Part shown: positions 1-64,000 of the stretch, one piece after another
Layout of the letters: every line of letters begins with the position of its first letter
How positions within the stretch are numbered: the stretch's first letter is position 1
Origin: an uncultured archaeon
Lineage (GTDB): Archaea > EX4484-52 > JAADEF01
DNA: 64,000 bases
Assembly (NCBI GenBank): GCA_964407715.1
Contig: CAYOWP010000003.1
Location: 15,732-79,731, forward strand
Direction: 5' to 3'
Notes under the pieces: generated by a model
Seen by the model: the letters and a program-made list of their open reading frames with translations, nothing else
Database searches by the model: none
Told to the model about the DNA's origin: nothing
Made by a program: the position numbers and the translations under genes

Positions 1-3000
1 TTGTTTTTTGTAGATATCCCGTATTATTGCGATAGGTTGCATTAACTATTACAAGAGTAGGTGTTGGACATAGAATATTAGAAGATGGTTTAAAACATCC
101 ATTATCATCATTATATTCAAGAGAATATAAAGCATCACCACATTTAAATGTTCCATAATCCAATTCGGTTATAGGATCAAAATTATTCATGTGAGAAATA
201 CAAACATCAACATATGAAAGATCCCCTTGAGCATTAAATAATAAATTCTCTAAGGTGACATTCAATTTATTTGTAGTTGTAAACTCAAAAATCTTATTGC
301 CTCTATTTTTATAATAAAATAGTGTTATGTTCATATTGTATTGAGATGGTGTCTCATTAAGTGAAATAGAATAGTTTAAATTATTATAAGTATAAACAAG
401 ATTGCTAAAATTACATAAACCAACAACCTCATTGCACTCAATATAATATGATTTATTATGAGATAAGTCATCCAAGATAATTGTAGCATTTGTTTTCTCT
501 GTTATAAGTAAACCATTTGATAAATTAAATAATATTTCAAATGATTGTCCTCTATTGTATATCCCAGCCTCTTTATATATAACCACTATTATTCTATCTA
601 CAATTGGTATGTCTCTCACCATAGAAGAAGAGTTTGAATAGTTGCCACCATAATCTTTTACATATAGTATGATAGAATAGTTACCAGTCTCATTAAGATA
701 TTTTCTTGGAACCTTTATCCAAAAGGTTCCGTTCGCATAATCACCGTAGAATATTGTGAAATCTGAAGAGGAAATAGAGACATTAGAGAAGATCCCCGAA
801 GGATAAGTGATCTCAACCACTGCCTCTGATATAGCAGTATCGTCACTTGCATTAAACACAATACCTAATTCATAATCCACATTAGATGTATTGTAAAGGA
901 AATATTTTCTATTATCTCCAGAATCCCATCCAAAAGCCCACCATGAAAGTGTTGGAGGTTGTGTATCAGTAGGTTTTAAGATGATGTAGCCAGTATCATT
1001 ATATATCTTCTCAGAGGTTGCACCATGTAAAACAGATACATTTATTGGCACTATTGTATCATTAATGATAGTAGTGGAGGTAAGGTTATAAGGTATTAAT
1101 AAGCAATTATCATGATAGTTGTAATAGGAAAGGTATTTTACATGTTTTTCTGGAGATTCTGTATAATTACCAATAGAGGTAAAGTTGATATATGTAGTAT
1201 TGGTTATGTTCAAAATGACAGTTACGTTATATAGATCACCATTTTTTGGGCATAGATGAATATAGGATAAGTTCTTAATCTCATTAGATAAAAATACGTT
1301 ACCAACTCCTCCCTCTGCACTAAGCACAATCTCTGGTTTTCCAAAGTTCACAAAGAAAGAGCTTTTTACTGTGAGATTCTTATCTTTTTGTGTGAAAATT
1401 GACTTTAAAGTATATTCTCCTGAGATGTTTATATTAAACAGATAACTTGGAAAGGAATAATTATAACATGTATAATTAGAAAGTATTTTTGCAAGATAGA
1501 ATGTGATTTCATGTATATAATCCGTACCGCTCCCCTCTATGGCAATGAGAATCTTGTTTGTTCTTATAGGATTTATAAATGTAAGATTGAGATATTGTGG
1601 TGTTGAATTATAGGGAATGTAGATGTTTTGGGTTGATGTATCCTCAGTTTCAACATATTTTCCTTGTTTTAAATCATAGTAATAAACTCGAAGAATCTCA
1701 TTGGGGCCATAGGGAGATTCTCCATACAAGCTAATGCCGCTAAAGACATATATATTATCAAATATATATGTAAGATTGGCATTTCCTGTAATGTATGTAT
1801 TGAATGTTGCATATGTCTCTAAATTACCATCATAAGATTGCTCTCCATAATCCACATAGCTTACATTAGTAATTCCTATAGGAACCTTAAAAACATCTGA
1901 TTGAGATTCATCAGCATAACACAAGTTCTCGGTAGTTGTGGAAAAGGAATAATAATCTATCTCATCAATATATCCGAATAATGTTCTGTTAATAAAAAGA
2001 GATAAATCATGTATAGGGGTAAGATTTCCTACAACACGAATCTCAGCATAGTTATTATCTGTTATATTTATGACCTCTTTATTTATAACAAATTTTGGAA
2101 TTACAATCTCTAAAGGAAATCTTTTTGAAATCATGCTTTTTGTGGTATAGTTAAATGTGTAGTTGTACTTATAAAGATATGTCAACAAACCTGTTTTATT
2201 TGTGGTGATATTAATACGTAACGTTATTGTTGTTCCATTAGTCAAATTGCCCAAGTCAATATAAGGATTATCATAACTTATCTCCACATACTTCTTTATG
2301 ATTCCTGTACCATTATCTATCTCAACAATGATATTATTGTTCATTTTGATTTTTGATGGATCTGAAAATGAAAAGTTAAGTGTTGCTGAATGCAAATCTC
2401 CATCTAAAACCTTTAAAGTCACATTAAAAAATCCAGTTTGATTGGCAAGAATCCTATAAACTGGAGAGGATGCTATTTTAATCAACTTGCCCGGTAAAAC
2501 ATAGAATTTCTTATGCGCTGTTAGAGGAGAAAAGTATGAATTCGTAGAAGCATTATAGTTTTTTAACTTTACTAAAGCATCAGCATAATAAACACCTGAA
2601 GAATTAAGTGGAAGAGATAAAGTATAGTTTACCATAAATATCATATTTTGCTTATCCTCTACAATACCTTCTAACTCAAAGTTAGAAAGATTATAAAAAA
2701 GAGTTTGGTTAACCACTTTTCCACTTTCATTAATTATTTCTCGTGTAATATTAAGATAAACTTCCTCAACATCTGTGGCGTTGTTATGTATAACTATCTT
2801 CAAATCACTATTATTTCCATAAGGATATATCTCTTTAGATATAAAAATCTCAATATATGGGTTTAGCACATATGTATAATATGCCATAGAATCATTATAT
2901 TTTCCTGAGTAATCTGAGATATTCGCATAAACCAAGGTTTTTCCAGGAGAAGAAGCATTAACATATAGGAATATAGGATGATTAAGAGGCGTAGAGAGAT

Positions 3001-3856
3001 TTGGCAATGTCTCCCCTGATCTCACATCACCTACACATACATTCAGGTTAGTTATAGGTGTCAAAATAGATTCATTAAAAATCGTAAAATTCCTCCAAAC
3101 ATCAAATGCCCTTCCATTATGCGTGGCATCATTAACATTTCTTATATGTGGAAACAAAGCCAACACATCTCCCACATAAGCATATGGATATTCTCTTATC
3201 CCCAATGTCCAATTAACCTCCTTATTTTTAGTGTATTTGTTCTGAAGAACAAGTTTTGGTGCCAAAATGTATGTGGAGGTTGAAGGCGAGCCGCATGATC
3301 CCCATCCCCACCCCACATTTCTCCAGTAATATAAACTCGCATTAAAATCTATAGAGATATCTCTTTCTTTGTAGGGTAAGGTATGAACGAAAGAGATATT
3401 TAAAAATGTGACTCCTGATGAATCTCCATCAAGATGGTCACAAATAAACTGATCATTTTCGTATGTACAAGCTCCAATAGAATCTGAAGGGCAATATCCT
3501 GCAAAATATTTGCAATCATACCCATTAGTACTACTATTATAATAACACATAGTAATGCATAAAGAATTATCGTACAAGGATCTAAACATTATTTTTTTAG
3601 GATAGTTCATCTCCTTCAAAGGTAATTTTATCTCATATTTACAATCATTATCACATCCACATCCTCCCTCATCACTTACTATGCTACTATAATTCACAAA
3701 TCTTTCTAAAGTATTTGCATCTCCACTCGTGATTTTGTTTGCATCTGTAGAATTAGTTGTTACTTTTATATATTGTGAATATGAAGGAGTTAAAAAAATA
3801 TAAAGCAGTACAATAAGAATAACCAAACCAAATGGATTAGATAATATCTTACGCAT
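1..3856 (-). CDS. Giant secreted, N-glycosylation-rich, Cys-containing surface protein. Partial: the stop codon lies beyond the left window edge, and more than 1280 aa fall inside the window
   Basis: Hand translation from the ATG at 3856-3854 gives MRKILSNPFGLVILIVLLYIFLTPSYSQ (signal peptide) followed by a continuous reading frame rich in N-x-S/T sequons. The ORF track shows no other ORF of 60 aa or more in 1-4344. The track omits ORFs without an in-window stop, which is why this one is absent. Confidence 0.7.
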   Translation of the reverse strand, partial: MRKILSNPFGLVILIVLLYIFLTPSYSQYIKVTTNSTDANKITSGDANTLERFVNYSSIVSDEGGCGCDNDCKYEIKLPLKEMNYPKKIMFRSLYDNSLCITMCYYNSSTNGYDCKYFAGYCPSDSIGACTYENDQFICDHLDGDSSGVTFLNISFVHTLPYKERDISIDFNASLYYWRNVGWGWGSCGSPSTSTYILAPKLVLQNKYTKNKEVNWTLGIREYPYAYVGDVLALFPHIRNVNDATHNGRAFDVWRNFTIFNESILTPITNLNVCVGDVRSGETLPNLSTPLNHPIFLYVNASSPGKTLVYANISDYSGKYNDSMAYYTYVLNPYIEIFISKEIYPYGNNSDLKIVIHNNATDVEEVYLNITREIINESGKVVNQTLFYNLSNFELEGIVEDKQNMIFMVNYTLSLPLNSSGVYYADALVKLKNYNASTNSYFSPLTAHKKFYVLPGKLIKIASSPVYRILANQTGFFNVTLKVLDGDLHSATLNFSFSDPSKIKMNNNIIVEIDNGTGIIKKYVEISYDNPYIDLGNLTNGTTITLRINITTNKTGLLTYLYKYNYTFNYTTKSMISKRFPLEIVIPKFVINKEVINITDNNYAEIRVVGNLTPIHDLSLFINRTLFGYIDEIDYYSFSTTTENLCYADESQSDVFKVPIGITNVSYVDYGEQSYDGNLETYATFNTYITGNANLTYIFDNIYVFSGISLYGESPYGPNEILRVYYYDLKQGKYVETEDTSTQNIYIPYNSTPQYLNLTFINPIRTNKILIAIEGSGTDYIHEITFYLAKILSNYTCYNYSFPSYLFNINISGEYTLKSIFTQKDKNLTVKSSFFVNFGKPEIVLSAEGGVGNVFLSNEIKNLSYIHLCPKNGDLYNVTVILNITNTTYINFTSIGNYTESPEKHVKYLSYYNYHDNCLLIPYNLTSTTIINDTIVPINVSVLHGATSEKIYNDTGYIILKPTDTQPPTLSWWAFGWDSGDNRKYFLYNTSNVDYELGIVFNASDDTAISEAVVEITYPSGIFSNVSISSSDFTIFYGDYANGTFWIKVPRKYLNETGNYSIILYVKDYGGNYSNSSSMVRDIPIVDRIIVVIYKEAGIYNRGQSFEILFNLSNGLLITEKTNATIILDDLSHNKSYYIECNEVVGLCNFSNLVYTYNNLNYSISLNETPSQYNMNITLFYYKNRGNKIFEFTTTNKLNVTLENLLFNAQGDLSYVDVCISHMNNFDPITELDYGTFKCGDALYSLEYNDDNGCFKPSSNILCPTPTLVIVNATYRNNTGYLQKT

Positions 3857-3910
3857 ATAAAATATTTAACTCCAAACTTTAATAAAAATTTTGCCTTTCT
3901 TTTTCTTCTG

Positions 3911-4150
3911 GAGAAGAAAATCGCTGTTACCAAATACCTTTAGCATGCTATCTTTTTCAATGATTAGCCGCTGCAATGCTCTCTAATAAGAGTTATGGTT
4001 CCCATTAACCATTTATCCTTTTTAAGGTTAGCTGCTGTAATGTAGCGCATTGATAAGGTATGCTTTCCCTTAACCATTTTATAAGAAATAATCAACGGAA
4101 AGATTAGGAGGCTAATTGCTTCAAAATGTCTTTGTAACAGATGTATCTCT
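3911..4150. repeat. Family B palindromic-module array (degenerate). Units contain GGTTAGC(T/C)GCT and TTCCC(A/T)TTAACCAT
   Basis: Repeated ggttagctgct...ttcccttaaccat units can be read directly in the sequence. Confidence 0.6.
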
Positions 4151-4287
4151 CATTAAATCCTCATCAAAAAATTATTGGACAATTTGTTCACGGGAAATAT
4201 AGCCATATTCAAAGGGTTAACCGCTCTAATGCGCTTCTTTAAAGGGTTATGTTTCCGCTTAACAATAAAGAATTATTGGACAATGCC
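4151..4287. mobile_element. Family A MITE half-element, reverse orientation, ending in the TIR AATTATTGGACAATGCC
   Basis: Reverse complement matches the left half of the full elements (ggcattgtccaataattctttattgttaagcggaaa...cccgtgaacaaattgtccaataattttttgatgagga). Confidence 0.6.
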
Positions 4288-4344
4288 ATGATTTTTCAAA
4301 ATCCAAAAAATTTTAAATTTTTCTAAATAAGATAATATATACTT

Positions 4345-5559
4345 ATGAAAGAGATTTTTCAAAAGCTCTATAAAAACATAAAAAATGTTACATATAAATT
4401 TGCACTTCCTGTTGCGCTTTCTTGGTATTGCTTAGTTGGAAATCCACAAGGATTGCCATTCTATAATATAAAAAATGCCTATGCAGAGATTAAACATATC
4501 AAAATTAAAGATGAGATCAGATTATCAGAAAAAGAATATATATGTTCAAGTGATAAGGTTTATGATCATAATAATGGCACAATACTATATACTAGATTTG
4601 AATGTTTAAATTCAGAAGATAATGACGACGCAAGAACAATTTTGATGTTTATCATTAATAAAGATAAAGTAAAAAAGGAAATAGATGAATATCTTGAACA
4701 TGTGGGTGACAAAACATATAATTCTACTGCTGATGAAATAATGTTACCATCGAAATGGACATATTTTCCATCTACTCCAGGATATGCCTTTGATTTACTA
4801 CAAGGAGAAGAGTATCCAGACATAATAAGACAGGGTGAAAGAGATAGAGTATTTGCACGTCAACTTGCTGAAAATACTATATTTACGTTTGAAGTAGTTT
4901 ATTATCCATATAGCAATAAACTTGATTTTATATTGGGTTTTTTATCATCTGAAATGTGGAAATTAATTCCAAAAAGCAATCCTCGGATTGATTATATCAA
5001 AAGAAGAGAGAAAATACCTGTATCCTTATGTGTATCTTCTCCTTGCTTAGAAGATGAAAATTCTGTTATTGAAGGTCGAATATTAGTGGATCCTTTCGTA
5101 AATAACATGGAATTTATTGAAGAAATAAAAAAGCATGTTCCTTATTTTATGTGCATAGATATTGGATATCTTTCCCCATATCTTGAGGATCAGCCAAAAG
5201 AAATCATAGAAAAAGCAAGAGACATAGTGGAGAAGAGTCTAGTGGTAGTTATTCCTCAGTATTATTATAGATTTGTGTGTTCTGATACAGATAAAAAAGA
5301 TAATTTTTATTTTGATGTTGAAATAAGCAGAGATTATTATACCTACACCGATACTTCCAAGTTTTATGTAGTAGTAAAATTGGAAGAAGGAAGCACAATA
5401 AAGGAAATTGTTAAAAAGGCAAGAAGAACTTTCACATATGAAAATGTAAAAACGGGAGCTGAGATAACAAAATACTTCTTTAAAATCCTATGGGATACTA
5501 TAAAAGAAAGCGTCACAACCAAATCTAATGAAAATAAGGATGAAAACTCTTCTCAATGA
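4345..5559 (+). CDS. Hypothetical protein (404 aa) with no recognisable domain
   Basis: Long ORF in an AT-rich genome with repeat arrays on both sides. Confidence 0.55.
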   Translation: MKEIFQKLYKNIKNVTYKFALPVALSWYCLVGNPQGLPFYNIKNAYAEIKHIKIKDEIRLSEKEYICSSDKVYDHNNGTILYTRFECLNSEDNDDARTILMFIINKDKVKKEIDEYLEHVGDKTYNSTADEIMLPSKWTYFPSTPGYAFDLLQGEEYPDIIRQGERDRVFARQLAENTIFTFEVVYYPYSNKLDFILGFLSSEMWKLIPKSNPRIDYIKRREKIPVSLCVSSPCLEDENSVIEGRILVDPFVNNMEFIEEIKKHVPYFMCIDIGYLSPYLEDQPKEIIEKARDIVEKSLVVVIPQYYYRFVCSDTDKKDNFYFDVEISRDYYTYTDTSKFYVVVKLEEGSTIKEIVKKARRTFTYENVKTGAEITKYFFKILWDTIKESVTTKSNENKDENSSQ

Positions 5560-5584
5560 TATTTACCCTTCAAAAATAAGTATA

Positions 5585-6060
5585 ATGGTTAAGGGAAATC
5601 ATATCCTCTAAAAAAATCGCATAACAGGATAGTAACCTTCAAGAGAAGGATAGCCGCTTCAAACTGCTTTGAGAGACCACATCTTCCACTCAACCATTTT
5701 AAATAAAATTTTGTTAACGTGAAAAATTGCTCCCTAAACCACATTATTGCATTGTAACCTCTATGAAAAGTTACCTGCTTTAATGTGCTTTTTTAGAGGG
5801 TTATGCTTCCCCTTAACCATTCTCTCATTTTGAAATATGGTTACCGGGAAGATATCGCTCTTTTAAGGTACATTGCAGCATGCTAACCTTTTTTTGAGGT
5901 TAGCTGCTTCGGAACCTCATCAAAAGGTTAGCTGCTTTGACATGCTGAACAAAAAGGTTATACTGCCTGTTAACCATTCTTTATTTTTTAGAAATAATTG
6001 GTTAACGCGAGGAATAGCCATCACAAAAGATACCGCTCCTAAAGTTTTATAGCATAACTA
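5585..6060. repeat. Family B palindromic-module array (about 4 units)
   Basis: Units such as cattgtaacctctatgaaaagttacctgctttaatgtgcttttttagagggttatgcttccccttaaccat. One unit is nearly identical to a unit at 8236-8296. Confidence 0.7.
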
Positions 6061-6121
6061 TTTTCTATACCTAATCTTTTTATGCAAACTTAATAAAATT
6101 TTTTGTATCAAATATATTGTT

Positions 6122-6811
6122 ATGAAAATAAATCGTACATTATCACAAATCGAAATTGATAAAGGCGTGGGAAAGGAGATAGAAAAGAAATTACTCAATG
6201 CAAAGGATAGAATCATAGTTATCTCTCCATGGATATCAAAAAGATATATAAGCATATTACACAAAAAAACTCATGAAATCAAAGATCTTAGAATTTTTAC
6301 ATATGAAAATGAGGAAAATTATTACTCCATAAATCCATTTGTTGAAAAGAAACTGCATTTAAAAGAATTTGTATTAAATGGCATTCTTACTCTTGTCTCC
6401 TTTTCTCTTTTCATTTACTTGCTATTATACTTCCTTGAATCATATAAATTTATCTTCCTTATCCTAAGCATTTTGGTATTTATATCTTTTTTATTATTCT
6501 TCATAAATCTAAAGGAAAGCTATACTATCCAGTGTAACATGAACATCATAATTCAATCAGAGAATGATGAAAACTTTTTGCATTTAAAGGCATATTTGAT
6601 AGACAAGGAGCTATACATCTCATCAGCAAATTTAACAGAAAATGGGATGAGTAAAAATATTGAAAGTATGGTGAGATTCGATGATAATATAGTCATAGAG
6701 GAGTTCCTAAGATATGCTGATCATCTAACCAAAAAAGTAAACATGATTCCTTTAGAAAATTTCATAAAGAAATACTCTATAAAGACAAAGTTTTTTGGAT
6801 TTATAAGATAA
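6122..6811 (+). CDS. PLD-superfamily (single HKD motif) protein with an internal two-helix hydrophobic hairpin. Either a Nuc-like nuclease or a phospholipid transferase; which one is unresolved
   Basis: HLKAYLIDKELYISSANLTENG fits the HxKxxxxD...(G/S)SxN pattern of PLD/Nuc. N-terminal RIIVISPWIS resembles the first PLD strands. LTLVSFSLFIYLLLYFLESYKFIFLILSILVFISFLLFFINL looks like two TM helices. Confidence 0.5.
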   Translation: MKINRTLSQIEIDKGVGKEIEKKLLNAKDRIIVISPWISKRYISILHKKTHEIKDLRIFTYENEENYYSINPFVEKKLHLKEFVLNGILTLVSFSLFIYLLLYFLESYKFIFLILSILVFISFLLFFINLKESYTIQCNMNIIIQSENDENFLHLKAYLIDKELYISSANLTENGMSKNIESMVRFDDNIVIEEFLRYADHLTKKVNMIPLENFIKKYSIKTKFFGFIR

Positions 6812-6823
6812 AGAGGAGATAAA

Positions 6824-7600
6824 ATGGAAATGTTAGAAAAAATACTTTATCTATATTCCTCGGAGAAATATACCATAACAACAACTCTTATAAATGTAAT
6901 TATCGGAATAGCGCTTTTTTATATTGCTCTATTTGTACAAAAACAAAAAAAGATACCTCTAAAGGAATTGTATTATGCTACATTATCATGGGGGATATTG
7001 GGGATAACAATAAGATTCTCAGCTGATATCTTTAATATACAAATGCCTCTCAGATTGTTCTTTATTACTCCTTTTATATACATAGAAATATTCCTTCTTG
7101 CTTTGTGTTTTCTTTATATCAATAGGAAGATATGGACTCATGTTCCTATCTTTATAAGCATCCCTTGTCTCTTATTCCTAATTATAAATGCAAACCACTT
7201 TAGGTTCATGCATGGATTAATAATTATGATATTTACATACGTGGTATATTTATTTGCCAAAAGAAGATATTCACAAAAAGAATTCTCCTTACCAATAACT
7301 TTTCAAAGTTTTGATGGTTTCACAACCTTTATAGCCACAACATATCTTGCTTTTTATGAGGAGCATTTGCTTGCAAATAAAATAACAAAATTAGCAAGTA
7401 ATTATCTATTCACAATAAACAACTCAGGAGCATGGTTATTTCTTCTTATAAAGATTTTGATTCCTGTACTATTAATAGAAATAATAAGGAAAAGCGATTA
7501 TTTAAGAGAAAACAACAACATAAAATTTGTGTTATGGTTCATTGCCTTTCTTGGCTTCTTAACCGGAACAAGAAATTTACTTAACATCCTCTTCATATGA
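6824..7600 (+). CDS. Polytopic integral membrane protein of unknown function
   Basis: Several hydrophobic segments; 13 bp downstream of the PLD-like gene, so probably co-transcribed. Confidence 0.55.
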   Translation: MEMLEKILYLYSSEKYTITTTLINVIIGIALFYIALFVQKQKKIPLKELYYATLSWGILGITIRFSADIFNIQMPLRLFFITPFIYIEIFLLALCFLYINRKIWTHVPIFISIPCLLFLIINANHFRFMHGLIIMIFTYVVYLFAKRRYSQKEFSLPITFQSFDGFTTFIATTYLAFYEEHLLANKITKLASNYLFTINNSGAWLFLLIKILIPVLLIEIIRKSDYLRENNNIKFVLWFIAFLGFLTGTRNLLNILFI

Positions 7601-7604
7601 GCTT

Positions 7605-8400
7605 TGGTTAACGCAACAAAAATCATCCCAGGAGTATTGGAGAAGCTAACCTCTTTTTAAGGTTAGCTTCTCTAATGTGTCTCATTTAGAATGTACGCTT
7701 CCGCTTAACAATTTTCTAATAAATGGTTAACGTGAAAAAATCACTTTCATCCAGGTATTACAGGATCCTAACCTGGTTAAAAGTAGGTGTCTCACAAACC
7801 GCTTAGAGAGGTTAGCTGTTTTGATATGTCTTGTTGATAAGGTATCCTTCCTCTTAACCATTCTTTCATTTTGAAAAATGGTTAACGCGAGGAATAACCA
7901 TTCTAAAAGGTTTGCGGCATGCTAACCCTTTAAAAAAGTCAGCTGCTCACAAACCCCTCTAAAAGGTTACCTGCTCTAATGTGCTTTTTAAGAGGGTTAT
8001 GTTCCCGTTAACCATTTTTTTTATTTTTGAAAAATGGTTAACGCGAAGAATAGCCCTCACGAAAAGGTTCATGGCATTGTAACCGCTTTAAAAAAGGTTA
8101 GCTGCTTCCAAAACGCTCATAAAGGTTAGCTGCTCTAATGTGGTTTTTTAGAGGTTACATCTCCCCTTAACCATTTTTTATTTTAAAAAATTGTTAACGG
8201 GAAAAATAACCATTCTGAAGGGTTTTGCGGCATTGTAACCTCTATGAAAAGTTACCTGCTTTAATGTGGCTTTTTAGAGGGTTATGTTTCCCCTTAACCA
8301 TCTCTTATTTTAAAATGATGGTTAACGGGAAAATATCGCTTTCAAAAACACATCGCAGCATTGTAATCACACAACCGGTTAGCTGCTCCACAAACCACTT
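7605..8400. repeat. Family B palindromic-module array (about 6 units)
   Basis: Repeated ggttagctgctctaatgtg...ttcccgttaaccat[AT loop]atggttaacgggaa...gcggcattgtaacc. Confidence 0.75.
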
Positions 8401-8480
8401 AAAAAGGTCATCATATTGTGAGGTGGATTACTTATATAAAGTCTCCACTTCAATTAACTCTCTCTTATACCAAGTCATTC

Positions 8481-10442
8481 TCATCTTAATCGAACGCTTT
8501 CAAGATTCTTTGGTAAGCTGACATTCATGTTAAAGAATTTTCTGGCTGCATCTGCGAGATCAGCGGATTTTTTGGGCTCACCATGATTGATAATCAAATG
8601 CTTAGGCTTGGATTTTAAATTGTTGAGATATGCCAATAATTGTCTTCTATCACTATGACCAGAAAAGCCTTCTACAGTAACCACTTCCATTTCCACTTTA
8701 ACTCCATTTCCATCATATGGCAATGACACCTCAGCAATGCCCTTCTGAATCTTTGATCCTAAGGTTCCTTGAGCTTGATATCCTATAAATACCAAGGTAT
8801 TCTTCTTATCTGATGCTAATTCCTTAAAGTATTCCAATACAGGACCTCCATTCATCATTCCTGATGTTGATAATATAACACATGGCTCTGGATTATCTAT
8901 AACATTTCTCCTATCACCTGAGCTCTTAATGGGTATAAAAATCTCTTCCCCAAATGGATTATATTCCTCGCGTAAAATCATTTTCTGCATATAAGGAGAC
9001 ATATATTCAGGGTATGTTGTATGTATTGCGGTTACCTCATATATCATACCATCCAAATATACTGGAATATTGAAATCAGGATTTCTCCTTTTGTACTCTG
9101 CAATGGTCATCATTACCTCCTGACTTCTACCAACAGCAAATACAGGTATCAAAACTTTACCTTTTCTCTCAGCTGTCTTTAATATGATATCCATCAATTT
9201 CTCATCAGCCTCTTTTCGTGAAGGAAGAACATCCTCTTTACCACCATAAGTTGACTCTATAAGCATGGACTCTACCCTTGAATAATTTACAAACGCAGGC
9301 TCCAATAACTTACTTGGCCCAAATTTTATGTCTCCAGTATATACAAAATTGTGAAATCCTTGGCCTATATGTATATGAACAGAAGCACTTCCAAGTATAT
9401 GTCCAGCATTGAAGAAAGTTAATCTCATATCTGGTGTTATATCAAAAACTTCACCATAGTTAAGCGTGACCGTATGTCTCAAAGCCTCTTTTATGCCTTT
9501 AGATGTATATGGAGCTACTTCACCAATATTTTTGGACACGTCAATATAATCAAGTTGTAAAAGAGTTGATAAATCCCTTGTGGGCTCTGTCATATACACT
9601 GGCCCGCGATAACCTAATTCATAGAGCATGGGTATCATGCCACAATGATCAGTATGAGCATGAGACAATATAACAGCATCCAAATCATCTAAGGAGAACT
9701 CAGGCGCATCTATATAAGGAAATCTCGCAGAGTGATTCATTCCAGCACCGAAATCCAACAAAACTCTTGATGTTTTTGTTTGTAAAAGAATAGCTGACCT
9801 ACCAATCTCCTCAAAACTTCCTAAGGCAGTAATTCTTACCCATCCTATAGATTTTCCTCCTTTCTTAAGTTGAATCCTCTCTCCTATCTTTTCAAGAAAC
9901 TTCTTTCTATATGTTCTCTCCTCATGTATTATTTCTCTTGCCTTATTTACAATTGGCGATGGTATCAATGGCACCCTTTGAAATTCAACATCCCACAATG
10001 TCTCTCTTTTTATTTTTTTTATTATCTCTCCTTCCTTCCCAATCACCATCCCTGGTCTCTTTGCAAAGATAATCATCTTAGAGAATTCAGGCTCAAAAAG
10101 AATCTCTTTTATCTCTGCCTCTTCTGGAGCTAACTTCATAACCAATTCCTTAGCTTTTTCAGGTGGCATAGAAATTGAAGGATCAGGTCTTACATGTATT
10201 CTCTTTTTTATTGCCTTTGCTAAAGGTCTTAATTTATTTAATCCCTCAATAAAGAAATCCTTATTCTTTGTATATACCACAATATCCGGCCCTTCAAAAC
10301 TCAATTTAAATGGTTTTGCTTCCTCAGGAATATATTTTTTTATACTATCCAAATCCATAACTTCTTCATCCAATTTGATATCCAACATCTCATTATTAGA
10401 ATCCTCTTTCTTGTTTACATTATCTCCTTTTTCTTTTTTCAT
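8481..10442 (-). CDS. fttA: aCPSF1/FttA-type KH-domain beta-CASP metallo-beta-lactamase ribonuclease (transcription termination factor)
   Basis: 653 aa. N-terminal KH-like region, HxHxDH motif (LSHAHTDHCG), and a beta-CASP C-terminal region. Confidence 0.85.
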   Translation of the reverse strand: MKKEKGDNVNKKEDSNNEMLDIKLDEEVMDLDSIKKYIPEEAKPFKLSFEGPDIVVYTKNKDFFIEGLNKLRPLAKAIKKRIHVRPDPSISMPPEKAKELVMKLAPEEAEIKEILFEPEFSKMIIFAKRPGMVIGKEGEIIKKIKRETLWDVEFQRVPLIPSPIVNKAREIIHEERTYRKKFLEKIGERIQLKKGGKSIGWVRITALGSFEEIGRSAILLQTKTSRVLLDFGAGMNHSARFPYIDAPEFSLDDLDAVILSHAHTDHCGMIPMLYELGYRGPVYMTEPTRDLSTLLQLDYIDVSKNIGEVAPYTSKGIKEALRHTVTLNYGEVFDITPDMRLTFFNAGHILGSASVHIHIGQGFHNFVYTGDIKFGPSKLLEPAFVNYSRVESMLIESTYGGKEDVLPSRKEADEKLMDIILKTAERKGKVLIPVFAVGRSQEVMMTIAEYKRRNPDFNIPVYLDGMIYEVTAIHTTYPEYMSPYMQKMILREEYNPFGEEIFIPIKSSGDRRNVIDNPEPCVILSTSGMMNGGPVLEYFKELASDKKNTLVFIGYQAQGTLGSKIQKGIAEVSLPYDGNGVKVEMEVVTVEGFSGHSDRRQLLAYLNNLKSKPKHLIINHGEPKKSADLADAARKFFNMNVSLPKNLESVRLR

Positions 10443-10531
10443 ATATCTCTACCTTCAGTGTTATCAATGAGATAAGCAAAATTATATGAAACATCAACAA
10501 AAAGAAGATTCATAAGAGCAAAATCATGAAT

Positions 10532-11206
10532 TTACATAAGAATATTCCTTAAAATTTCATCAACCTCCTTATCTGTTAATCTTCTATATCCATCTTTATT
10601 CATAACAACCACATCAATGCCTTTTCCTCCACTAGCAGTATCACGTTCTGCTGCTGCTTTTATGCTTCTTATCGCAAGCTCTATTGCCTCACTCTCTTTG
10701 AGATCTTTTCTATAGCCATTCTCCAATACTCCTACAGCTATAACGCTCCCTGATCCAGAAAATGTATATTCAGATGCCTCATCAATCCCACCAGCAGCAT
10801 CTATGCTATATAGATGAGGTTTTGAATCATACCCTCCAACAATAAGCTGCACTAATTCAGGATGAAAGCTCTTATAAGAGGCTCTCAAGATATTAGCAAG
10901 CAAAACAACAGCTGCTTTAACAGGTACATATCCATGCTCATATTTGTACAACTCCAACTCAGCCCTTAATAATCTAATCATTGCCTGAGCATCACCCACA
11001 CTACCTGCAATTGTCATACAAATAGAATCAATGATATGATGTATCTTATTTGCTTCCTTTGATGCCACTAAATGTCCCATTGTAGCCTTTTTATCTGCTG
11101 CCAAAACAACACCATCCTTATACAATATCCCAACTGTGGTTGTACCTGTCTTTAAGATGTTCATATCTTTATTCTCTGAAATAATGATCACCTTATCATC
11201 CAACAA
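10532..11206 (-). CDS. psmB: Proteasome beta subunit
   Basis: Propeptide followed by TTTVGILYKDGVVLAADKKATMG (Ntn-hydrolase threonine). Confidence 0.9.
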   Translation of the reverse strand: MLDDKVIIISENKDMNILKTGTTTVGILYKDGVVLAADKKATMGHLVASKEANKIHHIIDSICMTIAGSVGDAQAMIRLLRAELELYKYEHGYVPVKAAVVLLANILRASYKSFHPELVQLIVGGYDSKPHLYSIDAAGGIDEASEYTFSGSGSVIAVGVLENGYRKDLKESEAIELAIRSIKAAAERDTASGGKGIDVVVMNKDGYRRLTDKEVDEILRNILM

Positions 11207-11507
11207 GTTTTATCTCAACATTAACATTATGAGGTATATCTATTCTCATTATATGTTTTAGAGTCCTCTCATCCACCGCGATATCCAACACTCTTTTATG
11301 TATCCTCATCTCCCATCTATCCCATGTCTCAGTTCCATCTCCTGAAACAGCCTTTCTAACAACCACTCTCAAACGTTTTGTAGGTAGTGGAATGGGTCCC
11401 GAAACCTTAGTACCATGTGACAAAGCAATCTCTTTTATCTCCATAGCAATCTTATCCAAAAGTTTATGATCAGTAGAAGTTAATTTAATCCTTGCAACTT
11501 GCATCAA
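11196..11507 (-). CDS. rps10: 30S ribosomal protein S10
   Basis: IRIKLTS...LPTKRLRVVVRK pattern; directly downstream of tuf. Confidence 0.9.
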   Translation of the reverse strand: MMQVARIKLTSTDHKLLDKIAMEIKEIALSHGTKVSGPIPLPTKRLRVVVRKAVSGDGTETWDRWEMRIHKRVLDIAVDERTLKHIMRIDIPHNVNVEIKLVG

Positions 11508-11554
11508 ATATCACCATAAATATAAAATAATAAAGGAAATAAAAATTCAAAATC

Positions 11555-12829
11555 TTACTTATTTGCAGGTACAAGATCCAATACAACTCCAGCAGCAATT
11601 GTCATACCCATATCCCTAATAGCAAACCTCGCCAATTGTGGGAAATCGCTTTGCTTTTCTAAAACAATTGGCTTTATAGGTACCAATTTAACAACAGCAG
11701 CATCTCCAGGTTTAATAAAGTCTGGATTCTCTTCAACTGCTGCACCGGTTTTTGGATCAATCTTCTTTAATATCTCCTCAAATCTACATGCTACATGAGC
11801 TGTGTGGGCATGAACCACAGGAGTGTAGCCTTTTGTTATAACAGATGGATGTTGTAATACAATTATTTGCGCAGTAAATTCCTTAACAACTGTTGGAGGA
11901 TTATCTGGCTTACCAATAACATCTCCTCTATCAACATCATCCTTGGTGATTCCTCTTATGTTCACTCCTATGTTATCTCCTGCCTTTGCTTCTTTTAGTG
12001 GCTCATGGTGCATCTCAATACTTTTGACCTCTCCTTCTTTATGTGGAGGTTCTATAATTACTTTATCTCCTGGTCTTAGAATTCCTGTCTCCACTCTCCC
12101 AACAACAACAGTACCTACCCCCTTTATGTTATATACATCCTGAATAGGCATTCTGAAAGGCTTATCAATAGGCAACTCTGGAGGCTCTATCATGTCAAGA
12201 GCCTCTATCACTGTTGGCCCAGTATACCATGGCATATTTTGTGATTTGTTTACCACATTATCTCCATACCATGCAGATATAGGAATAAATAGCATCTTCG
12301 AAACATCATACCCTACTGTCCTAAGTAAATTTTCCAAATTCTTTTTAACCTCTTCATATTTCTTTTGATCCCAATTAACCTCATCCATTTTATTTATCAC
12401 AACAATCATATTTTTAATTCCCATCGTTCTTGCTAAGAACACATGTTCCTTTGTTTGTGGCATTATTCCCTCTTTTGCACCAACTACAAGAATAGCAACA
12501 TCAGCTTGTGAAGCACCAGTTATCATGTTCTTAACGAAATCTCTGTGTCCAGGAGCATCAATAATTGTATAATAATACTTGGAAGTATCAAATCTTTGAT
12601 GCATAATGTCTATAGTAACTCCTCTTTCCCTTTCTTCCTTCATTCTATCCATCAGAAATGCAAATTTAAAACTCTCTTTCTTCAACTCCTTTGCTTTTTC
12701 CTCTATCTTTCTCATTTCCTGTTCAGGAATATTACCAGTGTCCCATAACAACCTTCCAACTAATGTTGACTTTCCATGATCCACGTGCCCTATTGTCACC
12801 AAGTTTATATGTGGTTTCTCTGCTGCCAT
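11555..12829 (-). CDS. tuf: Translation elongation factor 1-alpha
   Basis: [15 protein letters not shown] and DAPGHRDF with NKMD motifs; 424 aa. Confidence 0.95.
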
Positions 12830-12916
12830 GTTTATTCACCTCTCTTGGAAATAATTAATGTACGGATATAAACATAATAAATAATAAAATTTTAAAAAAG
12901 TAACGGTAAATAAAGG

Positions 12917-13192
12917 TCAATCTATTTTAATTCTCTTTCCTATCTCTATTCCTAAAGATTTAAAACTTTCAATTATTTTTTTGTTATCATTTAAAGCATT
13001 CTCAGGAATCTTCTTTTCTGGGATAGGAATAACATGTTTGATATTTGTTTTTTTGTTTTTGATGATTTTTTCATTTAGAGGAATGCCTATTATTAAAAAT
13101 TTATCATCTATCTTTTCTTTAACAAAACCATAATATCCAGCAAATCTCCCATTTAACTTCACAACCACTTGCCCAATATCCATAAATCTCAC
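12917..13192 (-). CDS. rpl14e: 50S ribosomal protein L14e (KOW domain)
   Basis: GQVVVKLNGRFAG KOW motif; about 90 aa; conserved position after L34e. Confidence 0.75.
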   Translation of the reverse strand: MRFMDIGQVVVKLNGRFAGYYGFVKEKIDDKFLIIGIPLNEKIIKNKKTNIKHVIPIPEKKIPENALNDNKKIIESFKSLGIEIGKRIKID

Positions 13193-13197
13193 CTTTT

Positions 13198-13473
13198 TTA
13201 TTCAATCAACTTTGCAATGGCATTTATAATTCTCCTCTTTAATCCTCTTGGAGATAAAACTCCTCCATAATATCTTGTTGGTCTTTTCTCAGTCTTCGAA
13301 TAATTTCTCAAATCTCTTTTTCTTCCATATAGTGTGCCATTTAATATCTCACCTGTCTCTGGGCAATGCATCTTAGATGTCTTTGATTTTCTAAATATTA
13401 TCCCAACAACCCCAGAAGGCAATCTTCTTTTCTTAATACGCCACTTATTTGTCCTTAAATGCCTCTTTACCAT
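13198..13473 (-). CDS. rpl34e: 50S ribosomal protein L34e
   Basis: Pattern ...GG...RKSK...C..(C/T)G..L.G...GR...LR...KT.KRP.R.YGG.L matches L34e; conserved position downstream of secY. Confidence 0.8.
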   Translation of the reverse strand: MVKRHLRTNKWRIKKRRLPSGVVGIIFRKSKTSKMHCPETGEILNGTLYGRKRDLRNYSKTEKRPTRYYGGVLSPRGLKRRIINAIAKLIE

Positions 13474-13508
13474 TCCAAATCACCACATGATAATTTATTT
13501 TTAATGAA

Positions 13509-13955
13509 TTAATACTCCAATTTTAAAAGTTTTTTTATAAGAAAAGAAAACAATATTGAGTAAAATATATACAACCATATCCACGAGATATCGCTTCCAA
13601 CAAACAGCATCTTAAAAGGCAATGCAAAATGCACATCTCCTATAACCTTTTTAAGATAATAATATAGTGGTAGCAAAAACAAAAGGTTGATCATCATGGT
13701 TTTAAATGTCAATCTGAACTGTTCATTAAGCAAAGAATATTGCTCATTCAAAAGGTCTTTGTATTTCTCAGGATCCTTCTGAAAGTCTTTATGCTTCATT
13801 TTTTCTCTCAATTTCTCCATTCTCTCTTTTAAATTTTTCATCTTATGATGATCCAAAGTAAACTTCATAACCAAATTGCTAAATAATGAAACTAAAAAAG
13901 CAATCACGGTTAATGTAACTATAGGGGAATAAATCATGTAAAACATTTGCATCAC
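13509..13955 (-). CDS. DUF106 / archaeal YidC-Oxa1-like membrane protein
   Basis: TM helix, Lys/Glu-rich coiled hairpin, two further TM helices; conserved position downstream of secY. Confidence 0.55.
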   Translation of the reverse strand: MMQMFYMIYSPIVTLTVIAFLVSLFSNLVMKFTLDHHKMKNLKERMEKLREKMKHKDFQKDPEKYKDLLNEQYSLLNEQFRLTFKTMMINLLFLLPLYYYLKKVIGDVHFALPFKMLFVGSDISWIWLYIFYSILFSFLIKKLLKLEY

Positions 13956-13956
13956 C

Positions 13957-15375
13957 TCACTTTATAAATCTCCTCAATAGGGAAGGCATTTCCTCTATGT
14001 TGTATTGCACTATAAGCTCATACATATTGTGAGCAATCATAACCGCTAACAATAATCCAGTACCGCTTGTTAAAGCTCCAAGGAGATCAGCAAACGCAGC
14101 AAGTAATCCTACAAAGCCACCACCAAGAACTGTTAAAGGAGGAATATATCTCTCCAAAACCTTTTCCATCACCCTTGGATCACGTCTAAATCCTGGAATT
14201 TGCATTCCTGCATTTACAATTTGATTCGCAACACTTCTAGCATCCATTCCAGATGTATTAACCCAAAATACAGCAAAGATAACACTAAAGATTATCATAT
14301 ACAAAGTATAAGACAGTGCTCTCAAGGCTTCTGTCATGGATATGTTGGAAGTGAATACATCAATGATAAATGTTCTTGGAGGTGTTAAATAATAGACAAC
14401 TCCTCCTATAGGTTGGCCGTTAGCAGAGAATGATCCAAGCAAAGAGATTCCACGATTATACAACATTTGACCCCACAATTGAAGATTTATAAGAAGCGCA
14501 GACGCCAAGATTACAGGCATATTGCTCGTGTAGATAAACTTTAATGGCCATTTTCTACCAAAACCACGAAAACTTGACAATACCAAGGGAATCTCAACCC
14601 TCAATGATTGTGCATATACTACAGAGATAAAAATAATAAGAGTTGTTAAAAGAGGAATTATATATGCTGATATAAACACAGATATATTCTCAATACCATT
14701 AACAATGCTATATATTATTTGAGGAATAACTCCAACAAATCCTTCTCCCACTCTTGTAAAACTAAAAGATCTTATAAATAATCCTTTAGATACTCCTGCC
14801 AAAATAAATAAAGATACTCCAGAGCCAATACCCCACTTTGATATGAGATCATCCAAGTAAATAATTATAATACTTCCCAATGCAACCTGAAAGATAATGA
14901 ATAAGCTCCATTCTAAGGTTGGAATCTCAGGTTTTAATGCACCAAAAACCACCATGGAAGTGCTCTCTAAAAAGGAAAATATTATAGCCAAAAGTTTCTG
15001 CATACCTTGAAACCATGCTCTTCCTTCGAATGTATTGAGATCAACCTTAATTAATCCAGAACCAACGAGAAGCTGCATGATAATACTTGCCGTAACTATA
15101 GGTCCAATACCTAACATGGCAAAAGTGCCCATTGCAGCACCAAAAATTATAGAAATCTGCTCAAAATATGCAAGAGATTCTGATGATACACCAATGAGAG
15201 GTAAATTGGACAACATAAAGTATATGATCAGAGAAATCAAAGTCCAAACAAGACGCTCCTTAAATATTACCTGCCTTTCTGGATATCTTATTGTCGGAAT
15301 ATAATTCAATATCTCACTAAACATCATCCCCATATATGAACCCTCTTTTCTTATAATCATCAAGAAAAGGATCAA
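13957..15375 (-). CDS. secY: Preprotein translocase subunit SecY
   Basis: 472-aa polytopic protein following rpl15 with a 4-bp overlap. Confidence 0.9.
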   Translation of the reverse strand: MILFLMIIRKEGSYMGMMFSEILNYIPTIRYPERQVIFKERLVWTLISLIIYFMLSNLPLIGVSSESLAYFEQISIIFGAAMGTFAMLGIGPIVTASIIMQLLVGSGLIKVDLNTFEGRAWFQGMQKLLAIIFSFLESTSMVVFGALKPEIPTLEWSLFIIFQVALGSIIIIYLDDLISKWGIGSGVSLFILAGVSKGLFIRSFSFTRVGEGFVGVIPQIIYSIVNGIENISVFISAYIIPLLTTLIIFISVVYAQSLRVEIPLVLSSFRGFGRKWPLKFIYTSNMPVILASALLINLQLWGQMLYNRGISLLGSFSANGQPIGGVVYYLTPPRTFIIDVFTSNISMTEALRALSYTLYMIIFSVIFAVFWVNTSGMDARSVANQIVNAGMQIPGFRRDPRVMEKVLERYIPPLTVLGGGFVGLLAAFADLLGALTSGTGLLLAVMIAHNMYELIVQYNIEEMPSLLRRFIK

Positions 15376-15863
15376 GATTCCGCAATAGCATTTCCTTTAA
15401 CATTTACATTTATACCATTATTTTCAAGATATTCCTTTGCCTTATCTGTGATATTATAAACAGATATCTCTATCTTATATCCTTTGTATTCGCTATTTAT
15501 TCCTTCAAATGATTTCTGATATATTATTTTCACATCTTTATCAAAGGATAAAGCAATCACCTTGTTTTTATCATCAATAGAGCCATCATAAAGATGAACA
15601 ATATCTCCTAACTTTTCCAAGAGGATTCTCGTAGTGATGACATCCTTCTTTTTATATTTTGCAAGAGGTGTTTTAAACCCTCTTTTTCCAATCATATATC
15701 CCTTAAGCATTAAACCAATCTTTTTATGCTGTCCTTTTTTACCTGATCCTGCCAAACCCTTTCCTCCTCTACTTCCCTTGCCTCTATGTTTCTTTGAACT
15801 TCCATATCCATATGTCCTTGATCCTCTTCTCTTTATAACTTTTTTCCTAAATCTTACAACCAT
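15372..15863 (-). CDS. rpl15: 50S ribosomal protein L15
   Basis: Gly/Lys-rich GKGSRGGKGLAGSGKKGQHKK motif. Confidence 0.9.
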   Translation of the reverse strand: MVVRFRKKVIKRRGSRTYGYGSSKKHRGKGSRGGKGLAGSGKKGQHKKIGLMLKGYMIGKRGFKTPLAKYKKKDVITTRILLEKLGDIVHLYDGSIDDKNKVIALSFDKDVKIIYQKSFEGINSEYKGYKIEISVYNITDKAKEYLENNGINVNVKGNAIAES

Positions 15864-16240
15864 TATAAATCACCATGTTGTCTCCTCGGAAACATTCTCT
15901 CAATTAATGATTCTATGTCCCTTCCCATATATCCCAATGCACCGCCTTGGGCATAGGTGTATTTAATTCCTCTTCTCCCCCATCCTTTTCTTGGAGGTTG
16001 AAGACGATATAAATTTTCATCTTCCTTAGTAGCGTATTTCTCTATGGTTTCTATGAATTTATCGCTAACCTCTCCCCATGTAACATAATCTTTTACCTTT
16101 TTAATCATACCTCTTATCACAGGATCATCTTTATATATCACTAAATGATTAGGTTTGGTTAACTTTAATCTCCTTAAAGTGTTCTCTATATCTTCTCTAA
16201 CCCCAACCCTGCCTCTAACCCTTATTATAGCAATTTTCAT
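15863..16240 (-). CDS. rpl30: 50S ribosomal protein L30. The likely true start is Met25 (MKIAIIRVRG); the ORF as listed extends to 16312
   Basis: MKIAIIRVRGRVGV is the conserved L30 N-terminus. The longer ORF would overlap rps5 by 23 bp. Confidence 0.85.
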   Translation of the reverse strand: MKIAIIRVRGRVGVREDIENTLRRLKLTKPNHLVIYKDDPVIRGMIKKVKDYVTWGEVSDKFIETIEKYATKEDENLYRLQPPRKGWGRRGIKYTYAQGGALGYMGRDIESLIERMFPRRQHGDL

Positions 16241-16289
16241 ATTTGTGGTCTGCTTATTTTTAAGATTTTCCATATTTAACTCCCTCATA

Positions 16290-17036
16290 TTATTTTGATA
16301 AACCCTCAACAATACCTAAATCCTTCTTAACATCCTCTGGCACTCTTATTTTTGCAAGATTTTTCAAAGCATTAAAAACAGCATAAATATGATTTATTCT
16401 TGTACGTGTCTGCCCAAACGATTGCATCCACACATCCTTAATGCCTGCTAAAGATAGAACTTTCTTAACCTCTGAAGATGCCACTAATCCAAGACCTCTT
16501 GGACCAGGAATTAGCTTTACTCTCACGGATCCTGCTTTACCCTCAACCTTAAAAGGAATTGTATGATTCCCATGACAATGACATTCCCAAGAACCACAGC
16601 CACGTATAATGGGTGTGATATTTAACCTTGCCTTTTTTGCTGCTTTTATTATTGTTTCTCTTGCATCCTTTCCCTTTGCATATCCTATCCCTAAATATCC
16701 ATCCTCATTTCCTACTACAACCATTGCATGCAAACTTCTTTTTCTTCCAGATTTGTGCATTCTCACAGTGGATCTTATAGGAATTCTCTTAATACCTCCT
16801 CCTTTTCCAGAGCTACCTCCAATAAGTATAATTTCCTCTTTTAAATCTGGTAAAAGAATATCAACAATCTCTGGCTCACGGATTATATATCCCTTCTTGA
16901 AAACCTCCTCTATATTTGTTATCTCTCCATTATACACTTTCCTACCTAATTCTGTCTTTGGAACCCATGTCTTCAATATCCTCTCAACCTTATTAACTTC
17001 TATTTGAGGTACATCATTTTCTGTCAATCCAATCAC
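16290..17036 (-). CDS. rps5: 30S ribosomal protein S5
   Basis: GGIKRIPIRSTVRM...VVVGN motifs. Confidence 0.9.
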   Translation of the reverse strand: MIGLTENDVPQIEVNKVERILKTWVPKTELGRKVYNGEITNIEEVFKKGYIIREPEIVDILLPDLKEEIILIGGSSGKGGGIKRIPIRSTVRMHKSGRKRSLHAMVVVGNEDGYLGIGYAKGKDARETIIKAAKKARLNITPIIRGCGSWECHCHGNHTIPFKVEGKAGSVRVKLIPGPRGLGLVASSEVKKVLSLAGIKDVWMQSFGQTRTRINHIYAVFNALKNLAKIRVPEDVKKDLGIVEGLSK

Positions 17037-17585
17037 CTATTTCTTTTTACTCTTGCTCTTTTTAAAAGATTCTTCTATTTTTTTCTTTATCTCCTCAAAT
17101 CTTTTTGATATCTCCTTATTCAAATACTTCTCTATATGTGTTCCTTTTAATCTCTCCTCATCAGGTAAAATACTTGGATCATGGGGTATATATACTCCAG
17201 CATCAAGTACTCCTTTGACCAAGGCATATATTCTACCTTTTCTATGAGGCTTTCTTAATCCAACATCCAAAATAACCTCCTCAATACCCTTCTCCTTTGC
17301 CAAGTGTCCAAGAACATATCCTGTAAGATACGCAGATGGCAAATTCTTAACATTATACTCCCATCCATATTTCCTTCTTAAAGATGAGGAATTAAACTGG
17401 GCCTCTGTAATATCTCCTTCAGGATGATATCTTACAATCTGCGCTATAAACTGTGTATTTGTTATTCTCACCACTAACCTCGGTTTATTCGACATCAAAT
17501 ATGCCAACCTCTTCCTATAGTTTGTCTTTCCTTCCCTTCTTCTCCTAAATGCTAAAATATAACCTGCATGTGCCATACCAATCAC
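17037..17585 (-). CDS. rpl18: 50S ribosomal protein L18 (L5e family)
   Basis: AGYILAFRRRREGKTNYRKRL... N-terminus. Confidence 0.9.
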   Translation of the reverse strand: MIGMAHAGYILAFRRRREGKTNYRKRLAYLMSNKPRLVVRITNTQFIAQIVRYHPEGDITEAQFNSSSLRRKYGWEYNVKNLPSAYLTGYVLGHLAKEKGIEEVILDVGLRKPHRKGRIYALVKGVLDAGVYIPHDPSILPDEERLKGTHIEKYLNKEISKRFEEIKKKIEESFKKSKSKKK

Positions 17586-17685
17586 CCCTCATGTTATGAT
17601 ATCTTTTAGATGCTTCTTAACAATACACAACATACATATAAAAAGTAGAAAATTTTTTAAATTTAACGGTCATTTTTCCTTTAAA

Positions 17686-17944
17686 GGCATTGTCCAATAA
17701 TTCTTTATTGTTAAGCGGAAACATAACCTCTCAAAGAAGCGTATGAGAGCAGTTAACCCTTTGAATAGGGCTATGCTTCCCGTTAACAAATTGTCCAACA
17801 ATTTTTTAATGAGGATTTGTTAACGAAAAAATTCGTTCTTATCATTGCATTAGCTCTCTAAGGTTTGCTGCTCTGATGCGCTTCTTTAAAAGGCTATTTT
17901 TCCGCTTAACAAATTTTGTTAATAGGGAATTATTGGACAATGCC
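17686..17944. mobile_element. Family A MITE, full composite (about 259 bp: two half-elements head to tail), TIRs GGCATTGTCCAATAATT / AATTATTGGACAATGCC
   Basis: Terminal inverted repeats can be read directly. The internal junction aaattgtccaacaattttttaatgagga repeats the TIR. Flanked by cctttaaa / ctttaaaa. Confidence 0.75.
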
Positions 17945-17990
17945 GACTTTAAAATACAGCAAATCTCGTAAGAGCTAAAGTTCCTTAAAA

Positions 17991-18063
17991 GCGAGGGGCG
18001 GGATTTGAACCCGCGTAAATGGGGTCTGCAGCCCCACGCCAAACCGGGCTAGGCGACCCTCGC
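17991..18063 (-). tRNA. tRNA-Cys (anticodon GCA)
   Basis: Reverse complement reads GCGAGGG U CGCC...GGCG U GGGG CUGCAGA CCCC...GCGGG UUCAAAU CCCGC CCCUCGC. Cloverleaf with a 7-bp acceptor stem and anticodon loop CUGCAGA. Confidence 0.85.
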
Positions 18064-18120
18064 ATCCTCCATATCTCTATAGAGATAAAGGATAGAACAA
18101 AATTTTAAAAATTTTTAATC

Positions 18121-18215
18121 GATTTGTTAACAAAAAATTTGGTTAACGAAAAAGATCACTATTATCAAAGATTTTGCAGCATGCTAACCCCTCTTAAAGG
18201 TTATTTCCATTGACG
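18121..18215. repeat. Family B module fragment
   Basis: tggttaacgaaaaag...ttttgcagcatgctaacc. Confidence 0.5.
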
Positions 18216-18304
18216 ATATTTATTTTAAAATAAAGAAATTTTTAAAATTTTTAAATCTAAAAATTACTATGAGATGTTCAAAATTATTATAAGGTGGTCC
18301 TAAT

Positions 18305-19042
18305 ATGAGAATCTTAGAGGAAAAATCAGCAAAGGATAAGGAATTAGTGATCAGTTTAGGTGGAAGTGTAATAACAAAAGATAACTATAGCAATGTGGAC
18401 AAAATCCTTTCCCAATTACTAACCTTATCACGAAAATATCATCTGTTTGTGGTTACTGGCGGTGGTACATTGGCAAGAAATTTGATAGAAATCGTCAAAA
18501 ATAAAAATAATATGTCATATAAAAAATACTACACACCCAAAAAAATAGAATCCATGAAGGAATATATATTGGATGAGATAGGAATCGCAGCCACTCATTT
18601 ACATGCAAAATTGTTTGCTGCGCTTTTAGGGTATAAAAAATATCCTGTACCACCTCAAATAAAAAATGCCATTAATTTAAGGAATCATTACAGAATTGTT
18701 TTTATGGGAGGCACATTACCAGGAAGATCAACTGACACAGTTGCTGCAGAATTAGCAGCAAAAGTAAAAGCAGAATGCTTAATCAATGTAAGTGATATAA
18801 AAGGAGTATACGATAAGGATCCTGACAAGCATAAAGATGCAAAGCTTTTAAGGAAAATATCATATGAAGAATTATGGAAAATTATAAAACATTATCCTCA
18901 ATCACCAGGTGAATATAAGCTCTTTGATCACAAAGCATTAGAAATCGTTAAAAAACATAGAATACCTGTCAAGTTCGTTCATTTTGAAGATATCTCAAAC
19001 TTTGATGATGATAATATAGGGACATTGGTTTGTAATAGCTAA
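18305..19042 (+). CDS. pyrH: Uridylate (UMP) kinase, archaeal type (amino-acid kinase fold)
   Basis: VVTGGGTLARNLIEIV and GGTLPGRSTDTVAAELAA match the archaeal PyrH motifs VVVGGGKLAR / GGTHPGHTTDAVAA. Confidence 0.8.
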   Translation: MRILEEKSAKDKELVISLGGSVITKDNYSNVDKILSQLLTLSRKYHLFVVTGGGTLARNLIEIVKNKNNMSYKKYYTPKKIESMKEYILDEIGIAATHLHAKLFAALLGYKKYPVPPQIKNAINLRNHYRIVFMGGTLPGRSTDTVAAELAAKVKAECLINVSDIKGVYDKDPDKHKDAKLLRKISYEELWKIIKHYPQSPGEYKLFDHKALEIVKKHRIPVKFVHFEDISNFDDDNIGTLVCNS

Positions 19043-20793
19043 TGAGTTGAAAGTCCTACATCAACATTAAGTTGTTTACAGATAATTTGAAGATTGATTA
19101 TAGCAGGTATTTTTTTCACATCTAAATCTCCCCAATCCATCTTTGCCTCATCAACAACATCTTCAAATTCAATTTTCACTCCTGTCATTACATACCCTGG
19201 AGGACATTGAAGTGTATTTACTGCTTCATCTTCTATCCTATAGGGTGATATTATTCTATTATCAGTAAGCTCAACTTGCTTAGAAATGGCAATTTCTTTA
19301 CATTCAAATTTACCATCTTTATAAACCAAAACCTCTCCATCAGAGCAGGAAGGTTTACGGATGAAATTATATTCTACCCAATCCTTAGATGCCATACCTT
19401 CCATTTTTAATTTCTCTATTAGATTACCATGGCTTATAAGTCGTGAAGATAGACCAGCATAACTATAGCATTCATATCCATCAGATGTTTTTACCACTAC
19501 TCCATCACTTCCACAATTAATTCCTTTATCAATGATTTCTTTTTTGCTTACACATTCAAATTCATTTGAGTTCACATCATAAACCAAAACATCTCCATCT
19601 GAGCAGGATGTTTTTACTACAACTACTCCATTATCTTTTAAACGATGTAATAAATTGGAATATGTCTCACATGAAATATCCGCATTCTCATTAAAGCCTT
19701 TCATAATACCATTATAGCACTTCTTATTCTTAAGTTTCTCCACAATCTTATCTCTCACCATATCATCAAAATATTTGCACTCTACTATCAAATTACCACT
19801 ACTATCTCTTCTAAGTAGCAAAACATTATTCTCATTGCTTTCACACATAGAAACTTGAATAAACCCCTTTTCTTTTAAGTAGTCCTCTATCTCATTCTTA
19901 ACATATGGTGTAAGACCCTCAAGCACTATGCTTTCCTTATCATCAAGCTCAGACAAAATTGCTTGGATTTTATCCCATAACAATGTATTCGAACTCTTTA
20001 AATCATTAATATCTAATATAGCATAAGTTAATGATTCATTAACTCTATCTAATGTTGAAATTACATCTTTTGCTTTAATCCCATTAACATAAAAAGTATC
20101 GTTAGCATATGAAGAAAAGGAGGCATAGCCAACCTTTAAGTTATCATATGTGATAGAGGGATCTATTATAGGAATGTCTGAAATATTTGATCCTATCATA
20201 TGCCCATTTAATGAAACTGCATCTATTCCAAGAGAGCAAATTCCATTTATACAATAGTTCTTTAGATTAATCAAGTTTAAAAGATCCTCTTTATTAATTC
20301 CAATCAAATTATATGCATAATATGAGGAATTGACATTCAATAGATTCTCCATTAGACTTATTTGCTCTTCTACAATGGATCTTACAGCATCCTCATCTAA
20401 AGAATTTGTATTTTGAGGTAATATATCGCTCCAAGAAGATATGCATTCCCCATTTAAACATAATTTTTTAAAGTTTGACTTATAGCTTGGGTCAATATAA
20501 TAAGAAGGATTATCAAGATCCACAATCTTTCCAACACCATAATAAAGAAATAATACTCCTTTTAAGGTTCCTCCGTTTATTTTAAGGAAATCATTAGCAT
20601 TATACCCTCCTAATTTTTCTGCATTATCTACTATACCATTCCTGTTCTCATCAATTGAGACATCAGATTCGCTGTTGATTGCTATTTGTTGAAGAGGCAA
20701 CCAGTTTTGTGTTTTATCAACAAGAGCATATGCAAAAGAGAAAGTAAATAAACCAAACAACATAATCATAACCACATATCTTTCTGTTCTCAT
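19039..20793 (-). CDS. Secreted protein with three C-terminal Cys-containing repeats (C-SDG-x-VLVY...FEC)
   Basis: Signal peptide MRTERYVVMIMLFGLFTFSFAYA; internal repeats CSDGDVLVYDVNSNEFEC / CGSDGVVVKTSDGYEC / CSDGEVLVYKDGKFEC. Confidence 0.65.
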   Translation of the reverse strand: MRTERYVVMIMLFGLFTFSFAYALVDKTQNWLPLQQIAINSESDVSIDENRNGIVDNAEKLGGYNANDFLKINGGTLKGVLFLYYGVGKIVDLDNPSYYIDPSYKSNFKKLCLNGECISSWSDILPQNTNSLDEDAVRSIVEEQISLMENLLNVNSSYYAYNLIGINKEDLLNLINLKNYCINGICSLGIDAVSLNGHMIGSNISDIPIIDPSITYDNLKVGYASFSSYANDTFYVNGIKAKDVISTLDRVNESLTYAILDINDLKSSNTLLWDKIQAILSELDDKESIVLEGLTPYVKNEIEDYLKEKGFIQVSMCESNENNVLLLRRDSSGNLIVECKYFDDMVRDKIVEKLKNKKCYNGIMKGFNENADISCETYSNLLHRLKDNGVVVVKTSCSDGDVLVYDVNSNEFECVSKKEIIDKGINCGSDGVVVKTSDGYECYSYAGLSSRLISHGNLIEKLKMEGMASKDWVEYNFIRKPSCSDGEVLVYKDGKFECKEIAISKQVELTDNRIISPYRIEDEAVNTLQCPPGYVMTGVKIEFEDVVDEAKMDWGDLDVKKIPAIINLQIICKQLNVDVGLSTH

Positions 20794-20808
20794 TTATCTT
20801 ACCTCCTT

Positions 20809-21351
20809 CTATTGCTCTCCTATATAATCATTATATAAATTATTACAAATATATTTTTTGTCTTTATCTGGTAATATAGAACATTTATTTTGGTGTGTTG
20901 TGATAGAAAAATATAATACACAACCCAATATATATGACTCCTCTCCATATGCTTTAATATTTAAACATTCCGCAGGATCTTTTTTATTAAGAGCTTTAAG
21001 GGTATAATAATGGGCTATACATGCCTTTCTATAATCCTCTTTCTTTATCCTTTGGCATATATCTATGGTATTTTTATTCTCCATCTCACTATAGATTTCC
21101 TGGAGATAGCGTACCTCCTCTATCGGAGATGTGAAAGATACTTGCGATTCCTTTTTAATTTCATTATTTCTGAGCGTGTCGTTTATATCATTAACTATAT
21201 TATGAGATATAATCAAAGAAGTTCCAATAATACATCCAACCATAAAACATAGCACCACATAGAAGACAAATCTCTTTTGATCTTCTTTTTCCATAAATAG
21301 AATATATTTGTGACAATAGAATATATATTTTGATATCTTAACCTCTAACAT
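20809..21351 (-). CDS. Small membrane-anchored Cys-rich protein. The true start is possibly Met20 at 21294
   Basis: TM anchor FVFYVVLCFMVGCIIGTSLII followed by a Cys-containing ectodomain. A MITE TIR abuts the listed ORF start at 21353. Confidence 0.5.
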   Translation of the reverse strand: MLEVKISKYIFYCHKYILFMEKEDQKRFVFYVVLCFMVGCIIGTSLIISHNIVNDINDTLRNNEIKKESQVSFTSPIEEVRYLQEIYSEMENKNTIDICQRIKKEDYRKACIAHYYTLKALNKKDPAECLNIKAYGEESYILGCVLYFSITTHQNKCSILPDKDKKYICNNLYNDYIGEQ

Positions 21352-21352
21352 T

Positions 21353-21501
21353 GGAATTGTCCAATAATTTTTTAATGAGAATTTATTAACGAAAAAATTC
21401 GTTCTTACAATCGCATCAGCTCTACAAGGTTCGCTACTCTAAGCGCTTCTTTAAGAGGCTACCTTTCCGCTTAACAAATAGAGAATTATTGGACAATGCC
21501 T
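21353..21501. mobile_element. Family A MITE half-element (about 149 bp) with 8-bp TSD tctaacat
   Basis: TIRs ggaattgtccaataatt / aattattggacaatgcc; flanks ...ctctaacatt | element | tctaacatc... Confidence 0.75.
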
Positions 21502-21509
21502 CTAACATC

Positions 21510-23396
21510 TTAATAACATCTCAAAATCTTATTCCTTATAGGATGATCTGATAGCTTATCTTTCACTCCACAAGTAGTCTCAACTATTATGTCTTTTATC
21601 TCATTACATAGTATATTGCAAGGTATCCTAAAAATACCTATTCCTCCAGGATGTAAAACATATACCTTCGAGAGATTTGTATAGCATACCTTCTTATAAT
21701 CATTGCTATAGATGGTTATGTTCTTTATCCCTGCTCTTTCAGAAAGTATATTCCTTATCCTTACTTTATATCCCTCAGAAGATCCAGAGATATTCATAGA
21801 AGTGATTATTCCTCCATGAGAATCTGCTCTATATGTGATTGGAACTATACAAGGTACTATACCAAAGCATTTATTGTTAATATAACCTAAAATGTAAGAG
21901 GTTATATCTGCACTTGAGCTTTCATTAAAGAATCCCTCATGCTTCCATACCAATTGCTCACCAACATAGATTTTTGGATTTAAAGGATATGTTTTTGATA
22001 ATGCCAAAGGATAATAATCTACATTTCCTGATGCTATTGTATAAGGGGAATCGCATATCCCATCATGATTCGCATCATCGCAAGTTTCTGAGTAACCATT
22101 TCCTGAAGGCGTAGCATACACATTACCACCAATGAAAGGTCTCCCCACTATGTTTGGTCCAAGTTGTAGGGAGGTGTTCCAGTGGTTTGATGAAGAAGAA
22201 ATATAAATGTTGTTTGTATTATTAAGGAGGTTATTGTAAAAGAAATTGTTATCTGTTGAGTATAGATAAATCCCATATCGATTATATGATATAATTGAGT
22301 TTGTTAGGATATTTTGAGATGAATCAGACCAAAAGTAAATTCCTTTAATACCATTATTATTAGCGGAAATATTAGTGATGATATTATAAGATGAGTCTGA
22401 AAGAAAAGATATCCCAGTAAGATGATTATTATTAGCAGAGATATTAGTCATCTTGTTATAGGATGATTCCCACAGATAGAGTCCATACCAACGGTTATTA
22501 TTAGCAAAGATATTAGTAATTTTATTATAGGATGAATCCTCAACACGTATTCCATCTCGATTCCAGCGTGAATCTATATTTCTTAATGTTGAGTTATTTG
22601 TTCCAACAATTAAGATACCATTGTTGTTTAAGATATCTGATCCCTTTATGGTAATATTAGTAAAGTTGCTACAGTCAGCATTACATAAAATTAATTCAGA
22701 AAAGATTTTATTTGAGATATTTATAGGAGAATTATAATACATTATAGGTCTGTTTCCTGATCCTTTTGCATTGATTATTACACTAGAACACGAAGAAGGA
22801 TACTCAATCATAATATCCCACATTCTATTCTCCTGAGCGATAATATCAGTAAGAATATTATCTGAAGACCCAGAAAGCTCAATTCCATGCCAATCGTTAT
22901 TATTAACTGTAATATTAGTGAGAGTATTAGAAGATGATCCTGAGAGAACAATTCCATGCCAATCGTTATTATTGGCTGTAATATCTTCCAAGGTATTATA
23001 TGAAGAAGTGGAGAGGTAGATACCATACCAATCATTGTTTTTACTCACAACATTCTCTATCTTGCTATCATGAACTCCATTATCGAAGTAAATTCCATGA
23101 TAAAATTCTTGGATTTCACAGTTTCTTATGGAGATGTTGCTTAAGGAGCCGCTTGCATATACACCATAAGTCTCCTCTGTTTTGTTTCCATCAATCATAT
23201 GCCATTGACAATCCAAAATCACATTGGAGGTTGTGATGTTAAAACACGTACTACTAGAGTTCCAAATATCGGTTGTGAGATAATACACACCAGGAGAGGA
23301 AATGGTGGTGCAGGAGTTGAGAGAGGTGGCTGCATAGGAAAAAGGTAATGTGAAAAGTATGAGTAAAAGCATCGCGATGAACAATAGATATCTCAT
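21510..23396 (-). CDS. Secreted right-handed parallel beta-helix repeat protein (NosD/pectin-lyase fold)
   Basis: Signal peptide; tandem NNNDWHGI(V/E)LSGSS(S/D)NTLTNI repeats. Confidence 0.75.
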   Translation of the reverse strand: MRYLLFIAMLLLILFTLPFSYAATSLNSCTTISSPGVYYLTTDIWNSSSTCFNITTSNVILDCQWHMIDGNKTEETYGVYASGSLSNISIRNCEIQEFYHGIYFDNGVHDSKIENVVSKNNDWYGIYLSTSSYNTLEDITANNNDWHGIVLSGSSSNTLTNITVNNNDWHGIELSGSSDNILTDIIAQENRMWDIMIEYPSSCSSVIINAKGSGNRPIMYYNSPINISNKIFSELILCNADCSNFTNITIKGSDILNNNGILIVGTNNSTLRNIDSRWNRDGIRVEDSSYNKITNIFANNNRWYGLYLWESSYNKMTNISANNNHLTGISFLSDSSYNIITNISANNNGIKGIYFWSDSSQNILTNSIISYNRYGIYLYSTDNNFFYNNLLNNTNNIYISSSSNHWNTSLQLGPNIVGRPFIGGNVYATPSGNGYSETCDDANHDGICDSPYTIASGNVDYYPLALSKTYPLNPKIYVGEQLVWKHEGFFNESSSADITSYILGYINNKCFGIVPCIVPITYRADSHGGIITSMNISGSSEGYKVRIRNILSERAGIKNITIYSNDYKKVCYTNLSKVYVLHPGGIGIFRIPCNILCNEIKDIIVETTCGVKDKLSDHPIRNKILRCY

Positions 23397-23405
23397 GTTA
23401 TCACC

Positions 23406-23738
23406 TTAATAAGGTATGGGTGTTAAATCTATGGTGACTTCAACATTGCTATTGTTTAGGGTTAGATTGAAAGTACTTTCCTCATATGCTTTGTCATGGA
23501 GAAAAGTTTTGTTGATATAGCTCTCTAATTTGTCTACTACTCCATAAGTTACTTTTTGGATGGAGACTTTTACTTTATCGCAGTTAACAGGTAAGTCCTG
23601 TTTTTCTGCTGATTCTGAGATGCTCCTTATGAATGATTTGAACCACCCACTATATAGCGCAGCTATAGCAGTAACAAACACAACAAGAAGCACAGCTGAG
23701 ATGGTTATGGATACTGCTTTTTTTGTTTTAGTTCTCAT
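23406..23738 (-). CDS. Small N-terminally anchored protein with a possible class III (archaeal type IV pilin-like) signal peptide
   Basis: MRTKTKKA|VSITISAVLLVVFVTAIAALY fits the [KR][GA][AV][ST] + hydrophobic pattern. Confidence 0.4.
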   Translation of the reverse strand: MRTKTKKAVSITISAVLLVVFVTAIAALYSGWFKSFIRSISESAEKQDLPVNCDKVKVSIQKVTYGVVDKLESYINKTFLHDKAYEESTFNLTLNNSNVEVTIDLTPIPY

Positions 23739-23778
23739 AAAGAGTAATTATGTATCATAAAGGTTTATAAAGATTTTG

Positions 23779-25086
23779 TTATATCCTATATCTTGCGATA
23801 TTCCATAACAATCTAAGTGCTATATCATATGCGCTCTCTCTATATGAGAGATTATTTTTTTGTGCATAGAAACATACTTTCTTAGAGATATTTATCATAT
23901 GATTTTCAAGACGTTGGAGTGTTTTGTGTCTGCTCCACCTTTCCCATGATCTATTCTGAAGCCATTCATAATAACTAACCACAACACCACCGCCATTTGC
24001 TAAAATATCAGGGATTATTATTTTGTTCCTTTCCTTAAGTATGTTATCAGCGGTATAAGTTACTGGCCCATTTGCTATTTCCAATATCATCTCTGCCTTT
24101 ATGTTATCTGCGTTTCTTTTAGTTATCTGGTTTTCTGTTGCTGCCAATACAAGCACATCCACATTCATCTCAAGCAATTCCTCATTCTCTATGATTTTAT
24201 ATTCTTCATTATTATGTACAAGATTCAGTTGCTCTTCTGAGGAATAATCCTTTATATATTTTCCTCCCCTCTTATACTTATAGAGATTCTCTACATTTAT
24301 TCCCTTCTCGCTATATATTGCACCTGAGGAATCTGAGATCCCAACTATTTTATATCCGCTCTCCGATATATATCTCGAAAAATAATATCCTACATTACCA
24401 AAACCCTGAACTGCAATTTTGATTTTATCTTTTGGCTTATTGATATGTTTCTTAATAAAATACTCAAACACATATCCTGCTCCATATCCTGTTGCCTCCC
24501 TTCTTCCAGGTATACCATAAAGAGAAATTGGTTTCCCTGTCACAACCCCAGGCTCAAATTTGCCAGAGATTCTGGAGTATTCATCTACTATCCATGCCAT
24601 TACTTGCTCATCGGTATACATATCAGGGGCAGGAATATCTTTATCAATACCTATTTGATCAGCAATTGCACGTGTAAAGGATCTTGTTAAATTTTCCAAT
24701 TCCCATTTTTCAAGTTCTTTTACGTTAACTATTACACCCCCCTTTGCACCCCCAAAAGGAAGTTGATGAAGAGCATTTTTCCATGTCATTATGGCAGCAA
24801 GACCTATTATCTCATCAATATTTACATAAGGTGAAAACCTTATTCCTCCTTTTCCAGGGCCTAATAGATCACTATGCAAAACTCTATACCCTTTGAATAA
24901 TCTTATCTCATGGTTTCTCAATCTTACTGGAAAAGAGACCTCTGTAACCTTTTTTGGATTTCTAAGAAAATTTCTCTTTTGCTCATCAAATTTCGCTCTA
25001 TCAAATGTATCCTCTTGAAAGTTGGTTACGCTATACAACAAATTTTCCTCATTTATGATTTTCTCCATATCTCCCTTAAGTGTCAT
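23779..25086 (-). CDS. gdhA: Glutamate dehydrogenase (Glu/Leu/Phe/Val dehydrogenase family)
   Basis: GPGKGGIRF and FGGAKGG motifs; GFGNVG Rossmann motif. Confidence 0.9.
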   Translation of the reverse strand: MTLKGDMEKIINEENLLYSVTNFQEDTFDRAKFDEQKRNFLRNPKKVTEVSFPVRLRNHEIRLFKGYRVLHSDLLGPGKGGIRFSPYVNIDEIIGLAAIMTWKNALHQLPFGGAKGGVIVNVKELEKWELENLTRSFTRAIADQIGIDKDIPAPDMYTDEQVMAWIVDEYSRISGKFEPGVVTGKPISLYGIPGRREATGYGAGYVFEYFIKKHINKPKDKIKIAVQGFGNVGYYFSRYISESGYKIVGISDSSGAIYSEKGINVENLYKYKRGGKYIKDYSSEEQLNLVHNNEEYKIIENEELLEMNVDVLVLAATENQITKRNADNIKAEMILEIANGPVTYTADNILKERNKIIIPDILANGGGVVVSYYEWLQNRSWERWSRHKTLQRLENHMINISKKVCFYAQKNNLSYRESAYDIALRLLWNIARYRI

Positions 25087-25137
25087 ATAAGAATTTAAAA
25101 AGTTAGTTTTCTCAGCTTTTCTTACATCTCCTCATAG

Positions 25138-25491
25138 CTATAGCAATTTTAGATCTCCCGTGATTTCATCTATCTCTCTCTCATAATATGGGCCAATTCC
25201 AACCGCGGTATAATCTGGAGCTTTAAGTTGAGTCTTAGCAGCATCTTTTATTATACATGTCGGAAGTCCTCTTTTTCTTGCCAATTTATATACCTCAATA
25301 AGTTTTTCTTTGCTATTGACTTTAAGCACTATTTTCTCAGCACCTTGTGAGAGCCATCTCTCACGTATTTTCTTGCATGACTTTAAGAATGCACAAAGAG
25401 ATGCATGGGCAACTTGTGATGCTATTTTTCCTTTTCCCATCTTTAAATCCACTCTAACCACTATAACCTGTTTCAACAGCTCCTCTACCAT
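25138..25491 (-). CDS. pth2: Peptidyl-tRNA hydrolase, archaeal Pth2
   Basis: KQVIVVRVDLKMGKGKIASQVAHAS is the Pth2 signature. Confidence 0.85.
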   Translation of the reverse strand: MVEELLKQVIVVRVDLKMGKGKIASQVAHASLCAFLKSCKKIRERWLSQGAEKIVLKVNSKEKLIEVYKLARKRGLPTCIIKDAAKTQLKAPDYTAVGIGPYYEREIDEITGDLKLL

Positions 25492-25503
25492 ACCAATACT
25501 CCC

Positions 25504-27063
25504 CTAACCCAAAAAATCCTTAACAAAGAATTCTCTTGTATGCAAATCAATAATAGTAACCTTTCCGGGGTTTGCCTTATGCCCAACTCTATCCTGAAAT
25601 GTAGTTTGAGATTGCCATGTACTTGAAGATATTAATGTGACTCCTTTATAATTTGAAACATCATGGCTGTGAAGATCTCCAGAAGCAAATATATCAGGAA
25701 CAATATCTATCACATGCATATCTATTTTCTTAGGTGCTATCAATGTTGAACCATAAATAGGTGCAAGATGTCTCCTCTTAAGGAGCTCTCTTATAACTAC
25801 AGTTGGCTTATCCCTTGCTACTTTCCTTATCTCTGTAATAGCATCTATCATTGCATTGAAACTATATCCATGATATAGCAAAACCTTTACCTCTTTTTCA
25901 TCATCTTTCAATCCAATCAGGCATGGATTCGTTTCTAAATGAATATTCTTCATTTTTGCTGCCTCAGGAATCAATTTCTCTGTAAGAGGAGGTTGTGGTT
26001 CTGCTAACCTAACAGCATCATGATTTCCAGGGATGACTATTACCTGGATATGCTCAGGAATCTTTAGAAGAAAATCCTCAAATGCCTTATATTGATCATA
26101 AATATTGGTAATTTCAAGCTCATTTATTTGCTCTGGATAAATGCCTATTCCATCCACGTTATCCCCTGCAATAAATAAGAACTTTAAGCGGGAAGCCAAC
26201 TCATCGCCACTTTTTAACCATTTAAAGAATTTATTCATTATATCTTTAATAAAAAGTTTGCTGCCAAAATGAAGATCAGAGATGAATGCTGCAGTTAGAG
26301 GAACATCAAGCTTTGCTATATTATCAGAGGAAGGCATGGGTATGTCAGGATATAAAATATTGCTGATTATAAAATTACCCTTTGAATTTACCTTTCCCTT
26401 AAATGCTAATACATCATCATTAACAATATTTTCTGCCTCTTTTTTTATTTCTTCGCGAGGTATTGCAAGAATGCGATCAGTCTCATCCTCTATTATAAAT
26501 CTCAAGAATCCGCTACGAGAGAGAAGTTTTTCTCTAACGATTGCTATTACTGTCACTTCCCTATCCCTCATATTATTTCTTTTTAAATTCTCAATACTCA
26601 CAACATTCCTAACCCCATTCCTTTGCAAAAGTAATGACCTCAACTTCCTATATCTATCATTAAAGTACTCAATAAAGTTTTGTACTGTAATCTTGGACTC
26701 ATAATCTGTATTTAGATTCCATATCTTGTTAATCTCAACACTATAATTCTTTGCCTCATAATACATTGATGCCCTTATGATTTCTATTTTCTCCGCAATA
26801 TCTCTTTTTATGCTCTCCAATTCCTCTTCTATCATATCGCGGGTAATGATGGTATCGTGATATTTCCTTATAATAAAAATAAACTTATCTTTTTTTGACT
26901 CATGCATTAGCATGTATTCAACAGCATCTTTTGTAATAAGAAGATTTCTTTCGAGGGAAATCTCAATTATTTGATCTATGAAATCCTTATTTGTTTTATG
27001 ATGCTTATCATAATAAACATCATCAGAGTTCTGAATAATCTCAGAAGAAGAATTTGTATCCAT
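25504..27063 (-). CDS. polB: DNA polymerase II (PolD) small subunit DP1 (calcineurin-like phosphoesterase)
   Basis: 519 aa; VIPGNHD, GDxxD and GHxH phosphoesterase motifs; N-terminal helical region. Confidence 0.8.
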   Translation of the reverse strand: MDTNSSSEIIQNSDDVYYDKHHKTNKDFIDQIIEISLERNLLITKDAVEYMLMHESKKDKFIFIIRKYHDTIITRDMIEEELESIKRDIAEKIEIIRASMYYEAKNYSVEINKIWNLNTDYESKITVQNFIEYFNDRYRKLRSLLLQRNGVRNVVSIENLKRNNMRDREVTVIAIVREKLLSRSGFLRFIIEDETDRILAIPREEIKKEAENIVNDDVLAFKGKVNSKGNFIISNILYPDIPMPSSDNIAKLDVPLTAAFISDLHFGSKLFIKDIMNKFFKWLKSGDELASRLKFLFIAGDNVDGIGIYPEQINELEITNIYDQYKAFEDFLLKIPEHIQVIVIPGNHDAVRLAEPQPPLTEKLIPEAAKMKNIHLETNPCLIGLKDDEKEVKVLLYHGYSFNAMIDAITEIRKVARDKPTVVIRELLKRRHLAPIYGSTLIAPKKIDMHVIDIVPDIFASGDLHSHDVSNYKGVTLISSSTWQSQTTFQDRVGHKANPGKVTIIDLHTREFFVKDFLG

Positions 27064-27100
27064 AAAGTTATTTAAATTACAATAAATATTTTAAAAGATT

Positions 27101-27910
27101 ATGGCGACAAAAAGAGGAAGTATAAAAAGGAAAGCATTAATCTTTGAGATATATTTTTATATATTGGCATTTCTCTTTACAATTGCATTAGCAATGCTTT
27201 ATTATATCACGAGTCATCCACCAACAAGTGATCATCATGTCAGAATCATAAATGTATTTTCCAAGGAAATTGGGACATTTAAAATACCTACAAGCGAAAT
27301 AATAGGATATTCTTATCTAAAAATACCTGCTGTCATGAATAATAGCAAACCTGTATATGTTATAGCAAAAATGTTTATAACTCCAGGTAGCGGAAACATA
27401 TTTATTAATATAAAGGATACGCTATTAGGTGAGGATACGCAACATAGTATAAGAAAAGCTATAAGATATGCCTTACAGCATGAAAAAATACCTCAAAACA
27501 TATATGACTTTTATGTAAACATAGAAAGTGATGCATCTGTCTTAATAGGCCCAAGTGCTGGTGGGTCTTTTGGAGTATTATCTATAGCAGCATTAAGAAA
27601 TAAAATGCCAAGACAAGATGTCATGATGACAGGGACTTTAAGTAAAGATGGTAGAATAGGATTAAGCGGGAAAATATATGAAAAGGCATTAGCATCAAAG
27701 ATAAGTGGTGCAAAAATCTTCTTAGTGCCAAAAGGACTAAGCAAAATTGAGAAAGTTGATGTACAAGAAGAATGTGACTATTATGGAGGTAAAAGATATT
27801 GCGAGGTTATTGAGTATATAAACATAAAGGATTTGGCAAATGAGACAGGTATGGAGGTTCATGAAATAGAGACATTAGATGATGCACTGAAATATTTTGG
27901 AATAGAATAA
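27101..27910 (+). CDS. Membrane-anchored Lon-like (S16) proteolytic-domain protein without an AAA+ module
   Basis: N-terminal TM; IGPSAGGSFGVLSIAAL (catalytic Ser) and MMTGTLSKDGRIGLSGKIYEKALAS (catalytic Lys region). Confidence 0.6.
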   Translation: MATKRGSIKRKALIFEIYFYILAFLFTIALAMLYYITSHPPTSDHHVRIINVFSKEIGTFKIPTSEIIGYSYLKIPAVMNNSKPVYVIAKMFITPGSGNIFINIKDTLLGEDTQHSIRKAIRYALQHEKIPQNIYDFYVNIESDASVLIGPSAGGSFGVLSIAALRNKMPRQDVMMTGTLSKDGRIGLSGKIYEKALASKISGAKIFLVPKGLSKIEKVDVQEECDYYGGKRYCEVIEYINIKDLANETGMEVHEIETLDDALKYFGIE

Positions 27911-27956
27911 GATTTAAAATATCCAAAAATTATATTTAATTATTTAAGGTGATAAA

Positions 27957-28223
27957 ATGCCAGAATTTGAAGGATTAGATAGAGGATGGAAACAAGCAAA
28001 ACATAGGGGAAAATCCACAATGGTCACTTGTGGGTTTTGCGGAAGACAGTTCCCAAGATTCAAAGCATTCGTTATTTACAGGGGTTTTAGGATAACAGAC
28101 CCCGCTCTAAAGAGATTGCTTGATAAGAAAGTATTTACTGGAGGATTTGATAGAAAAATGTATGTATGCCCAAAATGCGCAAGATTCTATGGTGTGGTAC
28201 AAAAAGGTAAGAATAAACTGTAA
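27957..28223 (+). CDS. rps26e: Ribosomal protein eS26
   Basis: VTCGFCGRQFPRFKAFVIYRGFRITDPALKRLL...MYVCPKCA matches the eS26 pattern C..CGR.VP.DKA.......VDP.L.R.L...Y.C..CA. Confidence 0.65.
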   Translation: MPEFEGLDRGWKQAKHRGKSTMVTCGFCGRQFPRFKAFVIYRGFRITDPALKRLLDKKVFTGGFDRKMYVCPKCARFYGVVQKGKNKL

Positions 28224-28236
28224 ATGAGGGATAAAT

Positions 28237-28608
28237 ATGGGAATCATCACGTTATCTTATGCAACACAGGATATGAAAGTTAAACAAACAATTGAGGAAA
28301 TAGAAAATAAAAAAGTAAGAGTATCTATTTATAGGATTTATAGTGATGGAGATATACATGAATTATGTTTTGATACATATGCAGAAAGCTTAAAAGATTA
28401 CATGAAAAATCTAATCAAATATATTGAGTTTGAGATAAAGGAGATAGAAAAAATCAAAGAATTCTCAATAACTTATTCCTCTAAAGAGGGTAAGATTACA
28501 TATAAAGCACAAAAAGATATTCGTGATGCTCTACAACAAATATATACTAAAATCACATCTGAATCACCTAAGAAAATCTATAACCTAAAAAGATACTATA
28601 GAAGGTGA
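28237..28608 (+). CDS. Hypothetical protein (123 aa)
   Basis: ORF between rps26e and rfcS; no motif recognised. Confidence 0.45.
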   Translation: MGIITLSYATQDMKVKQTIEEIENKKVRVSIYRIYSDGDIHELCFDTYAESLKDYMKNLIKYIEFEIKEIEKIKEFSITYSSKEGKITYKAQKDIRDALQQIYTKITSESPKKIYNLKRYYRR

Positions 28609-28615
28609 TAATAGT

Positions 28616-29584
28616 ATGGTAAGCGTAAATGAGGTGTGGACAGAGAAATATAGACCAAAAACTTTAAGCGAAATTGTTGATCAAGAGCATGTAATCAAAA
28701 GGTTAAAAGCATTTGTTGAAGAAAAAAACATCCCAAATTTATTATTTGCTGGCCCTCCAGGAACTGGTAAAACCACAACAGCAATAGCATTGGCAAGGGA
28801 TCTTTATGGTGAAGAATGGAGACACAACTTCTTAGAGTTAAACGCATCTGATGAAAGAGGAATAGATGTTGTGAGAGGAAAAATAAAGGATTTTGCAAGA
28901 ACAAAACCAATGAATGTAGATTTTAAAATCATCTTTTTAGATGAGGCTGATGCTCTAACTCAGGATGCGCAACAGGCATTAAGGAGAACCATGGAAAAAT
29001 ACGCGAATATCACGCGATTTATACTCTCATGTAACTACTCCTCCAAAATAATCTCTCCTATTCAATCGCGATGTGCAGTATTTAGATTTAAACCTCTTCC
29101 AGATGATGCTGCGAAAGGATTGCTTAAAAGAATAGCGGAAAAGGAAGGTGTAGAGGTGAATGACAAAGCTCTTGATGCATTAATAAATCTTTCTGAGGGA
29201 GATTTAAGAAAAGCAATCAACATACTTCAATCACTTGCTATATTACATAAGGCAATTAATGAGGATGCTGTATATGAATTAGCAGCATCTTTGAAGCCAA
29301 AAGAGGTTGAGGAAATCATAACCTTGGCTATGAATGGCAAATTCACAGAGGCAAGGGAGAAACTATTGCGCCTTATGGCTTATAGAGGTATGTCAGGAAG
29401 TGATGTAATAAGAGACTTCCATGCAGCAGTAAGAAACTTGGACATAGATGAGAAGTTAAAGATAAAGCTTATAGATAAACTTGCAGAATATGAGTTCCGC
29501 ATATCTGAAGGTGCAAGTGAGGATGTGCAAATCGAAGCCATGCTTGCTCAATTCGCTTTAATTTCATCCCAGCAAAAGGAATGA
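28616..29584 (+). CDS. rfcS: Replication factor C small subunit
   Basis: FAGPPGTGKTT Walker A, DEAD Walker B, SRC motif; 322 aa, no intein. Confidence 0.9.
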   Translation: MVSVNEVWTEKYRPKTLSEIVDQEHVIKRLKAFVEEKNIPNLLFAGPPGTGKTTTAIALARDLYGEEWRHNFLELNASDERGIDVVRGKIKDFARTKPMNVDFKIIFLDEADALTQDAQQALRRTMEKYANITRFILSCNYSSKIISPIQSRCAVFRFKPLPDDAAKGLLKRIAEKEGVEVNDKALDALINLSEGDLRKAINILQSLAILHKAINEDAVYELAASLKPKEVEEIITLAMNGKFTEAREKLLRLMAYRGMSGSDVIRDFHAAVRNLDIDEKLKIKLIDKLAEYEFRISEGASEDVQIEAMLAQFALISSQQKE

Positions 29585-29590
29585 TGCCAA

Positions 29591-30133
29591 ATGTCAAAAA
29601 AGATAATCGCTGAGATAACTACAAATAGAAATTTCAAATTTGATAAAAATGCAATGTTCAATGCATTGATCAAAACAAGCCATATGAAAAGTAATGAATT
29701 GAAGATCTCGCTCGAGATAAACTCTCCAAAGTTTGATTCCCTATTAATTCATCTTATAGAGAAGCAACCCCGTGAGAAACTTGAAATTTTATATCCAGTC
29801 AATATAAATGAAAATAAAGGCGGCAATTTAAGATGGATCAAATTGAATTTTATATTTTTTGTTTTTAATCCTCAGACAAAGGTTAATATCACGCCTATAT
29901 TAAGTACATCACATAATAACCTAAACAAGGAAGTGCATATACGAAAGGTAATATTTTGTGAGTCATCAAAACATAATATTCATTTTTCTATTAAATATCT
30001 CCATGACTCAATAAGAGAAAACACAATTTTTGAAGAATCTTTTATAGATTTACGTGAGTATAAAGATGTAAAGGATATCATCTTCCAAGACTATCTTTCT
30101 TATGTGCATCCAAACTCTCAAAAACTTCCATAA
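29591..30133 (+). CDS. Hypothetical protein (180 aa)
   Basis: ORF directly after rfcS; no motif recognised. Confidence 0.45.
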   Translation: MSKKIIAEITTNRNFKFDKNAMFNALIKTSHMKSNELKISLEINSPKFDSLLIHLIEKQPREKLEILYPVNINENKGGNLRWIKLNFIFFVFNPQTKVNITPILSTSHNNLNKEVHIRKVIFCESSKHNIHFSIKYLHDSIRENTIFEESFIDLREYKDVKDIIFQDYLSYVHPNSQKLP

Positions 30134-31226
30134 GTTTGTTTAGATGGTTACGAGCTGAAAAAATCTTGCTCAACTTATCTAATTTATTTATTTTAGCTTT
30201 CCTTGTTCTGATTTCCTTTAAAATTCTTTGGAAATCTCTCTCATTTTCAAAAAAATATATATCTTTGCTATCAATAACCCTTGCTAATTCCTCAACACCT
30301 CTATTTCTATACGCTATAACAGGCACTCCCAATTTTAAAGATTCCAAAACAATAAAAGGTATGCCCTCATAATTACTTGGTAAAACTATACATAAAGCAT
30401 TAGCTACAAGATTCCTCAACTCTTTTTTGTTTTTCTTGCCTAAAAAAAGAATCCTATCACCATAAGGAGAAAGTATCTTCTCATAAACTTCTCTTAAATA
30501 CCCATCACCCACAATATATAACTTAATATCGCTATTCAATAAGCAGTTAAGATAACATTTAATCAATCTATCCAACCTTTTTAAAGAGATTATTCTTCCA
30601 ACAAAAAGCAGATATTTTTCCTTTTTTCTAGTTGTTATCCTGCTCTCTGGCAGATTGATGAAATTTTCTATAATCCTTATTTTATCAGGATTGATTTTGT
30701 AATATTCAATTAATGTGTTTTTGAGATGTTTTGCAGGTGTAATTATCATTAATGCCCTCTTAAATATCAGATATGATAGCAATCTCCTAATTATCCCATG
30801 CTTTGTGTGATATAGAAACTCCTCATAAGGCACAGAAAAAATCTTTTTATCATAATAACTCTCATATGCCCAATCTCCAACAAACCTTAGGAGATATCTT
30901 TTAAACGATAAAAAACATGATAATCCGCTAATACCAACATCCTGAGCATACACTATCTTATTCTTAGACATCTTTCTTATGAAATATGCCATAATCAATA
31001 TCCTTATAGGATAACTTATTTTTGTGCTATTAAAGTATACTTTCCTCAAGAGATAATACTTCTTTCCATTTTCTATTCTAACCTCAGATCTTGTTGTATT
31101 ATAGAAATTAAATGAAAGAACCTCGATATTTTGGAGGTGCTTTGTTAAAAAATCTACATAGTTGCTTACTCCTCCTATTTCTGGGAATACAATACCAGAC
31201 ACAACTAGAACATCTCTTTTTGTCAT
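30078..31226 (-). CDS. Glycosyltransferase family 4 (GT-B, retaining)
   Basis: EGIPFIVLESLKLGVPVIA E-x7-E motif. Confidence 0.8.
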   Translation of the reverse strand: MTKRDVLVVSGIVFPEIGGVSNYVDFLTKHLQNIEVLSFNFYNTTRSEVRIENGKKYYLLRKVYFNSTKISYPIRILIMAYFIRKMSKNKIVYAQDVGISGLSCFLSFKRYLLRFVGDWAYESYYDKKIFSVPYEEFLYHTKHGIIRRLLSYLIFKRALMIITPAKHLKNTLIEYYKINPDKIRIIENFINLPESRITTRKKEKYLLFVGRIISLKRLDRLIKCYLNCLLNSDIKLYIVGDGYLREVYEKILSPYGDRILFLGKKNKKELRNLVANALCIVLPSNYEGIPFIVLESLKLGVPVIAYRNRGVEELARVIDSKDIYFFENERDFQRILKEIRTRKAKINKLDKLSKIFSARNHLNKLMEVFESLDAHKKDSLGR

Positions 31227-31247
31227 AATTGAGTTCCTCTTACATTA

Positions 31248-31421
31248 TCATTGCTTCTTTGCTTTAGTACCTCTTTTTATTGGCCTGAGTTTTTTATAAC
31301 CACACTTTCTGCATCTTGTTTTATGAGGTTTTGTGGTTCTTATTCTGGCATTGCATCTCATACATATATAAACATTCTTATACATTCTATCCAAAACCTC
31401 TTGAGGAATCATACCTGCCAT
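31248..31421 (-). CDS. rpl40e: 50S ribosomal protein L40e. The likely start is MAGMIP...; the ORF as listed extends to 31451
   Basis: ICMRCNAR...CRKCGYKKLRP zinc-ribbon signature of L40e. Confidence 0.7.
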   Translation of the reverse strand: MAGMIPQEVLDRMYKNVYICMRCNARIRTTKPHKTRCRKCGYKKLRPIKRGTKAKKQ

Positions 31422-31492
31422 TTTGATCACCAAGAATATTTTTAAATACATACCGTTAATTTTAAAAAATTTAAGAGATTTAAATTAGTGTA

Positions 31493-31765
31493 GTGATGAT
31501 TATGAAAGAGGAAAGGATAAGAGGAAAGGAGCTATTGGGCAAGATGGTCGTTAGTGATGAAACTGGTAGAAGCTTTGGAAAGGTCGGGGATTTCTCTTTT
31601 ATTGCAGAGACAGGTGAGCTTCTCAATTTAGTCCTTGTAGAGCCTACAAAGATAGTGTCTGAGCTAAACCTGAATGTAGATGAGAAAGGAAGAATCTTAA
31701 TCTCCTTCTCTGCTGTGAAGTCCATAGGCGATTTTATTATAGTAAGTGAAAAGGACATCTATTAG
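31493..31765 (+). CDS. PRC-barrel domain protein
   Basis: LLGKMVVSDETGRSFGKVGDFSFIAETGEL is typical of the archaeal PRC barrel. Confidence 0.55.
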   Translation: MMIMKEERIRGKELLGKMVVSDETGRSFGKVGDFSFIAETGELLNLVLVEPTKIVSELNLNVDEKGRILISFSAVKSIGDFIIVSEKDIY

Positions 31766-32503
31766 TTATTTTTTTATTTCCCATATCTTTGCTATCTCCT
31801 CCTCATAAAACTCCATATTTGCGGGAATAACAATACACTGCGCATAATCATCCCAATACTTAACCTCTTTTTTTAAAGAACTCAATTTTCCATACAGAAT
31901 CTTTTCTTTTTCCCCTCCTAATCCATAGCAAACGAATATCTTTTTATTAGTTAATTCAGGAAGATAGCGTGATATAAGATCCAATGCATCATAGCACCTA
32001 AGATGTATATCCAATAAAACCAAAGAGTGTAAATTGCTCTTATAATTGTTTCTTATGTTCTCAAATGGTGTTTGAGGATATGTAGGAAAGCTTTCTGGAT
32101 GAGGTAAAGAAACAACTCTACCAAATCTATATAATGAGAGACCTGTTTTTGCAATAGATGTAAAGATAGATGAGCCATGAATTACCTTGCATTGCACGTT
32201 TTTTTCATAACACAATCTAAGAAAATACACATGTGTAGTTGCGCTGAGAATGTCTCCTTGTGCGCATAAACATATATCTTTTATAGAAGCTTCATCAACA
32301 ATCTTCTCAGCCATGTTCTCCACTTCCTCACGTGAAAGCAAGATTACTTTTCTCCCTAAGCATCTCTCCAAGGATTCCTTAGAATGCAAAGTATTTGAGG
32401 TATATCTCTCAAAATATACTTTATCCGCTCTTGTAAGAATATCATATGCTCTCAAGCTCATATCTTTAACATCCCATATGCCTAAGGATACCAAATAAAG
32501 CAT
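31766..32503 (-). CDS. dph5: Diphthine synthase (tetrapyrrole-methylase fold)
   Basis: MLYLVSLGIWDVKDMSLRAYDILTRADKVYFERYTS N-terminus. Confidence 0.85.
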   Translation of the reverse strand: MLYLVSLGIWDVKDMSLRAYDILTRADKVYFERYTSNTLHSKESLERCLGRKVILLSREEVENMAEKIVDEASIKDICLCAQGDILSATTHVYFLRLCYEKNVQCKVIHGSSIFTSIAKTGLSLYRFGRVVSLPHPESFPTYPQTPFENIRNNYKSNLHSLVLLDIHLRCYDALDLISRYLPELTNKKIFVCYGLGGEKEKILYGKLSSLKKEVKYWDDYAQCIVIPANMEFYEEEIAKIWEIKK

Positions 32504-32605
32504 AATCTTAGATATCCCAATAAAAAATTTAAAAAGAATAAAAAGTGTGAAAGTGGAGGCTCATCGTGTACTCATCGGAAATGCCTTTCCTCACTTACCT
32601 CCATC

Positions 32606-33685
32606 TTAAAATGTATCTGCAATAACAGTCAAATAACCTGTATATCCTGCTGCAACAACTCCATAAGGCACACGTGTTTCTATTTGCATAACAATTCCTT
32701 GCCCTGGCAACAATCCTTGCGATGGATTGCTCGTGCTGAACACATATCCATTATTGCTTAACAAACCATCTGCTCCTGATGGTATTGCATCTCTATTCCA
32801 CTTCACCAATCTTACATGACTACAATCGCCTGATATTAACATCAAATATTCCTCTCCTGATACAGGATATTCAACAGCTCTTGTTGGATACACATATCCT
32901 GTTGTTGCATCATAGCTAGTATATTTTATAACGATTTCATCTCCATCCCTCAAATTGATATCTCCAGTATCAGTTACATTGTGTGGTTCATTTGGATTAC
33001 CTAATACCAACCAAATAGGTGTTGTGGTTGAGGCTGCCGAACATGGTGAAGTAGGATCAGTAGCATTTATTGCCCAGAAATACTCCTTGTTAGCAAACCT
33101 CAACCTACCATAACTTACAGTGTTAAGTGGTGTGTTTAAATACACCAATTCCTTGGATTCATTAAACTCAATCCTATCCACATAGCTCATACTATTATTG
33201 TATGTAGGTGCATTTCCTTTACTCTTTATCCATGTTACATTTACAGCAATCCAGTTTCCTGGATCATAATATGATGCAAAACCACTACCAAATGGATTCT
33301 GTGCTGGCTGTGTCACATTTAGCCATACATGGGTTATATTTGTTGAACCCATGTTCTCAATTTCAAAGGAACTTAACTGGACTGCATCATTTGTTCCATC
33401 TGTCACATTGTATACCTTTCCTATGCTTCCTGGATCCAGCAATCCGAAATCCATATTCTCTGGTGTAATATCAATAATTGTCTTTTGATTTATGCTCACC
33501 TCAATCAAAGATTCGTCTGCAGAATATGTTGCATTTGAAAAGCTTCCATATACAAGAGCGCCTTGCTTATAAGCAATACCAATTATAAACAAAAAGCCTA
33601 TAAGCAAAGCGCTCACTACTCCTATACCCAATTTCGCCTTTTTATATCTCGAAGCCTTCTTTAAGTTCAACCACATTTCCTCCAT
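32606..33685 (-). CDS. N-terminally anchored, N-glycosylation-rich surface protein (paralog 1)
   Basis: TM anchor LGIGVVSALLIGFLFIIGIAY; many N-x-S/T sites; paralogous to the adjacent gene. Confidence 0.6.
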   Translation of the reverse strand: MEEMWLNLKKASRYKKAKLGIGVVSALLIGFLFIIGIAYKQGALVYGSFSNATYSADESLIEVSINQKTIIDITPENMDFGLLDPGSIGKVYNVTDGTNDAVQLSSFEIENMGSTNITHVWLNVTQPAQNPFGSGFASYYDPGNWIAVNVTWIKSKGNAPTYNNSMSYVDRIEFNESKELVYLNTPLNTVSYGRLRFANKEYFWAINATDPTSPCSAASTTTPIWLVLGNPNEPHNVTDTGDINLRDGDEIVIKYTSYDATTGYVYPTRAVEYPVSGEEYLMLISGDCSHVRLVKWNRDAIPSGADGLLSNNGYVFSTSNPSQGLLPGQGIVMQIETRVPYGVVAAGYTGYLTVIADTF

Positions 33686-33724
33686 ATTTCCTCACCTCCA
33701 CTTTCAATTCATAATTGATCATGA

Positions 33725-34717
33725 TTATTCAGTTCTTACGAAAACAGTTAGTTTTCCCTGCTTTACTGGACCATAGGGTACGCCATAAGGCACGTATACT
33801 TGTATATATGCCTTAGCCACCCCTCCAGGATAAACATATGTCCCATTCAAAAAATAGCCATGGTTAATTTGACTGCATATTGAGGTATCAGCACCAGGGA
33901 GATCAGCATTGTATCTATTGAAAATCACCTTTGAGCAATCCTCAGGTATTACAATACAGTATTTATCAGTTCCATTTACATCAACTAATGCAACCCCATA
34001 GTAATCAAGAAGATACTTTACTGGCGTAACTAATATAGCAGAGTTATCTGTTAAGTCAGAATCTCCTGTGTCTTCTTGAGTTTTTGGGGTATCTGAAATA
34101 TAAAAATTGCCATAACTACAATTTTGACCACCTGCTAATGTATTAAATTCCCAAAAGTATTCATAAGAATTATTCCTAAATCTTCCAAAGATTATTCCAT
34201 AAAGATATGAGCTGTCATTTATTGCCTTATGTGTCTTAACATACATGGAATCTGATTCAGGATACTCAACTCTATTCACAAAGTAAAATTTGGAAGAATC
34301 ATTAGAAAGTACAACAAAATTTCCTGCATCATATTTATCTGGATCCCCTGTTCCAAATGGAAAAGAAGAAGGATATGTAGCATTAAACCATATAGAAGTT
34401 ATGTTCACTGATCCAATATTTTCAATCCATATTGCCTCATAATTGTTTTCCTCTAAGGAGCTGTCACCAACACCTCCGGGAGGAACATTACTCCATGCAA
34501 GTTGTGATGGATTGATATCAACCAAACTTACCTGAGAAACATTAACAATTATTGTGATGGTATCGTTTGCGGTATTTTGTGCATAAGAAAGAAAAGATCC
34601 TGCTTTAAAAATCATAAATAGATAAATTGAACCAATCAAAGTTCCCAATACATAACTCCACAAAAATACCTTCTTTTTTCTTTTTAGATAATTATAACTA
34701 GGTCTTCTAACACTCAT
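33725..34717 (-). CDS. N-terminally anchored, N-glycosylation-rich surface protein (paralog 2)
   Basis: Shared blocks with 32606..33685 (I.NIGS.NIT..W.N.T.P...PFG.G....YD.GN). Confidence 0.6.
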   Translation of the reverse strand: MSVRRPSYNYLKRKKKVFLWSYVLGTLIGSIYLFMIFKAGSFLSYAQNTANDTITIIVNVSQVSLVDINPSQLAWSNVPPGGVGDSSLEENNYEAIWIENIGSVNITSIWFNATYPSSFPFGTGDPDKYDAGNFVVLSNDSSKFYFVNRVEYPESDSMYVKTHKAINDSSYLYGIIFGRFRNNSYEYFWEFNTLAGGQNCSYGNFYISDTPKTQEDTGDSDLTDNSAILVTPVKYLLDYYGVALVDVNGTDKYCIVIPEDCSKVIFNRYNADLPGADTSICSQINHGYFLNGTYVYPGGVAKAYIQVYVPYGVPYGPVKQGKLTVFVRTE

Positions 34718-34957
34718 GTTTTATCTCCCTTCTTGTCTTATCTCCCTTCTAAAAATGAAAAATAAAAATAAAAGCAAATTACTTCAATGCCTGAACGGGG
34801 TGGTGGATACCAATATCAATAAAATAACCATTATACGGTATTATTAGATATGTCCTCAGAGAATATATATGCTTTTCTATACTTAAGTTGTGAAAATATA
34901 ACTACATAAAAAGATATTGATATAAAAAGATATCGAGATATCTTTCTTCTTAGTATA

Positions 34958-35836
34958 TCATGGATACCTTTCTAATATCTCGAAATCTTCCATTTTTCCA
35001 TCGCTATCTCTGTCAACTCCTTCAATAATTATGTATGCTTCATCACGGCTCATAATTTCATCATAAATGGATTTAAATGCATTTATTGAGATTTCTGTAG
35101 AAATTATGTTAATACCGCTCAAAAGAACATAAGGCACTTTATTAGCGATAATCTTGCATATAAGAGCCATGCTCTCTTCATTATATTGATTTTTTGTGAT
35201 CGAAGATCTTATACCTCTATAATGCACTTCCTCATCATAATATACTTTCATCTTTTTGTTTAATTTATAAGTGAGCATATTGGTTAATGGACCTCCTATC
35301 ACAAAAACATATGTTCCATCTTTAATATCTTCCTCACTGAATAAAGTATCAAAAGTAACATCTATGTTCCATCCTTTGCTTCCAAGAAAACTTCCCAATA
35401 CACCTGCTAAATATCCGTCTCTTGCACGAAGATTGAACTTGCCATGTGCATCTGGGGATCCAACCACTATAATTCCACGAAGCAATGATCCTTCTGAAAT
35501 AGGTGCCTTGCTTTTAAATTCATCATTGAGAAATAAAACGAGTGCATCTGCATCAAAGGAATATCTTTTCTCCTCAAAATTTCTTATACGAGTCTGATTT
35601 TTAAGATGCACCAATCTTGCTTTTTCTAGCTTTCTAAGGTGGTAATATATTGAGAAAACGTCCTCCTTCATTATAGATGCTATTTCTTCTCCTGATAATA
35701 ACTCATGCTTAGATAGCAGTTCTAAGATTCTTATTCTTTTAAGATTTGAAACCTCCTTTATCTGTGCCTCATCAATTATCTTCCCTCTAAATACATACCT
35801 TTTCCCCTTCTCCTCATAATAAAAAAGATTTGCCAT
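34958..35836 (-). CDS. Winged-helix (ArsR-like) transcriptional regulator with a C-terminal domain of unknown function
   Basis: RIRILELLSKHELLSGEEIASIMKEDVFSIYYHLRKLEKARLV. Confidence 0.55.
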   Translation of the reverse strand: MANLFYYEEKGKRYVFRGKIIDEAQIKEVSNLKRIRILELLSKHELLSGEEIASIMKEDVFSIYYHLRKLEKARLVHLKNQTRIRNFEEKRYSFDADALVLFLNDEFKSKAPISEGSLLRGIIVVGSPDAHGKFNLRARDGYLAGVLGSFLGSKGWNIDVTFDTLFSEEDIKDGTYVFVIGGPLTNMLTYKLNKKMKVYYDEEVHYRGIRSSITKNQYNEESMALICKIIANKVPYVLLSGINIISTEISINAFKSIYDEIMSRDEAYIIIEGVDRDSDGKMEDFEILERYP

Positions 35837-35912
35837 ATCATTTAAATTTATTTTTAAACATTTTAAATATTTTTATGTTTAGAAGTTTAGAATCAAATCA
35901 CCTTTAAAAAAA

Positions 35913-36565
35913 GGTTAGTTGCTTCAATGCGGTTTTGATAGCAATATTTCCCGTTAACCATGTTCTTATTTTGGAAAATATGGTTAAAGGGAAGCATACC
36001 ATCTCAATAGCGCGTTAGAGCAGCTAACCTTTCTAATGGATTAGTGAGCAGCTAACCTTTAATTAGGTTAGTATGCTGCAATGTGGTTGTGAAAGCGATA
36101 TCTTCCCGTTAACCATATCATTTATTTTAAAAAATGGTTAAAGGGAAACATACCTCTCTCATTCAGCACATTAGAGCAGCTAACCTTTTTATGCGGTTAC
36201 CATGCTTCAAGACCTTAGTGATAGACGATTTCTTCCCGTTAACCATGTTCTTATTTTGGAAAATATGGTTAAAGGGAAGCTTACCCCATCAACAGCACAT
36301 TAGAGCATCTAACCTATTGCAAAGGGTTACCATGCTACAAAACCTTTGTGAAAGAGATTTCCTCCCGTTAACCATATTTCAAAATAAAAATTTGGTTAAC
36401 GAAACACCTACCCATATACCCAAAGCGCATTACAGCATCTAACCTGTTTAAGCGGTTAGCATGCTCTAAGAGCTGTGGTAATAAGGGAATTCTTCCTGTT
36501 AACCATTTTAAAAATGGTTAGCGAGATATATACTAATTCATTTTGCGTATCAAATCATCTAACCT
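35913..36565. repeat. Family B palindromic-module array (about 5 units); two units carry near-identical loops
   Basis: ttcccgttaaccatgttcttattttggaaaatatggttaaagggaagc occurs at 35948-36000 and again at 36233-36285. Confidence 0.8.
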
Positions 36566-36656
36566 TTCTAAGCAGACAATAAGAATAAAATTTATATATA
36601 GTTGGTTTTGTTAATATATTATTATAATTGGGTTCCGAATAGGAGGTGAAGGAAGG

Positions 36657-37238
36657 ATGGGACATAAAATATTATGGCATCCTGCGAAGTTTATAGATGA
36701 GAGAACAAAGAAAGATTTTGCAAGAGATGGCTATTGGTTCAGTTTATGGAGCAGCATAATTGTAGGGCTAACAGTAATCTTGTTATCTCTAATATTTACA
36801 AAAAGCGGATATTATGTAGAAGAGCTAACAATAAAAAAAGGGATAGTCATTTTTCTTGTATCATTCTCAGTGTATTATCTTTTAAACATATTGAGCGCAT
36901 TTCTCACCCGTGAAATTGTTGGAATGCTAAAAAAGGATATTCTCTTTTATAAAGCATTAGCTGCAGTATCATATCCTTATTTCCTTTTAAGTGTTGGCTT
37001 TGCATTAATGACAATCTTCGCGATTTTCCCTGGAATCAATATACTAACCCCTATAATAGGGATAATATTCATTGCAAGAAGTTATGGAATCTATATTAGA
37101 TTTTTACATGAATATGCTAAGTTGGACAATATAGAGGCATATGTTGCAAGTGTTATCCTGATAAGTGCATTAACATTTGGATTCATCATTGGAGTAAACA
37201 TCTTATCTGCTGTTCCAGGAAATGTATTTGGCATGTAA
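36657..37238 (+). CDS. Yip1-like polytopic membrane protein
   Basis: 193 aa with about 5 TM segments and a short hydrophilic N-terminus. Confidence 0.45.
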   Translation: MGHKILWHPAKFIDERTKKDFARDGYWFSLWSSIIVGLTVILLSLIFTKSGYYVEELTIKKGIVIFLVSFSVYYLLNILSAFLTREIVGMLKKDILFYKALAAVSYPYFLLSVGFALMTIFAIFPGINILTPIIGIIFIARSYGIYIRFLHEYAKLDNIEAYVASVILISALTFGFIIGVNILSAVPGNVFGM

Positions 37239-37302
37239 GATGATTTAAAATAAGAGAAATCACTATAAAAACGCGAAGAGATATCAAACTTTGAAGTATT
37301 GT

Positions 37303-39876
37303 TTATCTATATTCCTCTCCCCTCCATTTATCAAGTCTTCCCTTTTCACGAGCAGCGCTACCCAAAAATGTATGTGTCTCCTCTGGATGAAGAAGCATAC
37401 CCTCAAGTGGATCATATGCATGCTCTATAATTACTCTTTTTTGCTCAGCAAGTAATGCCTCATTTATACCATAGAACTCTGGTGGTAATTTATCTGGAGG
37501 AATATCATTCTCCAAAGCAATCACCATATTCCTAAACACTAATGCACTTTGATAAATCCCATAACTCCCCATTTCCCATATAAAATATGCATCCTTCATA
37601 CCCTTCTGCCTCAAAAGATACATCCATTCGTATAATGTATACATCTCCTCATTTAACATAAACAACGGCCCATGTTGCCCACCATAGGGTCTTGGAGCAT
37701 TAACATGTAGCATCCTTATATACTTAGCCTCTCCATCATCTAATGTTTTCATATCTTCAACAGGGTCTATTAAATTAAGGGAAAGATGCTCAAAATCCAT
37801 AGTATAAGCAAATAAATCCTTATATGGTCCTTGAGACCTTGGAATGATATCCTTATCAGGATTCTCAAGCAATTTTGATGCATATTCAACTACGCTCTTA
37901 ATTAGTATTATATGATCCTTTGCTTTCATAATTCTCAATCTACCTACTAAGCTCTCTCTAGAAGGCTGGTCAGTTTCTATAAACATCATAATTGGCTTTC
38001 CATCTGTTTTGCTTCCACCACGTTCTATATAATCCCATACACTATCATTATTAAATCTAACACCTTCAATATTAAGGGCCCCTATTTTATATAACCACTC
38101 TGGTAATGTATCCATCGCCCACTCATCCTTAATAAATAAATGCCCTTGGATGTATTTTGCTGCTACTGCAGTAACAATATCCTCAGCAATCTGCAATGGT
38201 GTTCTTTGCTCCTTTGTGTAGATATAATCCTGAAATTCTCTTGTATATTTGTTAAGCCTATCCTTAAATGGCTTCTCTCCCATCCCATCAACATATTCAT
38301 AGAAATCCTTCATTCTTTTGAACCCAAAATTTGTAGCTAAGATAACATCATCTGGGTCATATGCATCATCTATCTTAGTTTCGTATCTTTTTCCAACGAT
38401 TTCTTGCCATAAGTAATCCTTATACTTATACATAAATTTAGCTGTTAAGATATATGCAACCTCCTCGCTTGCTTCACATCCTTTAATTACTGTCCAATAT
38501 TCAAATGCGTCATCATAATCCATTCCTGATCGCGTAACAATATATAATGCTCTAAGTGCTTTTCTCTCCATGTGTGTTATATCAAACTGGTAATATTCTT
38601 TATGTGTACCAGAAGATGCAATCTCCATTTCTTTTGAGTTAACTAGATTTGTTAGATGAATTTGTATAGTATGGATATTCAATCTATCTATATCCTCTGT
38701 TACAGGGTCAAATTCTGGAAGTATCCTTGGTAATAAGTTCCTTAATATTCCAAACTCCTCTGGTGCAAGAGATAACATGTGAAGTTTATCAGTGGTATCA
38801 ACTTTCTTTGCTTTCTTTTCTATATCTTCTAATATCTCAATACTTCTTTCTAATATGCTCTTACTATCTTCCAATCTCTTCTTATCTTCCTCTGATATTC
38901 CTTTTCTCTGTAGCATCTTAATAACATTCAAAAGATCCTTCTTTAATGCCTCTTTATGGTCTTCTATATTCTTAATCATTCTCTTTATATAATATCTCAA
39001 GATTTTCTTTCTAACATTCTCACGAAGCTCCTGTGCTCTCTTTATTCCCTCATCAAAGCTATCAAAATAATAGAAGTAAAGTCCTATTTCTGGTTCAATA
39101 GCCTGACCTCTCATCTCAAAAAATATACTTAGGAATCTTGCCTTAAAATAATCCTTAAACCTAAAATTCTTTAGAGGTTTGTATATTTTTCTATAGCATG
39201 GATCAACAAAATAATTATATGTTTTACCTTCAAATATTGTTTTTTCCTCTCCATCCAATTGCTTTATCCATATCCCCAAAGGAATACCTGTGTATGAAAA
39301 AAGCTGTCCTCTCATATAATATCTCTCCTCTCCTGAAATACCAAACACTATATTAGGTCTTGGAGAGGAAGATGAGTGAAATAAAAAATATTTTGCTCCT
39401 AATATATCACCAGCCGCATATGCTGATCTCTGTATGCTTCTGTGATGTAATGTCCATTGATTTGCATATGCTATACATAAATCCACGCCTGCCTCTCCAA
39501 CAACAGGAGCATGTAATCCAACTTCCAATCCCTGATATCTCTTTGCCTCTTCTATCATCTTCCAGAGATATCTCTCGTTAATTTCTGATATTGCCTCAAA
39601 GTCTAATTGAATAAATTCAAATCCATAAAGTGCACCTTTCATATATTTTCTCATTAATCCCAAATCCTTAAATCCTTCAGGGGATCTTTTTATTTGAGCA
39701 AATCCAGGAGTTACCCCAATTATATATCCCACAGGTCTATTGAGATCATCCCATCTCTTTTCTTTTTTATAATATAACCAATTAAAATCTATCTTTGCAT
39801 TTTGATCTTTACTTCCTTTCTCCTGCTCTTTCTTGTTTTTATTTTTTTTATTGAACAAAAAGGAAAAGATACCCAT
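37303..39876 (-). CDS. Large hypothetical protein (857 aa). The N-terminal ~280 aa may form a TIM-barrel-like domain (LEVGLHAP motif); the C-terminal ~570 aa are unassigned
   Basis: Long uninterrupted ORF with no clear family signature. Confidence 0.55.
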   Translation of the reverse strand: MGIFSFLFNKKNKNKKEQEKGSKDQNAKIDFNWLYYKKEKRWDDLNRPVGYIIGVTPGFAQIKRSPEGFKDLGLMRKYMKGALYGFEFIQLDFEAISEINERYLWKMIEEAKRYQGLEVGLHAPVVGEAGVDLCIAYANQWTLHHRSIQRSAYAAGDILGAKYFLFHSSSSPRPNIVFGISGEERYYMRGQLFSYTGIPLGIWIKQLDGEEKTIFEGKTYNYFVDPCYRKIYKPLKNFRFKDYFKARFLSIFFEMRGQAIEPEIGLYFYYFDSFDEGIKRAQELRENVRKKILRYYIKRMIKNIEDHKEALKKDLLNVIKMLQRKGISEEDKKRLEDSKSILERSIEILEDIEKKAKKVDTTDKLHMLSLAPEEFGILRNLLPRILPEFDPVTEDIDRLNIHTIQIHLTNLVNSKEMEIASSGTHKEYYQFDITHMERKALRALYIVTRSGMDYDDAFEYWTVIKGCEASEEVAYILTAKFMYKYKDYLWQEIVGKRYETKIDDAYDPDDVILATNFGFKRMKDFYEYVDGMGEKPFKDRLNKYTREFQDYIYTKEQRTPLQIAEDIVTAVAAKYIQGHLFIKDEWAMDTLPEWLYKIGALNIEGVRFNNDSVWDYIERGGSKTDGKPIMMFIETDQPSRESLVGRLRIMKAKDHIILIKSVVEYASKLLENPDKDIIPRSQGPYKDLFAYTMDFEHLSLNLIDPVEDMKTLDDGEAKYIRMLHVNAPRPYGGQHGPLFMLNEEMYTLYEWMYLLRQKGMKDAYFIWEMGSYGIYQSALVFRNMVIALENDIPPDKLPPEFYGINEALLAEQKRVIIEHAYDPLEGMLLHPEETHTFLGSAAREKGRLDKWRGEEYR

Positions 39877-39979
39877 ATAATTATAGATATATCCTTGGGA
39901 TAAATATATTTTTGGTTAACTGAGAGAGTAGTCTCTTATATTAGCAGATATCTTCTCAAAATAAGCAACATTTGATCTT

Positions 39980-40537
39980 CTAAACAGGTATCTTTACACA
40001 TCCCTGTTCTTGACAAAGAGTAAGTAAATAATTAACAGCATATTTATTTCCTAATATCACCCCATTAGGTAGTTTACAAAATGAATATTCGTTATTAAGG
40101 TATATTTTCTCACCTTTCATATTGTCACACATCTTTTTTTCATATTCCTTTCCCATGAAATATCCATTTTTCTCTTGTGAGTCTGTAGGATATCCCTTTA
40201 TTAAAATTAAAGTCCCATTTCTTAATATGCCAAATAATAATGGTACTCCTCCATCCCATTTGTAACCATAATGATCCTCTAAATACTTAGCATATTCACT
40301 TCCATCTTCTATTTTTACAACAGAAATACTTGGATATTTATCATGCATATCTTCCAGATAAGACATCATATAATGACAGTGAGGACAAAAAGAAGAATAA
40401 ATGAGATAGATGACACTACCATTGACATTTTCTTCATTTTCTTTTGGTAAGTTTTCCTCATTAACACAACCAGATAGAAATATAAAATTAACCAATAAAA
40501 ACACAATGGATAAGTTAAGAATATCTCTTTTCTTCAT
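39980..40537 (-). CDS. Thioredoxin-fold thiol-disulfide oxidoreductase; lipoprotein-like, extracytoplasmic
   Basis: Signal peptide with an LSGC lipobox; CPHC active-site motif. Confidence 0.65.
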   Translation of the reverse strand: MKKRDILNLSIVFLLVNFIFLSGCVNEENLPKENEENVNGSVIYLIYSSFCPHCHYMMSYLEDMHDKYPSISVVKIEDGSEYAKYLEDHYGYKWDGGVPLLFGILRNGTLILIKGYPTDSQEKNGYFMGKEYEKKMCDNMKGEKIYLNNEYSFCKLPNGVILGNKYAVNYLLTLCQEQGCVKIPV

Positions 40538-40549
40538 ACTTCTCTCACC

Positions 40550-41203
40550 TTATATCATGAAAAATACAGCAATCAATAGCAGACCAGCTATTAAATGCAA
40601 ATATCTTATATTTTTTTCTCTCCACATAAGAATCTTTCGTGGCATTGTACCAAATCCTATAATCAAAGTAATAAGTATCATAGGTAATACAAAAATCAAG
40701 TTATAATATGCTAAATATATAAATTTGGACAATGAGAATCTCATCAATATCAATGCACTAAGATAAGGTCCTGAAGAACAAGGCAACAATAGAAGAGAGC
40801 ACAACATAGCTACAGGAATAGCCATAAAAGGACTTGTAGTAGCTTTTATAACTTTCTGCGCTATTGGTCGAAAACGCATAGGCATCTCCATAGCTATAAA
40901 GCCAGGTTTATATCTGAAGTATGCCTGTATTTCCATAAAAATCATTACAAGCAATAGAATTCTCAATATCCACTTAAGTATGCTTTCCATTCCTATCACA
41001 TATATTATGCTTAAAATCCCAAGACCATAAAGAAAGTACATAACATATATTGTCAATGTGAAAAATATACCTCCTATTATTGCACTTCTCCTTCCTTTAG
41101 TTATTAAAAGAGCTGATAGTAAGAGAGCTTGCACTGCTATCGTACAAGGATTAACTGCATCAACCAACGCAAGAAGAGTAATATTCAAAAATTCATCAAA
41201 CAT
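40550..41203 (-). CDS. ccdA: CcdA/DsbD-family transmembrane disulfide electron transporter
   Basis: Two conserved Cys in TM helices (VDAVNPCTIAV and LLLPCSSGPYLS). Confidence 0.7.
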   Translation of the reverse strand: MFDEFLNITLLALVDAVNPCTIAVQALLLSALLITKGRRSAIIGGIFFTLTIYVMYFLYGLGILSIIYVIGMESILKWILRILLLVMIFMEIQAYFRYKPGFIAMEMPMRFRPIAQKVIKATTSPFMAIPVAMLCSLLLLPCSSGPYLSALILMRFSLSKFIYLAYYNLIFVLPMILITLIIGFGTMPRKILMWREKNIRYLHLIAGLLLIAVFFMI

Positions 41204-41337
41204 ATATAAAATTCCCTCTTATGCTATTTTAAAAAATTTTTTAATAACCTCATCTAAAAACTCTCTTTTTCTCTAAAAAATAAAGTAGCAATATATTCGT
41301 AGAAGCAACATCATCTTAACTAAAATTTTTATTAAAA

Positions 41338-42185
41338 TGGTTAACGAAAAGCAAATCTTGTCAATAGCACATTACACCAGCTAACCTCAAAAAAGGTACC
41401 ATGCTACAAAGCCTTCGTTGGAGGAATTCTTCCTGTTAACCATATCTCTTAATCTCTTAAAAAATAAAAAATTGGTTAACGGGAAACATAATCTCTTCAT
41501 TCAGCATATTGAAGCAGCTATCCTTTTTAGAAAAGGTTAGCATGCTACGAAGCATTTGTGAGAGCGATATCTTCCCGTTAACCATTATTTTAAAATAATT
41601 GGTTAACGGGAAACATACATTATCATAAAGCCATATCAGAGCAGCTAACCTTCAAAAGATGGTATCATGCTCCAAACCCTTTGGTAAGGCGATATCTTCC
41701 CGTTAACCAATTATTATTTTAAAAATTTGGTTAAGGGAAAAATAGCCAATTCATTTAGCATATCAGAGCATCTAACCTTCTTAACCGGTTAGAAAGCAGC
41801 TAACCTTTAAAAGAGGTTAGCATGCTGCAAAACCTTTCGGAGAGATATTTTCTCCCCTTAACCATATCATTTATTTTAAAAATGGTTAAGGGGAACCATA
41901 CCTTTCTCCTTCAGCATATTGAAGCAGCTAACCTCATGAAGGCGTTTTGAAAGCAGCTATCCTTTTTAGAAAAGGTACCATGCTGCAAAGCCTTTCTGAG
42001 AGCGATATTCTCCCATTAACCAATTTTTATTTTTTTTTTAAAATTAGTTAACGGGAAAACATACCTCATCGAGAACCACATTCCAGCAGCTATCCCTTTT
42101 TAAGAGGTTAGTGAGCCTCTAACCTTTCTAAGCAGTTATCATGCTACAAAGCCTTTGGTAATAGCGATTTTCTTGCGTTAACCAG
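41338..42185. repeat. Family B palindromic-module array (about 6 units). This is the clearest example of the alternating-orientation BIME-like architecture
   Basis: Each unit reads TGGTTAACGGGAAACATAcc-N12-CAGCATATTGAAGCAGCTAACC-linker-GGTTAGCATGCTGCAAAGCCTTT-NN-GAGAGCGATATCTTCCCGTTAACCA. Units are separated by AT-rich palindromic spacers. Confidence 0.85.
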
Positions 42186-42255
42186 TTTTCATTTATTTAT
42201 TGGAGATAATTGAAAGAGAAACTTTTTTAAATCCAAAAAATATATGGAAATATTA

Positions 42256-42314
42256 GCGATGATTAAGCCGTCCCAGGATGATAAAAAGATGATTATTTAG
42301 GGTAGCTCATGAGC
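42256..42314 (+). ncRNA. Candidate C/D-box sRNA-like element (about 59 nt)
   Basis: GCGATGATTA...GATGAT...GATTAT...CATGAGC; same organisation as the neighbouring candidate. Confidence 0.25.
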
Positions 42315-42349
42315 AGTACAATATCTTTTTCAAGAAATCTCATTAAAAA

Positions 42350-42407
42350 GGGCGATGATTAAAAGACCGTAAGATGATGTGTGATTATGTGAACACCCAA
42401 TGAGCCC
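42350..42407 (+). ncRNA. Candidate C/D-box sRNA (about 58 nt) with a GGGC/GCCC terminal stem
   Basis: gggc-GCGATGA(C-box-like)-ttaaaagaccgt-...-AUGAUGU(C'-like)-...-AUGA(D-like)-gccc. Confidence 0.3.
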
Positions 42408-42451
42408 TCTTAACAATATTTTTAAACACAAATTAAGGATAAATATATTAT

Positions 42452-43186
42452 ATGGCATTGCCTAAAAGACAAATAAAAGATGAAGAGCAAAGAAAAATTT
42501 TTGGAAAGATTTTTGATAATTTGGTAATCCAGGATCTCTTTAAATTAAAAGCAAAGGGCATATATGATACCTATGGAGGACTCTTAGAAGAGGGAAAAGA
42601 AAGCAGAATACTCTTGGTTTATAAAGATGAAGAGCCAAGAATTATAAAGATATACAAAATAGAAGCCGGGAACTTTAAAAATATGCTTCGATATCTTGAA
42701 GGAGATGAAAGATTTAAAAAGATTAGAGAGAGAAGGAGAGATATAATATATGCATGGTGTAAAAAGGAATATCATAATCTACTTATAGCAAAAAAAGTTG
42801 GTATATCTTCACCAGAACCTTATGATTATATTCATAATATAATTGCTATGGAGATGCTCGGAGAAAATGCTCCATATCCGCAGCTTAAGGATATCGTATT
42901 ATCAAAACCTGAAAAAGTTCTTAAAAATATATTATCTCAAATTGAAATCTTACTAAAAAAAGGAAAACTTGTACATGGAGATATAAGCGAGTTTAATATT
43001 CTTATAGATTCAAAAGAAAGACCCTATTTTATAGATTTTGGTCAAGCAGTATTAACATCACATCCATTTGCCAAAGAATTCCTTAAAAGAGACATAAAAA
43101 ATTTAATAAATTATTTTTATAAAGAATATAATATTGAAAATGATGCTGATGAAATATATGCAAGGATGTGTAACGGTGTATTTTAA
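42452..43186 (+). CDS. rio1: RIO1-type serine/threonine protein kinase
   Basis: LVHGDISEFNILI, IDFGQAV and flanking RIO motifs; no N-terminal wHTH, so Rio1 rather than Rio2. Confidence 0.85.
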   Translation: MALPKRQIKDEEQRKIFGKIFDNLVIQDLFKLKAKGIYDTYGGLLEEGKESRILLVYKDEEPRIIKIYKIEAGNFKNMLRYLEGDERFKKIRERRRDIIYAWCKKEYHNLLIAKKVGISSPEPYDYIHNIIAMEMLGENAPYPQLKDIVLSKPEKVLKNILSQIEILLKKGKLVHGDISEFNILIDSKERPYFIDFGQAVLTSHPFAKEFLKRDIKNLINYFYKEYNIENDADEIYARMCNGVF

Positions 43187-43731
43187 TGAGTTCTTATGAG
43201 ATTGTATTCTCGGTACCCGAGGATAGAATAGGTGTATTTATAGGTAAAAAAGGAGAGACAAAGAGAATGTTAGAGAATTCTCTTGGTGTAAAGATAAAAA
43301 TTGATACGCAAGATAGCAAAGTCATATTCATATTGGATCACGAAGATCCTTTAAAAGAGGTTAAAATACAAGATATCATGGATGCCATATCTCATGGCTT
43401 TTCTCCAGAGGTTTCATTGAATCTATTAGATGATAGATATGTACTCTATAAAATAAATTTAAGGGAAATATATGGAAAAAACAATAAAAAGACCATTACA
43501 AGATATAAAGGCAGAGTAATAGGTGAAAAAGGATCATTTAAAAGGAAGATAGAAGAATATACCGATACTAATATATCTATCTATGATGACTATATTTATA
43601 TTATAGGTAAATTAGAAGATGTATTAACTGCAAAAGAGGGAATTGAAATGATTTTACAAGGTGCAAAGCATTCATCAGTGATTTCCTTTTTTGAGAAAAA
43701 AGCTTTTGAAAAAAATCTCATGTTAAGATGA
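43186..43731 (+). CDS. KH-domain RNA-binding protein (aDim2/Pno1-like), overlapping rio1 by 1 nt
   Basis: Two GxxG-type KH signatures (IGKKGETKR, IGEKGSFKR); operon partner of rio1. Confidence 0.55.
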   Translation: MSSYEIVFSVPEDRIGVFIGKKGETKRMLENSLGVKIKIDTQDSKVIFILDHEDPLKEVKIQDIMDAISHGFSPEVSLNLLDDRYVLYKINLREIYGKNNKKTITRYKGRVIGEKGSFKRKIEEYTDTNISIYDDYIYIIGKLEDVLTAKEGIEMILQGAKHSSVISFFEKKAFEKNLMLR

Positions 43732-43741
43732 GGCGAATTAT

Positions 43742-44572
43742 ATGGCTAAAAAAGAAATATTTTCATTTTGGGGTCCTGTGATTGGAGCATTAAAAAATAA
43801 AAAAACAGCATTATATTTTGGATTGGCATTTGGAATTATTCAAATTCTTATCTCTCTAATCCTCTCTACGCATTATAGCTCTATAGCTATGCTTGCTATA
43901 ATAATTCTCTTTATTCTCTATATTTTATTGGATATAATGTTTTTAGGTGTCTTGGTCTCGTACATTCATCTACTAATGAAGAAAAAATCATATGTATCTT
44001 TGGACGATGAAACTCTAAATCTTAGAGATGTTTTATCAAAAGGTTTTGGTGCTTTTATTGTTAGTCTTATATGGGGAATATTAATAGTAGCAATTGGTGG
44101 AATCGTTATAGTGGCACTTTTTAGCTTACTCTTTTTTATTTTGCAATTATTAATCTCAACTCCCTCATTACTAATGCTCAGCGGTTTATCTGCTCTATTA
44201 TTAATTATCCTCATTTTAATGGGTATAGGAGGATATTATCTTCACTTCCTTATTAACGCATATTATTCCCTAAACTTCCGCGTTTCTGATGCTCTTAAAT
44301 TCAAAGAGATAATACGTAAAGCATTTAGCGAAAAATATCTTGTTGTGGTATTAAAGTCTATTTTAATGGGCATCTGCATTATGATTGTATTATCTCCTTT
44401 TATGATGGGATATTCAACATTTGAAAGCACACCTTATAAAGAGAATTTTTTAAATAACATTTTAAATATATTTCTTTTATTAATATCTTCAATTATAGGT
44501 GTATTTTCATCCTTTATTTTTTCCTATTATTCATTTGAAGGATATGAAAGGACAAAAAGTAGCATGTCATAA
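43742..44572 (+). CDS. Polytopic membrane protein, hypothetical
   Basis: 276 aa with several long hydrophobic segments. Confidence 0.5.
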   Translation: MAKKEIFSFWGPVIGALKNKKTALYFGLAFGIIQILISLILSTHYSSIAMLAIIILFILYILLDIMFLGVLVSYIHLLMKKKSYVSLDDETLNLRDVLSKGFGAFIVSLIWGILIVAIGGIVIVALFSLLFFILQLLISTPSLLMLSGLSALLLIILILMGIGGYYLHFLINAYYSLNFRVSDALKFKEIIRKAFSEKYLVVVLKSILMGICIMIVLSPFMMGYSTFESTPYKENFLNNILNIFLLLISSIIGVFSSFIFSYYSFEGYERTKSSMS

Positions 44573-44586
44573 GAAGGTGAGTTTTA

Positions 44587-44895
44587 ATGGCTGAACACGC
44601 ATTACAGATAAAACCACCTGAAGATGTCGTATTGGTTGTGATGGGCAAAAGCGGCCAACAATTTGAGTTGCCTGCTGGCAAATTCACATTAATAACATTT
44701 GATTATGAAGGAGATACATTGATATTTGAAGGCAAAACTATAAAACAAATAGCAACGCTAAAAACGATTTCAGATATGTTCTGGATGATATTGTCACTAA
44801 CAGCAAAAGGTTTTGAGGTCAAACCTAATGAGCCTCTCGAAATCTTAAAAAAAGTTTTAAATGAAAATACCTCTCAAAAGAAGAAGGAGCAGTGA
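44587..44895 (+). CDS. Hypothetical protein (102 aa)
   Basis: ORF overlapping the next gene by 4 nt. Confidence 0.4.
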   Translation: MAEHALQIKPPEDVVLVVMGKSGQQFELPAGKFTLITFDYEGDTLIFEGKTIKQIATLKTISDMFWMILSLTAKGFEVKPNEPLEILKKVLNENTSQKKKEQ

Positions 44896-45479
44896 AAGAA
44901 ATGGTAGAGAAATGTAAGAATTGCGGTTATAAAATTAGTAAAGATTGGCATTATTGTCCACGATGTGGTTTTTGTATTGATAGATGGTATGATAAGATCA
45001 ATTTTGGACTTGATGAAATAATAAATCATATTATCAGAGATATTCAGAATGTTCTATTCAAGAATGTGCTCAAAATAGATATAAAACCTCTCAACATAGA
45101 GGTTTCTTCTCAATCCCCTTCTACTCCACTTCACAAAGGCGCATATACGAGCAAGATGAAAAAAGAAAATAAAGAGCCTTCCAAATTCATAAGAAATGTA
45201 AAGGAAATCGTAGAGCCAGAAGCAAATATAATAAAAGGAGAAGATTTCACAGAGGTTGAGATGGATGTTAAAGGCGTAAAAAGCATAGATGATGTGTTTA
45301 TTGTGCTATATGACAACTCCGCTGAGATCAGAGCATATACAGAAAACAATGAAAAAATGTATTTTAAGATTGTTGAGATTCCTCCATATGCAGATGTTGC
45401 AGACAAAGTTCTAAAGAAAGATGGTAAACTAATCTTAAGATTTGAAATAATGGATTATTATGATGAAGATAGCCATTAA
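44892..45479 (+). CDS. Zinc-ribbon plus Hsp20/alpha-crystallin-like domain protein
   Basis: CKNCGY...CPRCGF zinc ribbon; C-terminal VEMDVKGVKSIDDVFIVLYDNSAEIRAY...KIVEIPPYADVADKVLKKDGKLILRFE follows the Hsp20 pattern. Confidence 0.5.
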   Translation: MKEMVEKCKNCGYKISKDWHYCPRCGFCIDRWYDKINFGLDEIINHIIRDIQNVLFKNVLKIDIKPLNIEVSSQSPSTPLHKGAYTSKMKKENKEPSKFIRNVKEIVEPEANIIKGEDFTEVEMDVKGVKSIDDVFIVLYDNSAEIRAYTENNEKMYFKIVEIPPYADVADKVLKKDGKLILRFEIMDYYDEDSH

Positions 45480-45486
45480 AAATAGG

Positions 45487-46626
45487 TTAGCTATTTATTA
45501 TGCTAATTATCGCATTCATATAATTCTCTACTGCTCTCTGAGTAGTCATCTCATGGAGCTTATGTTGATAAATAGTAGGTATTTGTAATGTAATTCCTCT
45601 CACGTTAACTCCATTCTGAAGTAATCTTCCCAATTCTGTTTTCCCTTCTTTTTTATCATAAATCTCATATGGAATGTTGTTATTCCTTAAGATTCTTACA
45701 ATGTCTGAAACAAAATTCTGATCATACTCGCTAAGTGCATCTCTACTTCTGATTATCACCTCTCCTTCCTCAATCTTATCTTTCTCTTCTTTTCTATACG
45801 GACGTGTATCCAACACGATTAAAGGAACATCCTGAGTTTTGAGAATTTCCTCATAGAAATGCTTAAGGCACTTCCAACTTTCACCTATCTCTTCACGAGT
45901 TGTGAATATCAAGGAAATCTTTTCTCTAAATAAAGAAGCATATTTTTTATCTTTAAGTAGAGCAAGAATAACTGAGATCGATATAGCATTATCAATTTGT
46001 CCATATATGTATCCTGTTGGTGAAATAATAAGAAATGGTTCAAAGGCAACTGGAGTATCTTCTCTCAGTTTATCCTTTTTTTCAAACCATTGAACATAAT
46101 AAGCGAGAGTTAACTTTATCCTATTATCATCTATATATGTTATATACTTTGGCGAACATGTACCTAGCAGTTTTCCTCTTGCTAAGATCTCTCCAGTTAA
46201 TGGATTATAAGCATACACTTTCTCATTAGTATATCTATTACAAATCTCCCTAATGGAATAAGGAGAAATTGTGTGAGATCTTGAAAACTCATCTTTATCA
46301 AATACAACAGCATCTTCATCAACAACATAAAATCCATGTCTATCTGTATGAATAGAGAATACTATCTCTGGTCGGGATGTGAGAATTGGGATTTTAGCAG
46401 GAATGTTATCAACTTCTGGAATTCTTAGAATGCCGTATACTGTCTCCGGTCGGGAAGGTAAAGCATAGAGATATTTTATTTCTTCTTTTTCAGTTATCCT
46501 ACATTCCTGGTAGTTTCGTTTTATATCCTTATAGATGGATCTCAATAATACATCTTCATATTTCACAACACATGGAGTATTAATTATTTCTTTAAGGATT
46601 TTCTCAAATTGTCTCTCCTTTTTCAT
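45487..46626 (-). CDS. M42-family (TET/FrvX-like) metallo-aminopeptidase
   Basis: HTDRHG, IDN, TTREEIGE, LDTR and YQHKLHE correspond to M42 metal-ligand positions. Confidence 0.55.
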   Translation of the reverse strand: MKKERQFEKILKEIINTPCVVKYEDVLLRSIYKDIKRNYQECRITEKEEIKYLYALPSRPETVYGILRIPEVDNIPAKIPILTSRPEIVFSIHTDRHGFYVVDEDAVVFDKDEFSRSHTISPYSIREICNRYTNEKVYAYNPLTGEILARGKLLGTCSPKYITYIDDNRIKLTLAYYVQWFEKKDKLREDTPVAFEPFLIISPTGYIYGQIDNAISISVILALLKDKKYASLFREKISLIFTTREEIGESWKCLKHFYEEILKTQDVPLIVLDTRPYRKEEKDKIEEGEVIIRSRDALSEYDQNFVSDIVRILRNNNIPYEIYDKKEGKTELGRLLQNGVNVRGITLQIPTIYQHKLHEMTTQRAVENYMNAIISIINS

Positions 46627-46685
46627 ATTCCTTTATTATAAAATTCAGTAAATTTTAAAAAATTAACGCATATAAACACATTCAA

Positions 46686-46948
46686 GACATTGTCCAATAA
46701 TTCTTTATTGTTAAGTGAAAACATAACCTCTCACAGAAGCGCATGAGAGCAGTTAACCCTTTGAGTAAGGCTACGCTTCCCGTTAACAAATTATTTTGAA
46801 TAGATAAAAATTGTTAACGGGAAGAAATCGCTATTACTACAGGTTTTGTAGCATGTCATCTTTAAGGTTCGCTACTTTAATGCGCTTCTTTAAAAGGTTA
46901 CTTTTCCGCTTAACAAAATTTGTTGATATGGAATTATTGGACAATGTC
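46686..46948. mobile_element. Family A MITE, full composite (about 263 bp), with 9-11 bp TSD cacattcaa(ga)
   Basis: Left flank ...acacattcaa|gacattgtcc...; right flank ...ggacaatgtc|cacattcaagag. Confidence 0.8.
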
Positions 46949-46963
46949 CACATTCAAGAGTCA

Positions 46964-47497
46964 TATTACAGCAGATAACCTTTTTTTGGCATATTACTTG
47001 CATTAACTAAACTCTTTATTTGGAAAATGGTTAAGGTAAAATATTCTCTCAATCAAGCACATTAGAGGGCAGATGATCTCTCTCTGAAAAATGATAGTGC
47101 GAGAAAAAACCTTCATAATGAGATCCTTAATAATTTTAGAATTTATTTTATAAAATCTGGTTAACAGGAAAATATCGCTAACATAAAGATTTTGCAGCAT
47201 GGCATCTTTTTAGGTGGTTAGCCGCTCCAATGTAATTGCTTTAGTGGTATGTTTCTCGTTAACCAAATTTTTATTTTGAAAGATGGTTAACGCGAGGAAA
47301 TCGTTTTCACAAAGGCTTTGCAGCATGCTAACTTTTTTTGGTTATCTGCTTTTGATATGGATCATCTCCTGTTTAATAAAATTGGTTAAGAAAAATTTAA
47401 TCTCCTTCTTAGGAGTATTACAGCAGCTAACCTTTTTTTAGCAGGTTATCATGCTGCAAAAACTTTCGTAATAATGTTTTTTTCTTCTGTTAACCAG
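46964..47497. repeat. Family B palindromic-module array (about 4 units)
   Basis: ggttaacgcgaggaaatcg..., tttgcagcatgctaac..., cagcagctaacc... Confidence 0.7.
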
Positions 47498-47563
47498 TTC
47501 TATCTTATTAAGATTCTATTGGAGCGGAAGAAAATTTTTAAATAAAATAAATAAAATCAATAA

Positions 47564-47575
47564 TTATAAATATAT
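47564..47575 (+). promoter_or_regulatory. TATA-like element upstream of tRNA-Ser
   Basis: ttataaatatat about 20-25 bp upstream of the tRNA 5' end. Confidence 0.3.
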
Positions 47576-47589
47576 TTGAATTTTCTTTT

Positions 47590-47673
47590 GTCGGGGTCGC
47601 CTAGCCTGGTATGGCGCCAGCCTGCTAAGCTGGTTCCCGTAAGGGATCGAGGGTTCGAATCCCTCCCCCGACG
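47590..47673 (+). tRNA. tRNA-Ser (anticodon GCU) with a long variable arm
   Basis: GTCGGGG acceptor stem, anticodon loop CUGCUAA, variable arm TTCCCGTAAGGGATC, T-arm GAGGGTTCGAATCCCTC, 3' CCCCGAC-G. Confidence 0.85.
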
Positions 47674-47680
47674 TTTTTTG

Positions 47681-47838
47681 GGCATTGTCCAATAATTTTT
47701 TGATGAGGATTTGTTAACGAGAAAATTCGTTCTTACAATCGCATTAGCTCTACAAGGTTCGCTACTTTAATGCGCTTCTTTAAAAGGTTACTTTTCTGCT
47801 TAACAAAATTTGTTGATATGGAATTATTGAACAATGCC
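47681..47838. mobile_element. Family A MITE half-element (about 158 bp) inserted into the T-tract 3 nt downstream of tRNA-Ser, with 8-9 bp TSD (c)gttttttg
   Basis: ...acgttttttg|ggcattgtcc ... ggacaatgcc|cgttttttgag. Confidence 0.8.
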
Positions 47839-47892
47839 CGTTTTTTGAGATTTGCAATAATCCTTTTAAAAAATATTTTTTAAGATAATAAT

Positions 47893-48942
47893 ATGCAATT
47901 CAACGTGGTTATGCTCGGCTCAGATGACTCTGCAATAAGGAAAGAAAGTTATTTTAGGAAAGTTCTCCTACATTTAAGAGAATATTGGAAAAGCATTCTT
48001 CTCCTCGTTCCATCTAAAGAAGGTAAGAAAGGATTTTATAAAGTAACAGATGGAGTATGGTATTATTATTTTCCTTCTTTCTTTCATCTTCTCCTCTTTG
48101 CATTGAGCAGACATAAAATAAAAGCAAAATTGATTATCACAATGGATCCTTTTTTGTATGGTCTTGTAGGCATGCTATTAAAACATAAAAAACTTAAATT
48201 GGTTATGGAATTACATTCGCAAAATCTTTTTAATAAAAAGTGGTTACAATACAGAAGAAGAAATCTGTTTTATCACATACTTGCAAGGTTAATACTACCT
48301 AGAGCAGATAAGATTAGAAGCGTATACTATGACAAAAAAATATTTTCTCTTTATAAAGATAAGATAGAGCTCGTACCTTCAAACTATACTGATACTAAGC
48401 TTTTTGTTCCAAACATAAATGAAAAAGAAAAGGAATATGATGTAATCTATGTTGGTAGATTTCATCCAGAAAAAAATATAGAATATCTTTATAACATAAT
48501 AAAACAACTAAACGAAAAAAAATATAGATGTTTAATCATTGGACGAGGATCTCTAAAGTATAAAATCATGTTACTGTCTGCTGGTTGTGAAATGATAGAA
48601 TGGGTTCCACAAGATGTTCTTGCAGAGTATTATAAAAAATCAAAAGTTCTAATATCCACCTCATACAACGAAGGTGGGCCACGTACGGTATATGAAGCAT
48701 TAGCATGTGGTTGTTTGGTCGCTATAACACCAACAGGTTTAGCAAGATTAACAATAGAAAAGCATCCATGTTGCGGAGAAATTATAAGTGGAGAAAATCT
48801 AAAAGAAGATGTACAGAAAATACAGCAACTTATTAAGGAATATCCAAAAAGAGCAAAGAAATGCGCCCACAATATAAGAAAAGAGTTGAATTATAAAAAG
48901 CAAATCAAAAGATATGGCGAGTTTATTAAATCTCTTTTATGA
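47893..48942 (+). CDS. Glycosyltransferase family 4
   Basis: EGGPRTVYEALACGCLV E-x7-E region. Confidence 0.75.
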   Translation: MQFNVVMLGSDDSAIRKESYFRKVLLHLREYWKSILLLVPSKEGKKGFYKVTDGVWYYYFPSFFHLLLFALSRHKIKAKLIITMDPFLYGLVGMLLKHKKLKLVMELHSQNLFNKKWLQYRRRNLFYHILARLILPRADKIRSVYYDKKIFSLYKDKIELVPSNYTDTKLFVPNINEKEKEYDVIYVGRFHPEKNIEYLYNIIKQLNEKKYRCLIIGRGSLKYKIMLLSAGCEMIEWVPQDVLAEYYKKSKVLISTSYNEGGPRTVYEALACGCLVAITPTGLARLTIEKHPCCGEIISGENLKEDVQKIQQLIKEYPKRAKKCAHNIRKELNYKKQIKRYGEFIKSLL

Positions 48943-49950
48943 TTTTTCAATTATTTTCTTTTCTATAATTGACCTTAATATTCCTCCATATTTTTCAAAT
49001 ATTTCTTTATTTGGAAAAGCAATAAACTCTATGTCTCTATTGAGTGGAATAATTTTTTGATTCCAAAAGGTCTCTTCTTTAAAATCTTTACCAACCACTA
49101 CCCCACCTAATTTTTTAATAAGATATGCTGCAGGTACATCATATGGATGTGCGCATAACATCTCAATGCTTGAATTTGCCTTTATACTTGGCCTTATATC
49201 TACTATCATGGAAAGTTTTCCTTCTATCATCCCTATCATTTGCCCTGCAGTAGTGAGGTATTGCTCATTAAATAATTCCTTTTTACCAAATCTTTTTTTG
49301 ACTTCTTCATAAAATTCATCTGCAATAGTTGCCGTGTATCTATAAGGATAAAAGGGAGCAACGAAACATATATGAGTATGCTCTATATCCCTTACGCTAT
49401 TATTTTCCATTTTCTTTGATTTCCAATTTTTGGGAGAGTTTATCTCTTCATAAGGTTGTTTTAAGATGTTGTAGATATATTTTGTTGGTTCTTTATTTTC
49501 AGATACCACAATAAACTCATAGATACACTCACGAGATGTCGGTAGTCTTCCCAATGCTACTCCCTTAATATCGCTAAGAGTGGTCTCTTTTCCTTTCCAT
49601 TCTCCCCATGCAAATATAAAATATGCTGCTCTTTCATCTCTCATTAACTCTCTTGAACCGTCAACTGGATCAATAAGCACAAAATATTTCGCATTTTCAC
49701 GAATTGGATAGGAATAATGCTCCGAAAGTATATTAAGGTCATTATATTTTCTATACAAATCATTCAAGTGTCTTCTATAAATATTATCTATTATAGTATC
49801 AATTCCATAAGATACATCGCAACTTCCTATGGTATAAACTTTTCTTATATCATTATCCTCATTTTGTATCTTTCTTAACTCTTTAATAGCATCCACATAC
49901 ATCTTAAATGCCACATCCTCTAATTCTCCTTCAATATCCATCTCTTCCAC
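48937..49950 (-). CDS. Inositol-monophosphatase/FBPase-family phosphatase
   Basis: FVLIDPVDGSREL (DPxDG[ST]) and YDVPAAYLIKKLGG (WD.AAG...EAGG-like). Confidence 0.6.
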   Translation of the reverse strand: MEEMDIEGELEDVAFKMYVDAIKELRKIQNEDNDIRKVYTIGSCDVSYGIDTIIDNIYRRHLNDLYRKYNDLNILSEHYSYPIRENAKYFVLIDPVDGSRELMRDERAAYFIFAWGEWKGKETTLSDIKGVALGRLPTSRECIYEFIVVSENKEPTKYIYNILKQPYEEINSPKNWKSKKMENNSVRDIEHTHICFVAPFYPYRYTATIADEFYEEVKKRFGKKELFNEQYLTTAGQMIGMIEGKLSMIVDIRPSIKANSSIEMLCAHPYDVPAAYLIKKLGGVVVGKDFKEETFWNQKIIPLNRDIEFIAFPNKEIFEKYGGILRSIIEKKIIEKS

Positions 49951-50261
49951 CTCTATTCTTTTCTATATATAATATTGTTAATGCAGATGCTACCCAATGG
50001 GCAGGCACCCATTTTGGAGTTTTTCCAGTTATCCAATACTTCTCAATATCCTTTCTTTCCACTACTCTTTTTGGAATTTTATCTATACATCTCCTCTAAT
50101 CCCTCTAACCTATCTGCATTCTTCAACATGTTCTCCCTCATTACAAATAAATTCTTTATATTATCTAAAAGATTAAATTTAAAAACTTTACTAAAATGAA
50201 ATAATAAAATTATCGAGATCTACAACAGAAAAGAGGTAATTTATTTTAAGGGTGAGAGTAA

Positions 50262-52742
50262 ATGGAACTCGAAAGAAAGGCGAGGATATTTATATTTTTG
50301 ATTATAATGTTAATGATACCTATAAAGAATACTCTTGCTATTTCTTCAGATTCAAATACTTTAAATTTATTTTTAGATGAATACTCTATAGAATTATGCC
50401 CCTATACTACAAAAATGATTACTGGATTTGTTGAAAATAATGGAAATCAAAATGTTGAAGTAAAGTTATATTCCAATAGCAAGTGGATTACAATTGCTCA
50501 AGATTCTTTTGTTTTATCTCCTCATGAAAAGAAATACATCAATATCTTTATAACTCCAACCGATGAGGCAAGAGTTGGAGAATATAGAGCAAAGATATAT
50601 GCTTATACAACCCAGGAAGAAGATGTGGAGGAGATAACAATAAATATACTAGATTGTAATGAAATTTCTTTAGATATTGAGGATACAACTATAGATGCTT
50701 GTATTGGGGATCATTTGAAGATACCATTCTACATAAAAAATGAAGGAAAGGTCACAGAGTATGTTACTTTGAGTGTTGACAAAGGAAAACTTGATTTTTA
50801 TGAGACGGTATTGGATAGCTATGAAAGTGATAAAAACTTCCTCTTTTATAAAGTAACAAAGGATTATGATGTAATTACTCTAAAGGCAACCTCTAAGAAT
50901 AGTTTTGCAAATGCAGAAAAAAAGATATATATAAATGGTAGAAATTGTTATAACTTTGACATTACGGTAATACCTCAAAGTGTAGATATATGTATGAAGG
51001 ATTATGCTGTCTTCGATATCTATCTAAGAAATACGGGAGAGGAAGAGGACACAATACACCTAAAAGCATCTTCAGGAATATTATCAAAGAATGTCATAAC
51101 TTTAGAACCTGAAGAAGAATACATAGTAAAATTAAAAGTTAAACCGAACAAAACAGGAGAGAGTGCAGTGAAGATAGAAGCATGGGATTCAGTAAATTAT
51201 CAATTTAGAGACATTCAAATAACAGGAAAAAGATGTAGCAACAATGCAATGATAATTGTTCCTGAAAGTATGGATGTATGCAGAGGTTCAGCAGCTAGAT
51301 ATATAATAGGAATAAGGAATTTGGGAGAGGTAGATGAGAGTTTGGAGATAACAAGTAACATTGGAGAATTTGATGAATCTGAAGTAGAAATAGAGCCGGG
51401 TACAACAGTCTATAGAGAAATATATATAAATACGGATGATATGGATTATGGTACACATGAAATAAAAATAAACTTAACAAAAAATGAGAGAGTTATAGAT
51501 AGTATCACAGCGACATTAAATGTTAAGAATTGTTATAATGGAGAAATATATACCCATTATAAGATTGTTAAAGCATGCAAATTTACGCCAAGTAGACCTA
51601 TAGATGTAATTGTAAAGAATACTGGTGAAAAAGAGGAAACATATACCTTAAAAGGTATGTTAGGAAGCTTTAATGTCCAAAGGATAAAGTTATCTCCAGG
51701 AGAAGAAATTGTAGTGAAATATAGAGTGAATATTTCCCAAGATATTGCAGAGGGTATTGTAGAGGATATACTATCCTTGAAAGGAGATCATATGAATAAA
51801 GAGAAAACAATTAAATTGGATGTTGAGGTATTAAAGGAAAATATGTGTTCTAATTTTAGCGTAAAAATAGAACCTGAAAGAATCTATGCCCAAGAATATA
51901 AAGGATATATATACAGAATAAAAATAAAAAATAACGGATATGCGGAAAATACATTTACAGTCAAATTAGATGATGACTATGGAATAATATATATAGAACC
52001 AAAGAAAATAACTATTGATAGTGGTGAAGAAGGTGTTATATTCCTATATGTGGCACCACATTCCAAGCTTCCAAATAAAGTATATGAGATAAAAGGAAAA
52101 GTGATAGATAAATTTAATAATGAAAAGAATTTCATGGCATTATTGGATTTAAATGTAGAAAAAACCTACTTTATTGAAGGAGCCCAAGAAGATAAAATCA
52201 TTACAAAAGTAAAAAATTTGGATAAAGAGAAAACATATTATGTAAGTAAAGACAATGCTACAACCTTAGAGATAGAATATATTATGGAAGGAAGAAAAGA
52301 AAAAGAAGAGATATTGTTTGTAGGTGGAAGTTTCATTATACAAATAGGGGATGAGCTATACGAAGATAAAAATCCCGAAATTGGAAAGAGAACTTATATA
52401 TTAAAAGCTAATAATAAGACATATAGAATAACAATAAAATTTGTGTATGTGGATAACGCAAATAGCGAATATAAATTCAAAATAGAAGATATAACAATAG
52501 AAAAAGAAAGGAAGCAGCTTTATCCTCCTATTGAGACAGAAAAGAAAAAAGAAGTCCTATGGAAGAACTGGAGAATATTGATACCTATATTCGTATTATT
52601 TATAGGGATCGCGCTTATATGTTATGATTTAATTTTTGCAAGATGGAGCAGCAGAAAAAAAGAGAACAAAAAGAAAAGGAGTACCAAGAAGGAAGCAAAA
52701 AAGAAAGAAATAGAAAAATTAAAGAAAATAATCGAGAAATGA
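50262..52742 (+). CDS. Large cell-surface protein with several Ig-like modules containing Cys pairs, a C-terminal TM anchor and a Lys-rich cytoplasmic tail
   Basis: Signal peptide; repeated roughly 100-aa modules (DCNEISLDIEDTTIDACIGD..., NGRNCYNFDITVIPQSVDICMKD..., GKRCSNNAMIIVPESMDVCRGS...); C-terminal ILIPIFVLFIGIALICYDLIF followed by a K/E-rich tail. Confidence 0.65.
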   Translation: MELERKARIFIFLIIMLMIPIKNTLAISSDSNTLNLFLDEYSIELCPYTTKMITGFVENNGNQNVEVKLYSNSKWITIAQDSFVLSPHEKKYINIFITPTDEARVGEYRAKIYAYTTQEEDVEEITINILDCNEISLDIEDTTIDACIGDHLKIPFYIKNEGKVTEYVTLSVDKGKLDFYETVLDSYESDKNFLFYKVTKDYDVITLKATSKNSFANAEKKIYINGRNCYNFDITVIPQSVDICMKDYAVFDIYLRNTGEEEDTIHLKASSGILSKNVITLEPEEEYIVKLKVKPNKTGESAVKIEAWDSVNYQFRDIQITGKRCSNNAMIIVPESMDVCRGSAARYIIGIRNLGEVDESLEITSNIGEFDESEVEIEPGTTVYREIYINTDDMDYGTHEIKINLTKNERVIDSITATLNVKNCYNGEIYTHYKIVKACKFTPSRPIDVIVKNTGEKEETYTLKGMLGSFNVQRIKLSPGEEIVVKYRVNISQDIAEGIVEDILSLKGDHMNKEKTIKLDVEVLKENMCSNFSVKIEPERIYAQEYKGYIYRIKIKNNGYAENTFTVKLDDDYGIIYIEPKKITIDSGEEGVIFLYVAPHSKLPNKVYEIKGKVIDKFNNEKNFMALLDLNVEKTYFIEGAQEDKIITKVKNLDKEKTYYVSKDNATTLEIEYIMEGRKEKEEILFVGGSFIIQIGDELYEDKNPEIGKRTYILKANNKTYRITIKFVYVDNANSEYKFKIEDITIEKERKQLYPPIETEKKKEVLWKNWRILIPIFVLFIGIALICYDLIFARWSSRKKENKKKRSTKKEAKKKEIEKLKKIIEK

Positions 52743-52772
52743 CATACCATAGATTCTCAAATGGAATATCAT

Positions 52773-53460
52773 TGGTTAACGGGAAAAATAACCTCTCTCT
52801 TTGGGTATTGAAGCGCCTAATCCTTTTGAAAGAGGAACTATGCTGCAAACCAAAGTGTAGAGTGATATCCTCCCGTTAACCATTTTTTATTTGGAAGATG
52901 GTTAAGGGAGACATTCCTTATCAATAGCACATTAAAGCAGCTAACCTTTCTAACCGGTTAGGAAGCAGCTAAACCTTTTTAAGTGGTTAGCATGCTGCAA
53001 GACCTTCTGGAAAAGCGATTTCCTCCCGTTAACCAAAATTTTTATTTTTTGAATTGGTTAACTGGAAGCATACCCAATGAACAAGCCATAGCAAAGCAGC
53101 TAACCTTTTTAAGCGGTTTAGAAGCAGCTAAACCTTTTTGGAAAGGATGCCATGCTGCAATATCCTTTGTGTTAGCGATTTCCTCGCGTTAACCAGATTT
53201 TTATTCAAAATAATTGGTTAACGGGCAGCATACCTTGTCAAGAAAGCACATTACAGCAGCTAACATTTTTAAGCGTTTTGGAAGCAGCTGACTATCTCAT
53301 GGGAAGTTAACATGCTCAAAGATCCACTGTAATGGTTATCTCTTCTGTTAACCTTTTCTTTGAAATAAAATAAAGATCTGTTTAAGTGGAATAATAACAA
53401 ATGAATGAGCCATCCTATAGCAGTTAATCTTTCTGAGCAGATAGGAAATAGCTATCCTTG
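52773..53460. repeat. Family B palindromic-module array (about 5 units)
   Basis: tggttaacgggaaaaataacc..., gcagctaacc, ggttagcatgctgcaa, ttcctcccgttaacca. Confidence 0.8.
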
Positions 53461-53498
53461 TTAATAAGTTGCCAAATTTATCAATACCTCAATTGCAT

Positions 53499-53805
53499 GG
53501 CATTGTCCAATAATTCTTTATTGTTAAGCGGAAACATAACCTCTCACAGAAGCACATGAGAGCAGTTAACCCTTCATAGCGATTATGAAGCAAGTAACCT
53601 TTCAACAATGTTAACCTGCCCCAAAACCCTTTGAATAGAGCTACGCTTCCCGTTAACAAATTGTCCAATAATTTTCTGATGAGGATTTGTTAACGAGAAA
53701 ATTCATTCTTACGATTGCATTAGCTCTATAATGTTCGCTACTTTAATGCACTTCTTTAAGAGGTTACTTTTCCGCTTAACAAATAGAGAATCATTGAACA
53801 ATACC
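53499..53805. mobile_element. Family A MITE, full composite with an internal family B insert (about 307 bp), flanked by a direct repeat of at least 10 bp, tcaattgcat
   Basis: ...caatacctcaattgcat|ggcattgtcc ... gaacaatacc|tcaattgcattaaac. Confidence 0.8.
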
Positions 53806-53860
53806 TCAATTGCATTAAACCTCAAAAATATAAATTAGCGAAGAGATAATAAAAATATTT

Positions 53861-54367
53861 ATGGAACTTCCATCATCTTTTTTGCTGGGTGCTATAATTA
53901 CCATTTTGCTTATATTGGCATCATTTATCGTTGGTTATCACATCATCAATGAGATAGGTTCTTTTTATGGATATAAAAAAGGAGTGGATTTGTATCAGGA
54001 AATTTCAAAACTTGTAAATTACATGTACTATCAAACGGAGGGGTCTTCAAAGATCGTTACTATACCTCTAACTCCAAATGATGAAATTCTATGTTTAATA
54101 AACTATGAGGATGTGGAGTCGTACGCGGAATCTGCTAATTATCTGCGAGATTATGATAGAAAGTATTTAAAGGAAATAATACCAGAAGAAAATTTAAAAA
54201 GAGATATTCCGATAAATATGTATTATCACAGGCGAAATCATCAGCCACAGGTATATAGCATAAAATATCTACGACCAGAGCATACCTTCTGTCTCAATAA
54301 AACCTCAGAATTATATTTTGAGAATAAAGGATATTATATTACTGTAATGCCTGTAATAGAGAAATAA
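53861..54367 (+). CDS. Hypothetical N-terminally anchored protein (168 aa)
   Basis: TM anchor LLGAIITILLILASFIVGY. Confidence 0.45.
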   Translation: MELPSSFLLGAIITILLILASFIVGYHIINEIGSFYGYKKGVDLYQEISKLVNYMYYQTEGSSKIVTIPLTPNDEILCLINYEDVESYAESANYLRDYDRKYLKEIIPEENLKRDIPINMYYHRRNHQPQVYSIKYLRPEHTFCLNKTSELYFENKGYYITVMPVIEK

Positions 54368-54380
54368 ATTATTGATTAAA

Positions 54381-55772
54381 TTAAGAAGAGGCAAAATACC
54401 TCTTACCTTTATTATCTTTGCCTTCTAAGGTTGCATTATCCAATTTTAAGTCGCCTATGACAGATATCTTCGGTATTATCTCATATCTAAAAATCCTCAC
54501 TTCTCCTGGTTTTAATGTACCTATTCTCCATTCAATTATATATCCAGTCTTTGTTTTATGTATCTTAGAAGGTTTTGGAAGTATGGAAGATTCATCTATA
54601 TTAAAGATTCCTTTAATATGATCTCTTAATATCACCTCTTTTAGCTCCTTCATTTTATGATTTGTTATCTTTAAAATGATGTTATATCTATGTCCTTTGA
54701 TATAGAACTCTTTTATAATCTTTGGTGATGTAAAGGAAACAAATAGCAATACAAGTAAAGTGAGAAGAATAAGTAGGATCACATATAATATCCAATAATT
54801 AATCTGAATTCCAAAGGTACATTCCTCATTTACATCAAGATCACAAAGAATAACATAGCGGCCATTCTTCTTTATAGGACTCATACCCTTAAAATTATAT
54901 ATCCATATAAATCCTCGTGTTCCAACATCATAGGTATATGTAACAGGAGTATTTCCCTTATTGATTACTTTCATTTCGATATATTTATAGAATGCATTTT
55001 CTTTAACATTAGAGTATTCCTTTACATTAAAAGTCCTTTTAACTTTAAAAGTATGTCTATTTTCATTTATCTTTTTTCCTCTATCATCATATATCTCTAC
55101 AATTATCTCATAGTTTCCTGGTTTTCTTTGTGGATCCACATGAATATCAGCAACAATAATATCTGATTCACCAACATTTAATGAAATTGGCTCATATTTT
55201 CTATAAAATCCAATTTTAGGCACTTTTATTATTACTGAATATTTTTCAGCATCTAGTTCACCAATATTTGATATGTGAACATATATTGTTTGGGTTTTAT
55301 TTGCTTCTATTTCCGGAAACTTTACTCCAATCTTAGTAATATCTAAAAGAGGTCTATCGAGAATATAAAGAGATTTTTTAATTGTTGCTAATACTTCTTT
55401 TGTTATGGAATTTTTTACATATACATAGAAATAATATCTCCCTCCTTTAACTAAAGAAGGAATAGTTATCTCCATATCCGTCTTAGCTGTAGAATAAGGA
55501 GATATATGAATAGGATTTTTATTCCACGTAAACCATCCTTCTCTTCCTAATGCATAAATATCTATGTACACATCTATAGATGCTGAGTTATTATTCAATA
55601 TAGATATATTTCCTTTAATTATATCCCCTGGATAAATCACATCTCTATCCAAGTTAACTTCTAATATTAAATTTTCTGTTGATGTGGATTGTGCAAATAC
55701 AGATGGAAAGATAATAAAACACATAATTAAGAAGATATTAATATATTTCCGGATATTTATATCACAAACCAT
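54381..55772 (-). CDS. Secreted surface protein with a C-proximal TM helix and a cytoplasmic tail
   Basis: Signal peptide; TM LYVILLILLTLLVLLFVSF near residue 330. Confidence 0.55.
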   Translation of the reverse strand: MVCDINIRKYINIFLIMCFIIFPSVFAQSTSTENLILEVNLDRDVIYPGDIIKGNISILNNNSASIDVYIDIYALGREGWFTWNKNPIHISPYSTAKTDMEITIPSLVKGGRYYFYVYVKNSITKEVLATIKKSLYILDRPLLDITKIGVKFPEIEANKTQTIYVHISNIGELDAEKYSVIIKVPKIGFYRKYEPISLNVGESDIIVADIHVDPQRKPGNYEIIVEIYDDRGKKINENRHTFKVKRTFNVKEYSNVKENAFYKYIEMKVINKGNTPVTYTYDVGTRGFIWIYNFKGMSPIKKNGRYVILCDLDVNEECTFGIQINYWILYVILLILLTLLVLLFVSFTSPKIIKEFYIKGHRYNIILKITNHKMKELKEVILRDHIKGIFNIDESSILPKPSKIHKTKTGYIIEWRIGTLKPGEVRIFRYEIIPKISVIGDLKLDNATLEGKDNKGKRYFASS

Positions 55773-55879
55773 ACATTATTCTAAAAATTATAAATATTTA
55801 AAATATTTCGTTTATAACTTCTAAATGATAATACGCCAGAGAATAAAAAAGTTATCTTATCAAAAAAGCAACTCATGAC

Positions 55880-56110
55880 ATGTTGCCCAATAATATATTT
55901 TGAAAATTTTGTTAACGGGAAACAATGCTATTCAAAAGATTTTAGAGTATGCTATCTTTTTCAATGGTTACCTGCCGTACAGTATGTTTTTAATATGCCT
56001 ATGTCTCCCCTTAACCATTTTTATCCTTTTTAATTTGGTTAATGAGAAACTTTCGCTTTCACTAAGGTAGTGCGGCATAGTAACCTGGTTAAAAATATTG
56101 GACATCACTA
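55880..56110. mobile_element. Degenerate family A-like element with decayed TIRs (catgttgcccaataat ... aatattggacatc)
   Basis: Internal family B-type cores (gttaacgggaaacaa, tctccccttaaccat) lie between TIR-like ends. Confidence 0.5.
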
Positions 56111-56163
56111 TATCAAAAATTTAAATTAAAAAATATTTAAATGCGTGTAAAATAAAAAATTTT

Positions 56164-58149
56164 ATGGTTCTTACATATAAAGAAATAGTAGATAAATTAG
56201 ACATAATAGAGAGGATATCATCTAAAATGGAAAAAACCCAAATATTAATAGAAATGCTCAAAAAAGCTGAAGAAGAAGAGATGGAATATCTAATTCTTTT
56301 CGTGCTTGGGAGAGTATTTCCAGAGCATATCACAAAAGAAATAGGCATAAGTCAAAACTTATTAATGAGGGGAATATCAAAAGCATATGGATATGACATA
56401 AAAGAAATTGAGAATCTATGGAAAATAAAAGGAGATATAGGTAAAGTAGCAGAAGAAATCTCGCATAAGAGGAAGCAAACATCTTTATTGATATCAGGAA
56501 TAACTTTAAAAGAGATAATAGAAACATTAAGAACAATAAGTAATCTTGAGGGAGAGGGGAGCATTGATAAGAAGATCAGCTTGGTTTCAGGATTGTTTAT
56601 GAAAGTAAAAGGAAATGAAGCAAAATACATTGCACGATATATTTTAGGTGATATGAGGATTGGTGTAGCAGAAGGTATTGTAAGAGATGCCATAATAGGA
56701 GCATATTTCTCACAATTTTATTGGCTCTCACTATTCACAACCCAAAATGTTGGCGTAACAGATGAGTTCATACTTAAATACTGGAAAAATAAAAAATTTC
56801 TGATTTCTAAAGAAGCAGAAAAAGGAGGAAATATAATAGCATTAATAAAGAAAATTGCTAAAGAAGTAGTAACTCTATCTGAGAATGAAATTAAAAATAT
56901 TTCTTCATTTCACTGGTCCAAAATGGATATTGATGTAGTGATAGTAGCATCATCTGAGCTCGGGAACATATTAAGAGAAAAATACACGAAATTATTAGAT
57001 GAAAGTTATGCTTTGATTAATGATTATCCTGAAGTAGCAAAGATAGCATATAAGGAAGGAGAAGAAGGTCTAAAGAAAATAATACCAATTATATTTAGAC
57101 CCTTAAGAGTGATGCTTGCGCAGAGAGCTCATAACATAGAGGAAGCTTTTCAGATAGTTGGCAGACCTGCTGCTTTTGAATATAAGTTTGATGGATTTAG
57201 GGTACAAATACATAAAAAGGGCAAAAAAATAGAGATTTACACAAGAAGATTAGAAAATGTGACAAAGCAATTCCCAGATATCATAAAATATGTGCAGGAG
57301 AACATCAAAGCAGAAGAATGTATAATAGAAGGAGAAGCAATAGGATATGATCCAATGACAGAAAAATGGCTTCCTTTTCAAAAGGTATCCCAGAGAATAC
57401 GCAGAAAATATAATGTTGAGGAAATGGCAAAAAAGATACCTGTTATGGTTCATCTTTTTGATATAGTATATCTAAATGGAAATAAACTTATATATCACTC
57501 ATTTAAAGAAAGAAGGGAAATGCTAAGGAGCATTGTAAATGAGGTTCCAAAGCAGATAATGCTTGCAAAACAAATAATTACTGATAAAGTTGAGGAAGCC
57601 CAAAGGTTTTATGATGAAGCACTCAAGAAAGGTAATGAGGGAATCATGGCAAAGAATCTAAATGCCCCCTATGAGCCAGGATTAAGAGTAGGAAATATGA
57701 TAAAGATAAAACCTACATTGGAAACACTTGATTTAGTGATTGTAGGAGCAGAATGGGGAGAGGGCAAAAGAACAGGATATCTCAGCTCATTTGAATTGGC
57801 TTGCATTGATGAAGATACAGGAGAATTTCTAACTATCGGAAAGTTAGGTACAGGAATAAAAGAGAAAGCAGAAGGAGGAGGAGTTAGTTTTGAAGATTTA
57901 ACAGAGCTTCTCAAACCACACATTGAAAAAGAGGAGGGAAGAATTGTAAAAATAAAACCATCTGTTGTTGTGGAAGTTGCATATGAAGAAATTCAAAAAT
58001 CACCTCACTATACATCAGGATATGCATTAAGATTTCCACGACTAGTAAGCATAAGAGATGATAAGTCACCACATGAAGTAGATACAATTGAAAGAGTTGA
58101 AAAAATATATGAGATACAAAGAGGAAGAGGATCCAATAAAGTTGCTTGA
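56164..58149 (+). CDS. lig: ATP-dependent DNA ligase
   Basis: EYKFDGFR adenylation motif I with the downstream ligase motifs. Confidence 0.9.
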   Translation: MVLTYKEIVDKLDIIERISSKMEKTQILIEMLKKAEEEEMEYLILFVLGRVFPEHITKEIGISQNLLMRGISKAYGYDIKEIENLWKIKGDIGKVAEEISHKRKQTSLLISGITLKEIIETLRTISNLEGEGSIDKKISLVSGLFMKVKGNEAKYIARYILGDMRIGVAEGIVRDAIIGAYFSQFYWLSLFTTQNVGVTDEFILKYWKNKKFLISKEAEKGGNIIALIKKIAKEVVTLSENEIKNISSFHWSKMDIDVVIVASSELGNILREKYTKLLDESYALINDYPEVAKIAYKEGEEGLKKIIPIIFRPLRVMLAQRAHNIEEAFQIVGRPAAFEYKFDGFRVQIHKKGKKIEIYTRRLENVTKQFPDIIKYVQENIKAEECIIEGEAIGYDPMTEKWLPFQKVSQRIRRKYNVEEMAKKIPVMVHLFDIVYLNGNKLIYHSFKERREMLRSIVNEVPKQIMLAKQIITDKVEEAQRFYDEALKKGNEGIMAKNLNAPYEPGLRVGNMIKIKPTLETLDLVIVGAEWGEGKRTGYLSSFELACIDEDTGEFLTIGKLGTGIKEKAEGGGVSFEDLTELLKPHIEKEEGRIVKIKPSVVVEVAYEEIQKSPHYTSGYALRFPRLVSIRDDKSPHEVDTIERVEKIYEIQRGRGSNKVA

Positions 58150-58211
58150 AGTTGTTCTCGGAAAATATCGTTAAATAATGTTTTTAAACCTATCTATTCA
58201 CATTTTATATT

Positions 58212-59336
58212 ATGCGTGTAGGTATGGCTGAGCTGAGGTTATGTGATGGATATGTACCTCACTATAAAGAAATGGTTATGATTGCAAAACCTCTTATTAA
58301 ATTGATGATTGATGATATTGGCATAAAAGAAACAATAAAGCGATTCTCTGATCCTTTTTGGTTTCAATCTCTCGCATGCGCTTTGGGATTTGAGCATAAT
58401 TACACGGGAGCCACCACAGTTACTTTAAAAGCAATAAAAGAAGCATTCAAAGATGAGAATGATATCTTTATCTTGGGTGGAAAAGGTAAAAATGCACTTC
58501 AAGTTCCTTATGAGTTATCAGAATTAGAGAAAAAAGGGATGCTAAATTCAAGGATGAGAGATATCTTAGAGAGAATCTCTAAGGAAACAGCAAAAGCAGA
58601 CAATTCTCTTTTACAAGACTCTTATGATCTCTATTTTCACACTGTTATTACAGATGGAAAAAAGAATTACGCTATAATAAATCAAGGAATGAACGACAAA
58701 GAGATGTTGGTTAGACGATATCATTGGCTTAATCCTTTAAGTTTTGAAGATAAAAATTTCAGAAGTATAATAAATAACATATCATTGGATTTGCAGTCAA
58801 AAGAGAGCAAAGATATAAAAAATGCTATTGTTGACATAGTTAAAGATGAATCACCAGAGAAAATTGTTAAAAAAGCACTTTTGCTCTCTAAACATTATGA
58901 GCTTTATAAAAAGGGCTTGAAGCCCTTATATATAAGCAAGGAAGAACAAGAATTTTTCAAAAAGATAAGTGTTGTACCTTATTATTTAAATTTTCCAAGA
59001 AAGATGAATTATGAAGCCATAAAAATTGCGCATGAATGTGCACGCGAGTTTAAGGATGTAGCCATGATGGAAAACATAGGTAAATCAACATTAAGAGGAT
59101 TAGCATATCTATCAGCATTAGTATATGGAAAGGAAATCTCCTGGGAAAAACCACAAAGATATTGTTATGCTTTTGGAACTAAAGCCGGAAAGCCATGGTA
59201 TGTTGAAAGAGAAGCAATGAAAAAAGCTGGAAAATATCTTATGGAACTTATAAACGCTTCAGAAATAAAAAGAGAACAAAAGAAAGAAATCTTTAAAAGA
59301 TTAGCAAAAATAACACAAAAACATTTCAAGTTCTAA
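58212..59336 (+). CDS. Conserved archaeal protein, DUF763-like
   Basis: N-terminal MRVGMAELRL...SDPFWFQSLACALGFEHNYTGATTVT recalls DUF763; assigned from memory only. Confidence 0.45.
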   Translation: MRVGMAELRLCDGYVPHYKEMVMIAKPLIKLMIDDIGIKETIKRFSDPFWFQSLACALGFEHNYTGATTVTLKAIKEAFKDENDIFILGGKGKNALQVPYELSELEKKGMLNSRMRDILERISKETAKADNSLLQDSYDLYFHTVITDGKKNYAIINQGMNDKEMLVRRYHWLNPLSFEDKNFRSIINNISLDLQSKESKDIKNAIVDIVKDESPEKIVKKALLLSKHYELYKKGLKPLYISKEEQEFFKKISVVPYYLNFPRKMNYEAIKIAHECAREFKDVAMMENIGKSTLRGLAYLSALVYGKEISWEKPQRYCYAFGTKAGKPWYVEREAMKKAGKYLMELINASEIKREQKKEIFKRLAKITQKHFKF

Positions 59337-60553
59337 TGAAGATATTCTATCATTACCTCTAACCAATCTTTCACTAATCTGGTAATCATAAAATGCTCTC
59401 TTGCTTTTTTGTTTGCTTCTATTCCCATTTTATTTCTCAATTCCTCATCTTTTAATAGCAAATCGCTTCTCTCAGCAAAACCTTTATAATCATATGGGTC
59501 TAATAAGAATCCATTGATCCCATCATCAATTTGTAATTTTATGCCTCCAACTTTACTTGCAATAACGCTCTTATATTTGTACATGGCCTCACTTACAACT
59601 AGCCCAAAACCTTCTTTTATGGACTTTTGAATGATTATATCGCTTCTTCTTTGAACAGCATTTACTAAAAGCTCATCATTAACGGATAACGCAAAAATAC
59701 TTCTTTTGTATTTGCTCTTGTTAATTCTCTCTAACACCTCTTTATACACCTGTGATCCTTCAGGATCATCTGTCGCCTCATTTCCCAAAATAATAAGTTG
59801 TAAATCTTTATGTTTTTCTTTTACCATCTCAAATATATCTATCACTCCTACAGGATCCTTCCATCTGTCATATCGCGAAACCTGTGCCATTATAGGTTTT
59901 GATATATTAATCCCAAATTTTGTAAGAATTTCCTCACATTTCTCTTTACTTATAAAAGTATTTTTTGGTTTAAGTGGATCAATAGCAGGCATTATTACCT
60001 TAGTTTTCTTGTTATTGAGATCATGATTTGAATATTCCTTTGAGGAAACAATAATGCCATCATAATTCCTGATTATCTTAAGCATTTTATTCCAAATTTT
60101 TTTGTTTGGTGAGGAAAGGTCTATATGCAATCTTGAAATCCATGGTACAGAATGTTTATGATACAAAATTAAAGGTAATGGTTGTGGATCATGAACCACA
60201 ATTAAATCGTATTCCTCTTCATTTATAGATTTTGCAAATATTTCATTCATAGTGAAGTAATAGTTCCACTCTTCATCAGTTATTGTAATATCTCCACCAT
60301 GTAATGCATTATGTATCTTTTTTGTAATAGTAAAAAATGTTTCATTTCCTGGGATCACTGCCCATTGTACCTTAACATTTAAATCATTAAAAAGCGGAAG
60401 ATAAGAGCTTATGAGCTCTGCTACTCCTCCTCCTATACGCGTAGAATTTATCATCAATATCTTTTTACCTTCAATAAGTTTTGCCAATTCTTTTAATTCC
60501 TCGATCTTTTCTTTCCCTACAATGTTCCCATATTCCTCTATGTTAATAATCAT
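59333..60553 (-). CDS. treT: Trehalose glycosyltransferring synthase TreT (GT4)
   Basis: INSTRIGGGVAELI, HDPQPLPLI, LHIDLSSPNKKIW, QVSRYDRWKDP, TDDPEG and SIKEGFGLVVSEAMYKYKSVIASKVGGIKLQIDDGINGFL all match the TreT signature blocks. Confidence 0.85.
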   Translation of the reverse strand: MIINIEEYGNIVGKEKIEELKELAKLIEGKKILMINSTRIGGGVAELISSYLPLFNDLNVKVQWAVIPGNETFFTITKKIHNALHGGDITITDEEWNYYFTMNEIFAKSINEEEYDLIVVHDPQPLPLILYHKHSVPWISRLHIDLSSPNKKIWNKMLKIIRNYDGIIVSSKEYSNHDLNNKKTKVIMPAIDPLKPKNTFISKEKCEEILTKFGINISKPIMAQVSRYDRWKDPVGVIDIFEMVKEKHKDLQLIILGNEATDDPEGSQVYKEVLERINKSKYKRSIFALSVNDELLVNAVQRRSDIIIQKSIKEGFGLVVSEAMYKYKSVIASKVGGIKLQIDDGINGFLLDPYDYKGFAERSDLLLKDEELRNKMGIEANKKAREHFMITRLVKDWLEVMIEYLH

Positions 60554-60644
60554 TCTTATCTCCCTAATTAATTATTTAGGTACTGATAAAATATATCTTA
60601 ATATTTAAAAGAATAAATAATTTTAGGTTAAATTTATATGTTTG

Positions 60645-60902
60645 GGCTTTGTCCAATAATTCTTTATTGTTAAGCGGACACATAACCTCTCACAGAAGCG
60701 CATGAGAGCGGTTAACCCTTTGAATAGGGCTATGCTTCCCGTTAACAAATTGTCCAATAATTTTTGATGAGGATTTGTTAACGAGAAAATTCGTTCTTAC
60801 GATTGCATTAGCTCTACAAGGTTTGCTGCTCTAATGGGCTTCTTTAAAAGATTACTTTTCCGCTTAACAAAATTTGTTAATAAAGAATTATTGGACAATG
60901 CC
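60645..60902. mobile_element. Family A MITE, full composite (about 258 bp)
   Basis: ggctttgtccaataattctttattgttaagcgga ... tttccgcttaacaaaatttgttaataaagaattattggacaatgcc. Confidence 0.75.
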
Positions 60903-60917
60903 TAAGGCTTATGTTAT

Positions 60918-61751
60918 ATGATAAAATATTTTAAAAGTGAAAAATACATCTTTATTATGTTGAGAGAGAATTCGTGGAAGTATAAGAAGAAATTCAAAGA
61001 TTTTGAGATCACATCTTATGGAGCTCTCTTTTTTAAAGAAAAAAGAAAAAAATATTTAGTTGTTGGGGATCTCCATTTAGGTCTTGAGGAGGCATTGCGG
61101 TTGAGCGGAATTGCAATACCAAAAAAACAAATTTTAAACATCAAAAAAGCCATTTCATCTTTAGCAAAGTTGTATGGTTATGATATCACCATAATCTTTA
61201 ATGGTGATATAAAACATGAATTTGGTGGATTAACCTATGAAGAGAAAAAGGATATAGAGAGCTTAATCTCCTATATCCTCGAAAGATTTGAGGATCTCAT
61301 TGCAATAAAAGGAAATCATGATAATTTTGTCATCCAATTGCTAAAAAGAAAAGGAATAGAGCTAATTGATTATTTTGAAACAAAAAAGTTTCACATTGAG
61401 CATGGACATAAAGAAATGGATCTCAAAAATATTAACAAGCATATTGTTATATCACATGAGCATCCTGCAATAACATTGAGAGATGATGTCGGTGCATCCA
61501 TGAAAATAGATTGTTATCTTATCCATAAAGATATTCATGATAGATATATAGTTGTCTTACCCTCATTTAGCGCATATTCTTCAGGATTAGATATATTAAG
61601 AATCTCAAATAGCGACATTGACACAAACATAATCAGAGAAATAGGTTTAGAGAAATTTGAGATTTATGGCATAAATAAATATGACAACGAAATTCTATAT
61701 TTTGGTAAAGTTAAGGAATTAAAAAATATCATAAATGAGATTATAAGATAG
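60918..61751 (+). CDS. Calcineurin-like metallophosphoesterase. The likely true start is Met14 at 60957
   Basis: VVGDLHLG, GNHD and HGH motifs. The listed ORF start lies only 15 bp from the MITE end, whereas a TATA-like gataaaatatttt lies upstream of Met14. Confidence 0.75.
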   Translation: MIKYFKSEKYIFIMLRENSWKYKKKFKDFEITSYGALFFKEKRKKYLVVGDLHLGLEEALRLSGIAIPKKQILNIKKAISSLAKLYGYDITIIFNGDIKHEFGGLTYEEKKDIESLISYILERFEDLIAIKGNHDNFVIQLLKRKGIELIDYFETKKFHIEHGHKEMDLKNINKHIVISHEHPAITLRDDVGASMKIDCYLIHKDIHDRYIVVLPSFSAYSSGLDILRISNSDIDTNIIREIGLEKFEIYGINKYDNEILYFGKVKELKNIINEIIR

Positions 61752-62868
61752 ATTTAAGCACCTCTACCAACTCGCTATGAGGTATATTCGTCACTATAGC
61801 ATTTCCTTTAATATGTGACTTTGCAATAGCATATCCCTTAGATTCTATCTTCTCCTTAATCCTCTTTATGGATGGCAATGGAATCTTATATGCCTTACCT
61901 ATTGAGGGTAAATCATAATAAAAACCATCCTTGATTGAGTATTCTTCTTTTAATCTTTCTAATATCTTAATAGTTTCCTGTGAATATATCCTGCTATGCT
62001 GCTTCGCCTTTTCTATCATCTTCTCAATAAACTTACTCTCCCCAAGATTCTCTGCCCATATTAATCCAACACTTCTATATTTTTCCTCATGCCTATTATA
62101 TGAATAAAACTTCTCTTGCTTCTCATTAAAATGTAAAAACTTGAGTTTTTTTATGTTGTCTTCTGCAGATGATTTATGTTTATCTATCTTAACAATCACC
62201 CTCACATAATGCTTATGAGATATACTCACTAATGGAATAATTCCCTTATCAAATTTAGCAAAACTTTCTGCTATACTTTTTAATGCAACCCTTAGAGCAA
62301 TCTCCCCCTTAGGAGTATATTTTTTATCATGCCAAACACCATACCTCCTTAAAGCAGTGCGGGGATAAGTACCTGAGAGAACTGCCGTATCAGTAAATGT
62401 AACCATTGCTAACCCTTTATTTGATACACATCTACCCAACGCCTCTAAATAGTATGCAGGAGAACCAAAAGGATCAAGATCAACAACATCTCCTTCAAAC
62501 CTGTAGATGTGCATAAGAGCACCAGCATCCTCATTATATATCTTTATTTTTACTCTTTTTTGGAGATGATTGAGATCAACATTCTCTTTTAATATCTCTA
62601 TGGAATCTGGATTAAGGTCATTAAAAACAACTTCCCTCACCTTTGAGCATTCTATAGCATATCTAATTCCCCTAATACCGCTTGATGCCATCACATCAAG
62701 AACCATTACATCTCTTCCAGTTTCCTCAGTAAATACCTGCACTGCAAGAGAACTTATATCGCGATTTACTCTCATTTGCGGATTATAGAATACCTTGTCA
62801 GATTTCTTTATTTCTCCAGGAAAAATGTATATCTCTGCTGAGCCTTCTCTCACCTTTGTTTTTACCAT
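61741..62868 (-). CDS. trm1: tRNA (guanine26-N2)-dimethyltransferase Trm1
   Basis: FYNPQMRVNRDIS and a class I methyltransferase core; 375 aa. Confidence 0.85.
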   Translation of the reverse strand: MVKTKVREGSAEIYIFPGEIKKSDKVFYNPQMRVNRDISSLAVQVFTEETGRDVMVLDVMASSGIRGIRYAIECSKVREVVFNDLNPDSIEILKENVDLNHLQKRVKIKIYNEDAGALMHIYRFEGDVVDLDPFGSPAYYLEALGRCVSNKGLAMVTFTDTAVLSGTYPRTALRRYGVWHDKKYTPKGEIALRVALKSIAESFAKFDKGIIPLVSISHKHYVRVIVKIDKHKSSAEDNIKKLKFLHFNEKQEKFYSYNRHEEKYRSVGLIWAENLGESKFIEKMIEKAKQHSRIYSQETIKILERLKEEYSIKDGFYYDLPSIGKAYKIPLPSIKRIKEKIESKGYAIAKSHIKGNAIVTNIPHSELVEVLKSIL

Positions 62869-62903
62869 AATTAGTGATATAAAAAAGGAATTTTTAAATC
62901 ATT

Positions 62904-64000
62904 TCATCTTTTTTTGATAATTAAACCATAATGCAACTCTTTGAGCGGATATGGAGCTATTCTAACCTTTACATTTTTTTCTCCAGGATGGGCTATAGTT
63001 TGAGTTTTATTTTTTCTAAGAATCTCCATAATTTTTCCACGATACTCATCTTTCGGGGTAATAATTTCTACATTATCACCTACAGAGATTTGATTCTTAA
63101 TATCACAAATCATGATCCCTTCTTCTTTATTATATTCCTTTATTTTCCCAACATATAAATGAGTTTGTTGTGAAGATGTTGTGTTATAATTCTGAAGTTC
63201 TTTTTCACAAGTAGTTATGGGCATGTCTATAAAAGATGTTATGAATCCTCTATTAGATGCCTTTTTCAATTCCTCTAAAAGCTCTAAATATGGTATCTCC
63301 TTTCCTTCCTTTAACAAATCCAATGCCTTCCTATAAACCTTCGTAACAAGTGAAACATAATATTCTGTTTTATTTCTTCCTTCTATCTTAAAAGATACAA
63401 TACCGGCATCTGCCAATTCCTTTATATGCTCTATCAAACATAAATCCTTAGAGTTTAAGATATATGTGCCATGTTCATCTTCCTCCATAGGTAAAACCAC
63501 TCCCGTCTCTATCTCTTCCAAATATACTCTATACTTCCATCTGCATGGCTGTGAGCATACGCCGAGGTTTGGATTTCGTTTGGATAAATATGCTGAAAGC
63601 AAACATCTCCCAGAGTATGCCACGCATATACTTCCATGAACAAAAAATTCCAATTCCAAATTAGGCACATAGTTATGAATTTCCTTAATCTCCTCAATAC
63701 TTAACTCGCGAGCAAGAATTATGCGTTTTACCCCTTGTTTATACCAATATTTTGCAGCAAATTTATTGGTCACATTAGCTTGGACAGAGAGATGTATTGG
63801 AATGTCAAAGTTATCTTTGACTATCATGAAGATACCTGGATCAGAGATTATAAATGCATCTGGTTCATAAGAGTATAGGATATCCAACTTTTCCAAGAGT
63901 TGATGCTCATCATATCCACGCGGATATATATTAGCGGTGATATATACTTTGTTGTTCCTATCATGCGCATATTTGATTGCCTTTCCAATGTTTTCCAATG
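62904..64000 (-). CDS. Peptidase U32 family protein. The N-terminus is truncated by the window edge; the listed ORF begins at an in-frame TTG
   Basis: KAIKYAHDRNNKVYITANIYPRG...; FFVHGSICVAYSGRCLLSAY...CSQPCRW is the U32 Cys-rich signature. Confidence 0.75.
   Translation of the reverse strand, partial: LENIGKAIKYAHDRNNKVYITANIYPRGYDEHQLLEKLDILYSYEPDAFIISDPGIFMIVKDNFDIPIHLSVQANVTNKFAAKYWYKQGVKRIILARELSIEEIKEIHNYVPNLELEFFVHGSICVAYSGRCLLSAYLSKRNPNLGVCSQPCRWKYRVYLEEIETGVVLPMEEDEHGTYILNSKDLCLIEHIKELADAGIVSFKIEGRNKTEYYVSLVTKVYRKALDLLKEGKEIPYLELLEELKKASNRGFITSFIDMPITTCEKELQNYNTTSSQQTHLYVGKIKEYNKEEGIMICDIKNQISVGDNVEIITPKDEYRGKIMEILRKNKTQTIAHPGEKNVKVRIAPYPLKELHYGLIIKKR

Follow-up and report, generated by a model that had tools for sequence, protein, structure and literature searches.

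Background

Prokaryotic MITEs of type II resemble an IS in their TIRs only and make up a recognised class (PMC10969869), and high MITE densities have been reported in DPANN genomes (PMC11602168). The element described here, at 17686-17944 of a 64-kb stretch of DNA from an uncultured DPANN archaeon (the window, that is, the whole of the sequence analysed), shares with that class its small size, non-coding character, multiple copies, TIRs of an IS clade, target duplications, intergenic position and an interior that bears no relation to the IS. What sets it apart is that the source of its interior is identifiable, as a second abundant repeat family of this genome (here called family B), and that its long form reads as an inverted partial dimer retaining a disabled internal TIR. 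With the IS903/IS5 family (DDE_Tnp_1) it has in common an 18-bp TIR of the pattern GGCnTTGTnnAATAAnTC and duplications of ~9 bp; unlike the members of that family it is a MITE without a transposase gene, and the archaeal transposases are just 25% identical to that of IS903B.

Bacterial REP/BIME and REPIN sequences are mobilised by RAYT Y1 transposases (PMC3333891, PMC2817692, PMC3116915). Family B recalls BIMEs in being intergenic and clustered, with two arm types alternating in orientation and short linkers, whereas REPs are GC-rich hairpins of 20-40 nt and a B unit is AT-rich, ~110 nt long and bounded by 14-16-nt inverted termini, which places the family outside the short GC-rich hairpins by which REP/BIME sequences are recognised. 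Bacterial ISs have been reported to insert into REPs (IS1397, and the preference of ISPpu9), not to carry REPs between their ends (PMC1525189). A MITE of Porphyromonas gingivalis with an internal minisatellite, as outlined in one report (PMC4596501), is likewise a prokaryotic MITE whose interior is another repeat class; there, in the same outline, the tandem minisatellite is private to the MITE, whereas here the interior belongs to a free-standing family that occupies 6.5% of the region. The initial annotation of this DNA called the relationship between MITE and resident module rarely documented, which is fair for the combination with B units and too broad for type II MITEs as such, these being a recognised class (PMC10969869). 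It is unusual for a MITE to carry units from a free-standing, BIME-like family, but this is not a new kind of system or machinery.

The MJRE that Suyama, Lathe and Bork described in 2005 are said to be abundant intergenic palindromic repeats of Methanocaldococcus jannaschii, old and diverged. By that description they resemble family B, as an abundant archaeal family of intergenic palindromes, but the host of B is not Methanocaldococcus. Equating B with MJRE was premised on such a host and was set aside, the closest named SecY relatives being DPANN archaea (48-63% identity, mostly Aenigmarchaeota). A Methanocaldococcus host with the TIR of ISMja1 (archaeal 'IS6') was also rejected: the SecY and L18 encoded here resemble those of M. 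jannaschii no more closely than those of Pyrococcus, and the TIR matches IS5-family elements.

Copies of the element and their insertion sites

The element is 259 bp long and its inverted ends are perfect (18/18). Within the 64-kb window its TIR GGCATTGTCCAATAATTC finds 13 matches at <=3 mismatches, against 0.10 expected, and these define seven copies: four long, two short and one with a single end (Table 1). A related metagenome contig (L114), whose synteny with the window is poor, carries another two long-form copies, at sites different from those in the window. The copies, 7 per 64 kb and 2 in L114, are 148-307 bp long and non-coding, with no similarity to transposases; together with family B they make up ~9% of the region. 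An Rfam search of the MITE and of family B gave no match at gathering or relaxed thresholds.

Table 1. Coordinates of the parts of the element at 17686-17944, of the MITE copies and of the family B stretches in the window
Feature	Position	Strand	Evidence or remark
Left TIR	17686..17703	+	GGCATTGTCCAATAATTC; 17/18 to P0062-type IS5-family IS ends, 14/18 to IS903B
Right TIR	17927..17944	-	exact TIR match
Left flank, degenerate target-site duplication TCCTTTAAA	17677..17685	.	7/9 vs GACTTTAAA at 17945-17953
Unit 1, B-like: full alpha arm, loop, shortened beta arm	17708..17786	+	nhmmer, profile 2-107, 29.7 bits, E 1.3e-8
Internal TIR copy AAATTGTCCAACAATTT (GGC tip absent, direct orientation) and linker TTTAATGAGGATTT	17788..17818	+	alignment
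Unit 2, B-like: diverged beta arm, then reverse-complemented alpha arm	17819..17912	-	profile 3-108, 23.4 bits, E 1.2e-6
Long-form copy	17686-17944	+	both TIRs
Long-form copy	60645..60902	+	~92% identical to 17686-17944; both units match B profile
Long-form copy, extra ~48-nt B-type mini-module within unit 1	53499..53805	+	10-bp duplication TCAATTGCAT
Variant long-form copy, internal TIR absent, centre = canonical B spacer and beta arm	46686..46948	+	9-bp duplication CACATTCAA
Short form: TIR, linker, one B unit, TIR	47681..47838	+	9-bp duplication CGTTTTTTG, tRNA-Ser 3' T-run
Short form	21353..21500	+	duplication TCTAACAT(T/C)
One-ended copy: left TIR, unit 1, internal TIR, linker	4150..4287	-	right TIR absent
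Family B array, representative	41337..42184	.	nhmmer, up to 82 bits
Other family B stretches	3913-4077, 5585-5977, 7605-8406, 18140-18205		nhmmer
Other family B stretches	35884-36575, 47158-47496, 52773-53444, 55910-56093		nhmmer

Target duplications of 8-10 bp accompany six of the eight copies that have both ends, window and L114 combined. They are clean and 9-10 bp long at 46686, 47681 and 53499, match at 8/9 at 21353 and at L114 copy a, and are degenerate at 17686 and at L114 copy b; none is recognisable at 60645. The target duplication of IS903 is 9 bp and that of the archaeal relatives 8-9 bp, and the length seen at the MITEs thus agrees with that of the group.

Two insertion sites deserve description. 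The short MITE at 47681 landed in a T-run directly after tRNA-Ser (flanks 47672-47680 and 47839-47847); the duplication CGTTTTTTG covers the last 3 nt of the tRNA, and the T-run is recreated on the far side. The variant at 46686 was inserted inside the alpha arm of a B unit, and its own unit 2 scores 44.9 bits against the family profile. In a comparison of reconstructed empty sites, only this copy was clearly inside a B unit, and we claim no general preference of the MITE for such units. The same copy has GAC instead of GGC tips at both ends (46686-46703, 46931-46948), as does the Micrarchaeota IS described below, and is the only one without an internal TIR (the one-ended copy has one); it may be an older form, or may have been moved by a slightly different transposase.

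Relatives whose SecY is 89%, 86% and 75% identical have ribosomal-protein loci without a match to the MITE or to B, and a search for B in their 5-12 kb loci (SecY 75-89% identical) likewise returned no match. The rpl18/tRNA-Cys spacer is free of the MITE in L119 (SecY 89%) and in L117 (SecY 75%). A 46-nt block at 17626-17671 of the window is identical in L119 and stops 14 nt short of the insertion; the flank on the right is diverged in that relative, so that the exact empty site at 17686 cannot be drawn. This block, CACAACATACATATAAAAAGTAGAAAATTTTTTAAATTTAACGGTC, lies upstream of rpl18 and is 100% identical in L119 (reverse complement, ~875-920); it is probably the operon promoter, with the MITE sitting just outside it. 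Elsewhere in the window, 1-3856 on the reverse strand holds no complete ORF of more than 54 aa and belongs to a 1735-aa gene extending beyond the start of the window; the gene is seen in L122 (4305-9512) and has no Pfam match.

The TIRs and their likely transposase

That the TIR is of a kind recognised by a transposase, as the initial annotation had proposed, is borne out by IS5-family elements of other archaea whose ends match it at 17 of 18 positions. The closest of these, P0062, is 1101 bp long with ends GGCGTTGTCCAATAATTC (17/18) and an 8-bp duplication, and P0046 is 1078 bp long with ends GGCTGTGTCCAATAATTC (16/18) and duplications of 8-9 bp; elements of this type, ~1.1 kb in size, lie on contigs with archaeal-type neighbours (Nop, RNA polymerase subunit L). 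The nearest well-known relative is IS903B, with a transposase to which that of P0062 is 25% identical (over 91% of its length) and a TIR, GGCTTTGTTGAATAAATC, that matches the MITE TIR at 14/18. A 17-mer TIR scan of genome contigs, with 100 matches that are mostly chance, added a 1092-bp IS in a Micrarchaeota MAG that has GACATTGTCCAATAATTA at both ends (16/18 to the MITE TIR) and ORFs matching DDE_Tnp_1 and DDE_Tnp_1_5; P0062 and P0046 encode homologues of its transposase. Both the ends and the duplications of the MITE are therefore consistent with the action in trans of an IS5-family, IS903-like transposase.

No IS5-family transposase was found in the window, in the 5.6 kb upstream of it or in L114, ~82 kb of the lineage in all. 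A metagenome search for related loci with the transposase of the Micrarchaeota IS returned nothing, and neither did scans of viral contigs for the MITE and for B junctions.

The TIR survey also produced some observations on other loci. The Micrarchaeota IS transposase (L023, 4229-5089) is broken by one in-frame stop codon, and the same MAG has the IS end in a second copy, at the terminus of a different contig (L099, 6738), where it adjoins a long uncharacterised coding region on the reverse strand. The string GACATTGTCCAATAATT recurs in uncultured Bacilli MAGs (L007, L010, L021, L022, L031, L032, L046-L052 and others), where it is apparently a repeated protein-coding motif, with similar sequence downstream of the different matches, and unrelated to the MITE; this motif explains much of the noise of the genome scan.

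Family B and the interior of the MITE

Family B comprises ~40 units in the window, each an AT-rich imperfect palindrome of ~110 nt with the pattern ATGGTTAACGGGAA...GCAGCTAACC, loop, GGTTAGCATGCTGC...TTCCCGTTAACCAT. A unit consists of two related arm types in the order alpha, loop, reverse beta, with ...AGAGCAGCTAACC at the end of the alpha arm and ...TGCAGCATGCTAACC at that of the beta arm. The units occupy ten intergenic stretches, mostly as tandem arrays, for a total of 4.13 kb or 6.5% of the window. RNAalifold on 14 units found no conserved long stem, and conservation is confined to the inverted termini of 14-16 nt and to a motif, GCAGCTAACC/GGTTAGC, in the centre.

The comparison with the MITE used an nhmmer profile of B (114 positions, from ~40 units) that was built with all MITEs masked and then searched against the unmasked sequence. 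In each of the seven MITE copies the profile matches the interior, with scores of 13.7-44.9 bits (E-values of 2.5e-3 to 5e-13) and alignments that mostly span profile positions 3-110, and the best score among 1400 dinucleotide-preserving shuffles of the interiors was 5.4 bits. Between the ends, only linkers of 5-16 nt are not B-unit sequence. The MITE interiors are thereby shown, at the level of sequence comparison, to be homologous to the resident B modules; the cores cited in the initial annotation as common to the two families are indeed present, within a likeness that runs the length of the unit.

Some B units also contain short stretches resembling the TIR itself. Certain beta arms read (G)GCATTGTAACC, with 7-8 nt in common with the TIR tip GGCATTGTCC (8084-8097, 8230-8243, 5744-5757), and certain left spacers read AATAATTGG, resembling AATTATTGG of the inner TIR. 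Such likenesses may be microhomologies with a part in the fusion of TIR and B sequence, or may be chance.

Architecture of the short and long forms

The short form, 148-158 bp, is a single B unit between two TIRs and occurs alone, as two solo copies with their own target duplications. Its order is TIR, a 14-nt linker TTTGATGAGGATTT, diverged beta arm, loop, reverse alpha arm, a linker of 5-16 nt, TIR. The long form, 255-307 bp, begins with TIR and TTTATT, then has an alpha arm, loop and shortened reverse beta arm, and continues as a short MITE, the first three bases (GGC) of which are replaced in the alignment. Since the long form embeds a short MITE lacking GGC, its internal junction is the old short-form left TIR without its tip. 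In the copy at 17686-17944 the segment 17788..17818 aligns as a short-form left end, in the same register as the left ends of 47681 and 21353, and unit 2 groups with unit 2 of every other copy (MAFFT/NJ).

These relations modify an earlier description of the full element as a tandem of two TIR-bounded halves whose junction repeats the TIR. The junction does repeat it, in direct orientation relative to the left TIR, at positions 4-18 (17790-17804); the GGC is missing and one mismatch is present in this copy. Because the internal TIR lacks GGC and is in direct orientation, the left half is not TIR-bounded by itself: only the right half corresponds to an independent MITE, and the left is an inverted 'TIR + alpha-arm' end. 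The long form is accordingly best described, from its alignment, as an inverted partial dimer in which a second such end has been inverted and fused on the left.

The dimer gives the long form the character of a foldback with arms of ~75 nt. At 17686-17944 the outer left 73 nt pair with the outer right 83 nt, with 65/73 positions matched, and the single strand folds as one long foldback at -67.3 kcal/mol (z = -14.4).

Three copies depart from this plan and show later reshuffling of MITE interiors. The extra ~48-nt piece in unit 1 of copy 53499 scores 34.4 bits against the B profile, copy 46686 has an array-type centre, and the one-ended copy at 4150-4287 continues straight into the B array at 3913-4077.

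Direction of descent and proposed history

There is reason to think that the MITE interiors descend from family B. In a MAFFT/NJ tree of oriented units (sequences of ~100 nt, computed without bootstrap support), all MITE-borne units form one clade beside the B units 7605-7711 and 41600-41709. Identity is 78% among the unit 2 copies and 92% between the unit 1 copies, whereas free B units average 55% (range 28-82%). Outside the MITEs, matches to the TIR core at <=3 mismatches number 4, versus 6.8 in shuffles, and none lies near a B array. Because the MITE units are one young clade and no degenerate TIRs flank the B arrays, these comparisons favour the view that the cargo arose once, from a B family already old and diverse, and then multiplied in a recent burst.

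The element would then be a non-autonomous, chimeric type II MITE with IS903-like ends of the IS5 family and an interior of B units, a reading to which we give a probability of roughly 0.65. Under this chimeric reading, a DDE transposase of the IS903-like clade, supplied in trans, would bind the two outward-facing TIRs and move the element by the usual IS903-type reaction, leaving a target duplication of 8-10 bp. One B unit would have come between two TIRs to give the short form; an inverted 'alpha arm + TIR' copy would then have fused to its left, at the cost of the GGC tip of the earlier left TIR, and yielded the long form, which, as a foldback with ~75-nt arms, would have been amplified. 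MITE interiors would later have swapped segments with the B arrays.

The analysis shows the homology of the interior, the identity of the TIR, the target duplications and the lack of the element in a relative's orthologous spacer; which transposase acted, in what order the steps came and how the unit was captured are inferred. The variant at 46686 and the one-ended copy at 4150-4287 could equally be ancestral, and the order from short to long is not fixed. Possible routes by which a B unit could have come between TIRs are insertion of B units, should these be mobile, into an IS or MITE whose remainder was then lost; gap repair or template switching; and recombination of a TIR-bearing element with an array. 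It had been suggested that the MITEs arose in situ by capture of resident modules between transposase-recognised ends, or the reverse. The derivation from resident modules is favoured by the clade of 78-92% identity that stands beside B units averaging 55%; as to capture in situ between the ends, nested insertion and array recombination fit about equally well.

The first of these alternatives holds that B units are themselves small mobile elements with 14-16-nt inverted termini (ATGGTTAACGGGAA...TTCCCGTTAACCAT) that entered an existing IS5-type MITE, or the IS while it still had its transposase, the original interior disappearing later. The terminal conservation of B, inverted and without a conserved long stem, would suit a mobile element. 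So would the B half-unit at 18140-18205, which is missing from the orthologous spacer of a relative; copy 53499 has its extra mini-module in unit 1, and copy 46686 sits within a B unit, so that the families interpenetrate. Yet no older MITE backbone is left beyond the 5-16-nt linkers, the outermost ATGG/CCAT that free B units have is missing from the embedded ones, which show no duplications of their own, and the embedded units form one clade and not a sample of B diversity, so that we regard this course of events as unlikely, if a serious candidate.

Descent in the opposite direction, with the B arrays as decayed, TIR-less remains of earlier MITE bursts that were later amplified in tandem, is improbable in our judgement. 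It has a published precedent in Coxiella, where truncated QMITE2 copies are proposed to have come to resemble REPs (PMC10969869), and the passage of the one-ended copy (4150-4287) into a B array speaks for it. However, TIR cores outside the MITEs are no commoner than in shuffles and are absent near B, and B is far more numerous and diverse, with regular tandem arrays and conserved termini of its own; the MITE clade, moreover, stands beside the diversity of B and not at its root. That the shared cores are only the GTTAAC palindrome and AT-rich filler, as could be suspected of two AT-rich families that each have GTTAAC-type hexamers at their unit ends, can be dismissed, given full-length profile matches of up to 44.9 bits against <=5.4 bits in shuffles and the 11-28 bits that 6 of the 7 copies keep against the B profile once all GTTAAC-like hexamers are masked, which settles the doubt that the initial annotation had itself raised.

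Implications

The chimeric origin favoured here invites a further, doubtful idea, namely that family B, as a REP/BIME-like sequence for which no transposase of its own is known, spreads to new loci inside IS5-type MITEs, after which loss of one TIR or both, by array recombination or decay, is followed by tandem amplification. The one-ended copy at 4150-4287 and the variant at 46686, with array sequence between intact TIRs, would then be intermediates. If true, this would provide a concrete route by which palindromic repeat arrays spread in a DPANN genome.

Many MITEs share only their ends with known transposons, and the origin of their interiors has been a long-standing loose end; here the donor can be named. 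The 64 kb preserve what appear to be intermediates (a short form, a long form built as an inverted dimer, another with the centre of an array, and a one-ended copy that is joined to an array), and the assembly and reshuffling of a chimeric MITE can thus be traced directly in one lineage, in which two repeat families of a small DPANN genome exchange sequence.

Follow-up and report, generated by a model that had tools for sequence, protein, structure and literature searches.

Bacterial REP/BIME sequences (E. coli, Pseudomonas; REPIN-RAYT) are intergenic imperfect palindromes of alternating orientation that are joined by linkers into arrays (PMC2817692, PMC3116915). They occur in high copy number, without target-site duplications and without an adjacent transposase, and the repeats described here share all of these features with them. 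In E. coli, REP/BIME sequences lie in transcribed 3' or inter-cistronic regions and are rare between divergent genes. The repeats described here differ from REP/BIME in that the units are 110-140 nt long with 39% G+C instead of 20-40 nt and G+C-rich, carry no GTAG/CGTC tag, are enriched between divergent genes instead of at the 3' ends of transcription units, and belong to an archaeal host instead of bacteria, with no sequence similarity. The original prediction, which likened the arrays to BIMEs, was right about the alternating-palindrome grammar, but the size, G+C content, tag and gap placement do not match. REP sequences are accompanied by a single-copy RAYT (a Y1 HUH transposase) that they usually flank, and none was found in the 195 kb examined.

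Prokaryotic MITEs, including the Neisseria Correia elements, Sulfolobus SM1-SM4 and those of MITE-rich DPANN genomes, resemble one sub-family of the repeats (type B) in small size, in terminal inverted repeats and target-site duplications, in having no ORF and in being multi-copy, intergenic and lineage-specific (PMC10969869, PMC11602168). The other sub-family (type A) differs from MITEs by its long same-orientation arrays without duplications, and no parent IS was found in the 195 kb examined. Correia and ERIC elements fold into long hairpins, as do the type-A units with their 13-bp terminal inverted repeats. Pneumococcal BOX, RUP and SPRITE elements also cluster and insert into one another, some resemble terminators, and BOX is modular, with variable internal modules between fixed ends and stable hairpins (PMC10969869). 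However, they are bacterial and unrelated in sequence, the BOX modules differ in size and order, and these elements form no regular head-to-tail arrays with T/A-run spacers.

The window, which is the whole 64-kb stretch of DNA that was analysed, belongs to an archaeal host, as had been predicted, and this is a DPANN archaeon, probably heat-loving, with a small genome. It had no counterpart among the reference genomes searched, and an exact-protein lookup of an 857-aa ORF returned no record. The array at 41338..42184 (plus strand) consists of six full type-A units with inverted TGGTTAACGGGAA ... TTCCCGTTAACCA ends, all in the alpha->beta orientation: short units at 41338-41442, 41473-41584 and 41600-41709, and long units at 41728-41864, 41883-42022 and 42045-42184. 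It lies between divergent genes at 40550-41203 (minus) and 42452-43186 (plus, RIO1 kinase).

The natural unit is an asymmetric imperfect palindrome of 105-114 nt, or of 130-144 nt with an extra inner hairpin, with sharp ends at TGG/CCA (TGGTTAAC...GTTAACCA). Its module consensus is TGGTTAAsGGGAA...AGCAGCTAACC-loop-GGTTAGCATGCT...GATnTCTTCCCGTTAACCA, with an optional inner hairpin of 28 nt. The sizes fall into discrete classes (105-114 nt, n=46; 130-144 nt, n=32), and variants of ~80 and ~96 nt also occur. Half-modules of ~55 nt, alpha and beta, had been described from the same DNA; they do alternate, but jointly form one asymmetric unit, and within a half-module the conserved blocks lie about 28 nt apart and not ~20 nt. 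The predicted AT-rich palindromic linkers between palindromic half-modules are present and are of two types, the loop and an inter-unit spacer of 18-21 nt made of a T-run and an A-run (89% A+T), in which the T-run comes first in all 39 spacers having both. On either strand, a unit is a long hairpin with a T-run after it. Adjacent units have the same orientation in 94 pairs and different orientations in 21, mostly head-to-tail with one orientation per array, and across the window the arrays follow no single direction. TTAA and several further columns do not vary across 54 diverged copies, which could reflect host-level selection instead of mobility requirements.

Repeats of this family add up to 5,736 bp, which corresponds to 9.0% of the window and to 53% of the non-coding DNA in it, close to the ~6 kb and ~10% estimated earlier. 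They are strictly intergenic, as also predicted, with no overlap with genes, and, among the 18 gaps of more than 150 bp between genes, 13 contain them. With up to two mismatches allowed, the end motif TGGTTAACGGGAA matched the window 59 times against 0.89 expected, and no shuffle reached 59. Every intergenic tract of the original prediction was confirmed, with bounds taken from an HMM and the motif, but the list had missed seven further sites (17689-17941, 21356-21497, 46689-46945, 47684-47835, 53502-53802, 55910-56090 and 60648-60899).

Further type-A arrays lie elsewhere in the window. About five units at 35895..36522 (plus; HMM and motif bounds) separate the divergent genes 34958-35836 (minus, ArsR-type HTH) and 36657-37238 (plus), and a second metagenome (L039) contains this locus at 99.7% identity. 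At 7605..8402 (minus), 5-6 units fill the convergent gap between 6824-7600 (plus, DUF63) and 8481-10442 (minus, FttA/aCPSF1). Four units at 52773..53353 (plus) begin 30 nt past the stop codon of 50262-52742 (plus). Strict alternation, as first proposed, does not hold, since orientations are mixed in the arrays 5586-5976 and 47158-47496: the former (5586..6011; + - - -) lies between the co-directional genes 4345-5559 and 6122-6811 (both plus), and the latter has three units (- - +) upstream of tRNA-Ser (47589-47674), with degenerate unit remains reaching back to about 47020. One unit and a partial unit (55910..56090, minus) are found between the divergent genes 54381-55772 (minus) and 56164-58149 (plus, DNA ligase), and a half-unit fragment (18140..18208, minus) between tRNA-Cys and 18305-19042 (plus). 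Degenerate type-A units (3913-4076) are joined to a type-B remnant with terminal repeat copies at 4170-4183 and 4271-4284 (3913..4284 as a whole, minus).

The related type-B sub-family, which the original prediction overlooked, consists of elements of 142-342 bp. Their ends are 17-bp terminal inverted repeats (GGCATTGTCCAATAATT / AATTATTGGACAATGCC), the target-site duplications are 9 bp long, and each element encloses one to three of the same hairpin modules. The core of the terminal repeat has 16 occurrences in the window, where 0.18 would be expected. In the 195 kb of the census described below, there are 15 bounded copies and one remnant, none with an ORF; flanks match at 8 or more of 9 positions in 9 of the 15 elements, as compared with 0 of 210 mismatched controls. 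Perfect 9-bp duplications flank the 142-bp element at 21356..21497 (CTCTAACAT), and 9-bp duplications also flank the 257-bp element with two hairpin units at 46689..46945 (CACATTCAA) and the 152-bp element at 47684..47835 (CGTTTTTTG), which is inserted in the T-run directly after tRNA-Ser. Of the composite elements, the one at 53502..53802 (301 bp) has the duplication CTCAATTGCAT (9/9 in the test), and the one at 60648..60899 (252 bp) no recognisable duplication (4/9). A third, at 17689..17941, contains three ATTGTCCAATAATT copies (+,+,-) that enclose units of ~83 nt and 96 nt, and its flanking duplication is degenerate (CTTTAAA, 7/9). Type B is therefore a canonical MITE, which suggests ordinary cut- or copy-and-paste MITE biology for at least part of the family.

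On the other hand, no target-site duplication flanks type-A units or whole type-A arrays, and no direct repeats were seen there beyond A/T runs; the insertion mechanism of type A is accordingly not demonstrated. The 5' flank of the units is merely A-rich, with no fixed tetranucleotide and no conserved target. A piggyBac-like reading, in which TTAA is duplicated inside an TGGTTAACCA target, was rejected, since the insertion-free GGTTAACC occurs only inside units and never in the A/T spacers.

The census covered 195 kb of DNA, the window plus metagenome contigs of the same population, and an nhmmer model gave 177 non-overlapping matches in it; the loci beyond the window were picked for containing arrays, which biases the density outside the window. 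The family is genome-wide, because other contigs of the same population carry copies. The original prediction had named confinement to the window as evidence against itself, and this refutation fails. The copies are spread over at least 30 separate gaps between genes, on many contigs. The family is also lineage-specific. It was not found in 185,579 reference genomes, nor in viral contigs, plasmids or phages; the reference-genome scan returned only chance bacterial matches, three of which, from one Chromatiales MAG, belong to an unrelated multi-copy sequence. In relatives with 81% identical FttA, the family was not found at syntenic loci, where the spacers are compact and the arrays missing.

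Although regularly spaced palindromic repeats in an archaeal genome are also a feature of CRISPR arrays, we rejected a CRISPR reading because the spacers are conserved 18-21 nt A/T runs and not unique, the units exceed 100 nt, more than 15 arrays lie in 64 kb, and no cas domain was found in the window. An origin from tRNA, rRNA or an Rfam family was likewise rejected for want of such a match. The family thus derives from none of the CRISPR, tRNA or rRNA sequences that had been considered at the outset.

To judge from the nearest-neighbour identity of 75-88% between copies, the copies are old. Mean unit identity is 70% within arrays and 68% between arrays, and for 62 of 67 units the nearest relative lies in another array. 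That arrays keep one orientation without within-array similarity is not fully explained. Between populations, type-A arrays vary by the gain or loss of complete units and of inner modules, and the breakpoints fall within the repeated ends: two populations (samples) differ by one unit plus spacer and by one 28-nt inner module at a locus where the sequence on the 23S rRNA side is about 99% identical.

For an enzyme, we searched almost all window ORFs of 100 aa or longer against Pfam and the unannotated ones against NCBIfam. No transposase, RAYT, TnpB or integrase was found among these ORFs, in agreement with the original prediction that no transposase gene lies nearby, and the 195 kb contains no RAYT or transposase candidate, no multi-copy or TIR-flanked ORF, and no type-B end pair enclosing an ORF; a scan of viral contigs for such pairs gave chance-level single matches only. 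Three ORFs adjacent to arrays were rejected as candidates. For the 404-aa ORF 4345-5559, neither Pfam, NCBIfam nor PDB gave a match, and nothing in the translated sequence is typical of a transposase. The 463-aa ORF 54381-55772 has no family match and appears secreted or membrane-anchored. The PLD-like ORF 6122-6811 is more likely to encode a lipid enzyme than a nuclease, because its hydrophobic mid-section resembles transmembrane helices.

We propose, with a probability of roughly 65%, that the repeats are a lineage-specific family of non-coding hairpins, selfish or formerly selfish and of the MITE or REP/BIME kind, that colonised the intergenic DNA of one DPANN population. The insertion of type B would be the work of a DDE-type transposase that makes staggered cuts and was provided in trans by an element outside the 195 kb examined. 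Each type-A array may have been seeded by one insertion, and later growth, shrinkage and exchange of units would proceed by homologous processes on the shared ends, such as unequal exchange, slippage or ectopic gene conversion. Since either strand of a unit presents a hairpin with a T-tract behind it, and since the spacers are similar to archaeal TATA boxes, the arrays probably act as transcription terminators or insulators and may also serve as start sites. It is conceivable, though doubtful, that the type-A arrays are instead an archaeal counterpart of REP/BIME: large palindromes, domesticated and maintained by the host, that are copied without target duplication by neither a RAYT nor a DDE-type enzyme, or spread by recombination only, and are used as bidirectional terminators, insulators or protein-binding platforms at the promoter-side gaps of a thermophilic, genome-reduced DPANN archaeon.

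Several other explanations were weighed against the colonisation by a selfish family. It seems unlikely that the repeats are host-serving cis elements, whether bidirectional terminators and insulators or binding-site arrays for a putative GGTTA(A/G)C-recognising protein. This would account for the hairpin followed by a T-run on both strands, for the fixed T-run-first spacers, for the invariant columns, for arrays that begin 5-30 nt past stop codons (at 7605, 5586 and 52773), and for the heptamer itself, which is present at four to six copies per unit in inverted pairs (GGTTARC, 77 matches against 7.4 expected). However, the elements are enriched in the promoter-side gaps between divergent genes (14/21 occupied) and not at 3' ends (tandem 13/40, convergent 3/10; Fisher p=0.009), up to nine consecutive HMM hits per array are excessive for termination, unit number differs between populations, the relatives with 81% identical FttA do without arrays, and no candidate binding protein was identified. 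A bacterial promoter and terminator scan was uninformative, as its limit on loop size leaves out 110-nt hairpins and it applies sigma-70 rules, which are not valid for archaea. The frequent presence of arrays in promoter-side gaps would suit arrays of small RNA genes, in which the spacer provides a TATA-like promoter and a T-tract terminator and the unit a ~100-nt hairpin RNA that has some role in the cell; the units fold much more stably than shuffled sequences (z from -4 to -6.7), and the spacers look like the AT-rich promoter regions that precede tRNA-Cys and the 23S rRNA gene. But the two strands of a unit fold equally well, RNAalifold at default settings gave no structure, and under a relaxed consensus structure covariation was absent, with 83.4% paired cells against 83.5% in shuffles. 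The alpha->beta strand shows no excess of G.U-compatible mismatches (82, as compared with 139 A.C), in half of the copies the terminal stem has an uncompensated G-G clash at its position 8, and close relatives do without the family. At the gathering threshold, Rfam matched only two tRNAs, and it gave nothing credible at E<=5, with the repeats unmatched. The equal folding of the strands, the lack of compensatory change and the lack of an Rfam match argue against a selected RNA structure, so that such genes, and with them the structured RNAs suggested earlier, are highly improbable.

A single-copy HUH tyrosine transposase elsewhere in the genome could have copied the type-A units as single-stranded hairpins, in the manner of REP/RAYT or of PATE derived from IS200/IS605. 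The sharp unit ends without target-site duplication and the clustering of hairpins in one orientation per array would fit, and only about 195 kb of the genome was inspected. PATE, however, have a conserved 5' target of 4-5 nt and sub-terminal hairpins without terminal inverted repeats, whereas the units here have true 13-bp terminal inverted repeats and no conserved 5' target. The consensus starts with TGGTTAA and ends with TTAACCA, with GTAG/CGTC at neither end, the units are three times the size of REP, the array orientation is not the same across the window, and no Y1/HUH protein was found among the window ORFs scanned; this origin is therefore improbable. The periods of 127-160 reported by Tandem Repeats Finder, the uniform orientation within arrays and the unit-sized indel between two populations could point to satellite-like duplication of one ancestral unit per site without mobility. 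We give this hardly any weight, because units are no more alike within arrays than between them, the family occupies at least 30 separate gaps on many contigs, and type B has left insertion scars. On the strength of the nearest-neighbour analysis we rejected recent local tandem duplication as the origin of the arrays; it is largely refuted as the only process, and it likely contributes to changes of array length.

DPANN genomes are regarded as streamlined and gene-dense. The selfish family that we favour is akin to known MITE- and BIME-like kinds and is notable for its density in such a compact genome, in which a single family makes up about half of the non-coding DNA of 64 kb. A 2024 census reported maxima of 146 MITEs/Mb in a DPANN genome and of up to 1.23% of the genome in bacterial endosymbionts, and the density here, about 27 bounded units per 64 kb and 9% of the DNA, is several-fold above these maxima and higher than in this census of 8,220 archaeal genomes (PMC11602168). 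The same hairpin module exists in one genome in a transposon-scarred form and in a scar-free, BIME-like arrayed form, and this contrast could reveal the way in which ordinary MITEs give rise to arrays of the REP/BIME type or emerge side by side with them. The arrays probably have an effect on transcription from many promoters, those of rRNA and tRNA genes among them. They also break short-read assemblies, as in Logan contig L017, which carries an identical FttA and ends inside the array at 7605..8402, and they create spurious ORFs such as 36134-36442 within the array at 35895..36522.

The repeat arrays that were originally predicted in the intergenic DNA are real and were largely described correctly. 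The 13-mer TGGTTAACGGGAA (up to two mismatches) has 59 matches in the window compared with 0.89 expected from dinucleotide shuffles. Copies on the plus and minus strands alternate, the interior distances are of two kinds (79-86 nt and 107-118 nt), and the intervals so bounded are separated by gaps of 15-30 nt. Direct reading and a repeat finder both resolved the tract at 41338-42184 into six units, each TGGTTAACGGGAA ... TTCCCGTTAACCA, and Tandem Repeats Finder picked up these arrays too, with periods of 127-160 nt and identities of 74-79%. An nhmmer model built from 14 units produced 81 raw matches within the window; it placed every tract on the initial list, which was correct but incomplete, since the model found further sites. 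The repeats total 5,736 bp, making up 9.0% of the window and 53% of what is left once tRNAs and ORFs of at least 100 aa are set aside. Of the 18 intergenic gaps that exceed 150 bp, 13 contain repeats, and no repeat in the window overlaps a gene. The 102-aa ORF at 36134-36442, which starts with ATG and is wholly contained in a repeat array, is almost certainly spurious; automatic gene calling in genomes of this kind will yield 'hypothetical proteins' derived from repeats.

Alignment of 54 full-length short units of the arrayed form, termed type A, gave the consensus TGGTTAAsGGGAAnCATAnCCTnTTAAnnAAGCACATTAnAGCAGCTAACC-TTTnnAAGA-GGTTAGCATGCTGCAAAACCTTTGTnATAGnGATnTCTTCCCGTTAACCA. The 'alpha' and 'beta' modules of the original prediction both exist and read as alternating half-modules, but they are the two arms of one imperfect palindrome rather than separate units. 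The arms differ consistently, with CATAnCC in one and GATnTC in the other, which makes the type-A unit asymmetric and gives it an orientation. The nhmmer model separates the two orientations well (for example, 88 versus 31 bits), and neighbouring units have the same orientation in 94 cases and different orientations in 21. In the arrays this asymmetric palindrome is repeated head to tail, which reads as alternating half-modules. Unit lengths fall into discrete classes of about 80, about 96, 105-114 (46 copies) and 130-144 nt (32 copies); what sets the long class apart is an additional hairpin of about 28 nt (CTAACC-n-GGTTAG) in the interior. In its modular construction, in which the ends are fixed and the inner module may or may not be present, the unit is reminiscent of the pneumococcal BOX elements. 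The heptamer GGTTA(A/G)C occurs four to six times per unit as inverted pairs, and 77 times in the window compared with 7.4 expected.

The original prediction overlooked a second sub-family, type B, which has its own terminal inverted repeats. The sequence ATTGTCCAATAATT occurs 16 times in the window (0.18 expected), and its inverted pairs, extended to GGCATTGTCCAATAATT, delimit elements of 142-342 bp that hold between one and three hairpin units of a variant type, bounded by TTGTTAAGCGGAA ... TTCTCGTTAACAA and most commonly 96 nt long. On either side of these elements lies a 9-bp direct duplication of unique sequence: CTCTAACAT at 21356-21497, CACATTCAA at 46689-46945, CGTTTTTTG at 47684-47835 and CTCAATTGCAT at 53502-53802 in the window, and ATTATAAAA and AAGTTTGCA at two outside loci (L043 and L044, respectively). 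Flanks matched at eight or more of the nine positions in 9 of 15 elements and in none of 210 mismatched-pair controls. Such duplications are the standard signature of staggered-cut transposition, i.e. of a MITE, and type B has every MITE feature that could be assessed. In composite copies it is the outermost ends that the duplications border, so that hairpin units lying between these ends move as cargo. Type-B units have the highest mutual similarity (86-92%), which suggests that type B is the part of the family that is younger or still active. The two forms are linked by some type-A arrays that terminate in a type-B terminal repeat (window 4271-4284; position 9531 of locus L030). Within 47589-47835, the 152-bp type-B MITE that duplicated CGTTTTTTG sits in a T-run a few bases 3' of tRNA-Ser(GCT), and the likely terminator of this tRNA is now split by the element.

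How the type-A arrays arose is constrained by several results. Independent random insertion of units is ruled out by the uniform orientation within arrays and by the lack of target duplications, none being found around type-A units or whole arrays. Recent local duplication was also rejected, as for 62 of 67 units the nearest relative belonged to another array; mean unit identity is 70% within arrays and 68% between them. The arrays are dynamic: the one upstream of the 23S rRNA gene was recovered from two samples that are 99.1% identical in sequence on the 23S rRNA side, and its two copies differ in one whole unit with its spacer (about 122 bp) and in whether the 28-nt inner module is present, with breakpoints in the shared TGGTTAACGGGA end. 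Single-strand hairpin transposition of the REP/RAYT or IS200/IS605 type may be a route for type A, but the units have true terminal inverted repeats, and neither a conserved tetranucleotide target 5' of them nor a GTAG/CGTC tag was found. The most economical reading is that insertion would seed an array, followed by homology-driven remodelling between the repeated ends through unequal exchange, slippage or ectopic conversion, the last of which would bring in units from other arrays. Pfam searches covering almost all window ORFs of 100 aa or more revealed no transposase, integrase, RAYT, TnpB or Cas domain, and NCBIfam added none for ten ORFs with little or no Pfam annotation. In the 195 kb formed by the window and same-population metagenome contigs, there was no IS-like multi-copy ORF and no ORF between paired type-B ends, and the unannotated ORFs adjacent to arrays resemble secreted or membrane proteins. 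The mobilising enzyme may be encoded elsewhere in the genome or on another replicon, or may have been lost.

As RNA, single units fold with z scores of -4 to -6.7, both strands equally well. In a 29-pair consensus structure of the 54 sequences, 83.4% of cells were paired compared with 83.5% in shuffled controls, and no covariation measure on this alignment exceeded the shuffles. Thus, the palindrome is a property of the consensus, and single copies decay with no compensating changes. In about half of the copies, G occupies position 8 of the left end and lies opposite a G in the right end, and the alpha-to-beta strand had no enrichment of G.U-compatible mismatches (82 versus 139 A.C). At the gathering threshold the sole Rfam matches were two tRNAs, and a search at E<=5 gave nothing credible. 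There is no evidence of a selected RNA structure.

The 87 inter-unit spacers are mostly 18-21 nt long with 89% A+T, and in all 39 spacers that contain both runs a T-run precedes an A-run, so that a T-tract follows every hairpin on either strand. Oligo-T tracts are the main intrinsic termination signal in archaeal transcription, and a hairpin that has a T-tract on each strand would thus be expected to act as a terminator. Effects of the arrays on transcription are likely, but the position of the arrays relative to genes argues against termination as the primary reason for their existence. In the window and the loci chosen for containing arrays, repeats occupy 14 of 21 divergent, 13 of 40 co-directional and 3 of 10 convergent gaps (divergent versus other, Fisher p=0.009). 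This enrichment is the opposite of the 3'-end bias of E. coli REP/BIMEs. The arrays leave roughly 50-270 nt free before start codons, begin as near as 5-30 nt past stop codons, and are also seen in front of the 23S rRNA gene and next to tRNA genes. The largest array occupies the longest intergenic gap (41204-42451; 1,248 bp), which coincides exactly with the cumulative GC skew minimum and with the point where the predominant gene orientation changes from minus to plus; no orc1/cdc6 gene lies close by.

Taken together, the best-supported reading is a lineage-specific selfish repeat family in which MITEs and BIME-like arrays share one hairpin module. Type B is a classical MITE and type A, as an arrayed palindrome, is BIME-like. 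Type A departs from REPs in size, tag and genomic position, no RAYT candidate was found in the 195 kb searched, and it departs from MITEs in target duplication. Archaeal MITEs are known from Sulfolobus (SM1-SM4, 25-44 copies), haloarchaea and Desulfurococcus (PMC10969869), and a 2025 survey reported short REP-like palindromes in archaea (PMC12306157). A 2024 census placed DPANN genomes among the MITE-richest, with up to 146 MITEs/Mb, and found a genome share of at most about 1.23%, in bacterial endosymbionts (PMC11602168), compared with about 27 bounded units per 64 kb and 9% coverage here. We found no description in the literature of arrays like these, and nothing observed calls for a new category of system. 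The interest lies in the high density in a compact DPANN genome and in the co-occurrence of one module in forms with and without insertion scars.

The window encodes FttA/aCPSF1, RIO1 kinase, a Dim2-type KH protein, ribosomal proteins, SecY and EF-1alpha, together with the small subunit of family D DNA polymerase, RFC and ATP-dependent DNA ligase; the host is thus an archaeon. Named relatives of its FttA are from DPANN MAGs (Nanohaloarchaeota, Nanoarchaeota, Aenigmarchaeota and Micrarchaeota; 50-70% identity), and the best non-identical relatives (81%) are in MAGs and metagenome assemblies. The syntenic loci of the latter (about 38 kb) are compact and contain zero copies by motif or HMM. Since rRNA G+C correlates with growth temperature, the 60.8% G+C of the 16S rRNA gene at a companion locus, compared with about 32% for the genome, suggests a thermophile.

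Among 185,579 reference genomes the repeat junction pattern had only chance single matches, viral contigs gave no match, and plasmid and phage collections contained nothing similar to the family. Three contigs of the Chromatiales MAG JALTJZ01 (L004, L005 and L007) are unrelated to the archaeal family outside the shared motif: their identical ~200-bp multi-copy sequence contains TTCCCGTTAACCA-N26-TGGTTAA by coincidence. The pattern was found in 18 stretches on 12 contigs of two JGI metagenomes (Ga0190367 and Ga0190319), which carry many units, share no 40-mer with the window with one exception, and have the same G+C (about 32%). The motifs are thus not confined to the window, a result that would have counted against the original prediction, and because these contigs are distinct from it and alike in G+C, the family is genome-wide in the host population, of which about 195 kb was seen. 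A 2,221-bp contig from a public short-read assembly (L017; Logan SRR7051179) is 99.9% identical to window 8201-10399, is from the same organism, and ends inside the array downstream of FttA. This break suggests that the repeats fragment short-read assemblies, which may be the reason the host genome is missing from reference collections.

At L034:738-5726 (Ga0190319_1000355), the rRNA genes lie on the same strand with 23S before 16S, unlike the usual 16S-23S operon. An AT-rich stretch of about 560 nt between them probably bears a separate promoter, and a seven-unit array immediately precedes the 23S promoter region. Two contigs share a duplicated 743-bp segment (window 23035-23776 and L043:1701-2436; 90% identity), which includes a 110-aa ORF with 98% protein identity; adjoining it are paralogous NosD/beta-helix surface-type proteins (window 21510-23396 and L043; 39-55% identity). 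Three large minus-strand ORFs, at 2-3856 (at least 1,285 aa), 37303-39876 (857 aa) and 19039-20793 (584 aa), had no Pfam family, and the sole relative of the first is a 22%-identical paralogue in L028, another outside locus. These are typical lineage-specific DPANN proteins.

Follow-up and report, generated by a model that had tools for sequence, protein, structure and literature searches.

The element at positions 46686-46948 and its kin are, with high confidence, a family of non-autonomous DNA transposons (MITEs) in an uncultured DPANN-type archaeon, bounded by 17-nt TIRs and flanked by 9-bp target-site duplications. We analysed a 64-kb stretch of one contig (64,000 nucleotides; the window), together with further loci of the same repeat family. 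The observation is confirmed, and the evidence supports the MITE reading: the elements are an ordinary type of small non-coding mobile DNA, and the results change nothing known about how MITEs work. In MITE-Tracker surveys, prokaryotic MITEs are likewise small, non-coding, TIR-bounded and multi-copy, with target duplications and about 90% intergenic placement, and DPANN genomes (an Altiarchaeum, a Woesearchaeal) are among the most MITE-dense archaea (PMC11602168). The present family differs from the surveyed MITEs (PMC11602168) in two respects: it has a modular interior in common with untipped arrays, and the metagenome scan finds its sequence in one metagenome population only.

Termini, copies and target-site duplications

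At least eight copies with common termini had been claimed for the window, and eight are there: 6 complete, 1 truncated and 1 divergent, every one intergenic (Table 1). The 17-nt terminus GGCATTGTCCAATAATT has 16 matches in the window with at most 3 mismatches, where shuffled sequence gives 0.40 on average and never more than 3. The family is dispersed as well as multi-copy; a metagenome scan added about 17 copies on 13 loci of a single JGI metagenome, using a pattern that demanded 6 extra bases past the TIR and that an IS could have escaped. The set of complete elements (n = 21) comprises 6 from the window and 15 from these loci, and all have the 17-nt TIR at both ends, perfect or with up to 3 mismatches; inverted symmetry reaches about 43 nt in some copies and runs through the outer arms in the long form. 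Elements measure 89-390 bp, no listed ORF (at least 80 aa) lies inside a window element, and the number of repeat bases within ORFs is zero.

Table 1. MITE copies and foldback-unit arrays of the window
Feature	Positions	Strand	Description
Copy A, truncated long	4151-4287	-	one terminus only
Copy B, canonical long	17686-17944	+	259 bp; flanks 7/9
Copy C, short	21353-21500	+	148 bp; duplication TCTAACATT / TCTAACATC, 8/9
Copy D, long variant	46686-46948	+	263 bp; termini GACATTGTCC at both ends; perfect 9-bp duplication
Copy E, short	47681-47838	+	158 bp; perfect 9-bp duplication
Copy F, long	53499-53805	+	307 bp; about 48 bp of additional arm sequence; perfect 10-bp duplication
Copy G, canonical long	60645-60902	+	258 bp; duplication not recognisable
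Copy H, divergent TIR-capped subfamily	55880-56110	+	termini ...TGCCCAATAAT and ATATTGGACA...
Short array, 1-2 units	3915-4079	-	stops about 70 bp from copy A
Array, about 3 units	5584-5980	-
Array, about 6 units	7603-8390	-	between two convergent genes
Array, about 5 units	35890-36575	+
Largest array, about 6 units of 107-148 bp	41334-42188	+	AT-rich linkers of about 20 nt; no GGCATTG termini
Array, about 3 units	47154-47499	+	partial arm from about 46970, 22 nt past copy D
Array, about 4 units	52770-53355	+	stops about 145 bp upstream of copy F

The original prediction weighed the possibility that flanking repeats are absent from most other genomic copies. With the 15 new elements included, 14 of the 21 have flanks that match at 8 or more of 9 positions within 2 nt of the termini, a rate of 67%, where position pairs drawn at random from these sequences reach 0.3% (binomial P ~1e-30); perfect 9-mers flank 6 of the 21, against a null of 0.02%. 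The duplicated 9-mers differ from site to site and directly abut the termini. Their modal length is 9 bp, with 8 bp once and, in three or four cases, either 10 bp or one nucleotide added to 9 bp. The duplication is real; its length, first given as 8-11 bp in the title and 8-10 bp in the text of the prediction, is 9 bp as a rule with a range of 8-10 bp, and only the 11 bp falls away. A convincing duplication is missing in 7 of the 21, among them copy G.

All four junction repeats singled out at the outset hold: CACATTCAA at copy D (9/9; 46677-85 and 46949-57), CGTTTTTTG at copy E (9/9; 47672-80 and 47839-47), TCAATTGCAT at copy F (10/10; 53489-98 and 53806-15), and TCTAACAT(T/C) at copy C (8/9; 21344-52 and 21501-09). 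The flanks of copy B are TCCTTTAAA and GACTTTAAA. Copy B has the 5' end of a ribosomal-protein/SecY operon on one side and a tRNA-Cys on the other, and the left duplication of copy E overlaps the final 2-3 nt of a tRNA-Ser (47589-47674). Copy C separates the stop codon of ORF 21510-23396 from the ATG of ORF 20809-21351, two minus-strand genes whose spacer was formerly 1 nt; the duplicated 9-mer includes the downstream gene's ATG, so that this start codon is repeated right after the upstream gene's stop codon, which is independent evidence for a duplication. Joined through one 9-mer, the two flanks would read TAAGATGTTAGAGGTTAAG on the minus strand of the window.

Duplications accompany elements of quite different size. 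Flanks match at 8/9 or better in five size forms, including a 371-bp element on L097 (9/9), a 390-bp element on L108 (8/9) and an 89-bp element on L103 (8/9), and one copy of about 135 bp joins them when a 2-nt offset is allowed.

An identity of about 90% among copies had been estimated, and it is borne out: window copies are 85-92% identical, and all 12 copies of about 250 bp, taken together, are 81-93% identical (mean 88%). The 137 bp of copy A share 91% identity with the left 136 bp of copy G, and copy D is 92% identical to L107:2045-2295. The family is old because its copies are only 81-93% identical, and since no pair exceeds 93% there is no sign of recent movement. Activity here has probably ended: the divergence among copies is 7-19%, a single mismatch is seen in many duplications, and the partner was not found.

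Modular interiors and mobilisation

The interior consists of one to about three non-coding foldback units between 17-nt caps, composed of arms of about 50 nt; the same arms build untipped tandem arrays. As single-stranded DNA, copy G is predicted to form a single long hairpin (-63.6 kcal/mol, z = -12). The sites at 4151, 21353 and 47681 were originally taken for half-elements; the latter two are short and complete, and the first is a long copy cut after its inner linker. The forms of 250-310 bp are not the head-to-tail composites they were taken for: their right part of about 150 bp is the short form, and their left part of about 100 bp is a different module, made of the outer TIR, arm a1 and a shortened arm b1'. 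A second left-end-like motif in direct orientation, CAAATTGTCCAATAATT, closes this module in four of the five long window copies (4151-4287 counted). Copy A retains the outer terminus, arm a1, arm b1', the inner TIR-like motif and 20 nt more before it breaks off; copy D is without the inner TIR-like motif and has a middle that differs from those of the other long copies. The form of about 150 bp most likely derives from that of about 250 bp through a deletion running from the outer left terminus to its direct repeat, the inner copy of ATTGTCCAATAATT. The right terminus of copy F is mutated (GGTATTGTTCAATGATT).

Copy H had been put down as a decayed copy. It is not simply decayed: it represents a divergent subfamily with its own termini (TGCCCAATAAT / TGTCCAATATT) and an interior of array-type units. 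By eye, the inside of its left end resembles the one-end interiors of L105:2804-2940, L107:1041-1175 and L102:11930-12075.

Movement of the family may be pictured in a few steps. A transposase encoded elsewhere, presumably of the DDE type, would bind both termini in trans; its cuts in the target would be staggered by 9 nt (at times by 8 or 10) and the element joined in; gap repair would then leave the flanking 9-bp direct repeat. Any pair of termini may be mobilised regardless of the content between them, which would explain the variants of 89, about 135, about 150, about 250, 307, 371 and 390 bp, as well as a unit of two MITEs and a toxin-antitoxin pair. The trans-acting enzyme is inferred rather than seen: about 195 kb, comprising the window and some 130 kb of further loci, yielded neither a transposase gene nor a TIR-bounded segment large enough for one.

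For the window itself, the original prediction of no autonomous partner is borne out as far as the scans reach: no TIR-bounded segment exceeds 400 bp, and 30 ORFs scanned singly gave no transposase family. The other 26 window ORFs were scanned within a pooled Pfam scan of 117 ORFs, of which the best 25 of 215 families are listed, which leaves room for a transposase. All-against-all blastn gave no repeat longer than 350 bp save the arrays, the toxin-antitoxin composite and a 389-bp stretch in a NosD-like gene, and the inverted repeats bounding 600-3500 bp were MITE or array pairs only. The segments between MITE ends on L102 and L107 contain a GGDEF protein with a membrane protein and a coiled-coil protein, respectively, and no transposase; ORF 4345-5559 (404 aa, between repeats) has no Pfam match and nothing transposase-like in its sequence.

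The presumed partner element and a toxin-antitoxin composite

The partner family is possibly IS1-like, a tentative guess that draws on three features: ends of the form GGnnnTG, a duplication of 8-9 bp and one cointegrate-like structure. All 42 termini of the complete elements (n = 21) have T at position 6 and G at position 7: most copies read GGCATTG, and the variants GACATTG, GGAATTG, GGCTTTG, GGTATTG, GGGATTG, GGCGTTG and AGCATTG all keep T6 and G7. The IS1 family has GGnnnTG ends, an 8-9-bp duplication, and copy-and-paste and cointegrate movement (PMC10425158 Table 8); the ends of E. coli IS1A, read directly, are GGTAATG and GGTGATG. The MITEs are alike in their ends, in their duplication (mostly 9 bp) and in the one cointegrate-like structure; beyond GGnnnTG, the likeness of the MITE terminus comes down, by eye, to a TCCAA block with a 2-nt offset. 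Membership in the IS1 family cannot be claimed. A phmmer search with E. coli InsA/InsB against six-frame ORFs of the window and 15 loci, a single-sequence search of a partial genome, gave no match at E < 0.5.

An archaeal IS6-like or IS256-like partner, with the MITEs moving via cointegrates that are later resolved, fits less well than an IS1-like one and is likewise tentative. IS256 elements have 8-9-bp duplications and ends starting G-g/a. In the IS6/IS26 TIR consensus, GGTTCTGTTGCAAA, the conserved positions are G1, G2 and G7; this pattern recurs at many archaeal IS6-like ends, which extend at least 18 bp, and IS6-derived MITEs are catalogued (PMC6807381). The present termini carry G1, G2, T6, G7 and T8 and agree with GGTTCTGTTGCAAA at 8 of 14 positions in a manual position-by-position comparison; G1/G2/G7 and TGT at 6-8 are common to them, IS6/IS26 and archaeal IS6-like elements, with MITEBth2 and MITEHarch3. 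The composite described below, a cassette between two direct MITE copies with an equal 9-mer at its inner junctions, also speaks for such a partner, and is like the direct-repeat, cargo-carrying 'pseudo-compound' structures of IS6/IS26, as in cointegrate-forming elements. Against it, the IS6 duplication is 8 bp where recorded, whereas the modal length here is 9 bp and exactly 8 bp occurs only in the L107 composite. No Tnp26 homologue was found by phmmer in about 195 kb, a search of low sensitivity because archaeal members are at most 25% identical to bacterial ones.

At two different loci outside the window, a ParE toxin-antitoxin cassette is enclosed by two direct MITE copies, and the inner junctions of the two composites are identical. 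The composite on L107 (L107:1379-2295) has an exact, in-register outer 8-mer, AGAACTGA, and the same 9-mer, TTTGATGTT, stands at both inner junctions; the sharing of this 9-mer implies a circular or tandem cassette as the target of an insertion or the partner in a fusion. In a presumed circle without a MITE, the cassette ends would be joined as ...AGGATTTGATGTT to TTTCATTAAAC. The inner junctions look cointegrate-like, and a cointegrate would yield exactly such an arrangement; we take this as a hint. As in known MITE-bracketed passenger units, two copies of one MITE surround the passenger and a duplication marks the outer ends; the composite differs from them in its cargo (a ParE-type toxin-antitoxin pair), its archaeal host and the shared inner 9-mer. 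The toxin-antitoxin homologue in relatives is without MITE flanks. The composite shows that the MITEs of this family have mobilised genes in an archaeon, and its junctions hint at a cointegrate pathway.

Tandem arrays, other readings and distribution

A feature that the first reading of the family's anatomy missed is that the MITE interiors belong to a far larger tandem foldback family. The untipped arrays consist of foldback units of 110-150 bp with arms homologous to the MITE interior; in the largest, the unit layout is GGTTAACGGGAA ... AGCAGCTAACCTTT loop GGTTAGCATGCTGC ... TTCCCGTTAACC. MITEs and arrays together make up 60% of the non-coding DNA of the window and about 9% of its 64 kb. Both decayed nested MITEs and IS26-style targeted insertion are ruled out as the source of the arrays, as the linkers hold no trace of the 17-nt terminus. 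The arrays are made of the same arms as the MITEs and are not explicable by the transposition mechanism alone.

Capped MITEs and untipped arrays could be two states of one undescribed modular foldback-repeat system, an idea that we regard as improbable. In such a system, the arms would be amplified into BIME-like arrays by a non-DDE route (unequal recombination, slippage or a hairpin-specific enzyme are candidates), and a DDE transposase acting on GGCATTGTCCAATAATT would move whatever lies between termini, be it a run of units or passenger genes such as the ParE toxin-antitoxin cassette, partly via cointegrates. If true, it would make up 60% of the intergenic DNA of a genome otherwise regarded as streamlined.

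Much less credible is that the repeats are REP/BIME-like palindromes spread on single-stranded DNA by an HUH (Y1) RAYT or IS200-IS605-type transposase, with incidental GGCATTG caps. The arrays alternate inverted a and b arms with two kinds of linker, formally like the Y and Z REPs of E. coli BIMEs, and both are tandem, intergenic arrays of two imperfect palindromic arm types; the units fold into stable predicted hairpins (z = -4 to -7). The likeness ends there: REPs are 20-40 nt long and the arms here about 50 nt, a GTAG-type 5' motif is lacking, a RAYT was not seen, the host is an archaeon, and one unit lineage has DDE-style termini and duplications. Y1 transposases leave no target duplication, whereas the capped copies have 9-bp ones; no conserved tetranucleotide stands beside the insertion sites (flanks inspected by eye), and no Y1 or TnpB gene occurs among 40 ORFs scanned singly. 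GGCATTG termini are absent from the arrays, to which alone this reading could still apply.

Strong predicted hairpins, a strictly intergenic placement and a consistent polarity within each array would also fit duplicated structured non-coding RNA genes or cis-regulatory hairpins, with coincidental flanking repeats. We give this very little credence: at the gathering score, Rfam finds two tRNAs only, and relaxed matches are spurious microRNA hairpins; the consensus fold retains only a terminal stem of 10 bp, of which a single pair is compensatory; arm mismatches pass uncompensated through neighbouring units; and copies lie in every orientation relative to adjacent genes, with duplications that are not due to chance. 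That the flanking repeats are chance matches in AT-rich DNA (32% G+C), with copies spread by recombination or gene conversion, is refuted by the excess of 8/9 matches and by 9-mers that vary from site to site and stand directly against the termini, even with 7 of 21 elements lacking a duplication.

Returning to the MITE family, its distribution is narrow. Neither the closer nor the more distant relatives searched carry any of the repeat superfamily, and in a DPANN-type archaeon, where a small and compact genome is expected, we see it as selfish DNA that invaded or expanded within this one lineage and its reduced genome. The unit profile gave no match in loci of six relatives (L091, L092, L094-L096 and L120, with L121 and L093 left out), whose ligase or glycosyltransferase is 53-88% identical, and blastn of MITE copies and arrays against L091-L096 gave none either. 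Synteny differs, and repeats are absent, in the ligase relatives at 59-66% and in the glycosyltransferase relatives at 53%; the long spacer upstream of the L092 ligase, considered as a related repeat, is a CRISPR array. Element H is missing from the same intergenic region of the relative with an 88% identical DNA ligase, where the spacer is 113 nt and the junction alignment imprecise. Precise empty sites in sister genomes were not found, the relatives being too distant or their contigs too short. In a genome collection, the 17-mer gave at least 88 unrelated singletons (bacteria, cyanobacteria and others), all of those listed being chance matches and uninformative; in a viral collection it gave chance matches of 17-20 nt only, and an interior 25-mer and an array-junction pattern gave zero matches. 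Assembly from short reads also breaks at the repeats, as MITE copies hold the start or end of two Logan contigs from the same strain; the repeats could act as a strain marker.

Shared termini and flanking duplications

The original prediction described a MITE family with shared termini. The 17-mer GGCATTGTCCAATAATT has 16 matches in the window (<=3 mismatches), whereas dinucleotide-preserving shuffles of the window average 0.40 and never exceed 3. The matches pair as inverted termini, giving six complete elements; a one-ended copy and a divergent element add to these (table). Three matches are internal (at 4170, 53657, and 60746) and have the sequence CAAATTGTCCAATAATT; the element at 17686-17944 holds an equivalent inner motif, CAAATTGTCCAACAATT at 17787-17803, one mismatch beyond the search threshold. 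Among the matches listed for the genome collection, the bare 17-mer occurs only as chance singletons, and the viral collection yielded no MITE copy. A longer degenerate pattern identified 13 loci in the metagenome collection, all from JGI metagenome Ga0190367 and none overlapping the window, with about 17 additional TIR-bounded copies of 89-390 bp.

Repeat elements of the window, with flanking duplications
Feature	Position	Strand	Termini	Flanking duplication (match)
One-ended MITE copy	4151-4287	-	single terminus	
Complete MITE	17686-17944	+	TIR pair	(7/9)
Complete MITE	21353-21500	+	TIR pair	TCTAACAT(T/C) (8/9)
Complete MITE	46686-46948	+	TIR pair	CACATTCAA (9/9)
Complete MITE	47681-47838	+	TIR pair	CGTTTTTTG (9/9)
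Complete MITE	53499-53805	+	TIR pair	TCAATTGCAT (10/10)
Divergent element	55880-56110	+	divergent terminus pair	
Complete MITE	60645-60902	+	TIR pair	none between flanks
Foldback array	3915-4079	-		
Foldback array	5584-5980	-		
Foldback array	7603-8390	-		
Foldback array	35890-36575	+		
Foldback array	41334-42188	+		
Foldback array	47154-47499	+		
Foldback array	52770-53355	+		

For the 21 complete elements, the 9-nt flank outside each left terminus was set against that outside the right terminus of the same element; 20,000 randomly drawn position pairs, spaced alike and taken from the same sequences, served as the null. With offsets of <=2 nt, 14 elements match at >=8/9 positions (null 0.3%; binomial P ~1e-30) and 6 carry a perfect 9-mer (null 0.02%); strictly in register, 10 reach >=8/9 (null 0.055%; binomial P ~1e-27). 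The direct repeats quoted in the prediction are present at the window junctions and, contrary to the refuting condition set there, most of the complete elements carry such repeats. The 4 clear window duplications measure 9 bp in 3 cases and 10 bp in 1. Lone mismatches vary in position from copy to copy, which fits the 7-19% divergence between copies.

Two insertion sites provide independent support for duplication. The element at 21353-21500 sits between the TAA of ORF 21510-23396 and the ATG of ORF 20809-21351, both on the minus strand, where the sequence reads TAA-GATGTTAGA-MITE-AATGTTAGA-GG; the empty site thus had a start codon 1 nt past the stop, and the duplication copied the start codon. 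The element at 47681-47838 adjoins the 3' end of a tRNA-Ser gene, which the left duplicate leaves intact.

At 21344-21512, then, a MITE came between two genes of the minus strand that had been only 1 nt apart, stop codon to start codon. The duplicated 9 bp include the downstream ATG, so the downstream gene retains its start; its translational coupling to the upstream gene was presumably lost. MITEs directly adjoin stable-RNA genes at the tRNA-Ser gene (47589-47680) and on the Ga0190367 locus L107 (1041-1305 and 2295-2400), next to a tRNA and an apparent 5S rRNA gene.

Modular interiors and tandem foldback arrays

The canonical long form (~250 bp) is an ordered series: terminus, arm a1 (GTTAAGCGGAAACATAACC...GAGAGCAGTTAACCC), a short loop, b1' (a shortened arm, GGGCTATGCTTCCCGTTAAC), a linker containing CAAATTGTCCAATAATT oriented as the left terminus, arm a2, arm b2 (the inverted counterpart of a1), and right terminus. 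Folded as single-stranded DNA, the long element at 60645-60902 is predicted to form one long hairpin (-63.6 kcal/mol, z = -12). The short form (148-158 bp) corresponds to the stretch of the long form that runs from its inner motif through the right end, with 86-90% identity; its first bases are GGC or GGA, not CAA. Deletion between the two direct copies of ATTGTCCAATAATT would most simply explain the short form; alternatively, the long form may have arisen by fusion. The "half-elements" and "head-to-tail composites" of the prediction are therefore only roughly right: the short form is the right part of the long form, and 4151-4287 is a long copy cut off 20 nt beyond the inner motif. Other loci carry a ~135-bp form (terminus, a1, b1', terminus), and forms of 371 and 390 bp carry extra units. 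The copies at 46686-46948 and L107:2045-2295 have in common a middle section unlike the canonical one, and are 92% identical to each other. Overall, the MITE interpretation is supported, and its anatomy corrected.

The arm sequences are not private to MITEs. The motif GGTTAACGGGAA has 59 matches in the window at <=2 mismatches (2.7 expected), and AGCAGCTAACCTTT has 55 at <=3 mismatches (6.9 expected); both are common to tandem foldback units of 107-148 bp, laid out as GGTTAACGGGAA ... AGCAGCTAACCTTT ... TTCCCGTTAACC and joined by AT-rich linkers of ~20 nt. A unit profile finds ~35 units in the window, ~45 in the 13 Ga0190367 loci (with arrays on L098, L099, L101, L102, L104, and L106-L109), and none in six loci of relatives (L091, L092, L094-L096, L120). 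Each window array has a single polarity and lacks GGCATTG termini; units of different arrays are only ~65-72% identical. The units fold as predicted hairpins in which only the terminal 10-bp stem is conserved, with one compensatory change. In GGTTAAAGGGAA, an A-for-C change recurs in three neighboring units, uncompensated in the partner arm, an indication of tandem duplication and not of selection on the fold.

Arrays and terminus-capped elements are intermixed: L104:9148-9547 comprises three units and then a right terminus, L107:~3660-4011 has two to three units flanked by degenerate termini, and L105:7042-7289 is a MITE inserted within an array unit (flanks 8/9). MITEs and arrays occupy 5778 bp, or 60% of the 9632 non-coding bases of the window, and none of the bases in its ORFs. 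Capped copies and arrays are on the minus strand left of 8.4 kb and on the plus strand from 17.7 kb onwards (15/15); orientations are mixed on other loci, so this polarity may reflect either chance or a local bias linked to replication. Positions 42351-42405, in the spacer that follows the largest array, resemble an archaeal C/D-box sRNA weakly and below threshold (Rfam sR39, 15.6 bits, E = 0.41).

Proposed mobilization and toxin-antitoxin cargo

The MITEs would be mobilized in trans by cut-or-copy transposition, with the target cut staggered by 9 nt. In line with the prediction, no autonomous partner was found in the 64 kb: apart from the cargo units, every TIR pair of the window and loci spans at most 400 bp, and the ORFs that were scanned one by one include no transposase. 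The only repeated segments >350 bp in the window and loci are arrays, the toxin-antitoxin (TA) unit, and one 389-bp stretch of a NosD-like gene. A phmmer search of ~195 kb with InsA, InsB, and Tnp26, insensitive for archaeal relatives, gave no match. The termini retain G1, G2, T6, and G7, and so carry the GGnnnTG of IS1, listed in the ISfinder family table with 8-9-bp duplications and copy-and-paste and cointegrate transposition (PMC10425158); the ends of E. coli IS1A read GGTAATG and GGTGATG. Most IS6/IS26 members share the signature, but their duplication is 8 bp (PMC6807381), whereas that of this family is mostly 9 bp. An IS1-like partner is a lead, not a finding, and a rather doubtful one.

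On L100 (2326-3334) and L107 (1379-2295), a 511-512-bp cassette lies between two MITE copies in direct orientation; it encodes a small antitoxin and a ParE-family toxin of 85 aa (PF05016, E = 3e-12 to 5e-12). These units are 78% identical over 836 bp, and the 9-mer TTTGATGTT lies at both inner MITE-cassette junctions. The L107 unit, between a tRNA and the apparent 5S rRNA gene, has an outer in-register 8-bp duplication, AGAACTGA; the L100 unit adjoins a 580-aa ORF. The same 9-mer on both sides, followed by direct MITE copies, suggests a cointegrate, in which an element transposed replicatively into a circle; a circle that already bore a MITE would leave the same structure on recombining with a chromosomal copy. 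Homologous cassettes of relatives (L124, L125) have no MITE flanks. That of L124 (sample 3300023439) lies between 16-bp direct repeats, CATAGAAGAAAGGAAG (~929-944 and ~1545-1560), so the cassette may be mobile by itself. At L102:9963-12075, genes for a 288-aa GGDEF-domain protein and a 235-aa membrane protein lie between a short MITE and a long one whose right end is degenerate; this unit has no outer duplication.

This family is probably an old one. Both bacteria and archaea are well known to carry MITEs, and a 2024 survey counted 18,091 in archaea, with DPANN genomes among the densest (PMC11602168); here, the sequence family is apparently new and the kind is known. Less ordinary are the modular interiors, which recur in BIME-like tandem arrays, the fraction of a DPANN genome's intergenic DNA that the repeats take up, and a TA unit with cointegrate-like junctions; none requires a new mechanism.

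Host and neighboring genes

The window (32% G+C) has the gene content of an archaeon: FttA, a proteasome subunit, EF-1alpha, SecY, ribosomal protein S5, the small subunit of DNA polymerase D, RFC, RIO1, an ATP-dependent DNA ligase, and TreT. Named ligase homologues (43-59% identity) come from MAGs of Woesearchaeota, Aenigmarchaeota, Nanoarchaeota, Nanohaloarchaea, and the 'DPANN group'. The exact window proteins are encoded by a single 116-kb contig and by short Logan contigs (run SRR7051321); two of the Logan contigs start or stop within MITE copies.

An ORF of at least 1288 codons (2-3865, minus strand) extends off the left window end, and a 404-aa ORF without a Pfam match (4345-5559, plus strand) lies between repeat arrays. 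The NosD/beta-helix stretch (389 bp, 23018-23406) is 79% identical to L099:5142-5530; paralogous surface-protein genes therefore exist. In a relative whose ligase is 66% identical, the spacer upstream of the ligase gene contains a CRISPR array (L092:7173-7777) of 9 repeats ending CTTCCACACCTGCTAGTAGTTCTAAAAC, spaced ~70 nt apart.
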